From the NCBI GenBank assembly GCA_964016885.1, contig OZ024740.1, forward strand, positions 85,436,001 to 85,500,000: 64,000 nt of DNA, in the 5' to 3' direction. Each line of letters opens with the position of its first letter. The first letter of the stretch is position 1. The position numbers were made by a program, and so were the translations under genes. The notes beneath the pieces were generated by a model. That model was given only the letters and a program-made list of their open reading frames with translations. It made no database searches and was not told where the DNA came from. Positions 1 through 64,000 of this stretch are shown here, in pieces. Origin of the DNA: Eledone cirrhosa (taxonomy: Eukaryota).

Positions 1-238
1 AAACGAGCAACGATGGTTTCTGGACACTACGGCTTAATACGGGATGTTTGTTTACAAACACCCCGAGCATTATAATAAATGTTCGGTGAATCAATACGTA
101 CATATATATATGTGTGCATGTATATATATATACATACTACTGTACGTCTGTATACATATATGTATGTACGTGTACATACTTATATTTAAGTAACAGCTGT
201 TCTAAGAGTGGGAAATGAAATTTCGTTTCATTTTTTCC

Positions 239-240
<2 letters not shown>

Positions 241-309
<69 letters not shown>

Positions 310-351
310 TATATTATATCATATTATATTATATTATATTATATCATATTA
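241..351. repeat. (TA)n microsatellite followed by (ATATT)n
   Basis: Direct reading of the sequence. Confidence 0.9.
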
Positions 352-535
352 TACCAATAAGCCAGAATATAAAATTTTAAATATCAAACTATAACTGAAG
401 TAGGGCACATTCAGCCATTATGTATTTACCCTATTTCCAGCTGTCTCTCATAAAAACGAAACATTCATATTAAAATCAGATTTGATATTTGTATTCATTT
501 TTATATCTCAGATGCGCATTGCATATATATATGCA

Positions 536-577
<42 letters not shown>

Positions 578-660
578 CTTATATTAAACTGCAACTAATG
601 TTGACACTCTTTAACTAAAGTCTTCTATGTGAGTTTTGCGGTCTTGATTTGCTTAAATAA

Positions 661-741
<81 letters not shown>

Positions 742-1117
742 ACTAGAATATATATATGCATGTATATATATGTGTGTGTGTGTTTGTCTGTCTTATATGT
801 TAGTTAACATCCAGAAACCATCTGGTTATGTAGACTTGGCAACAGTCCCGAAAATGTCTTGGAGCATTTTCCAAAAATATACCTCAATAGAGATAATTTC
901 TTCATATGTTTTATCGCATTTTACATATACTTTCTCGAACACTGGTTGTCAAATCTATAACAGAAGATCATTTACTGAATTAGCACAGTCGTTAGAGCGT
1001 CTGGTTCTATGCCTCGAGATTTGTTCCGTCTATCTAAACTGTGACTTGAAATCACGGCGAGATCGAGTTTGGCTTTTATCTTCTCGTGGGTTGATAAAAT
1101 AAAGTAGCAGTCCATGG

Positions 1118-1205
1118 GTGGTGAATTGGTAAAAGCGGTAGAGTAAGATGAGATGGTTAGCGGTGTCTGATCTGGTTTTTCACGTTCTGAGTTCAAATCT
1201 CACCT
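1118..1205 (+). mobile_element. Truncated, diverged tRNA-derived SINE head
   Basis: GGTGAATTGGTAAAAGCGGTAGAG...TTCTGAGTTCAAATCTCACC resembles the head of the complete SINE copies elsewhere in this window. Confidence 0.55.
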
Positions 1206-1683
1206 CCTTCTACTAGTTACTGCGATCGGCAGATGGCATCATCAATGGAAAGACCAATAGAAACAGTTTCCTTTGTCCGATTTGACGATCGGCTTCTTTA
1301 CTTTTCTACACATTCAGGACCGCTACGTAGCCTAGGCCTTCTCCCAAAATAATGGTAGTTTGGTAGTAGGAATTATTTCGAAAATTCTTCGACCGACCGA
1401 TTTAAATCTGTACCTCATCCAGTCGGCCATCTGTGATACTATGTCACTGAAAGAGCACCATAGCACTAAATAAGTCGTTGCATCACCACCAAACAGAGAA
1501 GAATGTTCAAGACAAATACATATATTGGAGTCTATCACCCTGCAATCCAGGTTGTTAACTGTGACCGGAAATCGCAGGTATGAAAAATAGGTGAAATGTG
1601 ATGGTTCAACCGAGGAATTGAACCTGTAGAATCAGCTGCTACCATTCTATTTTAGTTTTCTTCCACTTAACAGATCTTCTCAA

Positions 1684-1958
1684 CACACACACGCAAGTAC
1701 ACACGCACTCGCCCTCTTTCTCTCTCCCTCTCCCTACCTCTACCCATTTCTTTCTCCTTCTCTCTCTCACTTTTTTCACTCCCTCTCACTCTCTCACAAC
1801 CCCTTTCTCACGCCCTCCCTCTCTCATTCTCTCTCTACCCTTTTCTCACGCCCCCTCTCTCTCTCTCACACCTCCCCTCTCACTCTCTCGTCTTCTCTCT
1901 CTCTCCCTCTTTCTCTCCCTCTTCCTCACCTCTTCTCTCTCTGTCTCTCTTGTCTCTC
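1684..1958. repeat. CT-rich low-complexity tract
   Basis: Imperfect (CT)n/(CA)n sequence. Confidence 0.85.
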
Positions 1959-2744
1959 ATGAGGAAGTGACTACAAGAATGTAGAAGTTTTGTCTTTCGT
2001 TTTTCCTCGTATTTTTTCTATCTTCAATTTTTATTAAGAAATTCAAGGAATATGAAATGGGTGAAGCTATAAATTCCTCAAAGTCTAGTTGTTTCTACCA
2101 ACCTTGAGATGGAATCCAACATTTCAAAACACTTACTGATTAGGCATATTTTGTCTTTTATTATTTTTATTTTACAATATAGAGAGAATTAACGGCGAAA
2201 AATTCTTTAAATCTTTAAATCCAGCTACATGTAAAATCGTAAATATTTCTTTTTTATCTAATTCAGAATAACAGAACCAAAACAAAACAAATTTATCCAA
2301 CGTATCAATTATAATTAATTATGTTCGCCTTTTACATAATTGGCATTGTGCCTAATCAAAATAAATGTATAAGGTGAACAAAATTATTTATAATTAAGTG
2401 ACCGGCATTTTACTGGCTGTAATTCAATCGGTAATCAATAAGGGATACAAAAAAAAGGAGGAACGGACCTCTGGATACTGAAAATACGTGAAGTGAAGGA
2501 ATTTTTGCAGTAATTTCGATAGATGAGGGAGTTCTAGTTGTTTAATGAATGGACCCACAGATTCATTCAATTATCATTTATTGCAATACAAAATATATAG
2601 TAGTAAATAAAAAAAGATGTTCAATATACATAGCAATAAGGAAACACACACAGGGGAAGGGAAAAAGAGCAAGAAAAAAGGGATTAAGCAACGAAAGAAA
2701 GGGAGAGCTACACAGGCTCTACAGCCCAATCTGCGTGGTGCAAA

Positions 2745-2830
2745 TAAAATAGCAAAGGTATTGCCATAGAGAATGGCCAGCGACGCCCTCTGTAACAGCC
2801 ACTTCTCTAGTGTAATTAGTATAATCCTTG
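2745..2830 (-). mobile_element. 3' stub of a CRE-like (RLE) non-LTR retrotransposon
   Basis: Translates LEKWLLQRASLAILYGNTFAIL, matching the C-terminal WLFQHLSLAI..NA motif of the 24338-24780 copy. Confidence 0.5.
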
Positions 2831-3145
2831 GGAAGACTCGACGTGACTCAGTCATATCACAAAATCTGGCGGGTTTGGGTCAATGACAGCCAACACACTT
2901 TTCGTCTCTCCAATTTTACTTACAAGACTTCAGTCGATTCTAAGCTATGGGAGAAGATACTTGTCGAAGGTACTAAACTGTGGGCTCGAAAACGGAACTT
3001 GGCGATTCAGATGCAAACTTTTAAACCACACGTTGATATACTCATACTACAAGACAGCGTTTCTCAACATTTTTACTCTTGTGGAACCGTTGAAATAGTT
3101 TTCATGTTTCAGGGAACCTCTGTATAAAAATTATTATATGCCATT

Positions 3146-3335
3146 GGATTGGCAGTATCAGTAGAGAGTCAGACACCATGCTTTGCCGCATAGAGTTACG
3201 GGCCTTTATGATCTGAGTTCATATCCCGCCAAGGTTAACTTTGCCTTTCATCCTCACAGGATCGATAAAATAAAGCACCAGTAATGTACTGGGGAAATTG
3301 CTGGCCTTGTGCCAAAAGTAGAAACAATTATTAAT
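3146..3335 (+). mobile_element. tRNA-derived SINE (cephalopod-type)
   Basis: A-box-like TGGCAGTATCAGTAGA, B-box-like GAGTTCATATCCC, core TTGCCTTTCATCC..GATCGATAAAATAAAGCACCAG, tail GGCCTTGTGCCAAAAGTAGAAACAATTATT; many near-identical copies in the window. Confidence 0.85.
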
Positions 3336-3499
3336 ACCTAAATGCATTAGCTTATTTATTATTGTTTCTCTCGAAAACCCTAGCAACCTATTGCGGGACC
3401 TTAAGGTTCTGGGGCACACCAGTTGAGAAACGCTGCTATAAGAGATAAAACGCGCTACCATTTCTGTTACCTAAACACACACACGTCAGACAACTAGGT

Positions 3500-3657
3500 A
3501 GCTTCTAAGTGGTTACTCGAACGGCTAGAAATAGTAGCCCCCCCCCCCCCACACACACACACAAAGAAATATAGAATTAAAAAAGGAAAGCCACGACTGG
3601 AATGTATTTAATCGGAAGTATGCTCGGTTAGAGCTGACGTAGGGTTAAACAACAAAC
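3500..3657 (+). mobile_element. Probable SINE/LINE 3' tail fragment ending ...GACGTAGGGTTAAACAACAA
   Basis: Ends in an (AAC)-rich tail whose sequence matches the unit of the adjacent minisatellite. Confidence 0.4.
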
Positions 3658-3814
3658 ATTGCCTGTATGTATGAATATATGGTTCCGGAACTCCTGATAG
3701 TGTCGTAGGGGCGCCGTATTGACATACGGCGTTTCTTCGGCATATTAAGCCTGGAGGAGCCCATCCCGCTCCAGGCCTGAGTACAGCAGATTTCTTCCAG
3801 AGTGAAGAAGAATC

Positions 3815-3972
3815 AACTCCAGTACTAGACAGGTACTTTTTTTTTATCGACCTTGAAAGGATGAAAGGCAAAGTTGACTCCGGCGGGATTTGAACTCAGA
3901 GAGCAGAGAGCCGAAACGAATATCATAAAGCATTATATCCGACGTTCTAACGACTCTGCCGATTCGCCACCT
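3815..3972 (-). mobile_element. tRNA-derived SINE
   Basis: Reverse complement of the SINE core: GGTACTTT..TATCGACCTTGAAAGGATGAAAGGCAAAGTTGACTCCGGCGGGATTTGAACTCAGA. Confidence 0.8.
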
Positions 3973-3977
3973 ATAGA

Positions 3978-5512
3978 TGGTCTGATGCATGGCTAAACAA
4001 CAGCCAAACACAGTCTGGCGTATGGTTAAACAACAGCTAAACACAGTCTAACGTCGGGCTAAACAACAGTAAAATACAGTCTAATGTCGGGCTAAACAAC
4101 AGTTAAATACAGTCTAACGTCGGGCTAAACAACAGCTAAAGACAGTCTAACGTCGGGCTAAACAACAGCTAAACACTGTCTGGCGTAGGGTGAACAACAG
4201 CTAAACACTGTCTGACGTCGGGCTGAACAACAGCTAAACACTGTCTGGCGTATGGCTGAACAACAGTTAAACACAGTCCAACGTCGGGCTAAACAACAGT
4301 TAAACAGTCTAACGTCGGGCTAAACAACAGCTAAACACAGTCTAACGTCGGGCTAAACAACAGTTAAACACAAACTAACGTAGGGCTAAACAACTACTAA
4401 ACACAGTCTAACGTCGGGCTAAACAACAGCTAAACACAGTCTAACGTCGGGCTAAACAACAGTTAAACACAAACTAACGTAGGGCTAAACAACTACTAAA
4501 CACAGTCTAACGTCAGGCTAAACAACAGCTAAATACAGTCTAACGTCGGGCTAAACAACAGCTAAATACAGTCTAACGTCGAGCTAAACAACAGCTAAAC
4601 ACAGTCTAACGTCGGGCTAACCAACAGTTAAACACAAACTAACGTAGGGTTAAACAACTACTAAACACAGTTTAACGTCGGTCTAAACAACAGCTAAATA
4701 CAGTCTAACGTCAGGCTAAACAACAGTTAAACACTGTCTAACGTCGGGCTAAATAACAGCTAAACACATCTAACGTCGGGCTGAACAACAGCTAAACACT
4801 GTCCGGCGTCGGGCTAAACAACAGTTAAACACTGTCTTGCGTATGGCTGAACAACAGTTAAACACAGTCTAACGTCGGGCTAAACAACAGCTAAACACTG
4901 TCTAACGTCGGGCTAAACAACAGCTAAACACAGTCTAACGTCGGGCTAAACGACAGCTAAACGCTGTCTAACGTCAGGCTAAACAAGAGCTAAACACATC
5001 TAACGTCGGGCTAAACAACAGTTAAACACAGTATAACGTCGGGCCAAGCAACAGCTAAACGCAGTCTAACGTCGGGCTAAACAACAGCTAAAGACATCTA
5101 ACGTCGGGCTAAACAACAGTTAAACACAGTCTAACGTCGGGCTAAACAACAGCTAAACACAGTCTAACGTCGGGCTAAACGACAGCTAAACGCTGTCTAA
5201 CGTCAGGCTAAACAAGAGCTAAACACATCTAACGTCGGGCTAAACAACAGTTAAACACAGTATAATGTCGGGCCAAGCAACAGCTAAACGCAGTCTAACG
5301 TCGGGCTAAACGACAGCTAAACGCTGTCTAACGTCGGGCTAAACAAGAGCTAAACACAGTCTAACGTCGGTCTAAACAACAGCTAAACACAGTTTAACGT
5401 CGGGCTAAACAACAGCTAAACACAGTCTAACGTCGGGCTAAACAACAGCTAAACACAGTCTAACGTCGGGCTAAACAACAGCTAAACACGGTCTGGCATA
5501 GGGCTAAACACA
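3978..5512. repeat. 33-bp minisatellite, about 46 units (GTCTAACGTCGGGCTAAACAACAGCTAAACACA)
   Basis: Tandem units read directly, with occasional 31-bp variants and recurrent variant blocks. Confidence 0.95.
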
Positions 5513-5733
5513 ACTCTCTTGAAATCAAAAATGAAATACGAAAGAAGTATATTAGCCACCTTTCACGTGTTGTTTACGTCTAGATAAAACCCGATTAAAT
5601 CCGATTATACCAATCTAAATTCTTTACTCCCAAGAGTCTTCTTGAATTGATATCAATGACTATTTGAACAGTTTTCTTTATTCGGTTAATTCAAACACGA
5701 ATATATATAGAGGCTGCACCTATCAGCGATAAT

Positions 5734-12385
<6,652 letters not shown>

Positions 12386-12659
12386 ATACATATATATATA
12401 TACATATATATATATACGTGCATACATACATGCATACATACACACACACATTTATATTTATGTGCGTGTGTGTGTATTTAGTACAGTAAATATTAGCGAA
12501 AGCCATATGATGTTGTGCAAATATTTATTCAGCTATTATACATATTTTTCTGACATGTCAACTATACTGTTCTATGTATCCACAAATTGTTTATTAAATA
12601 TTATACACACAAACCATGTCTCTTTGTTACATTCATACACACTAGTATTTCGCTATAAT

Positions 12660-12719
12660 TGGTGACCCACGACGTGATACGAACACGCAGCCGTTCATTG
12701 TTATAAGTGGTGACCCCGA
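12660..12719 (+). other. tRNA-Trp-complementary primer-binding-site-like sequence (two copies); LTR retrotransposon relic
   Basis: TGGTGACCCACGACGTGATACGAACACGCAGCC (12660-12692) is complementary to the CCA-ended 3' part of animal tRNA-Trp; a second TGGTGACCCCGA lies at 12708-12719. Confidence 0.7.
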
Positions 12720-13024
12720 AAAAAGAAAAAAATAGCAAAATCTGGTGTTGTGTGAGTAACATTACGAATACACAGCAAATTTTATTGACAAACTATGAAA
12801 ATACGTAGTCAAAGAAACGCACATGTGAAATTTTCGGACAGACAGACTTTTTCCCTCACGCATCAACTAACTGTCGCATTTCACGATATATATATATATG
12901 TTTCTCGTTTCTTACAACGAACACTTTAGAAAAAAAAAAAAAAAAAAAAAAAATTGATTTTAAAAAAACCCCACATTACAACAGGAACATTTATTTTCGA
13001 TGAACAGTATAGTTGACATGTCAA

Positions 13025-13306
13025 TGAGTAGATGAAAGAATGAAACAAAGTTATTAGTTCCCGCTTGGTTGCCAGGGTTACACACGCCTGAGTGAAGACT
13101 CCTGGCCAAGGCCAGGAGGCGCCTGACCGAAAGGGCGAATGAATGATAGAGAGCTTAACGTTGTTAGTTTTATAGGGTTCTGACCAGAAGTTACAGAAAG
13201 GGTTCTACTTCCTGTCTAGAGACCGTTAATCTATTGGGGTTGTGAGTGTCACGACAAGGGAGGCAACTCCTGCTACAAAAGCAACATCATTAATCAGCCC
13301 GTGACA
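13025..13306 (-). mobile_element. Possible solo LTR
   Basis: Reads TGTCAC...CTACTCA on the minus strand, about 280 bp and GC-richer than its flanks; no clear TSD. Confidence 0.3.
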
Positions 13307-13336
13307 TATCAATGAATTGAAACAACATGGGACATT

Positions 13337-13452
13337 TTTATTTTTTCTTCATGTCATGTTATTTTTCTTCATGTCATCTTATTTTTCTTCATGTCATCTT
13401 ATTTTTCTTCATGTCATCTTATTTTTCTTCATGTCATCTTATTTTTCTTCGT
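13337..13452. repeat. 20-bp tandem repeat (TTATTTTTCTTCATGTCATC) x ~6
   Basis: Direct reading. Confidence 0.9.
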
Positions 13453-13904
13453 GTAACTGTTCAGCAATAGATGTTTGATAAGATCATAATTGTTGCATAA
13501 CAGTTATCATCGAACTATGTATAACAGCAATTGTGTAACGAATAAATGAAGTAAATTCTAACCTATTGACTTATACTTCATTATAACCTTCGGCTTCCAG
13601 GACGCATGGTAGATTTCTGAGACTTATTTTTAGGAAAAGAGTAGCGTCTTTGATGCCGGGAAATACGGTATTAATTTAAATAAGGCGTCATTATAATTGG
13701 TGGGTTTGTTTCATAGAACAAGAACCGATTTGTGCTGGGTTGGTAGCAAATGGGTTACATACTATCTTTATGTATGCGTAAACACTTCAACGATCTGTAG
13801 TAGAACATCGAGTTCTTAAATGTTATTCGTGGTGGATAATTAGAGCTGGGTTGACATATGCTAATGTCAATTTACAACAGTAAGCTCTACAATCACTTAA
13901 ATAT

Positions 13905-14062
13905 GGCTTCTGATTTAGGCACTAAACCGATAATTTATAGGGTGGGCAAAGTCGATTAAATCGACTCCAGTGTGTTACTGGTACTTTATTTTTACCCTGT
14001 AACGATGAAAGACAAAGCTAACCTCGGCAGCATTTGGACCTAGAATGTATAGGGCCGTAACA
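13905..14062 (-). mobile_element. Diverged tRNA-derived SINE
   Basis: CTGGTACTTTATTTT..GATGAAAGACAAAGCTAACCTCGGC core. Confidence 0.7.
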
Positions 14063-14884
14063 AACATTTAAATAGGAAAGTGATTTCACGATACAACTGA
14101 ACTCTGTCGGCGTTAATGCCAGGCGCACAGGTAGGTCAGTCAATATCTTGTTTGAGTGTGGATAAATCACACATCTGGGACGCATTCTCCGATGCTAACT
14201 CGGACAACGAAGAGGTTTTGTTCCTTTTGTTTCGATTCATGTAATTCTAATAGTACATATTTGTAAGAGGAGACAACTTTAAAATCCTTTTGTAGGAGTT
14301 ACCTCCCCTGTCAATAGTAATTACTATGACTACTTACAGCGGCAGCCGAATAATTACGTCAGCAATAGCAAAATACATCAGTGAAGGAATTTCCCGAATG
14401 GTTTATTCCTACCTTACTACCTATCTACCTACCGAATCGCAAGGCAATGTTTGAAATCAAATTAACATTCATTAGTAGATTAAATAGAAGAGTGGGATAA
14501 TAATGGGAGGGCTCAAACGACATGCAAAAGTACCTGAAATCCAACCACAGCCGGCTATTGGCACATATTCTTCATTGACCATACTTAGATATGGAATGAC
14601 ACACAGCCCCGGCGGACAGGATTACCTATCTGCTTACTTATCTATCTACCTGCATATCTACCTACCTATTTTCCAGCCTACATACTTACCTACGCAGCTA
14701 CCCTTACTTATCTTCCTACATTCATACCTACCCCTAATTACATACCTACTTATCTTCCTACCTAGCTATATACATACCTATCTACCTACTCCCCCTCCCT
14801 CCCTACTTGTCTATCTATCTACCTACCTGTCTACCTAGCTACTTAACTACCTACCCATATGTATGTATGAATGATGTATGTATG

Positions 14885-16892
14885 TTCTTCTGGTTTTATA
14901 ATTTTATAAATTTTTACTAATAGAGTGAGAGAGTTGGCTTATACGATAGATACAAGACTCTCTCATTGGAATTTAAACAACATCAACTCGGTAGATAAGT
15001 ATGCATGTGTGTGCAGGTATGGGGGTTATTGTATGTATGGATATGGATGTTTTGAGTTGTATGTGTGCATGTTCATATGCTTTGTATCTGTACATGTGAA
15101 TCTGTACATGCAATTATTTGACGCAGAATTTTTGTAATGTTTTACATAATTTTACAGTTCCATTAATGGATTTTATTTGTAATTTCCTAACTAGTCGTGT
15201 TCTTTGTGAAGCCTAGCTCCTCATGATTTGTACTGAGGCAGTTACTAACATATCCCAGTGCCCCAATAATCACAGGTATAAATCTGAAGGTATAGTTAAG
15301 ATGGAGTATCTGCAGATTTCTCATTAGTTCTGCATAGATATTCTCCTTTTCGCTGATCTTTAATATTATATTGGCATCTGCTGCGTAGCTAACTTCCACT
15401 ACTGTGCATGCCTTCTTTTCCCTGTCCATATTATTATATCTGGTCTGTTATGTTTGCATGTTATTGGGGTTTTGACTGGAACATTCCACCAGTACTCTTT
15501 CATATTATGTATGTATATGTCTTCCACATTGCTGTAACTTTTAATGTTTATTGTCGGGGCTACCTTTTCTACGGATTGCATTGTACCGTGTTTTGGCCAC
15601 TACATCATGCCTCATAGGTAGATAGTACCGTGATGACATCTTTAGACAGCTGCTTATGACATGGGTGACATCGATGTTAATTCTGCAGAGTCTGCATTTA
15701 TTATCACATCTAGGTGTTTTGTCTGCATCCCTATCTCTTTTCTGAATCAAGTATTTTGTGTTGATTTCCTGTTCTTGGATTGCAAAAGCATATCCTTCAA
15801 AGTGGGAGCCAATATAGCGGTTGTTGGTCCAAGATAGACTACTTTGCTTATCTATATTACTCTCACTCTGGAGCTTCCTGGCAACATATCCATGCATGAC
15901 CTTTTGCTGATAAGCATGCAGTTTTTCATCAATGGATTCACTGTGGTATCCCTGGATGTGAGCTTTTGATTATCATGCAGGGAGTATCTTTCAATCAGTT
16001 CCTTCCCAACTCTCATGATCTTATCTGTCTCATGCAGACAGACTTGTTCAGTAGATGGGCTCCTACGTTTAGAGGTTCGTAAGTGTTGTCGGAGGGATAT
16101 GATGCGATATTCAAATGAATGCTGTCTGAACTGATGTTAGGCCTCTGCCTCCCTGTTTACGTTTCAAGTAAAGGTGGTCTATGTCACTGTTGTTGTGGAA
16201 GTTGTCGGAGCTGTTTAGTATTTTTCGAGTCCTAACATCAATTGCTAGTCCAATTGAATATTCCAAACGTTGGTGTTAGGACAGGCACAGCAAACGTATT
16301 GTGAGCCACTGTTTTATTGTGCGCAGAGTTCCGATGACTATATTTTTCTTAATCGGGTCTAATATTCCCTGGTTACGCGTTCCTTATTACAAATACCATT
16401 ATAGGATATATTCTCATCTATCCCCAGGTATCTGTAGCAGTCCTCGTCAGATATCGGTGAAACTGTTAGGCTATTAATAAAAATGTTGTTAGATTGGGTT
16501 GTAGTTTTTCCCCGCTTTACAATCTCAGTGTATCAACACAAAAGGTATACAAGACCCCTAAATGTTGGTCAAAGATACCACCACCATATCCTTCTAGCTA
16601 TTCTGAATGCTTTACTGGCGCCATGCTTTACTGAATGCTTTACTGGCTGCCCACCTATACATGAATCGGGTCAACTCCATACCTATATACTTTGAGAATG
16701 CTGTAACCAGGTCAAGATTTTTCTTCATCCCATTTATTTTCTTGGCATAGAGTTTCAGGTCATCCTCAAATAAATTATGGGTTAAGTTCCTATTTCTACC
16801 TCCTGTGAGCCAATGATGTATCCTTCACATTTCTTGAGCAGAAAGGACAAGGGGTTTAATGACAGGATAAATAGTAGTACAGTGAGACTGTT
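14885..16892 (-). mobile_element. Degenerate, 5'-truncated R4/Dong-like non-LTR retrotransposon (RT C-terminal half + CCHC finger + restriction-like endonuclease)
   Basis: Minus-strand fragments LTHNLFEDDLKLY (RT domain 5, ~16745-16785), CRLCRINIDVTHVISSC..RHDVVAK (CCHC), HNRPDIIIW/DREKKACTVVEVS (PD-D/E RLE); several frameshifts; (TATG)n on both sides. Confidence 0.8.
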
Positions 16893-16971
16893 TATGTATG
16901 TATGTATGTATGTATGTATGTATGTATGTATGTATGTATGTATGTATGTATGTATGTATGTATGTATGTAT
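16893..16971. repeat. (TATG)n microsatellite
   Basis: Direct reading. Confidence 0.95.
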
Positions 16972-17431
16972 CAAAGGGCAAAGGAGCTCTTAAGAGTCAA
17001 TGGCCATCCAAAATCACCGGTAGAGATGACCTCTTAGCCTTTGTCAAGGCAGAATTCTGATATAACACCTTTAACCCTGATGGTATCCAATGATGTTGAC
17101 TTGTTCTTCTTTTTGGTAAATATCATCTTGGTTAAGAGAGTGGGACTGACTTTGTGCAGTGCCTTTGCTCACTATAAAAGCTTCACGGCACAAGCATTGC
17201 TTTATATCTGGAGATCTCTCTGCACTTGTGGTCACATGGTACCATGGGCCCAGCACTATGTGTCAATAATTGTCACAAGTGTAGTGTTTGTACCAGAGTT
17301 TTCAAGTCGCTGGCTGGACTAAAAAGTCACACTCGTTCAGCGCATCGGTAGGGGTTCTCCTACATGGATATAAAGTAGTGGCCGTACTCGAAAACGAGTT
17401 GGCAGCCACCATATATATATATATATATATT

Positions 17432-17867
17432 ATGAAGAGAGAAGAAACATTTAGATATAATTAGTAATAAAATGTATCATACCTAAACTGCTCCTAAATT
17501 CCTCGACTACGTAGTTTCGTGGCATAAACAAAAACAATATATCATAAAGATATAGAGTCCTTGCGAGGTCTGCCGACTTATCAAGAGGATACCTCATTTT
17601 ACTAGTCTCAAGAACGCGTCTACACGACGTGAGAAAGAATCCCAAAAGGCGGAGGGGGAGATAGTCACGCGATATAACGGTCGAGAAACAGAGCTAAGCC
17701 TCTTATAACCCTGAAGAAAATACCACGGAGGCGGAGGGGGTATTTATATCGAGGCCGTAGAAGAGGTGGTGAAGAAGGCGAGAAGTATGAGTAATGGAAG
17801 CTTTCCGGCTGTCCCCACACTTCAAAGATTGCTCGACCAGAGGGAGTTATTAACAATATATTTAGAA

Positions 17868-17871
<4 letters not shown>
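17432..17871 (-). mobile_element. PLE pseudo-LTR fragment inserted in (TA)n, containing a hammerhead
   Basis: Flanked by (TA)n on both sides; contains the hammerhead at 17500-17589. Confidence 0.6.
17500..17589 (-). ncRNA. Type I hammerhead ribozyme, U3:A8 variant
   Basis: Minus strand: tcctc TTGATAA gtcggca...tgccac GAAA ctacgtag TC gagga. Stem I is tcctc/gagga, stem III is the palindrome ACTACGTAGT, cleavage triplet GUC. Confidence 0.8.
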
Positions 17872-17900
<29 letters not shown>

Positions 17901-17901
<1 letters not shown>

Positions 17902-18057
17902 CGAAGGAAATGTGGTAAGGAACCAGGTGGACCATAACGCACCAAAGTACTCAATACTTAGGGTAGTCGAGTGGGTAATAGGAACGAGTAGGACCAGACG
18001 GCTGAGCTCAAGCCGTCGAAACGGCTTGAGCTCAGCCGTCGGGGTCCTACTCGTTCC

Positions 18058-18061
<4 letters not shown>
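17901..18061. mobile_element. Short (TA)n-embedded tail + hairpin insertion (family also at 51803-51929)
   Basis: A unique ~77-nt segment, then the near-perfect hairpin ATAGGAACGAGTAGGACC..GACGGCTGAGCTCAAGCCGT cgaa ACGGCTTGAGCTCAGCCGTC..GGTCCTACTCGTTCCTAT. Confidence 0.7.
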
Positions 18062-18148
<87 letters not shown>

Positions 18149-18248
18149 AAATTGAGGTTGGTAATGGCACATGGAATATATAAGAGACAGAATACTTTTT
18201 TGTGAAAAAACATAATTTTATAAGGTAAGGAAATAATAAAGGGTATAA

Positions 18249-18296
18249 AAAATGACCGGTTTCGATGGGTCGGCAAAAGCCATCTTTTCAAATGTT
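18249..18296 (-). ncRNA. Type I hammerhead ribozyme, U3:A8 variant
   Basis: aacat TTGAAAA gatgg-loop-ccatc GAAA ccgg TC atttt. Palindromic stem III ACCGGT; weak stem I. Confidence 0.65.
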
Positions 18297-18747
18297 GATT
18301 AATATTAAGAAAAATTAATAATACGAAGGTTAAAATTTGAGATTTGAAAATTCAAGTATAAAATTCATTGTGGGATTTCATAGCAGTTTTCATCTAGATA
18401 GCAACAACAGGTTGACTGCTGTGTCCCTTTCTGGTAGTAAATGAGAAGTTATTTGGGATGTGGGTTATTTTATAAAGGTCAGATTTAGCAATCGCCAACT
18501 GGCCAGCTGCTGGTCAGTGAGGGGGTGGAAGCAATATACATACACATATCTTCCTGTGGTGGGTAGGAGAGTGGAGCGTGATAGAAAGGGATTTAGTGCA
18601 CTTACACCTATATATACACACATACCTTCATCCACACATACATACATATACATATACATATACATATATATATATATATATATACATATACACACATACA
18701 TACACACACACATACATATACATACACACACACACATATATACACAT

Positions 18748-18800
<53 letters not shown>

Positions 18801-18835
18801 TATATATATATACATACACATACATCCAGATACAC

Positions 18836-18878
<43 letters not shown>

Positions 18879-18881
18879 CAC

Positions 18882-18919
<38 letters not shown>

Positions 18920-19760
18920 CCACACATACATACACACACACACATATATATACATACACACATACAAACATACACACACACACACATATATATACACATA
19001 CACACACATATATATACACACACACACACACGCATATATATATATATATACACATACAGACACATATATTTTTTCCATAATATAAGAAGTTGGGACAGTG
19101 AAATTAAAATACAAGTCATTCTGATCACATTGAGTTCTTGATGTAGATTGGGCCCCGCAACCGACAGTGGTGAATTCTGTGTGCGCATATATATATAGAT
19201 ATATGTGTGTGCACGTGCAGGGTTTAACATGGATGTGTTGGTCACACAAAGGCATGGTCTGTCAACGAATAAACCTGATTCTACAGAATTGGTCTCTGGT
19301 CTTTAATAGTAGTGATTCCGTGCGTATGTGTGTTTATATTTTATGACAATTCTATTGGGGTGATAACCCGTTTAGTTTTGGTTTAAATTTGTTAAGGAAT
19401 AGATTTTCTTTGTTTATTCTTTGTTGCTGTGTGAACGAATCTGAGCACTTGTAGAAGGGGAAGATTTTAAAGTTGGGTAGTGTCATTCCTGCGCAGTTCG
19501 CAATATGGCTGCTCAAGGGGATTTTTCTTGTCCCGGATTTGTTGGCGGTGGATGGTCATTCTTTTGCGTAAATCTGACCTTTATAAAATAACCCACACCC
19601 CAAATAACTTCTCATTCACTACCAGAAAGGGACACAGCAGTCAACCTGTTGTTGCTACCTAGATGAAAACTGCTATGAAATCCCACAATGAATTTTATAC
19701 TTGAATTTTCAAATCTCAAATTTTAACTCTTCGTATTATTAATTTTTCTTAATATTAATC

Positions 19761-19808
19761 AACATTTGAAAAGATGGCTTTTGCAGACCCATCGAAACCG
19801 GTCATTTT
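19761..19808 (+). ncRNA. Type I hammerhead ribozyme, U3:A8 variant (inverted-arm copy)
   Basis: aacat TTGAAAA gatggcttttgcagacccatc GAAA ccgg TC atttt. Confidence 0.65.
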
Positions 19809-19944
19809 TTATACCCTTTATTATTTCCTTACCTTATAAAATTATGTTTTTTCACAAAAAAGTATTCTGTCTCTTATATATTCCATGTGCTCTATATTCA
19901 ATTTTCTCTATAACCTTCGTTTTGTGTAGAAAATTACACTTTTC

Positions 19945-19978
<34 letters not shown>

Positions 19979-20129
19979 AGGTAGGTAGGTGGGTGGGTAG
20001 ATAGGTAGGTGGGTGGGTAGATAGGTAGGTAGAGACCGTACACGCAAAAGAGAAATAGGAGCATGAGAGACAGGAAAATAGATAAGCATACAGGGAAGTA
20101 AACACAGATAAGCAAACCAATAAATATAC

Positions 20130-20183
<54 letters not shown>

Positions 20184-20202
20184 ATAGATACATACATAGA
20201 TA
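20130..20202. repeat. (GATA)n microsatellite
   Basis: Direct reading. Confidence 0.9.
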
Positions 20203-20382
20203 GAAAAATAGGAAGATTTTGAACTGCTGTTGTTTCTATACCTCCACTGTTGTGCTATCATCAAAAGTTGTATAATCACGACGAGAGGATACATCACAAG
20301 ATAAAATAGGGACGATTTATAAAGAATTTTCTCCCTTAGATCTAAATACTTATTATTTTTATTAAGAGGTGGATGGGAGGCG

Positions 20383-20555
20383 GTGGATTGGCAGTATCGG
20401 TAGAGGGTCGGACGCCATGCTTTGACGCATAGAGTTACGGTCCTTGCCATTCTGAGTTCAAATGCCGCCGAGGTTTACTTTGCCTTTCATCCTTACGGGG
20501 CCGATAAAATAAAGTACCAGTAATTCCTTGTGCCAAAAGTAGAAACAATTATTTT
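20383..20555 (+). mobile_element. tRNA-derived SINE
   Basis: Same head, core and tail as 3146-3335. Confidence 0.85.
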
Positions 20556-20889
20556 TATTAAGAGTATTCTCCCTTGAAAAGTAAAAACGTGGCATCAATA
20601 TTTTAGTGGTAATCAATTAGTAGTAGTAGTAGTGATGGTGGTGGTAGTGGCAGAGAATTTTTTTTTAAATATCAATATAATAGGAAAATGAAGAATAGAA
20701 GAAAAACGAAAGAAATAAAATGAAAGAATAAAAAATTAAATGGAAAAGGAGGAGGAAGCAACATACTATACAGACCAGTCTGTGTGGTATCTCTTAGTTC
20801 CGTCCTGTAGACAAACTCGCAAAAAGATTGTCGCGGAGAACAGCCAGCGACACCCGCTACAACAACCACCCCACCTCATGCAGTTCCTT

Positions 20890-21065
20890 CCTTAGGCGGG
20901 CTGCTGTCTTTTTCTGATTTTGCGAAGGAAAATAGTAAGACGTAGGACACCTGAGGTCTCGACAGCAACTAGCGTGAAAGGGAAGCGGTCTGTCAAACCC
21001 CGGTATTTGGCAATGTTCCTCTCTCTGCACAGCGGATGGCAGTGCCTGGGTTTGCGGTCAAAACG
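20890..21065 (-). mobile_element. CRE-like RLE fragment
   Basis: RERNIAKYRGLTDRFPFTLVAVETSGVL (K..KY..L...F.P.A.ET.G motif). Confidence 0.6.
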
Positions 21066-21842
21066 ACAAGGCTGCAGGGTGGGGTGGGTGAACAAAAAGT
21101 AAGAGAACGTATTATTTCGTCTGTAAAGTTAAAATCTTTCAAAGAATACCTATCAAGTGAGTAGCGAGGATTATGACGTCATAAGCTTTGAATTGACAAA
21201 ATAAAGACGGCAAATTAGTAAAGTCTTTAGAGTATTGTTCGGAACTTGTTCTGAATCTATGCACTGCGGAAATGCTTTTATGGTCTTATCCGTGGGGCGC
21301 AGCCCCAATAACGCCGCTCCCTAGGCCTAAAGCCCCTCCCCACCCCCTCCCATTCTTCTGTGACCCTAGAGCTCTTGCCTTTCCCTTCATTTTCCGTTTT
21401 CATAACCAAAAAAGACACTTGCACCCAACTCTTCTTTCTCATTTGATATTAGTTATCATTGCAAGCTTGTGATTTGACTTATTAGCACAAGTGGCAGGCA
21501 TCTTATGACTTATGTAAAATGTATGGCTGTAACACAACAGCTTTCACGGAATTATTCAATAGAATAGAAGCCCATGGTGAGTACAATATTTTGTTACTAT
21601 GGAAAATAATAGACACAAAAATGTTTTTAAAAGGTTTATCTGAAAATCCGAGCGAAGAAGTTTTATTTAATTATTGAGAAAAGAATCCCTTGATGGAGCC
21701 GCAGCGACGTTCTAGTGATATACGGCGTTTCTGGGACATTTTTTAAAGTCTGGGGGAATCAATTTTCTCTCCAGGTCTGAACACTATAGAGAAGGAGAGG
21801 TAGGGGGAGAAGGAGAAGTGAGAAAGGGATGTAGAAGAATCT

Positions 21843-21997
21843 ACCCCAGTACTTGACTGGTAGATTTTTCATCGACATTGAATGTAGGAAAGGCAACGTT
21901 GTCCTCAGCGGGATTTGAACAGAGAATAGAGAGCCGGCGTGAATATCGCAAAACATTCTATCCCATGTTTTTAATGACTCTGTGCCAATTACCACCT
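21843..21997 (-). mobile_element. Diverged tRNA-derived SINE
   Basis: GGAAAGGCAACGTTGTCCTCAGCGGGATTTGAAC core. Confidence 0.65.
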
Positions 21998-22500
21998 TGA
22001 TAAAATCTATAGTATGTAAATCATTTCTACTTGTAGAAGATACTTATATATATGGTATGTGATTAATTAAATTAAGCAGTAGAGTCTTTAAAATGTCATC
22101 TAAAATAGATGCTGACATAACTGTAGAGTTATCGAACTTGCTTCGAAAACAGGTGGTTTCGGGATCGATTCCACCCTGTGTTGGCTAATGCCTTGGAAAT
22201 TGGTAGACGGCAACTGTTCGAAAGATTGTCGTATATGAATAAGTGTGTGTTTATATCTACATTGCTTGTTTCCTGTAAGTTTGACAAGTAGAGATTGATG
22301 AAATAAATACCAGATTTAGAAATAAGCAGTGAAGTCGAAGTGATTGATAAACCAGGCATGGGCAACCCTTTTCGAGCAGTGGGCCGCATAAGATATGGAT
22401 CATCACAAGGCAGGCCCCACTACTAAAAAATTCAAGGCAATTTTGAAATTAGGCTTGCCACTCAGAAAGCCAAACGGGCCACAGTTTATTCAGCATCGTT

Positions 22501-22685
22501 ATGGCAGTATCGGTAGAGGGGGGTCGGACGCCATGCTTCCCAGCATAGTTCCGTCCCTTTACGATCTGAGTTCAAATCCCGCCGATGTTGACTTTGCCTT
22601 TCATCCTTACGGGGTCGATAAAATAAAGTACCAGTAATACACTGGGTAATTTGCTGGCTTTGTGCCTAAAGTAGAAACAGTTATT
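22501..22685 (+). mobile_element. tRNA-derived SINE
   Basis: TGGCAGTATCGGTAGA...GAGTTCAAATCCCGCCG...CCTTTCATCCTTACGGGGTCGATAAAATAAAGTACCAG. Confidence 0.85.
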
Positions 22686-22777
22686 GACTTTTACTAAAAT
22701 TTTATCCTCTGACTACAGCATGAAGATTAAACAATTGAAAAGTCTATGAAGAATCTGGAATCTACACTTTTCGTTGA

Positions 22778-23130
22778 AGGGTCCATAATTTTTACTATTG
22801 TTGGAGGGGGCCGTAATTTTTACTATTGTTAGAGGGGGTAATTTTTATTGTTGGGGGGGGGGGGGGGGGGCGTAATTTTTAATATCGCTGGGGAGGGGTC
22901 CGTAATTTCTATTACTGTTGGAGGCGGGGCTCTGTAAATTTTACTATTGCTGGGGGAGGGGTCCGTAATTTCTACTATTGTTAGGGGAAGGTTCCATAAT
23001 GTTTACTGTTGTTGGTGGGTGGTCCATAATTTCTACTATTTTGGGGGGAGGGTTCCGTAATTTCTACAATTGTTGGGGGAGGGTTCCGTAATTTCTACTA
23101 TTGTTGGGGGAGGGTTCCTTAATTTCTACT
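22778..23130. repeat. ~30-32-bp minisatellite with a G-run (CCGTAATTTCTACTATTGTTGGGGGGAGGGTT) x ~11
   Basis: Direct reading. Confidence 0.85.
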
Positions 23131-24337
23131 TTTCGACTATACGTCTTGGATTCATCACCTGCTAATTTGGATGCTCAAACCGAAACTGTCTATCACAATT
23201 GAAGCAGCAATAAATGCTGTAAACAAATTTAATTTATATTTACAGCCGAACCTATCTAACATATTAGCAATAAAACAAAAGATCCAACGTTTTTTTCCTT
23301 CTAATGGTGGTCTTCGTATTTCTAGATACGAATGGCCCGCAAAATATTCAGCATCATGAATATATTTATAAAAAAAGGTTATTGGACTATAGTCTGTTTA
23401 ATACCATTGCTTCAAAATTTCATTCTCGTCAGGATTATGAAGAAAATGACACAGATGCCGACAGAGATACTACACACACACACACAATATATATAATCAC
23501 ACGCATCTAAACTATAATTGTTCTAAACTATAATAAAGGAAGGTCTGCGGGGTTACGTACGGTTTATTTTTTTTTATCTCGTTTGTAAAATAAGTTGGAT
23601 TACTTTGAATAAATAATGAATGAATATTACATAATTTATCTACTCAATTTCGTTAACAAAAATAATTTCGTAAAAATAAATAATTTAAAATTGACTTCTT
23701 TTCATTCAAAGTTGCACCACCACTACTTCAACTACCATATATATAGAAAGAGAGAGTTTGTGATGAGAGAGATAGAGAGATTATGACTTTCTACACACAG
23801 ACGCGTAGGATTATGTGCATACATACATCTATATGTATGAGTATATAACTATTATGAGTCTATAACTATAATCGCGCAAACACAAACTTATAAAAATACA
23901 CTCTCACGGACATAATTCACACAAATACACATACTTTCACACAAATATACATACATACATTCATAAATACTTTCACACAAATATACATACATTCACACAT
24001 ATACATTTACACAAACATACATACATTCACACAAACACACACATAGTCATGATAGCGTTCGGTGAAGTGGAAATGGGAGGGTAAAACAAGTATAACGTTT
24101 TTTTTTATTTATTACCTCTTTTTTTTAAAACTCATTTAATATAATGGTTACAGAAGGAAAACGCTAACAAATATAATATATACAAAGGAAAGGGAAGGGA
24201 AAAAAAGAAAGAAAAAATACAAAAGTATATACACACATCTTAGACCCCATGGAACAAAATGCAAACGAAAGGGTGAAAAAACGAGCCGCTACCAGAGCAA
24301 AAGATAGCAATATAGCGAGGAGCACTGGGAAACCTCG

Positions 24338-24780
24338 CTAATAATTTTTGAGGCAGGCCAACACGTTCGCAGCGTTATCTGGGGTGATGGCGAGGCTGAG
24401 GTGCTGGAACAACCAAGTGCCCGCACGAACATCACCAGTTACCTCTGTTTGGCGAGCCGCCAGTGAAGATAAGAACCTCGCTGTCAGTAGCCCGACTCCC
24501 CCAAACAACTCGAACGCCTCAGGCTGGATAATGTATTTAGCTGACAGAACACGGTATTTTAGGATTTTGTTCCATTCAGCTGCGGATGCTGTAGCTCTCG
24601 CCCTTACCGCTGCATCCAGGATGTGGGACGGAGCAAAAGAGTCACTAACTGTGACGTCCCAGGTAAGGCTCCTGCCTGCCTCTTGACCAGGAGCACAGAG
24701 TAAGACCGTCAAGTTTCTCATCAATTCAGAACAACCTAGACGGTTCCAAAATTGAGGGGATGTTTGCCCGGGCCAAAGCT
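24338..24780 (-). mobile_element. 3' end of a CRE-like non-LTR retrotransposon (RLE domain)
   Basis: ORF 24338-24724: GRSLTWDVTVSDSFAPSH..AEWNKILKY..QPEAFELFGGVG..WLFQHLSLAI. Confidence 0.75.
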
Positions 24781-25014
24781 CTTGAGTGGTAATAGGACAG
24801 TGTGTGTATCTGCGCGTGCGTGAGTTTGTCGGCGTTCTTAAATTAGAGACACTTGTGTGTCACTGTTTTTAAGTTAAAGACATATATGTGTGGATACCTT
24901 TCCTTCTTTTACACATACATACATTCACCCAAACACACACACATTGCTGATGGACAGGTGGAGAGAAGTCCCTCAAATGAATACACATGTGATTGGAGTT
25001 CTACTGAAGCAGTT

Positions 25015-25630
25015 AGAGAAGTTCAAGTATCTTGTTCATGAGTGATGGAATGCAGGAGGCTGAATTAAGTGCAAGAATTACCAAAGCTGATGCAGTAAAG
25101 CGCCAGCCTCAGCAATCAGATGAAGCGGGGTAGGTGTAAAAGCCAGACTCGCTGTCTTCCTGGTATTCCTGCCAACTGTTACTGAGGATCATGAATCTTG
25201 AGTAATGACCAAAAGAATACAATTGCAAATACAAACGGCAGAAACGGGATTCCTCCGAAGGGTCTTTGGAGTAACGTTACTCGATAAAGTGCATAACTCA
25301 GAGACCAGAGAGTCACTCCTGGTAGAGCTACTCCTGGTAGAGCCACTACTTCTCCGAATTGAGAGATCACAACTCCAATATTATGAGCATGTGGCTAGAA
25401 TGTCTCAGGAAAGAATCGCTGGACACATTTTACAGGCAAAATTAACCGTCAAGAGACCCAGAGGTAGACCCTGAGCAAGATAGTTGGATAACATCTATGA
25501 GCTTGGCTGGTCACGCTTTGGGATCCAGCTGGATCAGATAGAGATCTTTGCTTCTGACAGACTCGCTGAAAGGAGTGTTTGAGAAGGACTCTGCCCCCAC
25601 TACCCTCTCAGAAATAAATAAGTGGGCGAA
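25015..25630 (+). mobile_element. Degenerate RTE-clade LINE 3' fragment (different family from the main RTE)
   Basis: IQTAETGFLRRVFGVTLLDKVHNSETRESL..LLRIERSQLQYYEHVARM..KRPRGRP. Confidence 0.75.
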
Positions 25631-25683
25631 GAAGATAATATTGTCAATTTACTTTTCAATTTACATATATCTATATACATATA

Positions 25684-25990
25684 ACGGCGATGAATTAGTT
25701 TTGCGAGGTTTTTTATATGAAATCGTGTGTCGAAACAAATATTGTTATACTTGGGAAGGGTCATATTTGTGTAATATTGCCAGAATTAATAACAGAACAC
25801 ACTCACTGTTTGGTTGGTTTTCGCTTCTGTGTCTTTTATAGCGGTAATCTAATTTATTCGTACCGAATAAATTAGATTACCGCTATAAAAGACACAGAAG
25901 CGAAAAGCGAAAACCAACCAAACAGTGAATGTGTTCTGTTATTAATTCTGGCAATATTACACAAATATGACCCTCCCCAAGTATAACAAT
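25684..25990. mobile_element. PLE-type fold-back insertion (tail + palindrome) in (TA)n
   Basis: Arms 25740-25861 and 25862-25990 with no loop (centre GGTACC) and a ~56-nt one-sided tail; same family as 32251-32521, related to 52678-53193. Confidence 0.75.
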
Positions 25991-26035
25991 ATATATATAT
26001 ATTTGCGTATAATACCAATATCCACACTACATATA

Positions 26036-26398
26036 CTTTTGGCACAAGGCCAGCAATTATCTCAGTGCATTACTGGTACTTTATTTTATCGACCCCGTAA
26101 GGATTAAAGGCAAAGTTAACCACGGCGGGATTTGAACTCAGTACGTAAAAGGCCGTAACTCTATGCTACAAAGAATGGTGTCTGACACTCTATCTATACT
26201 GCCAATCCAAATGTAAAATAGTTGTTTCTACTTTTGGCACAAGGCCAGCAATTATCCCAGTACATTACTAGTACTTTATTTTTTACCCCGTAAGGATGAA
26301 AGGCAAAGTTAACCTCGGCGGGATTTGAACTCAGACCGTAAAGGGTCGTAACTCTATATTGCAAAGCATGGCAGCCGTCTCTCTACCGATACTGCCAA
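26036..26398 (-). mobile_element. Two tandem tRNA-derived SINEs (26036-26210, 26220-26398)
   Basis: Two reverse-complement copies of the SINE at 3146-3335. Confidence 0.85.
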
Positions 26399-26531
26399 TA
26401 ATATAATGGGTTTCGGTTAAAGAAAGTTTATAACAGGCTAGTACTGTTTCATTCGTTACTGAAATATGATACTGAAATAGCACTTGCCCTGTAGCTGTCA
26501 CACACACACACACATACACACACACATATAT

Positions 26532-29500
26532 ATCATCATCATCATCATCATCATCAACGTTTAACGTCCGTGTTCCACGCTTGCATGGGTTTGGAAGGGG
26601 GTATTCCCACTTGAGGCAAGAGTGATTGTCTTGCTCGCATAGGACTGTCTGGTAGGTTTTCTACAGTTGGATGCCCTTCCTAACACCAACCACATTTAAA
26701 GTGTGGGTCTGGGAGGTTTTTACCGTGTTGTTTACACGGCCACATTACAGCGTAGACTGTGTGTTTTTTTTTGTCGTGACACCTACACGATCTCATTTGT
26801 TTCGGCCTGGATGGTGTGGCACCAACATAACTTTACATAGAAGGGGGCGGTGTGGATGGGGTGGGGGTGGTGGGACGGGGGTGTATTTTGTTAGAGATGC
26901 CTACTGGCTGTAGTAGGTTTTACTATGTATTTAGGTAAGGCGGGTCTTCTCTGTTACTGAGTACCGCCAAAGGTCTCGGTCCAGAGACATTGTCTTGGAG
27001 AGGTGTAAGTGTGTGAGGTCGGAGTTTATCAGCTCGTCCCAGGTTTTTCTAGGTCTGCCTATTCCGTGGCTACCGTCTATCTTTATTGCCCTGCACTTTG
27101 TTATACAGCTATCGACTTTCATGCGCATCACGTGTCCATACCAACGTAGCCTTCTCTCGAGTAAACAACATCTGATCCCTCTTATTTCTAATGTTTTCCT
27201 TAGTTCGTTTATGCTTTGCCGTTCACGTATATTACTGTTACACATCCAGCGGAGCATGCAAGCTTCGTTCCTCTTTAGTCTGCGTATATCCTCTGCACAC
27301 AATGCCCAGGTCTCACTGCCATGCAACATTGCTGTTCGTATGCAGGCATCATACAACCTGCCTTTCATTTTTAGGGAGAACCCTTTAGCAGCTAATAGTG
27401 GTATAAGCTCTCTGAACTTTTTCCATCCAGTTCTGACTCTAGCTACTGTGCTTTCTGAGCACCCTCCCCCACTGCTGATTTTGTCGTCCAGGTAACGGAA
27501 GCTGTCCACTATTTCTATAGAGCCCTCTGCGCAGTTGTAAGAGCTAGTATTTTGTGGGCACTTGCTGCTACTTATTGCACCAGAGCACCGGCCACATGTA
27601 AAATCTATGTTCTTAGTTAGCTTACCTGTGATCCCACTACATCTTTTATGCACCCATACTTTGCATTTGGGACATAAAATAGAGTTTCTACCTACGCCTT
27701 TCCTACACACTGAGCATGGCCATTTCCCAGAAGGGACCGCCGCCTTATTTTCTTTCCTACAAACTAGAACTTTAGTCTTAGCCAGGTTAATTTTAAGGCC
27801 TTTTGATTCTAGGCCGTGCTTCCATGTTTGGAATTTCTTCTCTAGCTCGGCCATTGATTCAGCTATGAGTGTCAGGTCGTCTGCGTATAGGAGTTCCCAT
27901 GGGCAGCCGGTCTTGAACTCCTCTGTTATAGCCTGAAGGGCAATAATAAATAGTAGTGGGCTAAGAACAGAGCCCTGATGGACGCCAACTTTTACGCTAA
28001 ACTCTTCACTATGTTCGTTGTTAATTCTAACCTTGCTGACTGTTTCTTTATACATGGCTTGTATAGCTCTCACAAGCCATTCGTCAACGCCTAGTTTTCT
28101 AAGAGCCCACCAGATAATGGAGCGGGGGACTCTGTCGAAGGCTTTCTCCAAGTCGACAAAACTAAGTAGAGGGGTTTACCTTTAGCTAGGTACTTCTCCT
28201 GTAGTTGTCGTACAATGAAAAGAGCGTATGTGGTACTTTTGCCTGACACAAACCCGAACTGCATTTCATCTAGGTCAATTCTCTCTCTGATTAGTTGCGC
28301 TATTACTTTTTCCGTGACCTTCATGACCTGGTCGATTAATTTAATGCCTCTATAGTTACACCTATCTAGGGCATCTCCTTTACCCTTATAACAGTTAACG
28401 ATGATGCTGCTATGCCAGTCCTTCGGAACAACCCCATTCTGTACGACTTGGTTAACTATGCGGGTGACCATGGTGTGTCCCACCGTGCCAGATGCCTTCA
28501 GCATCTCAGCAACTATTTCCGAAGGCCCAGCCGCCTTACCCGTCTTCATATCCTTGATTGCCTTACTTATTATACTCCCCTAGACTAACACTGCTGGTCC
28601 CTCTATTGGGTCGATGTATGGGAGACTGTCTTTCTCCCATTTATTCTCCTCATTTAGTAGCCTTTCATAGTGACACTTCCAAGCTACCTTCTTATCAGCG
28701 TCGGTGATGGCAAGTACGCCTTCATCATTAAGTACACACTTCTCCCCGACAATATCACGGCTTTCCTTGACACATTGCCTAGCAATTCTGAACACCTCAC
28801 GTTTTTGGTCCTCGCGTTGTAGAACATGCTTGAACTTTCTTTCCTCTGCTTCCCTTCTTGCGAAGTACACTTGTCTCCTAGCTTCCCTCCTGGCCACTTG
28901 ATAGTCTTCTCTACTTCCCCCATCCCGCCATACTTTCCAAGCCTGCTTTTTGGCCTTAATTGACCCCTCCACCTTACTGTTCCACCACCATGTTTCTCTC
29001 CTCCTGCCTACTGGCTTGCTCCAGCCACAGACTTCGTCTGTCGCCATCAGCAGGTTTGCTTTCAGAAATTCCCACTGTCCCTCTATATTGTCCGATTTTA
29101 AATGCTCTTCCTTACTGTCGAAAGCATCAAGTAATATGCTTTGAAATTTATTTCTGGCTGTGGGGTCCTTTAGCTTCCATATTTTTCTCCTGAGGATAGT
29201 CCTCTTCTGCTGTCGAGTACGTCTCATCCTGACTATGAGGTCGCTAATTAACAGTCTATGTTGGGAGGTGCATTCTTCATGGGGGAGGGATTTAGTGTTT
29301 ACAACAGACACTCTGTCACGTCTTCTGGTAAGGATATAATCTACCTGGCTTGTGTGTTCCCCGGATCTATAGGCGATCAGGTGATTGTCACGTTTTTTGA
29401 AGTTAGTGTTACAGATAGTTAGGTTATTTGCGTCACAGAATTCCAGGATTCTGGAGCCTTCCTCATTTCTAGTACCAAACCCATAGCCTCCATGGATTTC

Positions 29501-30600
29501 GTCGTAGCCGTCACAATGTTGTCCAACGTGACCATTTAGGTCGCCTGCAATAATTATATAGTCATTGTCGGTTATTTGGGAGGTAGTGAGCATCAGTGTC
29601 TTATAGAATCTGTCTTTTATAATGCCGGCCAGTCCGGATTGGGGTGCGTACGCAGATATTACTGTCACCGTAGTTCTATTGAGGGCAAGTCGTATTTTAA
29701 TTATTCTGTCGTTCACTCTATTTACGTCTATTATCTTATCTGCCCACTTTTCTGCTACCATGATTCCTACTCCACCCAGCCCATCGTCGTTTCCCACCCA
29801 GAAAAGCTTATAACATCGTTTTTTACCCTCAATGAATCTAGCAGACCCACCCCTCCACCTGGTCTCTTGAATACAACAAACATCGACCTCCTTATGTTCA
29901 AGCATTTCTACAACCTCGTTAGCGCGACCCTTTAGGGTGCCTACATTTATGGTACCAACTCTGAAGTTTTGGATTGCGTTTGGAGGGTGGGGGGAGATGG
30001 GGTTATGTTAGCCGTCCACGGTCGAAACAAAGAGGAGTGCTCGCATTCTCGTCCACGAGGTGAATTTGTCTTTATCTTTGGCATTGTCGCTGAGCGTCCA
30101 GATTTTTCTCTCTCTTCCACTCTCCAGGATTCCGTAGTCCATCCATCCATCCATCATATATCGAAAGGCAACCGGGCAAGCGATAGTATAGGCCTCTGGC
30201 TTATGATTGGTCCGCGTAATAATAATGGTGATGCGTGGGGGTTCTGGCTTATGATTGGTCCACGTAATAACAATGGTGGTGCGTGGGGGCGGGAGGAAGG
30301 GGTGTTGGGAAGGTTGGTTAGAAGGTTAGGATTGTATGAGATCCTCGTGTTAACAAGCGGTTAGCAAAAAAAAACAAAAATACAAGATTTGTTCTGTTCA
30401 ATACAAAAACTCCCGTATTTAACATAAATAACAAAAAATACAGATTTGTTTTAGGAAAACGTTCGCTACATTTAGGATTTTGCAAGATTGGATGTTTGGA
30501 CTAGAATACGAAATGGAAGTGTTGGAGATGATAGAAAAATGTGTACATTACGATTACATGATGTACCATGGAAGGAAACAGCGATGAATTGGCAAAAGTA
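26532..30600 (-). mobile_element. Near full-length RTE-clade LINE (APE endonuclease + RT + PHD-like finger), disabled
   Basis: APE motifs (CIQETRW, SAYAPQ, GDLNGH, VDYIL, SQHRLL) in 28580-29905; RT motifs ([14 protein letters not shown]) in 26931-28549; stop at 28580; frameshift near 28160; (GAT)n 3' tail at 26532-26556. The 5' boundary is approximate. Confidence 0.92.
26931..29945 (-). pseudogene. RTE ORF (EN-RT) broken by one stop and one frameshift
   Basis: ORFs 28580-29905, 28091-28549 and 26931-28151 are collinear parts of one polyprotein; the copy at 38547-40198 reads through both lesions. Confidence 0.9.
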
Positions 30601-30617
30601 TATATATATATTGCCTT

Positions 30618-30668
<51 letters not shown>

Positions 30669-30672
<4 letters not shown>

Positions 30673-30810
30673 GGAAACTAAATTTATAAAACCATATTTA
30701 TTCTATGATATATATTTCAAGGGTACCAAAATTTGGTACGCTCTCATCAGATAAAATACAAAGTTTGTTTTATAAATATTGACATATATTAAATATCCCT
30801 TTTGCTTATA
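30669..30810 (-). mobile_element. Short PLE pLTR stub, sister family of the 43063-49006 element
   Basis: AAATGGAAACTA..TTTATAAAACCATATTTATT matches 43167-43207; flanked by (TA)n. Confidence 0.75.
30699..30758 (-). ncRNA. Type I hammerhead ribozyme
   Basis: tattttat CTGATGA gagcgtaccaaattttggtaccctt GAAA tatata TC atagaata. 8-bp stem I; palindromic stem III. Confidence 0.85.
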
Positions 30811-30822
30811 TACACACACACA

Positions 30823-31014
<192 letters not shown>

Positions 31015-31038
31015 ATATACATATATGCATATATACAT

Positions 31039-31595
31039 AGGGTGTTAAAGTTTGCTTGAAGCATTGTGAAATGTGTAAAAATACGTATTTAAGAAAGCCA
31101 CAACAATGCAAAGGGGAATCTCGAGGTAGGAAGTGAAATATAGATAGGAAAAACAGGTGAAAGTGAAAGTTGAGAGAGACAAAGATGAAAACAAAACAAA
31201 GGTAGAAGGGTTACCGTAGTAGAGATTTTAATCCCAATATTTCGGGCTCACGCCCATCAACGGGGGAAAAGTTCCAAAAGGGGGGAAAACAGGCCAAGCG
31301 GAGAAAGTGGTGATGTCGTTAAGACAGGAATGCCGTTGCATTCCTGTCTTAACGACATCACCACTTTCTCCGCTTGGCCTGTTTTCCCCCCTTTTGGAAC
31401 TTTTCCCCCGTTGATGGGCGTGAGCCCGAAATATTGGGATTAAAATCTCTACTACGGTAACCCTTCTACCTTTGTTTTGTTTTCATCTTTGTCTCTCTCA
31501 ACTTTCACTTTCACCTGTTTTTCCTATCTATATTTCACTTCCTACCTCGAGATTTCCCTTTGCATTGTTGTGGCTTTCTTAAATACGTATTTTTG
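31039..31595. mobile_element. PLE-type fold-back palindrome (arms ~257 bp, 4-nt loop, ~36-nt tail) in (TA)n
   Basis: 31076-31333 is the reverse complement of 31338-31595; each arm has the degenerate hammerhead-like motif tccc CCGTTGA t gggc gtga gccc GAAA ta TT ggga. Confidence 0.75.
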
Positions 31596-31722
31596 CATAT
31601 ATACATATATATATACATATGTATATATACATATATATATACATATGTATATATACATATATATATACATATGTATATATACATATATATATACATATGT
31701 ATATATACATATATATATATAC

Positions 31723-31753
<31 letters not shown>

Positions 31754-31764
31754 CATATATATAC

Positions 31765-31795
<31 letters not shown>

Positions 31796-31858
31796 CATAT
31801 ATACATATACATATATATATATATATACATATATACATATACATATATACATATATAC

Positions 31859-31923
<65 letters not shown>

Positions 31924-31972
31924 CATATATATATCTACACATATATACATATATACATATATATATATACAC

Positions 31973-32003
<31 letters not shown>

Positions 32004-32044
32004 CATATATATATACATATACATATATATACATATATATATAC

Positions 32045-32200
<156 letters not shown>

Positions 32201-32250
32201 ATATACATATATGCATATATACATATATATATACATATGTATATATACAT

Positions 32251-32521
32251 AGCGGCGATGAATTAGTTTTGCGAGGTTTTTTATATGAAATCGTGTGTCG
32301 AAACAGATATTGTTATATTTGGGGAGGGTCATATTTGCGTAATATTGCCAGAATTAATAACAGAACACACAGTCAATGGCAACATTGAGGACCGAGTAAG
32401 TTAGATCGCAGATATATATATATAAAAGACAGCGAGAAGCGAAAACCAACCAAACAGTGAGTGTGTTCTGTTATTAATTCTGGCAATATTACGCAAATAT
32501 GACCCTCCCCAAATATAACAA
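32251..32521. mobile_element. PLE-type fold-back insertion, same family as 25684-25990
   Basis: Same GGCGATGAATTAGTTTTGCGAGG tail; the inverted arm ends at the same ...TAACAATA position. Confidence 0.75.
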
Positions 32522-32608
32522 TATATATACATATATATATACATATGTATATATACATATATATATACATATGTATATATACATATATATATACATATGT
32601 ATATATAC

Positions 32609-32655
<47 letters not shown>

Positions 32656-32666
32656 CATATATATAC

Positions 32667-32697
<31 letters not shown>

Positions 32698-32748
32698 CAT
32701 ATATACATATACATATATATATATATATACATATATACATATACATAT

Positions 32749-32827
<79 letters not shown>

Positions 32828-32876
32828 CATATATATATCTACACATATATACATATATACATATATATATATACAC

Positions 32877-32907
<31 letters not shown>

Positions 32908-33118
32908 CATATATATATACATATACATATATATATATACATATATATATACATATATACATATACATATATACATATATATATACATATACATATATAC
33001 ATATATATATACATATATATATATACATATATATATACATATACATATACATATATATATACATATATATATACATATATATATATACATATACATATAT
33101 ATATACATATATATATAC

Positions 33119-33149
<31 letters not shown>

Positions 33150-33325
33150 CATATATATATACATATACATATATATATACATATATATACATATATATAT
33201 ACATATATATATATACATATACATATATATATACATATATATATACATATACATATATATATATACATACATATACATATATATATACATATATATATAT
33301 ATACATATATATATATACATACATA

Positions 33326-33705
33326 TAATATGTTGAGAAGGTAACACACCAGAGAGAGATATATAGTGCGTTATCAATAATACAGGGAAAAAACCATTTC
33401 TTTCAACAAATTTTCTGGTGAAACATATCTTTGGATTTGTACGTGTGTTATATAGTTATAGAGGTATTTATTTATGCTTTAATTTATATTTTTAATTATC
33501 GTGTCTATAGTCTGCCTTTCATAGGTTATATATTCCATACACTGGTGGTTTTTTCCCTGTATTATTGATAACGCACTATATATCTCTCTCTGGTGTGTTA
33601 CCTTCTCAACATATTATATTTTAAAGGGCTCAGGATCTCTTCCCCTTTGAGCACATTATTTACAGGGAATAACGACGGCCTATGCCTCCGTTAATTTATC
33701 GTGAT
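33326..33705. mobile_element. Fold-back insertion in (TA)n (arms 33326-33396 / 33546-33616, ~88-nt tail)
   Basis: 71-bp inverted arms; no hammerhead recognised. Confidence 0.65.
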
Positions 33706-33867
33706 ACATACATATATATATACATACATACATATATATATATACATACATATATATATACATACATACATATATATATACATATTTACATACATATACA
33801 TATATATATACATATATATATATATACATATATATATACATATATATATATATACATATATATATAC

Positions 33868-33900
<33 letters not shown>

Positions 33901-33951
33901 CATATATATACATATAGATATATATACATATATATACATATATACATATAT

Positions 33952-33996
<45 letters not shown>

Positions 33997-34033
33997 TATA
34001 CATATATACATATATATACATATATATATATAC

Positions 34034-34064
<31 letters not shown>

Positions 34065-34074
34065 CATATATATA

Positions 34075-35018
34075 TCATCATCATCATCATCACCGTTTTA
34101 CGTCCGTTCTTCCACGCTAGCATGGGTTAGACTGGTTATCCTGTTGTGGGCAGTGTCTGGTCGGCTGACCATGCCTTGCTCATACAGGAACTGATCTGGC
34201 TTGATTTCTACAGCTGGATGCCCTTCCTAACACCAACCTCATTTACAGTGAGTGCTGGGTGCTTTTTCGTGGCGCCTACACGTACACTTTACAGTGTGGG
34301 CTGGGTGCTTTTTTGTCGTGGCACCTCCACGACCACCTTGTGGTGGGGTGTGTGGGGGCATATTGTCTATATGCTTCAGCTTGTACCCATGGGAGGTCGG
34401 GTACTCTGTATTACTGCGTGACGCCAGAAGTCACGGTCGTGTGTCATTTTCTTTGAGAGGTGTAGTTGGGTAAGGTCGGCTTTTATCACCTCATCCCAGG
34501 TCATCTTGGGTCTCCCCACTCCGCGGTTTCCATCAACTTCTAGTGCTCTGCACCTTTTTATGCAGCTGTCATCCTTCATACGCATCACATGTCCATACCA
34601 GCGCAACCGCCTCTCCTGCACACAGCATTCGATTCCTCTTATGCTCAGTCTCTCTCTCAATTCATTTATGCTTTGTCGTTCACGTATATTACTGTTACAC
34701 ATCCATCGGAGCATGCAGGCTTCGTTTCTCTCTAATCTACGTAAGTCTTCCACCTTCAGCGCCCAGGTCTCACTACCATGCAACATCGCTGTTCGGATAC
34801 ACGCATCATACAGTCTGCCTTTCATTCTGAGGGAGAAGCCTTTTGCAACTGGGCAGTGGTAGTAGTTCCCTAAACTTCTTCCATCCCGTTCTTACCCTAG
34901 TTATTGTACTTTCTGAACACCCACCTCCGTTGCTAATTCGGTCACCTAGGTAGCAGAAGCTGTCTACTGTTTCTACAGGGCCCTCCCAGAGATTGGTGGT
35001 ACTTGTTTCCTGTGGCTG
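34075..35018 (-). mobile_element. 5'-truncated RTE LINE, second subfamily
   Basis: ORF 34376-34825 is homologous to the C-terminus of the main RTE; different 3' UTR; (GAT)n tail. Confidence 0.9.
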
Positions 35019-35087
35019 TACATATATATGTATATAAATATATATACATATATATTTATATACATATATATACATATATATATATAC

Positions 35088-35124
<37 letters not shown>

Positions 35125-35178
35125 CATATATATATACATAATATATAAGAACAAAAGATGGTTAAAAGAGTTCCATGT

Positions 35179-35247
35179 ATTTTATTATGCGCATTTCAAA
35201 AACAAATATCATCATGCAATAATATTTGTGTTTTCATCAGATAAAAC
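35179..35247 (-). ncRNA. Type I hammerhead ribozyme (inverted-arm copy)
   Basis: Reverse complement of 37159-37227. Confidence 0.85.
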
Positions 35248-37158
35248 AGGAAGACATGATATGAAGGTTAAAAAACACTTGTGGATAGTGCAGTTTTAAA
35301 TCAACATATGAGAAGTAGTTTTAGATTGATGTGTGATATTGGGAAACATATTTTATTTTGAGGGGTGGGGGTGGAAAGGATGAAAAAGAGGAGGAGATGA
35401 GAGTAAAAAGTGGAGAGGGAGGAGTATAATGAGGAAGGATGAGATAGGAGGAGAGATGGGTGATAGAGAGAGAGAGATAGCTTTTATAACTGAGAAAGAT
35501 ATATTGTTTTACATAGAGAAGTTGAAAACCGTTGGAAGATAATGTATAAATTAAAAGAATAGAAAAATAATGTAAAGTTAAGGTTTGTATATTGAGGGGT
35601 TTAATAATATGTGCGATGAAAAGAAAATGTTAATATGTATTAAGAATAATATTTAAGGGTTTAATAACATGTGCGATGGAAAGAAAAATTTAATATGTAT
35701 TAAGAATGATATTTAAGGGTTTAATAATATGTGCGATGGAAAGAAAATGTTGATATGTATTATTAAAAAGAACAACAGGTAATTTAAGTAAGGATATATT
35801 GTGAGATGAGCATGAATGAGTTAGATGAAAGGGAGAAAAGAATAATGAATTGAGGATGAATAATCTAACGTCAAAAAAATGTTTGTTTACGAAGGATTTT
35901 TACAAGGTGATATAGAGTAAGAATGTATTGTATTATGTAATAATTGATTCTATGTTAGGCAACAGTGAGAAAAGGTACAGATTAGGGGTTAGACATTAAA
36001 AGAAAAAGAGAAGAAAGATATTAAATATAGCATCTTTTGGAAGAAGGTTTCTTCTGCGTCCTTATACTTGAACAGTTCTCTATCCAAAATTTGCAATCTC
36101 TGTCTAAATGAAAAATTTACCATTATATCTAATTTAGATTCTATAATAAATAGACGCACTGACTTGTTTTCTATCTGCTTGCATAAATTCCACAAAACAT
36201 TCCACAAAGTATACAGCTAATATCCAAATCTTTATCAATTTAGAATTTTTTTCTCAAAGGCACATATATATATATATACTTCTTTAAAAATATACCCATC
36301 TTTCTACCTTATTTCAAAGGTTATTATACATTCTATAATACTTGTTACTCATTCTATATCGCTCCTATTTATCACTTCCCTTTCTTCTCTTTTTATTTTA
36401 ATGTCTAACCCCTAATCTGTACCTTCTCTTACTGTTGCCTAACATAGAATCAATTATTACATAATACAATACATTCTTACTCTATATCACCTTGTAAAAA
36501 TCCTTCGTAAACATAAACATTTTTTTGACGTTAGATTATTCATCCTCAATTCAGTATTCTTTTCTCCCTTTCATCTAACTCATTCATGCTCATCTCACAA
36601 TATATCCTTACTTAAATTACCTGTTGTTCTTTTTAATAATACATATCAAGATTTTCTTTCCATCGCACATATTATTAAACCCTTAAATATCATTCTTAAT
36701 ACATATTAAATTTTTCTTTCCATCGCACATGTTATTAAACCCTGAAATATTATTCTTAATACATATTAACATTTTCTTTTCATCGCACATATTATTAAAC
36801 CCCTCAATATACAAACCTTAACTTTACATTATTTTTCTATTCGTTAATTTTCAAATTCTTTTAATTTATACATTATCTTCCAACGGTTTTCAACCTCTCT
36901 ATGTAAAACAATATATCTTTCTCAGTTATAAAAGCTATCTCTCTCTCTCTATCACCCATCTCTCCTCCTATCTCATCCTTCCTCATTATACTCCTCCCTC
37001 TCCACTTTTTACTCTCATCTCCTCCTCTTTTTCATCCCCCCCCCTCAAAATAAAATATTTTTCCCAATATCACACATCAATCTAAAACTACTTCTCATAT
37101 GTTGATTTAAAACTGCCCTATCCACAAGTGTTTTTTAACCTTCATATCATGTCTTCCT

Positions 37159-37227
37159 GTTTTATCTGATGAAAACACAAATATTATTGCATGATGATAT
37201 TTGTTTTTGAAATGCGCATAATAAAAT
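37159..37227 (+). ncRNA. Type I hammerhead ribozyme
   Basis: gttttat CTGATGA aaacacaaatatta..tgatatttgttttt GAAA tgcgca TA ataaaat. Palindromic stem III ATGCGCAT. Confidence 0.88.
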
Positions 37228-37366
37228 ACATGGAACTCTTTTAACCATCTTTTGTTCTTATATATTATGTATACTCCAATCCTACAAACTGTACAGTGCT
37301 TCTTATCCGATATCTGCATTGCTTTATTGTACTACAATAAAACTCACCTCCTACATATATATATAC

Positions 37367-37465
<99 letters not shown>

Positions 37466-37466
37466 C

Positions 37467-37533
<67 letters not shown>

Positions 37534-37563
<30 letters not shown>

Positions 37564-40198
37564 ACGTTTAACGTCCGTGTTCCACGCTTGCATGGGTTTG
37601 GACGAGGGTTTTCCCACTTGAGGCAAGACTGATTGTCTTGCTCGCATAGGACTGTCTGGCGGGTTTTCTACAGCTGGATGCCCTTCCTAACACCAACCAC
37701 ATTTACAGTGTGGGGCTGGGAGTTTTTACCGTGTTGCCTACACGGCCACATTACAGCGTGGACTGTGTGTTTTTTTGTCGTGACACCTACACGATCTCAT
37801 TTGTTTCGGCCTGGATGTTCTGGCACCAACATAACTTTACATTGAAGGGGCGGTGTGGATGGGGTGGGGGTGGTGGGACGGGGGTGTATTTCGTTAGAGA
37901 TGCCTACTGGCTGTAGTAGGTTTTACTTTGTATTTAGGTAAGGCGGATCTTCTCTATTACTGAGTACCGCCAAAGGTCTCGGTCCAGTGACATTGTCTTG
38001 GAGAGGTGTAAGTGTGTGAGGTCAGAATTTATCAGCTCGTCCCAAGTTTTTCTGGGTCTGCCTACTCCGTAGCTACCGTCTATCTTTATTGCCCTGCACT
38101 TTGTTATACAGCTGTCGTCTTTCATGCGCATCACGTGACCATACCAACGTAGCCTTCGCTCGAGTAAACAACATCTGATCCCTCTTATTTCTAATTTTTT
38201 CCTTAGTTCGCATATGCTTTGCCGTTCACGTATGTTACTATTACACATCCAGCGGAGCATGCAAGCTTCGTTCCTCTCTAGTCTGCGTATATCCTCTGCA
38301 CACAATGCCCAGGTCTCACTGCCATGCAACATTGCTGTTCGTATGCAGGCATCATACAACCTGCCTTTCATTCTTAGGGAGAACCCTTTAGCGGCTAATA
38401 GTGGTATAAGCTCTCTGAACTTTTTCCAAACAGTTCTGACTCTAGCTACTGTACTTTCACAGCACCCTCCCCCACTGCTGATTTTGTCGTCCAGGTAACG
38501 GAAGCTGTCCACTATTTCTATAGAACCCTCTGCGCAATTGAAACAGCTAGTATTTAGTGGGTGGGCACTTGCTGCTACTTATTGCACCAGAGCACCGGCC
38601 ACATGTAAAATCTATGTTCTTAGTTAGCTTACCTGTGATCCCACTACATCTTTTATGCACCCATACTTTGCATTTGGGACATAAAATAGAGTTTCTACCT
38701 ACGCCTTTCCTACACACTGAGCATGGCCATTTCCCGGAAGGGACCGGCGCCTTATTTTCTTTCCTACAAACTAGAACTTTAGTCTTAGCCAGGTTAATTT
38801 TAAGGCCTTTTGATTCTAGGCCGTGCTTCCATGTTTGGAATTTCTTCTCTAGCTCGGCTATTGATTCAGCTATGAGCGTTAGATCATCTGCGTATAGGAG
38901 TTCCCATGGGCAGCCGGTCTTGAACTCCTCTTTTATAGCCTTAAGGGCAATAATAAATAGTAGGGGGCTAAGAACAGAGCCCTGATGGACACCAACTTTT
39001 ACGCTAAACTCTTCACTATATTCGTTGTTAATTCTAACCTTGCTGACTGTTTCTTTATACATGGCTTGTATAGCTCTCACAAGCCATTCATCAACACCTA
39101 GTTTTCTAAGAGCCCACCAGATAATGGAACGGGGTACTCTGTCGCAGACTTTCTCCAAGTCAACAAAAGCTAAGTATAGGGGTTTACCTTTAGCTAGGTA
39201 CTTCTCCTGTAGTTGTCGTACAATGAAAAGAGCGTCTGTGGTACTTTTGCCTGACACAAACCCGAACTGCATTTCATCTAGATCAATTCTCTCTCTGATT
39301 AGTTTCGCTATTACTTTTTCCGTGACCTTCATGACCTGGTCGATTAATTTAATGCCTCTATAGTTACACCTATCTAGGGCATCTCCTTTACCCTTGTAAC
39401 AGTTAATGATGATGCTGCTACGCCAGTACTTCGGAACAACCCCATTCTGTATGACTTGGTTTACTATCCGGGAGACCATGGTGTGTCCCACCGTTCCAGA
39501 GGCTTTCAGCATCTCAGCAACTATTTCCGAAGGCCCAGCCGCCTTACCCGCCTTCATATATTTGATTGCTTTACTTATTATACTACCTTCGACTAACACT
39601 GCTGGTCCCTCTATTGGGTCGATGTGGGGGAGACTGTCTTTCTCCCATTTATTCTCCTCATTTAGAAGCCTTTCGTAGTGACTCTTCCAAGCTACCTTCT
39701 TATCAGCATCAGTGATGGCAAGTACGCATTCATCATTAAGTACACACTTCTCCCCGACAATATCACGGTTTTCCTTGACACATTGCCTAGCAATCCTGTA
39801 CACCTCACGTTTTTGGTCCTCGCGTTGTAGAACATGCTTGAACTTTCTTTCCTCTGCTTCCCTTCTTGCGAAGTACACTTGTCTCCTAGCTTCCCTCCTG
39901 GCCACTTGATAGTCTTCTCTACTTCCCCCATCCCGCCATACTTTCCAAGCCTGCTTTTTGGCCTTAATTGACTCCTCCACCTTACTGTTCCACCACCATG
40001 TTATTCTCCTCCTACCTACAGGCCTGCTCCAGCCACAGACTTCGTCTGATTGCTCTTCCTTACTGTCGAAAGCATCAAGTAATATGCTTTGAAATTTATT
40101 TCTGGCTGTGGGGTCCTTTAGCTTCCATATTTTTCTCCTGAGGATAGTCCTCTTCTGCTGTCTAGTACGTCTCGTCCTGACTATGAGGTCGCTAATTA
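37534..40198 (-). mobile_element. 5'-truncated RTE LINE (copy 2 of the main family)
   Basis: RT ORF in 38547-40198 plus 37934-38512, nearly identical to 26931-29250; (GAT)n tail; internal deletion near 40050. Confidence 0.92.
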
Positions 40199-40457
40199 CA
40201 TATATACATATATATATATATACATATATATACATATATATATATATACATATATATATACATATATATATATACATATATATATATACATATATATATA
40301 CATATATATATATATACATATATACATATACATATATACATATATATATATACATATATATATATATACATATATATATATACATATATATATATATACA
40401 TATATATATATACATATATATATATACATATATATATATACATATACATATATATGC

Positions 40458-42238
40458 ACATGCAAATAACGAAGCCAGAGGAGTTCTTTGATGCCACAAC
40501 ACTACATCAAGAAATGGCAACCATCAACCACATAGACATAACGGAGGAGGATGTGGTGTACGCCATTGATGAAATTAGAACAGACTCGGCTGCTGGACCT
40601 GATGGATTCCCAGCAGTTCTCTTAAAAATATGTAAGCGGGCCTTAGCAACTCCACTGAAGATGCTCTTCAGAAGCTCCTTGGCTAGCGGTGTACTACCCA
40701 GGGAGCTGAAAGAAGGCACAATATGCCCTATCCATAAAGGAGGTAGCAGAGCGGAGGCCAAAAACTATAGGCCAGTCTCCCTGACGTCGCATATCAGTAA
40801 GGTCATGGAGCGAGTCATCAGAAAGAAACTGATCACTTTCCTCGAGGAAAATGACCGCCTGACTAGCACGCAACATGGCTTCCGCCCAGGAAGAAGCTGC
40901 CTTACACAGCTGCTACATCACTACGACTGGGTATTGAGACAACTACTAGACAGCTCACACGTGGACGTGATATATCTTGACTTTGCGAAGGCCTTTGACA
41001 AGGTCGACCACGGAATGATATGTCACAAACTACACGGACTCGGCATAACTGGAAAATAGGTGAGTGGTTGCATGGCTTCCTAAGGGACAGAAGCCAGGCA
41101 GTCGCAGCAAATGGGGCCCTCTCAAAGGAAACACCAATAACAAGTGGGGTGCCCCAGGGGACAGTCCTGGGACCACTACTGGTTTTGGTGGCTCTCTCAG
41201 ACATGCCCTCTGTAGTACATACAACAACATCCCTCACTAGCTATGCTGATGACACTAAGGTAGCACAAGCAATCAAAAACCTGGCTGACGCTGCCCTTTT
41301 ACAGCAGGATCTGGATGCCATATACAAATGGGAGGAAGAAAACAATATGCAGTTTAATGCTGGCAAATTCCAAGCCCTACAATACAAACCTCCAAACAAA
41401 CCTGCAAACACAAATATAGTGGAACACAACTACACAGGACCAGGAGGGACTGATATCCCCGTGTCAAAATCGATACGAGACCTGGGCATAGACATGAGCG
41501 ATGATGCATCTTTTTCTTCACACATCATGAAAGTGGCGACAATGTGCAGACGACTCGCTGGCTGGATCTTGAGGACTTTCCGGACAAGAGATCGAGACTC
41601 CATGTTGAAACTATGGAGGACATTTGTCCTAAGCCGCCTGGACTACTGCTCCCAGTTGTGGTCACCCCATAGTGTCAAACTAACCACGGAGCTTGAGGCA
41701 ATCCAGCGAAGATACACCAAGAGGATTGCCAAGATGAGGGAGACAAGCTACTGGGAGAGGCTAAAGGAACTGAACCTCTACTCCTTGGAGCGAAGACGGG
41801 AGAGATACGCAGTGATCTACATGTGGAAAATCCTGGAGGGACTAGCACCAAACTTTGGCATTGGGAGCTGGACCAACCGTTGAACAGGACGTCACTGTGT
41901 GGTGCCAAAGGTCCCGTCTTCCACATCTAGAATAAGGAGCAGGTATTGCAATAGCCTGGGATTCAAGGGCCCTCAACTCTTCAACAGGCTGCCGAGGGAT
42001 CTGAGAGACTTGCATGACGTGGAGGTGGATGTCTTCAAGAAACATCTCGACACCTTGTTATCCAGGATCCCGGATGAGCCCACAGCAAGACACGAGGGAA
42101 ACCTAAGGGCAGCAGCAACAAACTCCCTCTTACACTAGTGGCCAACCTATACAGGCTGGAGATAAAATGTGTAGTAACAAGGGCGGTGCCCCAGCATGGC
42201 CTCAGCCGGATGGCTGAAACAGGTAAAAGGATAAGAGT
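40458..42238 (+). mobile_element. 5'-truncated CR1-group LINE (RT + 3' UTR)
   Basis: [73 protein letters not shown]; frameshift near 41055. Confidence 0.9.
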
Positions 42239-42340
42239 ATATACATATATATATACATATATATATATATACATATACATATATATATATATACATATAC
42301 ATATACATATATATATATATACACATATATATATATATAC

Positions 42341-42375
<35 letters not shown>

Positions 42376-42520
42376 CATATATATATACATATATATATAC
42401 ATATATACATATATATATACATATATATATATATACACATATATATATATATACACATATATATATATATACATATACATATATATATATATATACATAT
42501 ATATAAATATATGTATATAT

Positions 42521-42864
42521 AATGTATTTTGAAATACACTTTATGCTTAATTAAAAGCATTTTGAAGACCGTAAGCTATAGTTTTAAAGTAGTGACAAAT
42601 TCACTCACTTTGATCTCAGCAAACAGGGGAGATAAGCCGACAAGACTTGTTTCGCTTTGGTTGAAGCTTATCAAGGCCAACTACCCCACCTGTTTGCTGA
42701 GATCATTGATGTTATATTCTTATAGAAATCTAGTAAATAATCAGGAGCTGATTTCAGAGCTCCAATTCTAATTTTTAATTTCTGCCTGACCAACAACCGC
42801 TCTGCATAATCAGCTCCTGATTATTTACTAGATTTCTATAAGAATATAACATCAATGATCTCAA
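42521..42864 (-). mobile_element. PLE-type fold-back insertion with hammerhead in (TA)n
   Basis: Arms 42698-42753 / 42808-42863; hammerhead at 42635-42678. Confidence 0.7.
42635..42678 (-). ncRNA. Type I hammerhead ribozyme, U3:A8 variant with extended stem I
   Basis: ggcc TTGATAA gctt caacca aagc GAAA caagtcttg TC ggct, enclosed by the pairing TGATCTCAGCAAACAGG (42611-42627) / CCTGTTTGCTGAGATCA (42689-42705). Confidence 0.8.
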
Positions 42865-43202
42865 TGTATATATATATATGTATATATATATGTATATATA
42901 TATATGTATATATATATATGTATATATGCATATATGTATATATGCATATATGTATATATATATGTATATATGCATATATGTATATATATATATGTATATA
43001 TATATGTATATATATATATATGTATATATGCATATATGTATATATATATATATATATGTATATATGCAAAAGTTTTATTTAAGATTGTTGGGTTACAACG
43101 AGTAAATATTTTATAACTGATATAAAAGCACTCAACAGTTTCTGGAGTAGGTTTACGATATTAAACAAATGGAAACTATATTTATATTTATAAAACCATA
43201 TT

Positions 43203-43268
43203 TATTTCGTTATATATATTTCTGGGATATCATATTAAAAATATGTTATGCCTTCCTCAGACAAAATA
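43203..43268 (-). ncRNA. Type I hammerhead ribozyme (inverted pLTR)
   Basis: Reverse complement of 48801-48866. Confidence 0.75.
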
Positions 43269-45060
43269 CAATACATAAGCTGTTTTATAAATAATTAGTG
43301 ACATACCTTGTGATAATGCAACTTCCTTTTAAAAAGTTGATTTGGTAGTGAAACTGTTATGATAGTTATATAGAAAGAAAACGAAGATGAGAAGAAGAAG
43401 ATGAAGAGATGTATGCAAATAAAAAAGAAGAAGATGAAGAGATGTATGCAAAGAAAAACAACGGAGCGAGATAGAGAGACAAGGAGAGAGAGAAATACAT
43501 TGATGGTGAAAAAAAAAAACCTAGTAGGCTGCTTTTTGACAGATGATCATCGTATATGTGAGAGGTTAAGGGAAGGGATACAGTTAAATTAGTGTATAGG
43601 AGAAAAAGAAAGAAAGATGATATATTTAAAATATATTAAAAATATGTTATGTCTCATCCATTTGAATTATCAATTTTTATGAATTAGGTATTATAATGTA
43701 AATATCAGTATTCATGAATGAGACACATATCCATAATGTGTGAAAAAAATGACCACATGCTCAGTTAAAAATTCTTAGGTCTATAAGCAAAATCAGAGAT
43801 AAAACTTCAAACATAAGTATATATGCATTCTCGTGAAAAAAGAGAAAAGAGAAGGTTATCTCGAATTCAAATTGATAAATATAGACGCACATGTGAACCT
43901 ACGTGATACGCTGCACTGATTCTTATATTTCATGAAAAACTTCAATGCGTTAGAAAAGATTCCCCCCTAAAAACTTCAATGCGTTAGAAAAGATTCCACC
44001 CTACATACATTTACATACATATATACATATATATAGACACAAAACATATAAGATATACATTAACATCTAAAATAACATACCAGCCCTACTTGCATAATCA
44101 TCGATCAAGCATAGAGTAGACAAACAGATATCAATATTAAAATTAAAAACGCCAAGAATATCTTCGTCACTCCACAGAGTATCTAGGGACGCAAGAGAAC
44201 ATAGTATGCCACGCATATCGGTCATCGAATCAGAGTCAAAAGCAAACAAAACCAAAATTGTTCATCAAGCCTTATTTAGCAGAAATCATTCAAAACTTAT
44301 TCTACAAATGCTCTTATATTTATTATAGAAGTTTATCCAGCTTAGAAATTTATTCAAAAGATTGGGGACAACGCCAATTATAGGGTAGTTTATTTAATCT
44401 CTAATATAATTTATAATAGTTTATTTAATCTTTAATATAAGAATCAGTGCAGCGTATCACGTAGGTTCACATGTGCGTCTATATTTATCAACTAGAATTC
44501 GAGATAACCTTCTCTTTTCTCTTTTTTCACGAGAATGCATATATACTTATGTTTGAAGTTTTATCTCTGCTTTTGCTTATAGACCTAAGAATTTTTAACT
44601 GAGCATGTGGTCATTTTTTTCACACATTATGGATATGTGTCTCATTCATGAATACTGATATTTACATTATAATACCTAATTCATAAAAATTGATAATTCA
44701 AATGGATGAGACATAACATATTTTTAATATATTTTAAATATATCATCTTTCTTTCTTTTTCTCCTATACACTAATTTAACTGTATCCCTTCCCTTAACCT
44801 CTCACATATACGATGATCATCTGTCAAAAAGCAGCCTACTATGTTTTTTTTTTCACCATCAATGTATTTCTCTCTCTCCTTGTCTCTCTATCTCGCTCCG
44901 TTGTTTTTCTTTGCATACATCTCTTCATCTTCTTCTTCTCATCTTCGTTTTCTTTCTATATAACTATCATAACAGTTTCACTATCAAATCAACTTTTTAA
45001 AAGGAAGTTGCATTATCACAAGGTATGTCACTAATTATTTATAAAACAGCTTATGTATTG

Positions 45061-45126
45061 TATTTTGTCTGAGGAAGGCATAACATATTTTTAATATGAT
45101 ATCCCAGAAATTTATATAACGAAATA
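45061..45126 (+). ncRNA. Type I hammerhead ribozyme (5' direct pLTR)
   Basis: tattttgt CTGAGGA aggcataacatatt ttt aatatgatatccca GAAA tttata TA acgaaata. Confidence 0.72.
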
Positions 45127-45312
45127 AATATGGTTTTATAAATATAAATATAGTTTCCATTTGTTTAATATCGTAAACCTACTCCAGAAACTGTTGAGTG
45201 CTTTTATATCAGTTATAAAATATTTACTCGTTGTAACCCAACAATCTTAAATAAAACTTTTGCATATATTTTGCTCCAATACCGTTGAGCGCTTTATATT
45301 ATAACTGAAAAA

Positions 45313-47539
45313 ATGGAATTCTTTAAGATCTCTTCTTCTCTAAAAGACATACCTCTACCTAGAAACAAGGACTTTATTAAACAACTAATAGATAAATCAG
45401 ACTCCTTTATAAGGAGAATCAGGTGGCGTGCATTCCACTTTGATAAATCTAAATCTAACGTAAACGAAAATGCCTCAGACCTAGACAGAGTCTTCAAATC
45501 TAAAATAAATCCACCCCCCAACAAACTTTTGAATGATTTTGAAAACGATATAATTTCTATCATACAAGGAGTCAGATTCAAGAGAAACTTCAATGGCCAG
45601 GAATATCTGAAAAGCATTAAGGATAATATTGCGAGCTTAGAGAGAACAGAGAAGATCTTGGTGAAATCGGACAAAACCAACAACCTCTATGGAGTGGAAA
45701 AAGACATGTATAATGGCCTCATACTGAAAGAACTAAGGAAAAAGTACAAGGTAGCAGATAAGGCTGAACTTGAGAAAATGAATGTTGAGGCATCATATAT
45801 AATGCATGAGTTGGAAATTGAGAACAAAACACAACTTTTCGTGCCTAGGAAACCCAAGATCAATATGAAAGATCACAAGAGAAATTTTGAAAATGACTTG
45901 CCAGTCAGGTTGATTGCACCATCAAAATCTGACCTGGGTAAACTTAGCAAGAACATTCTAGACAGAGTGATACAGCAAATTAAGGACTTGAATTGTTTAC
46001 CTGGCTTGACCTTGTGGAAGGGAACTGGGGAGGTCATTGAGTGGTTTAATGAAATTAAATATAACAATAATAATAAATTTATTCAACTAGATATTGCTAA
46101 CTACTATTCATCCATTACCCCTAATCTACTTAATAAGGCACTAAATTACGCATTCAAGCATACAGACCTAACTAGCAATGAAATACACATTATATTATCG
46201 GCAAGGAAAACTTTGATAGAATTTAATAACCAACTATGGACTAGGGCAGATAGAGATAATAATTTTGACATTACTATGGGATCATCAGACTCAGCTCAGG
46301 TAACGGACCTTGTGGGCCTATTTATAATTAATTCGCTGCATAGGAAAATACCCGGTGTTACCGGAGGTTTATATAGAGACGACATGCTTTTACTTATTGA
46401 AAATAATAACTCTGAACTAAATAAGAAAAGAAAACAAATTATACAATTTTTTAATTACCTTAATCTAAAAATAGAAATTGAGAATAACCATAGAATAGTC
46501 AATTTCCTAGACGTAACATTTAATCTCAACACATGTCTTCACTATCCATTTCACAAGTTAAATGAAAACTTGAATTATGTCAATTTTAGCTCCAATCACC
46601 CCAGATCTGTCAAAAATACTATAGTGAACTCTGTTCAAAAACGTATCTCTAGAATCTCTTCCAATAAAAGTATTTTTGACGAAAAAGCCCAGTATTATAA
46701 CGAGGCTTTAGCTAGAGCAGGATATAGTGATAAAATTATGTACATCGATAATAGACAAACTAACCAAAATAACAACAATTTTAATTACAGTAACAACTTT
46801 AACAACTATAATAGAAAGCACTACAATAATTTCAAAAACCAGAAAAGAAATAGAACTAGAAATATAATATGGTTTGCCCCCCCTTTCTCACTAAACATTA
46901 AAACCCACATCGCTAAACTATTTTTTAATGCTCTTGACAAACGCTTCCCTAGAACACATAAGTATCACTCAATTTTTAATAGACATACTATAAAATTAAC
47001 ATACTCGTCCACCAAAAATTTAGCACAAAATATTAATAGAATAAATAATAGGAATCTAAAACCTAGCCAAAAATACCGAAAATAGCCTAAACAATATTCA
47101 ACTAAAAAACTGTAACTGTAGAGATAGATCTAAATGTCCGCTAAATAACAATTGCTTAGTTAAAAATATTATATACAACTGTAATGTTAGAACTGATTTA
47201 AATTCTTTTAATTATGTTGGTTCCACCTCGACAGAATTTAAACTTCGCTATAATAATCACAAAAATTCTTTCACGGATCCAAATAAAAAATCCTCAACAT
47301 CGCTGTCAGGGTTACTCTGGCAACTTAAGCATGATAAAGTTGGATATTCGATGGTTTGGAATATAGTCTCAAAAGGGATTCCTTTTAATTCCTCTTCTGA
47401 GACTAGTGACCTCTGCGCGGAGGAGATATTCTTTATATTAAAATCTAAAAATTCCCTTAATTTACGAACCAATTTATTCAGCTGTTGCAGACATAGATTG
47501 AACTCAACATTTAAATATAAATATAAATTTAAAATGTAA
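45313..47539 (+). CDS. PLE reverse transcriptase + C-terminal GIY-YIG endonuclease (one frameshift near 47058-47061)
   Basis: 590-aa ORF with SLKDIPLP, KSDKT, VRLIAP, LDIANYYSSI, ITMGS, GLYRDD, NFLDV and SNHP. The shifted frame continues KNCNCRDRSKCPLNNNCLVKNIIY..NYVGST..FKLRYNNH..DLCAEEIFFI..LFSCCRH..* to 47539. Confidence 0.88.
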
Positions 47540-48800
47540 TATAAAATATAGTATATTTACTTAAGGTATTTAACTATTTGTGCTACTTGGTGATAAATCT
47601 TTCGATTCCTTGAATTTTTTTTTTTTTTTTTTTTTTTAAAACCTTTCTGCATGAATATATAATTAATGAGATTAAATAAACTACCCTATAATTGGCGTTG
47701 TCCCCAATCTTTTGAATAAATTTCTAAGCTGGATAAACTTCTATAATAAATATAAGAGCATTTGTAGAATAAGTTTTGAATGATTTCTGCTAAATAAGGC
47801 TTGATGAACAATTTTGGTTTTGTTTGCTTTTGACTCTGATTCGATGACCGATATGCGTGGCATACTATGTTCTCTTGCGTCCCTAGATACTCTGTGGAGT
47901 GACGAAGATATTCTTGGCGTTTTTAATTTTAATATTGATATCTGTTTGTCTACTCTATGCTTGATCGATGATTATGCAAGTAGGGCTGGTATGTTATTTT
48001 AGATGTTAATGTATATCTTATATGTTTTGTGTCTATATATATGTATATATGTATGTAAATGTATGTAGGGTGGAATCTTTTCTAACGCATTGAAGTTTTT
48101 AGGGGGGAATCTTTTCTAACGCATTGAAGTTTTTCATGAAATATAAGAATCAGTGCAGCGTATCACGTAGGTTCACATGTGCGTCTATATTTATCAATTT
48201 GAATTCGAGATAACCTTCTCTTTTCTCTTTTTTCACGAGAATGCATATATACTTATGTTTGAAGTTTTATCTCTGCTTTTGCTTATAGACCTAAGAATTT
48301 TTAACTGAGCATGTGGTCATTTTTTTCACACATTATGGATATGTGTCTCATTCATGAATACTGATATTTACATTATAATACCTAATTCATAAAAATTGAT
48401 AATTCAAATGGATGAGACATAACATATTTTTAATATATTTTAAATATATCATCTTTCTTTCTTTTTCTCCTATACACTAATTTAACTGTATCCCTTCCCT
48501 TAACCTCTCACATATACGATGATCATCTGTCAAAAAGCAGCCTACTAGGTTTTTTTTTTTCACCATCAATGTATTTCTCTCTCTCCTTGTCTCTCTATCT
48601 CGCTCCGTTGTTTTTCTTTGCATACATCTCTTCATCTTCTTCTTTTTTATTTGCATACATCTCTTCATCTTCTTCTTCTCATCTTCGTTTTCTTTCTATA
48701 TAACTATCATAACAGTTTCACTACCAAATCAACTTTTTAAAAGGAAGTTGCATTATCACAAGGTATGTCACTAATTATTTATAAAACAGCTTATGTATTG

Positions 48801-48866
48801 TATTTTGTCTGAGGAAGGCATAACATATTTTTAATATGATATCCCAGAAATATATATAACGAAATA
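48801..48866 (+). ncRNA. Type I hammerhead ribozyme (3' pLTR)
   Basis: tattttgt CTGAGGA ..stem II.. GAAA tatata TA acgaaata. 8-bp stem I with one G-U pair. Confidence 0.78.
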
Positions 48867-49257
48867 AATATGGTTTTATAAATATAAATATAGTTTCCAT
48901 TTGTTTAATATCGTAAACCTACTCCAGAAACTGTTGAGTGCTTTTATATCAGTTATAAAATATTTACTCGTTGTAACCCAACAATCTTAAATAAAACTTT
49001 TGCATATATACATATATATATATATATATACATATATGCATATATACATATATATATATATACATATATATATACATATATATATATACATATATGCATA
49101 TATACATATATATATACATATATGCATATATACATATATGCATATATACATATATATATATACATATATATATATACATATATATATACATATATATATA
49201 TACATATATATATATACATATATATATATACATATATATATACATATATATATATAC

Positions 49258-49288
<31 letters not shown>

Positions 49289-49387
49289 CATATATGCACA
49301 TATATATATATATATACATATATGCATAAATACATATATATACATATATATCTATATATATGCATATATACATATATATATATACAT

Positions 49388-51005
49388 GTACCTAGCTAAA
49401 AGTAAACCCCTATACTTAGCTTTTGTCGACCTGGAGAAAGCCTTCGACAGAGTACCCCGTTCCATTATCTGGTGGGCTCTTAGAAAACTAGGTGTTGACG
49501 AATGGCTTGTGAGAACAAGCCATGTATAAAGAAACAGTCAGCAAGGTTAGAATTAACAACGAATATAGCGAAGAGTTTAGCGTAAAAGGTAGTGTCCATC
49601 AGGGCTCTGTTCTTAGCCCCCTACTATTTATTATTGCCCTTCAGGCTATAACAGAGGTGTTCAAGACCGGCTGCCCATGGGAACTCCTATACGCAGATGA
49701 TCTAACGCTCATAGCTGAATCAATGGCCGAGCTAGAGAAGAAATTCCAAACATGGAAGCACGGCCTAGAATCAAAAGGCCTTAAAATTAACCTGGCTAAG
49801 ACTAAAGTTCTAGTTTGTAGGAAAGAAAATAAGGCGCCGGTCCCTTCTGGGAAATGGTCATGCTCAGTGTGTAGGAAAGGCGTAGGTAGAAACTCTATTT
49901 TATGTCCCAAATGCAAAGTATGGGTGCATAAAAGATGTAGTGGGATCACAGGTAAGTTAACTAAGAACATAGATTTTACATGTGGCCGGTGCTCTGGTGC
50001 AATAAGTAGCAGCAAGTGCCCACCCACTAAATACTAGCTGTTTCAATTGCGCAGAGGGTTCTATAGAAATAGTGGACAGCTTCCGTTACTTGGACGACAA
50101 AATCAGCAGTGGGGGAGGGTGCTCTGAAAGTACAGTAGCTAGAGTCAGAACTGGTTGGAAAAAGTTCAGAGAGCTTATACCACTATTAGCCGCTAAAGGG
50201 TTCTCCCTAAGAATGAAAGGCAGGTTGTATGATGCCTGCATACGAACAACAATGTTGCATGGCAGTGAGACCTGGGCATTGTGTGCAGAGGATATACGCA
50301 GACTAGAGAGGAACGAAGCTTGCATGCCCCGCTGGATGTGTAATAGTAACATACGTGAACGGCAAAGCATATGCGAACTAAGGAAAAAATTAGAAATAAG
50401 AGGGATCAGATGTTGTTTACTCGAGAGAAGGCTACGTTGGTATGGTCACGTGATGCGCATGAAAGACGGCAGCTGTATAACAAAGTGCAGGGCAATAAAG
50501 ATAGACGAGCTGATAAATTCCGACCTCACACACTTACACCTCTCCAAGACAATGTCACTGGACCGAGACCTTTGGCGGTAGTCAGTAATAGAGTAGACCC
50601 GCCTTACCTAAATACAAAGTAAAACCTACTACAGTCAGTAGGCATCTCTAACAAAATACACCCCCGTCTCACGACCCCCACCCCATCCACACCGCCCCTT
50701 CAATGTAAAGTTATGTTGGTGCCACAACATCCAGGGCGAAACAAATGAAATCGTGTAGGTGTCACGACAAAAAAAACACACAGTCCACGCTGTAATGTGG
50801 CCGTGTAGGCAACACGGTAAAAACCTCCCAGCCCCACACTGTAAATGTGGTTGGTGTTAGGAAGGGCATCCAGCTGTAGAAAACCCGCCAGACAGTCCTA
50901 TGCGAGCAATGACAACCACTCTTGCCTCAAGTGGGAAAACTCACGTCCAAACCCATGCAAGCGTGGAACATGGACGTTAAACGATGATAATGATGATGAT
51001 GATGA
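49388..51005 (+). mobile_element. 5'-truncated RTE LINE (copy 3 of the main family)
   Basis: [23 protein letters not shown], ORFs 49522-50037 and 50072-50581; (GAT)n tail at 50984-51005. Confidence 0.92.
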
Positions 51006-51075
51006 TATATATATACATATATATACATATATATATACATATATATGCATATATATATATATACATATATATATA

Positions 51076-51109
<34 letters not shown>

Positions 51110-51455
51110 CATATATGCATATATACATATATATACATATATGCATATATACATATATGCATACATATATATATATATACATATATGCATATATACATAT
51201 ATATACATATATGCATATATACATATATGCATATATATACATAAATGCATATATACATATATATATATATATACATGCATGCATATATACATATATGCAT
51301 ATATACATATATACATATATGCATATATACATATATGCATATATGCATATATACATATATTCATATATACATATATGCATATATATATATACATACATGC
51401 ATATATACATATATGCATATATACATATATGCGCATATATGCATATATAAATATA

Positions 51456-51531
<76 letters not shown>

Positions 51532-51802
51532 CATATATATATATGTATATATATATGTATATATATATATATGTATATATATATGTATATATATATATGT
51601 ATATATATATGTATATATATATATATGTATATATATATGTATATATATGTATATATATATATATATGTATATATATATACATATATGTATATACATATAT
51701 GTATATACATATATGTATATACATATATGTATATACATATATGTATATACATATATGTATATACATATATGTATATATATATATGTTTATATATATATGT
51801 AT

Positions 51803-51929
51803 ACCGAAGGAAATGTGGTAAGGAACCAGGTGGACCATAACGCACCAAAGTACTCAATACTTGAGGTAGTAGAGTGGGTAATAGGAACCAGTAAGACCCT
51901 CTCAGCTGTCGGGGTCTTACTGGTTCCTA
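51803..51929. mobile_element. Short tail + hairpin insertion in (TA)n, same family as 17901-18061
   Basis: Shared CGAAGGAAATGTGGTAAGGAACCAGGTGGACCATAACGCACCAAAG segment; arms ATAGGAACCAGTAAGACCC / GGGTCTTACTGGTTCCTAT. Confidence 0.7.
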
Positions 51930-52051
51930 TATATATGTATATATATATATGTATATATATATGTGTATATATATATGTGTATATATATGTGTATATATAT
52001 GTGTATATATATATGTGTATATATATATGTGTATATATATATGTGTATATA

Positions 52052-52094
<43 letters not shown>

Positions 52095-52163
52095 CATTAT
52101 ATATATTTATATATATATATATATATATACATTATATATATTTATATATATATATATATATAC

Positions 52164-52246
<83 letters not shown>

Positions 52247-52417
52247 GTATGTACATATATATATGTACATATATATATGTATGTACATATATATATGTAC
52301 ATATATATATATATATATGTACATATATATATGTACATATATATATATATATATGTACATATATGTATGTACATATATATATGTACATATATATATATAT
52401 ATATGTATATATATATG

Positions 52418-52467
<50 letters not shown>

Positions 52468-52489
52468 TATAAATGTATATATATATATG

Positions 52490-52521
<32 letters not shown>

Positions 52522-52677
52522 TACATATATATAAATGTATATATATATATGTATATATATATATGTATATATATATATGTATATATGTATATATATATGT
52601 ATATATATGTATATATATATCTATATATATATATGTATTTATATATATGTATTTATATATATGTATATATATATATT

Positions 52678-53185
52678 TCGTTTCTGAATTCGTTTAGCAA
52701 GATTCTTTATCTGAAATCGTGTGTTGAAACCGATATTGTTATACTTTGGGAGGGTCATGTTGCCAATAAGAAACACACGCACCAGTTGCTTTCACTTCAA
52801 TTCAATTTATTAAATATTTATAAATTTACAAATTTATAAATTTCTGGTTGGTTGGTTGGTTCCACAACCAGATAGTTGTTTATATATATATAGTCATAGT
52901 TCTTTCGTCACACACTCTGTGACCTCTTCAGTGACTGGGGATTTCTTTCTTCGTTTCTGTGCCTTTCCTTTCTTCTATCCTACGCCAAAAATGAAGAGGT
53001 CACAGAGTGTGTGACGAAAGAACTATGACTATATATATATAAACAACTATCTGGTTGTGGAACCAACCAACCAACCAACCAGAAATTTATAAATTTGTAA
53101 ATTTATAAATATTTAATAAATTGAATTGAAGTGAAAGCAACTGGTGCGTGTGTTCCTTATTGGCAACATGACCCTCCCAAAGTAT

Positions 53186-53193
<8 letters not shown>
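52678..53193 (-). mobile_element. PLE-type fold-back insertion with hammerhead
   Basis: Arms 52733-52930 / 52992-53193 and a ~55-nt tail; terminus related to the 25684 and 32251 insertions. Confidence 0.8.
52892..52936 (-). ncRNA. Minimal type I hammerhead ribozyme
   Basis: agtca CTGAAGA g gtcaca gagtg tgtgac GAAA gaac TA tgact. Confidence 0.82.
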
Positions 53194-54917
<1,724 letters not shown>

Positions 54918-55742
54918 TGAAATAAAATGAAAACGAAATTTCATTTCTCACTCTTAGTACACACATACTTATATATATATATACATACATATATTCAATA
55001 CTTACCACTATGTGCTCCTGTGACGAATGAAATCTTAAATTTTTAATGAAATTCTTATGATGTCGCCTGGCATCATCAGGCGTTATGATTCTTTCAACAC
55101 AGACACATCCATACAACCAGCATAGCCGGAGTCGATCAATATCAGGTAACAGATAAATTATCATATGATAAAAATCTCAACTAAATATCATGCTATCTAA
55201 TAAATCAAAGTATAATATGCCAGGAGAATTGAAAGCTTCCATTTTCATTTTGCAAATTTTTCTCATAATAATGTGAAAATTCTCAGTATGTCTCTCTATG
55301 AAATTATTAAAAATTCCTCCATATTTACAAGTATGCCTCATTGTGAATGTATATATATATATATATATATAAACTGTCAATATATGTAAGATTAAGGCTA
55401 TAGCAAGAAAACCACACGACATTAATACATGAAAGTAATTAATTCAGAAAGAAATAAAACGTTTTCTAAACGACAGAATTATTCAATGTTTTGTTAATAA
55501 TGAAAAATCAAACCACGCATAGTTATCGATTATTCAAGAACACTGAGCTTGACACATTTCTTGTTTCATAGGTTGATTATACGTTTTCAAATGTTTATAG
55601 AAGTTCGTGTTTTTTCTATTGTCGATCTACATGGCGTATCAACAGATCGATTCTATAGTCTACCACCTGACCACATTTGAAACATTGGGAAAATGCAATA
55701 GATTAACTAGACTCTCTTTGTGATGTATTATCGCCATACCTA

Positions 55743-56113
55743 CAAGGGTTGGCTGAATAGTTCATAAGCTGACTACAGACCTGTCAACTCTCCCCATCGG
55801 ACAGGGAGATCTCTCACCCACTTTGGGGCGGGTGAGAGATGTCTTTTCTTGTGAAAATGGGTATAGCTTTCATTATGTAAAATCTCCCCATTTTGCCCCA
55901 TTTCTCCCCGTTTTGGGACACTTTTTTTCATGGTACTCCGCGTTTGGGGTTTTAGAGTTCCGGCAGGTTTGTGATTATGGAAAGTGATGTGAAATCTTAA
56001 TTTAAACTCTTCTCGTTAATTGTTACTTTCTAGAGACTGTGGAAAATTAAACCCCATGTGGTCATTCCATGAGAATATCTTGGTCAGCTTTTGAACTTTT
56101 CAGCCGACCCTCG
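55743..56113. mobile_element. Mariner-type MITE with ~31-bp TIRs and TA target duplication, with a second TIR element nested at ~55777-55970
   Basis: TA|CAAGGGTTGGCTGAATAGTTCATAAGCTGAC ... GTCAGCTTTTGAACTTTTCAGCCGACCCTCG|TA; inner CAGACCTGTCAACTCT ... AGAGTTCCGGCAGGTTTG. Confidence 0.75.
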
Positions 56114-56261
56114 TAAGTTCCAATGAAATGTTGACTCGTTTATTTCAATTCAGAATCTAAAGAGAACTTGTATACATTGACAGTATTATCAATTGTGGCC
56201 AGAGACAAAGTAAACATAATGCGAACTTGTCCAAAAGCATACAACTTCTTTGGAGCTTATT

Positions 56262-56452
56262 AATGGTTTCTAATTTAGACACAAGGCCAACAATTTTGGG
56301 GGAGGAGAAATTGGATTAAATAGACATTAAATAGTGCATCACCGGTACTTTATTTTATCGACCCCCTAAAGATAAAGGCAAGGCTAACCTCGACGTGATT
56401 TTAACTCAGAACGTAAAGGGACGTAACTATATGCCGCAACGCATTTTTTTCG
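56262..56452 (-). mobile_element. tRNA-derived SINE
   Basis: GGTACTTTATTTTATCGACCCC..AAAGGCAAGGCTAACCTCG core. Confidence 0.75.
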
Positions 56453-56964
56453 ACGATTAACATGAAATCATCACTCTCTTAAATATAAAATCTTCTCAGT
56501 CACATTATAACAGTGGTACACATAGACCAGAACTCAAGAGATATGAGCTGTTAACAGATTTCAACACCACTCTCCCCAACAAACTTGGCTTCACTTTATC
56601 AACTCATTAGTTTTGTTGCATACCATGCAGAATTGGTACCTAATTGTAGTGCATTGCCCCCCCCCCCCCTCCAAAAAAAATTACAGATCTTCGTTGGTAC
56701 TTACCAAAGGGAGATAAATTATCTTAGGGTTCAATTTATAACATTCAAAATAACAAGCGGTTACTAAATTCAGCGTACTAAATGCATTGCAAACTACTAT
56801 AGGAGGTAGATTCTTTCAAAATGGATGTTCCTTTCACCGTTCTCATTTCGTCTTTATATTCTGCTTAAAATAGAATGTGTTACAATTATAGAATGCATCC
56901 GAAAATAGCGTGATTTATAATATTCACTCCACTTCATCATAATTCTCGAGTATCAATGTTCAGT

Positions 56965-57500
56965 GGCATCCATATTCTCGACCTCATGTAAATCCGCTCA
57001 TTAGTCACCACAGTAAAAGCCGGTTCCTTCAGCACGCCGCCGTAATAACATCTCCAGAAAGAGCATTGGCGTGATTGGTTTTCCGCCACAGTACTAGTCT
57101 GTCGGCCTTGACCGCTGTGATGGTGTACACCCAAAGGAGATAACCTTTTTCCTGTTCGAGGTGATAAAGCCCTGATCTGGGATACCAAATATTGTGATTC
57201 GTTCTTTGGTGAAAACTTCATTGCTTCGGCCAAAACCCAAGTACCTCCGTCCGTAGCGAGGAAAAGCAGATTGCTAAATACCGGCCTTTGACCAATCGCT
57301 TCGTTTTTATGTCGGCTGCCATCAAGACATCCAGTGAACTCGGTTTCTGGACTACTGTTTTCTTCCGTAAAAGTGTGAAGAATGTATCTCGGCTAAGGAA
57401 CGAGCCCGTTGAGGTGGAATGGCTTATGTAGAGGGTGTCGCTGGCTGTTCTCTGCAACAATGTTTTCACATTTTTTTTATTAGCTGTGATGTACGGCCTA
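56965..57500 (+). mobile_element. Degenerate CRE-like RLE region
   Basis: Fragments GLDRCDG, KALIWDTKYCDSF, EEKQIAKYRPLTNRFVF and EWLM*RVSLAVLCNN. Confidence 0.6.
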
Positions 57501-59169
57501 ACCAAAGGTTTTAAAGTTTGTTATCGCCCTTTCTCGCTTCCTTTTTTATTTAACTTTTTTCTTATTTCATGTTTATTATCTATTTTCTTGAGGGTGGGGG
57601 ATTGGCAGTATCCGCAGAGTGTCGGACAATATGCTTTGCGGCATATAGTTACAAACCATTACGTTCTGTGTTCAAATAATAAACGCAAGGAACAGTTAAA
57701 AGTTTGAAATAACAGTGTTTCGCTAGCCAACATGTTGCTAACATGTAGTGTTCATAGATAAGAAGTATGTTGGAATATGTAGGAATTTATGAGTGAATGT
57801 GTGAATATGGAGATGTGGCTTAAGAAAAGATATCGCATTGATGATTGACAGGTTTACTAACATGGATACTATGTCATGACTTGGCTGTGACAGCACCGAC
57901 TACCTTGGTGACTGCCACAACCGAAGTCTCTTGTCCGGTGTCTGAGCTATGTCCGTCTGCATTTCATATCCACAGATAATTTCGCTACAGATTCATACTA
58001 ATATATCGATTATACAATTGAAGTATATTTACAATGTCACTAATTTTCGTAATACTGCATAACGTTTTTAAAATGTCAAAATATTTTGCACACAGAAAAG
58101 AAAAAAGAGGTTTTTATTTAGATATAGCGACTATTTCCCAAATTAAGTCTCTACCAGAACAATTGGCAACGTGAACATCTCATTTAAGAATAAAATACAT
58201 TTAACACGTGTATGTGTTCGGTTTATTTATTTAATTCATTTGAAATTTTCTACAGATGTCATTATCACTTTATATCTTAACATGATAACGTCCTTGTCAT
58301 TGCTAGCTTTTGTGTGTTGCTGTTGGCGTAGTTGATATCTATATTAGTATTATTGTTTTGAGGATGGCTTGTTGTTGTTATTATGTAATGCTTTTGTTCT
58401 TAAACATCATCAACACAAAGTACATCCTTCCGGGCTTCCTGTTTTGTCGTTCTCTATTTCTCATTGATTCTGGTACCTTAATGAAGCAATCTTGTCTATT
58501 GACAGGAAGACCTACTCAAATTATTTCAATCACGTGTCCTTTTTGTTTAGTTTCAAACAACAACCAACTGTTCTTTGCTTGAGAAGCAGTTTATAGTTTC
58601 TTCATCAACTATTGAATTGCTTTCTAATGGTTTCTCGTAGAAGCCATTCATATAGTATTTTGACAATATCTTCAAAGAAAAGTGTCTTTCATTACAATCT
58701 ATCTGTTGTTACAATAGACAGTTTTCTTCCTTATCAATTGTTGGTGCTAAATTACATCTCCCTTTACCCCAACCAAGCAAAACAATTTTATTTCAGATAT
58801 ATACCCCCTCATCTACACACACACACATATAGTAATAATAAATGTGAAGACTAAGATTCCGTAAAAGGGTGAAAGCCGCGATTCTTTGCTTAAACTTTAA
58901 TCTGTACATATGATATATATCATTTTACGTCTGCTTTTCCTGTGTATATATATATGTATATATATACATACATATGTATGAAATAAACGTTAAGACAGAA
59001 GTTACATAATCATATTTATTATTATACGTATTTCTGTGACACTGGCATGGAGCTGTTGTGCAACTGTTGCAACAGTGACCTGTACCAGTGTGACATCATC
59101 AGATGTTAACACAATTATGTGGATGGGTTGATATATTGTTTTCTAATTAACCTGTTATCGAAGTAATAT

Positions 59170-59790
59170 GATCATGTTCAACCAAAGTCAGTAGTGGAGT
59201 CCCTCAAGGCACTGTGTTGGGCCCACTTCTCTTCATTATCGACATAATTAACATTATAGACGTCATCATGCACAAGATAAGAATTTTTTCAGATGATTCC
59301 AAGTTCCAGGAGGTCATCAAGGGAGTGGGAGATCAGACATGTCTTCAATTGCATATATTTGCTGTTATCCAATGGGCGACAAAAAAAAATATGCTAACTG
59401 AGGATAAATTTGAATAAATCCACTTTGGAAAAGAGGATGCATTGAAGTTACCATATTCTCTTCCCTTGGGTAAAACCCTCATGACATCCAACAGCACCAG
59501 TGACCTTGGAGTAATTGTTGACAACTTAAACTGGAGTACTCACATAAACACCAAGGCTGACTTGATATATTCCTGGATTCTCAGAATTTTCCAGTCTAGA
59601 GAAATTCATACCACCATCCTACTCTACTCTACTTTACCGTTACCTGACTCCACCTTGAATGCAGTAGTCCACTGTGGTCTCCTCCCATGAAACAAAGTAT
59701 TATGAAAACTAAAGCACACCAGAGGTTAATTACAAAAATGATAGATGATATGATAGGCCTTGACTATTAGGGCTGACTAGAAAAACTGAA
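59170..59790 (+). mobile_element. Old CR1-group LINE fragment
   Basis: SGVPQGTVLGPLLFII, FSDDSK, DLGVIVDNLNWSTHIN, WILRIF. Confidence 0.75.
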
Positions 59791-59829
59791 ATGTATGAGG
59801 GTTCAACAGTCTTCTCAGTTCAATTTTTT

Positions 59830-60510
59830 TAATGTATATCCTAAAAGGGCACTTTAGTCCAGCTGCTGATTTACACACCAGGCTGCATTTAGAGCAGATG
59901 ACGGAATTTTGAGCGGAACAGGATGGAATGTTTGATTGGATTTTGGTGTTAGATCTTAGATAGACCAGATGAGATTTTTCAAAGTTCTTTATACCTTCAT
60001 GGCAGACAGTTCTCCATTTCCCATGGTCAGTAGCCAGGGCTTCAAAAGAAGTCAGACGTATGTTCACAGATTGTACTTAGTTTGTCTTTATATCTGAGTA
60101 ATGGTCGTCCTACATTACATACACCATTATAAAGTTGACTTTATAACAGTACCTTGGATGTGTGGTTCTCAGTCATCCGTAGAACAATATAAGCCCATCT
60201 GAATTGGGACTGCATCAGAAATGACTGATGTTGCACCTCGTGAAGAAATCAGCATTGGAGATTTTTTTCAGAAAATGCATAAATACAGATAGTGAAGACA
60301 ATGTTTGTAGAAGACATCAACCTTATAAATGTGGGTGCGATAAAGTGTCCATGACTGAGCCATATAAAAGTGTTGTCAGTACCATAAATCAGTACAATAA
60401 ACTGCAATTTTCGTTTTCAGTTATATATCTATGACACCCCATAGATGATGATGTAATTTACAAAAGGTGTCAGTTGCTTTGGAGATGTGCTTGTCCTCAT
60501 TACCCTGAAA
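59830..60510 (-). mobile_element. Old RTE/BovB-like LINE 3' fragment
   Basis: FEALATDHGKWRTVCHEGIKNFE..CSKCSLVCKSAAGLKC (C-terminal zinc finger). Confidence 0.6.
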
Positions 60511-60939
60511 TATGTATCAATTGCTAAGTAATAATCAAGTAATTATGTACATGTGTGTGTGAGTGTGTAGGGACACACACACACACATATATATATGTAT
60601 GTGTGTGTGTGTATCCCTACACACACATACGTACATAATTACTTGATTATCACACACACACACACATATATATAATATATATAGGAGTGTGTGTAGTAAG
60701 TTTTTCAACAAGAATAAAAGTGCTAATTTATTATGATACATAAATAGGATTCATGGTCTGACTATATTACATGTCTCTATCTGTAAAAGTAACATAGGCA
60801 AAAAGTTTCCTAGAATAAATAGATAGAAAATCACCTCCACCACCCAGTCATTCATATGGCTCTTCAATGAAATTCTCAGCAAAAATCTTGTTAAGTCCAC
60901 AATATCTGAAGCCTGCTAATGGTCCTAATATCATCAGAA

Positions 60940-61600
60940 TACCCAAATTGGTATCAAAGATGCAGAGAATTATCAATAAGAACCCCAGAAAATCAATTAG
61001 TGCTTAATGTTTTAGGGCATACTATCTGAAGAGCAATGCATGAGGACCTTCAATACAAGTCATATGTGATACGGAGAGGCCAATTCATGTCTGACAAAGC
61101 GCTTGTTGTGTAAGTTGAAACTGATAAAAACTTTAATCAGGTCCAAAACGTCAACCGAAAGACTGACAAATAGTTATGCAGAGACGGTCATGCACACAAA
61201 GTGTTCAGCAAATATAATGGTTGTGGCAGTTGAGAGGAACAATGGAGAATTCATGCTTCCTCATTTCTTTCCTCGGGGCTTAAGGGCCTGCTGACTATAA
61301 GGAGGTGTTGTGAGGCTGTGGATAGAGAGCATGCAAGTCAAGGAAGACAGTACACTTACCAACAAGACAACCCAAGAATTGGTGAGTTACAATCTCCATG
61401 ATCCCATTACCCCAAACATATGACCTCTTAACTCTCCAGACATGAATACATTGAACTACCATGTATGGAATGGAGTGTAGTTAAGAGGGAAGTCCAGCAA
61501 TTCCCCCATAACACTATAATATTACTGAAGTCTACTATAACTAGCACAGTGTCCAAAATAGATTCAGTCACGCCAATGTTTCAGACCTTGTATTGAAGCA
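60940..61600 (+). mobile_element. Degenerate Tc1/mariner transposase relic
   Basis: NKNPRKSI, MHTKCSANIMV..GEFMLPHFFPRGLR, YTYQQD, PLNSPDMNTLNYHVW. Confidence 0.65.
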
Positions 61601-61614
61601 GTTATCAATCATAA

Positions 61615-61793
61615 TATAATTGTTTCTACTTTTTGGCACAAGGCCAGCAATTACTGGTACTTTATTTTATCGACCCTGTAAGGATGAAAGGCAAAGTTAA
61701 CCTCGGCTGGATTTGAACTCAGAATGGCAAGGGCCGTAACTCTATGCATCAAAGCATGGTGTCTGAGCCTCTGCCGATACTGCCAATCCACCA
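61615..61793 (-). mobile_element. tRNA-derived SINE
   Basis: Full reverse-complement copy of the 20383-20555 SINE. Confidence 0.85.
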
Positions 61794-62503
61794 TAATAAA
61801 GGGAGGAGTGCAGAACTCTGTCTTGAATATATTTTTTCATCCTGTTAAAATTTTCAAATGTCAATACTTCTGGTTATGATATAACAGATGCTATATCATA
61901 TCGCTTATATAAACGTTCATATATTTGCATCGTTATATCATAACGTCTATATTTCCGTCGCTAATTTTGTCCTTTTTCGTTTTCATTACATTTCACCGTA
62001 ATGCAGTTTATATATAATATCTTTTTTAAATGTATCATGGATTACTTTACTGATTACAGAAGAGTGTGTAACACAGTCTCTCTTCAATTCCTGCGCATAT
62101 TGTCAATTGTGATTTTATTTGACATATCATATCTACATGTATATATATTTGTGTATAATATCAATATGCACACTACACATGCTCTCAGAAAACCAGGGTG
62201 GTTTTTCTGCTAGTGCTAATAATAAATTCATTGATTGTATTCACCAAGTAGAGTTTCAAGATTATTCATGTCTATTTTTCCTCCAATACATCTCTTCTTT
62301 CATGGCTTGTTTCTTATACTAAATTCATGCAAATGTCCTCAAAGAACTGAGCAAACTTGTATGTCTATATATTGTTGAAATTGCAGGAGCTCAGCCGTTG
62401 GTGTCCAAAATTTTTCATTTTACCCATGCTATTAACCCAAGTATCGAGAACTCTTGTGAGTAATGATCTTACAGATTTTACCACTTCTGTTCTGATATAT
62501 ATA

Positions 62504-62560
62504 TCACCATCATCATCATCACCACCATTTAATGTCCATTTTCCATGCTAGCATGGGTTA
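62504..62560 (-). mobile_element. RTE-type 3' terminal stub
   Basis: (CAT)n-TTTAATGTCCATTTTCCATGCTAGCATGGGTT matches the RTE 3' end at 34075-34130. Confidence 0.65.
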
Positions 62561-62899
62561 TATATATGTGTGTGTGCAGGCAAAACTGTGTGGTTAAGGA
62601 GTTCACTTTGCAGCCACATAGTTTCGGGTTTATTCCCAGTGCATCTCCCTTTTGGCATGTGTCTTTTACTAAAGCCTCAGGTTGAACGAGAGAGAGAGCA
62701 CAAGATAAATGCAGGAACAGAAAGAAGATAAATAGATCACTGACAGAGAGAAGGGCGGACATCATCAGAAAAAAGGAAGCAGTGAAATAAATATCTGAGT
62801 GGGAGTAGGGATCATAAGAGAGAAAAGGAGACAGTGAAACAGATATGCAAGAGAGAGAGAAGGGAGTAAAAGAGGGAGAAAGACAGTGAAGCAGATATC

Positions 62900-62902
62900 T
62901 GA

Positions 62903-62940
<38 letters not shown>

Positions 62941-62962
62941 GAGAGAGAGAGAGAGAGAGAGA
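62900..62962. repeat. (GA)n microsatellite
   Basis: Direct reading. Confidence 0.9.
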
Positions 62963-64000
62963 AAAATGAGTGAAAAAGAAAGAGATTCCACTACTTATCT
63001 AACATTGATTGATGACACAATAAAGCCTTTCTTTAGTAGATTCATCTTGTCCAAGTGTGAAATATACCAATTAAATGAAACTTTCATTTAAATTGCTGTC
63101 CAATGTAGTCTGTACAAGAGAGAGCAATCACTTGCGACTACTTTACATTCACTTCTAGTGTCTTTCAATAGTTTATTTTATGCAATACAGGACAACAACA
63201 TTATTTGCTCTCTTTATCGCAAATCTACAGAGGAGAGGGATTTAAATTTCCTGAGGGTAATTGCTGATCAAATTCAAAGCAGGGACCTCTTCTAGTTTAA
63301 TCATCATGAATTCTTGAAAGTTTAACAGAAAAATCTATTCAGTTTGTGCTTCCATTCAATGATGTTTGAACATCTATTTTTCTTTTCTTTTTTCTTATCT
63401 ATTTGCTGAGAAAGGAAGGAGGTCAACTGATTGAAATAAACCTCATCAGTAAAATGCTTTGTGGATGTTAGATGGGAGCTGCAGGTGTGTTTGTAGAAAA
63501 GCAGCATTTGGCACTGCTGCAAATCAATTCTCTCAGACTGTTTAATGTTAGTCAATAGAGAAGATAGAAAAGAGATAAAAAGTGAGAATAGAACCCCCAC
63601 CCCCCACCCCCACTCCCACCACCTTGAAAAAAAATCCCCCAAAATCATAAAAAAAAAAAAAAATCAATACATGAAATAGCTTAATCAATAGATAACATAG
63701 ATAGACATTATTTGTTGAGTATTTGGAAATGTCTTCCTACAAACAAGCCAGCTTTACTAAAAGTATATATATATACACATATATATATATAATCTACATA
63801 TACATATATGTCTCTTTATTAAGCAGCTTTAATCCATGGAATTATTGATTAAAAATACATTGTCAGCATATTGTCAGGGGCAAACATTTTATCAGTAATG
63901 AATAATAATGAAGAAACAGGAACAAGGAGGTTCAAAAGGACATGGAGTTGTTGTTGCTGCTACTGCTGATGTTGCCATTGCTGTTGTTCTTCATGATGCT

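Follow-up and report, generated by a model that had tools for sequence, protein, structure and literature searches.

A Hydra-type Penelope-like element of Eledone cirrhosa, probably a young decaying copy, with a mirrored microsatellite flank

Does the retroelement at 43063..49006 of the Eledone cirrhosa DNA analysed here (64,000 nt, the window) still specify a complete enzyme? The first-pass annotation saw in it a young, nearly intact Penelope-like retrotransposon (PLE) of the Hydra type and a candidate source of trans-acting enzyme. Its observations were confirmed and its interpretation was upheld for Hydra type and youth, but not for near-intactness or enzyme supply. The explanation that we consider fairly probable as a whole is a 3.74-kb PLE with Hydra-clade motifs, direct and inverted terminal copies, an open reverse transcriptase (RT) frame and an endonuclease (EN) damaged twice: likely a young decaying copy, probably inserted into (TA)n by target-primed reverse transcription, and probably not an enzyme source.

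The full-length unit starts with a short 5' leader (45270..45315, + strand), 46 unique nt between the end of the pLTR and the ATG. The RT ORF (45316..47085, +) bears RWR (45421-45429), DKT (45670-45678), YRDD (46372-46383) and a thumb; the frame is open stop-to-stop over 45289-47085, and measured from the ATG at 45316 it encodes 589 aa, not the 590 initially given. A +1-shifted frame that overlaps it (47060..47539, +) encodes a CxCx5C linker and a GIY-YIG EN with the catalytic Y, R, H, E and N and the CxH all kept; as first reported, CNCRDRSKC (47111-47137), IIY (47168-47176) and YVG (47213-47221) lie in this frame, which ends at the stop 47537-47539. The long 3' UTR of 1.47 kb (47540..49008, +) includes the 3' pLTR (48140-49008), a poly-T tract and tandem duplications of 34 nt and 33 nt, with AATAAA just ahead of the element's 3' end.

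Pfam at E 0.1 gave no family for either the RT or the EN piece, so identity was taken from homologs and folds. The RT structure model (pLDDT 91.2) has TERT as its top PDB match (E 7.8e-10). The EN model (pLDDT 87.8) adopts the GIY-YIG fold by comparison with I-TevI (Z 9.7, rmsd 2.1, 88 aligned); Foldseek returned no match for it at E 0.001, though GIY-YIG enzymes ranked 1-6.

The Hydra clade is marked by RW[KR], DKT, a divergent RT4(B), YRDD, CxCx5C, loss of CCHH, CxH, a type I hammerhead and (TA)n (PMC8557442, Craig et al. 2021), and each lineage motif that we checked fits this description. RWR occupies residues 36-38 and SDKT residues 118-121, displaying the DKG to DKT change; FDITMG..D.A...LVG and GLYRDD fit, by eye, the Hydra rows of Fig. 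S7 and not its MGSP or Y[VI]DD rows. The linker cysteines are C599, C601 and C607, and the CxH after the conserved Asn is C724-x-H726. Between IIY and YVG there is a single Cys and no CxxC, and the EN core lacks CCHH. The domain order, RT and then C-terminal EN with no N-terminal EN, is likewise that of the clade (e.g. Hydra-2_Amil, Penelope-13_HM), as are the (TA)n flanks and, close to the 3' end, a type I hammerhead whose palindromic stem III has 4 bp. The traits originally named for the clade (CxCx5C linker, CCHH loss, (TA)n targeting in the form of (TA)n flanks, hammerheads) are all seen, and assignment to the Hydra-type PLEs is supported by motifs and one reference matched by eye. The element differs from the published clade in its size (unit 3.74 kb and 3' UTR 1.47 kb, against generally <3 kb), in identities of only ~35-46%, and in the frame break, SxxC and mirrored 199-nt flank described below.

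The features compared do not fit the other clades. Penelope/Poseidon elements (D. virilis Penelope, anole PAc; PMC11167929, PMC3846280) share with ours the layout of direct and inverted pLTRs, the hammerhead and AT-rich targets, and provide a mechanistic model, but they have DKG, motif C of the Y[VI]DD (YVDD) type, RT4(B) of the MGSP type, CCHH in the EN, no cysteine linker and no CxCx5C, and a one-sided tail of 30-40 nt in place of a mirrored flank. Neptune and Nematis have a CX2-5CxxC linker and CCHH, where this element has CxCx5C and no CCHH; Naiad and Chlamys have an N-terminal EN and no canonical hammerhead, where this element has a C-terminal EN and a hammerhead.

That hammerhead is a type I motif in the 3' pLTR (48801..48866, +) with predicted cleavage after 48858; its layout agrees with File S2 of PMC8557442, and a canonical type I ribozyme is predicted near the 3' end. 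Our descriptor, rebuilt on the published table, had five matches in the window and none in 30 shuffles. The inverted arm contains an identical descriptor match (43203..43268, -). The 5' pLTR hammerhead (45061..45126, +), alone of the three copies, does not satisfy the descriptor; a substitution at 45112 breaks its palindromic stem III. It is present in alignment A3 and is matched by model R1, which was itself built from this hammerhead among others. Compared with the sibling hammerheads at 30699-30758 and 37158-37228, stems I and III show covariation. The MFE fold of the region is no better than shuffles (z -0.36), and Rfam at E 5 has no hammerhead match inside the element. Within the window R1 found nothing beyond its source hammerheads and their mirror copies, save a weak match at 58983-59117 (E 0.18), and in the loci only weak matches. 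The same Rfam scan hit low-complexity tracts with miRNA-like profiles, and the left neighbour weakly with HH9.

Motif counts among the best 120 relatives were RW[KR] 111, DK[TS] 117, YRDD 120, CxCx5C 100 and Y[VAI]DD 0; by N-terminal motif, 81 were RWK and 34 RWR. The best full-length match in the RT near-length search reached 42%, the best of the 50% representatives 52% and the best of the shorter proteins 51%, while the EN near-length search retained 0 of 22 candidates. These searches yielded no close relative that would reveal the family state at the frame break or at residue 697, and no second copy of the family was found. Since no relative exceeds 52% identity in the databases searched, we call the element a new family on sequence identity, distinct from Hydra-1_Obim. 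The latter (Octopus bimaculoides; PMC8557442 Files S1, S2, S4, Fig. S7) belongs to this clade, probably comes from the same host group and by eye shares SDKTNNLY, DSA in RT4(B) and WFAP in the thumb, but has another N-terminus and hammerhead sequence, spans 2507 bp, is described without a pLTR and keeps CxxC; its 10-residue N-terminal tag is missing from the 262 proteins fetched. Short tags of six published Hydra families likewise had no exact match among these 262, and two matched with 2 mismatches, in different families. One of our loci, L012, has a hammerhead identical to the published Hydra-2_aMil row and an EN that by eye is nearly letter-for-letter the same; the element is 35% identical to it along 116 EN residues and 46% along 70 thumb residues. 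The closest named database relatives, at 35-49% identity, are Argonauta hians P0003, P0011 and P0012 and the Octopus fragments P0268 and P0272, annotated merely as hypothetical or low-complexity proteins; none is of the same family. A quick tree of Hydra-type matches only, midpoint-rooted with no outgroup and no Penelope/Poseidon, Neptune, Nematis or Naiad references, placed the element in an 11-row group (SH-aLRT 100) that holds three Argonauta proteins.

The pLTR copies were described as almost identical, which holds, although there are three terminal copies once the inverted arm is counted. The direct 5' pLTR (44434..45269, +) is a partial tandem copy of 48140-49008 from which it differs by 5 substitutions, one 1-nt indel and one 33-nt indel over ~835 nt. 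The inverted arm (43061..44401, -) is a 5'-truncated copy of the element's 3' end, 47668-49008; with the flank included (42864-44401 vs 47668-49205) it shows 1 substitution in 1538 nt, private to the arm (43793 vs 48276). All three element ends stop at the same motif (45258, 48998, 43061). Because the three copies lie within 0.6% substitutions of each other, the youth first proposed for the element is borne out. A borrowed octopus rate converts the divergence of the direct pLTRs to ~0.8 Myr (0.27-1.9) and that of the inverted arm from the 3' end to ~0.09 Myr (0.002-0.5).

PLEs are described as usually having an inverted copy upstream (PMC8557442 Fig. 2 legend; PMC3846280); one is listed for Penelope-13_HM (File S1), and L001, L004 and L010 among our 13 loci also have one. 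Here the arm has the 3'-copy state at every site that separates the two direct pLTRs and contains 472 nt without counterpart in the 5' pLTR. A simple fold-back of the neighbouring 5' pLTR is rejected as its origin, since the arm fits the distal 3' end and its flank. At the head-to-head junction (44402..44433) a local re-copy of ~24 nt, with 44386-44409 repeated at 44417-44440, may be the scar of a template jump.

Imperfect (TA)n tracts adjoin both outer ends of the element. On the right this tract (49009..49387) has C interruptions and could be the target, a carried tail, or both. On the left, 42864..43060 (-) is a mirror copy of the first part of that microsatellite (49009-49205): an exact inverted match of 197-199 nt with 21 C/G interruptions, which ranked first in 552 tract comparisons (the next gave 130 and the median was 27). 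The mirrored stretch extends beyond 43063..49006, the span first reported for the element, and neither it nor the serine at residue 697 (below) appears in the first-pass annotation. No mirrored flank was present in the other fold-backs examined in the window (6/6) or in L004 or L010; those in the window carry a one-sided unique tail instead. Nor did we find a paper on mirrored microsatellite flanks in the part of the literature covered, most of it by title.

The flank may reflect template switching, later conversion or assembly. The anole Poseidon enzyme cleaves AT-rich DNA on both strands and extends both (PMC11167929), and by analogy with it we can envision the following route. An intact RT-EN protein of the element's family would have nicked a (TA)n tract and started a cDNA at the right end, with a partial-tandem RNA (the unit together with a pLTR) as its template. 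A second round, begun at the left end, would have made the inverted arm and then jumped into the 5' pLTR, leaving the small re-copy scar. The arm was most likely copied as DNA from the right-hand end, either through a template switch while the element integrated or through conversion afterwards; a read-through RNA tail seems a somewhat less likely template.

It is possible, if unlikely, that the perfect left arm, microsatellite included, arose as an artefact of assembly or polishing, reads of the right end having been laid over a left arm that is truly shorter or more diverged. Near-perfect identity does run 197-199 nt into low-complexity flank, the feature is missing from the six other window fold-backs and from L004 and L010, and the right arm of the neighbouring small element ends abruptly exactly there. 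But the two arms lie 3.3 kb apart on either side of a unique ORF, which is not the pattern of a read fold-back; homogenisation has not reached the 5' pLTR; and the arm has its private substitution and, at the inner junction, the re-copy scar. Such an error would in any case touch the arm alone and not the identity of the element. We are more doubtful that the microsatellite rode on read-through RNA from the donor locus, with the RT copying it at both ends, so that the element spreads its own target tracts. Both outer ends run into the same sequence of at least 197 nt, and the anole enzyme is reported to prime weakly from the RNA 3' end (PMC11167929); yet in that system the RT starts predominantly at a fixed internal position, and the common stop motif of the three ends, the AATAAA before the 3' end and the one-sided tails of other fold-backs all speak against read-through. 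Equally tentative is the broader proposal that this insertion is a preserved intermediate of PLE integration, the enzyme itself having copied ~200 nt of the adjoining microsatellite over to the other end, with either read-through RNA or the just-integrated right end as template.

Turning to coding capacity, RT and EN do not form a single uninterrupted ORF: a +1 break lies within 47057..47085 (+). As first noted, losing one A from the A4 run at 47058-47061 opens a joint frame of ~740 aa. Dropping any single base of the 29 in this interval does the same, with 16 distinct outcomes, and the A4 is only one of its three A-runs (4, 5 and 4). The fusion is not a chance one: in 106 of the 120 best relatives the alignment continues as far as the end of the EN. 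A second EN lesion lies at 47405..47407 (+), where Ser at residue 697 replaces the Cys that opens the CxxC ahead of the catalytic Glu. Cys occurs here in 106 of 107 aligned relatives (the lone exception is a truncated, misaligned protein) and also in the same-window sibling and the six published Hydra rows seen. The Hydra description calls this CxxC a 'possible' motif (PMC8557442); the element has SxxC, which departs from the CxxC of an intact autonomous Hydra element, and Ser697 could be a family trait. In the RT, 152 conserved columns put the element off consensus at 26 residues and 2 gap columns; the median relative is off at 5.5 and the element's nearest relatives at 25-28, a match that makes any further RT lesions indistinguishable from lineage drift. 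The stop-free 589-aa frame fits decay, and a working RT as well.

An assembly error, as first suggested for the frameshift, is possible but unnecessary; given a second EN lesion and 29 possible break positions, ordinary decay suffices, and lesions of this kind are expected in a 2.2-kb ORF when the direct pLTRs already differ by 5 substitutions and 2 indels in ~835 nt. As read from the assembly, any of the three features (frameshift, Ser codon, mirrored flank) might be an error of this kind. It is distinctly unlikely that the copy is truly intact and supplies RT-EN in trans, the frameshift being a homopolymer error: the A-runs in the interval, the stop-free RT, the catalytic residues retained in both domains and arms 99.94% identical would suit this, but Ser697 would persist, the ORF's other short homopolymers (61 runs of >=4 bases, 6 of >=6, in all) break nothing, and the pLTR divergence predicts such lesions anyway. 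Very improbable is a programmed +1 frameshift giving mostly RT and a little RT-EN at the terminal Lys-stop (AAA-TAG), which may resemble ciliate AAA-stop frameshifts: AAA precedes the stop, the EN frame is open across it, and among 37 truncated relatives the alignment stops at 578-593 in 8 (at 581 in three), but 106 of the 120 best relatives are fused, the 37 truncations scatter over 542-638 with unrelated tails (578-593 being the end of the conserved thumb), AAA is frequent in this A-rich ORF, and the EN carries its second lesion.

Our preferred reading is that both EN lesions are most likely neutral decay, either of the present copy itself or of a donor that was mobilised by the enzyme of another copy. 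'Nearly intact' is thus an overstatement, given the near-invariant cysteine, and with the second lesion added to the frame break we found no support for a source of trans-acting enzyme: in its present state the copy could produce RT alone, and it is probably a decaying passenger.

The Hydra clade, its presence in octopus and the direct-plus-inverted layout are already published (PMC8557442), and recently active Penelope families are reported from O. vulgaris (31 families, 336 insertions; PMC13282606). What this locus contributes is a new family whose 3' UTR is long, two sibling hammerheads usable for covariation and, of value to specialists, three terminal copies with distinguishing alleles that trace the arm to the distal end and not to the adjacent pLTR. 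If the proposed copying is real, inverted pLTRs would arise from the distal 3' end and not by self-priming on the adjacent pLTR, and Hydra-type PLEs would duplicate and spread the imperfect (TA)n tracts that they target, helping to build a microsatellite-rich genome. Confirmed by reads and recurrent in other copies, the mirrored flank would constrain the second-strand step of PLE integration and link PLEs to microsatellite growth.

Hydra PLEs, as described in PMC8557442, have a C-terminal GIY-YIG endonuclease (EN), the motifs RWK and DKT, an RT4(B) of divergent sequence and the linker CxCX5C, lack CCHH, may show CxxC and CxH motifs around a conserved E and N, carry canonical hammerheads, and insert into (TA)n. 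Absence of an IFD (insertion-in-fingers domain) aside, the Penelope-like element (PLE) at ~42864-49387 shows everything in that description save the CxxC. The traits on which the first-pass annotation had based its Hydra assignment (CxCx5C linker, CCHH loss, (TA)n insertion and hammerhead motif) are all matched in this focal element.

The window is eukaryotic DNA, rich in AT and dense in repeats, and the named relatives nearest to the focal protein belong to Argonauta hians, Octopus bimaculoides and O. sinensis, making an octopod the likely host. A search with the reverse transcriptase (RT) gave 363 proteins from 7998 candidates; among the best 120 of these 363, 106 align through the EN, RW[KR] is present in 111, DK[TS] in 117, YRDD in all 120 and CxCx5C in 100, and Y[VAI]DD in none. 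No relative more than 52% identical to the focal protein was found in the RT, EN or shorter-protein searches, and neither the RT piece nor the EN piece matched Pfam. In a quick tree of 51 rows, all of them Hydra-type, the query fell within an 11-row group (SH-aLRT 100) together with three Argonauta proteins. It is not the family of the published Hydra-1_Obim (PMC8557442), from which the focal element differs in N-terminus, hammerhead and length. The focal element is thus a new family within the published clade.

Its layout is also a published one: two direct terminal repeats (pLTRs) with an upstream inverted copy are usual for PLEs (PMC8557442, Figure 2 legend; PMC3846280), and Penelope-13_HM is listed in PMC8557442 with the same arrangement. 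From the left outer end, a mirrored microsatellite (42864-43060) is followed by an inverted 3' arm (43061-44401, minus strand), an arm/pLTR junction with a ~24-nt re-copy (between 44401 and 44434), the direct 5' pLTR (44434-45269, plus strand), a 46-nt plus-strand leader, the ORF, a plus-strand 3' UTR of 1.47 kb ending at 49008, and a right-hand flanking tract reaching 49387.

A GTDB genome scan gave 13 loci with Hydra-type PLEs (L001-L013) in bacterial genome bins, probably animal host DNA contaminating symbiont MAGs or bins. Many carry hammerheads, (TA)n tracts and inversions. The focal layout recurs in L001, L004 and L010; L007 and L013 have more complex inversions. The L012 contig matches the coral family Hydra-2_Amil: its hammerhead is identical to the Hydra-2_aMil row in PMC8557442, and its EN is nearly identical to that row when compared by eye. 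The focal element shares 35% identity with L012 over 116 aa of the EN and 46% over 70 aa of the thumb.

The RT frame (45316-47085, plus strand, 589 aa) is followed by an EN frame (47060-47539, plus strand) shifted +1 relative to it. Loss of one base at 47058-47061, as had been proposed, does restore a fusion, computed at ~740 aa; this is not the sole possible site, since any single-base loss across the 29 positions 47057-47085, an interval with three A-runs, also restores the frame (16 distinct outcomes). The truncated relatives give no hint that programmed frameshifting, for which ciliate frameshifts offer a comparison, is conserved at the break: their 37 ends are scattered over 542-638, with 8 of them at 578-593, the end of the thumb. 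Between the RT core and the thumb lies an Asn-rich insert, predicted to be disordered (residues ~488-508, window 46750-46860), reminiscent of the inserts rich in N that PMC3846280 describes in Adineta Penelopes.

The EN carries a second lesion: the CxxC that precedes the catalytic Glu has Ser in place of its first Cys (residue 697, codon 47405-47407). Cys occupies this position in 106 of 107 aligned relatives, the lone exception being a truncated, misaligned protein, and the CxxC is retained in the six published Hydra rows compared from PMC8557442. It is also kept, along with CxH, in a C-terminal EN remnant of a sibling copy in the window (~36020-36214, HMM E 3.4e-12). The lost Cys would be a zinc ligand required for EN activity. 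Across 152 other conserved columns, 26 residues of the query differ from the consensus and 2 columns are gaps; its nearest relatives differ at 25-28, so no further lesions can be called.

The predicted RT structure (pLDDT 91.2) best matches TERT (E 7.8e-10), as would be expected of the sister of PLE RTs. For the EN model (pLDDT 87.8), Foldseek gave no match at E 0.001; VIA placed I-TevI first (Z 9.7, rmsd 2.1, 88 aligned), followed by T4 EndoII (7.8) and UvrC (6.6).

Rfam detected no hammerhead inside the focal element. A descriptor built after the table in PMC8557442 gave 5 matches in the window against 0 in 30 shuffles: one in the 3' pLTR (48801-48866, plus strand; cleavage predicted after 48858), its mirror in the inverted arm (43268-43203, minus strand), and three in siblings (30758-30699 and 35248-35178, minus strand; 37158-37228, plus strand). 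Between the focal and sibling motifs there is a G-C to A-T change in stem I, and there are two double changes in stem III; stem II varies in sequence with its hairpin preserved. In the 5' pLTR copy, a substitution at 45112 disrupts the palindromic stem III, a feature tied to dimeric hammerhead activity in PMC4209133. The minimum-energy fold of the predicted hammerhead region was no better than shuffles. A loosened descriptor found motifs in 10 of the 13 GTDB loci.

The direct pLTRs are nearly identical, as first noted, with 5 substitutions and 2 indels between them. Over 1538 nt the inverted arm has a single substitution relative to the 3' end; it carries the 3'-end state wherever the direct pLTRs differ, and reaches 472 nt past the range of the 5' pLTR; these alleles and this extension rule out its origin by fold-back of the adjacent 5' pLTR. 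For a Poseidon-clade protein, PMC11167929 describes cutting and extension of both strands at AT-rich DNA and reverse transcription beginning at fixed internal RNA sites, with hammerhead cleavage dispensable. By analogy, an intact enzyme would have primed the main cDNA at the tract on the right, and another round of synthesis, starting on the left, would have made the inverted arm and jumped into the pLTR.

Arm identity runs on exactly for 197-199 nt into the flanking tract, through 21 C/G interruptions, the top of 552 tract comparisons (second 130, median 27). We somewhat favor a DNA-level template switch or later conversion as the source of this mirrored flank. An assembly artefact is a less likely source, and read-through RNA slightly less likely still. 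No mirrored flank was seen in the six other window fold-backs examined, five of which have the one-sided tail known as a PLE signature (~35-85 nt, lengths by eye), and no mirror beyond pure TA was found in L004 or L010. Adjoining the mirrored tract is a small element (42522-42863) in which a decayed minus-strand hammerhead (Rfam HH9 E 0.011, 42618-42688) sits within a strong hairpin (z -7.6); the element also has a perfect inverted repeat of 56 nt, with the right arm cut at 42863.

Other repeats are plentiful. A second, 5'-truncated Hydra-type PLE (35140-37266), the one with the EN remnant described above, has head-to-head arms (96% over ~890 nt), both with hammerhead motifs, a ~1-kb 3' UTR and a one-sided tail of ~80 nt. 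At 30659-30810 (minus strand) a related Hydra-type family is represented by a solo 3' end, which has 71% similarity to the end of the focal pLTR and a well-formed hammerhead motif (30758-30699) flanked by pure (TA)n tracts. Seven further fold-backs (18167-19890, 25750-25981, 31077-31594, 32318-32513, 33323-33619, 52744-53182 and 60528-60653) are probably non-autonomous PLE ends. Most lie within or close to (TA)n tracts, five have a tail on one side, and only one hammerhead-like core was seen among them; the second and fourth form one family, to which the ends of 52744-53182 look related. At 30826-32990 imperfect microsatellite tracts are apparently duplicated directly (exact runs of 130, 91 and 86 nt), each copy holding a different fold-back at roughly the same position, as a local duplication or the tandem assembly of two haplotypes could produce. 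LINE fragments at four places (26931-30007 and 38547-40523, minus strand; 40999-41883 and 49388-50581, plus strand), putatively RTE, are also present; in three of them a PHD-finger match comes directly after RVT_1, and an APE endonuclease occurs in one. A 6.6-kb A/C satellite with strong strand skew and a unit near ACCAAC (5735-12385) adjoins a 33-nt tandem array (3991-5510).

Borrowing the O. bimaculoides rate cited in PMC13282606 (0.0036 substitutions per site per Myr), the estimated age is 0.09 Myr (0.002-0.5) from the arms and 0.83 Myr (0.27-1.9) from the direct pLTRs. Had the arm been homogenized later, only the 0.83-Myr figure would date the insertion; had the template of the 5' pLTR already diverged, the 0.09-Myr figure would. 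The copy is young under either dating. At 0.83 Myr, a 2.2-kb ORF would be expected to have gained several substitutions, plus one to a few indels, which would cover both lesions. Of the young, nearly intact PLE first annotated, the element and its youth are real; its intactness is not, the copy being damaged twice. It had also been proposed as a source of trans-acting enzyme, a role that finds no support here: as it stands, the locus could encode RT but no linked intact EN, and is likelier to be a client of the enzyme than its donor.
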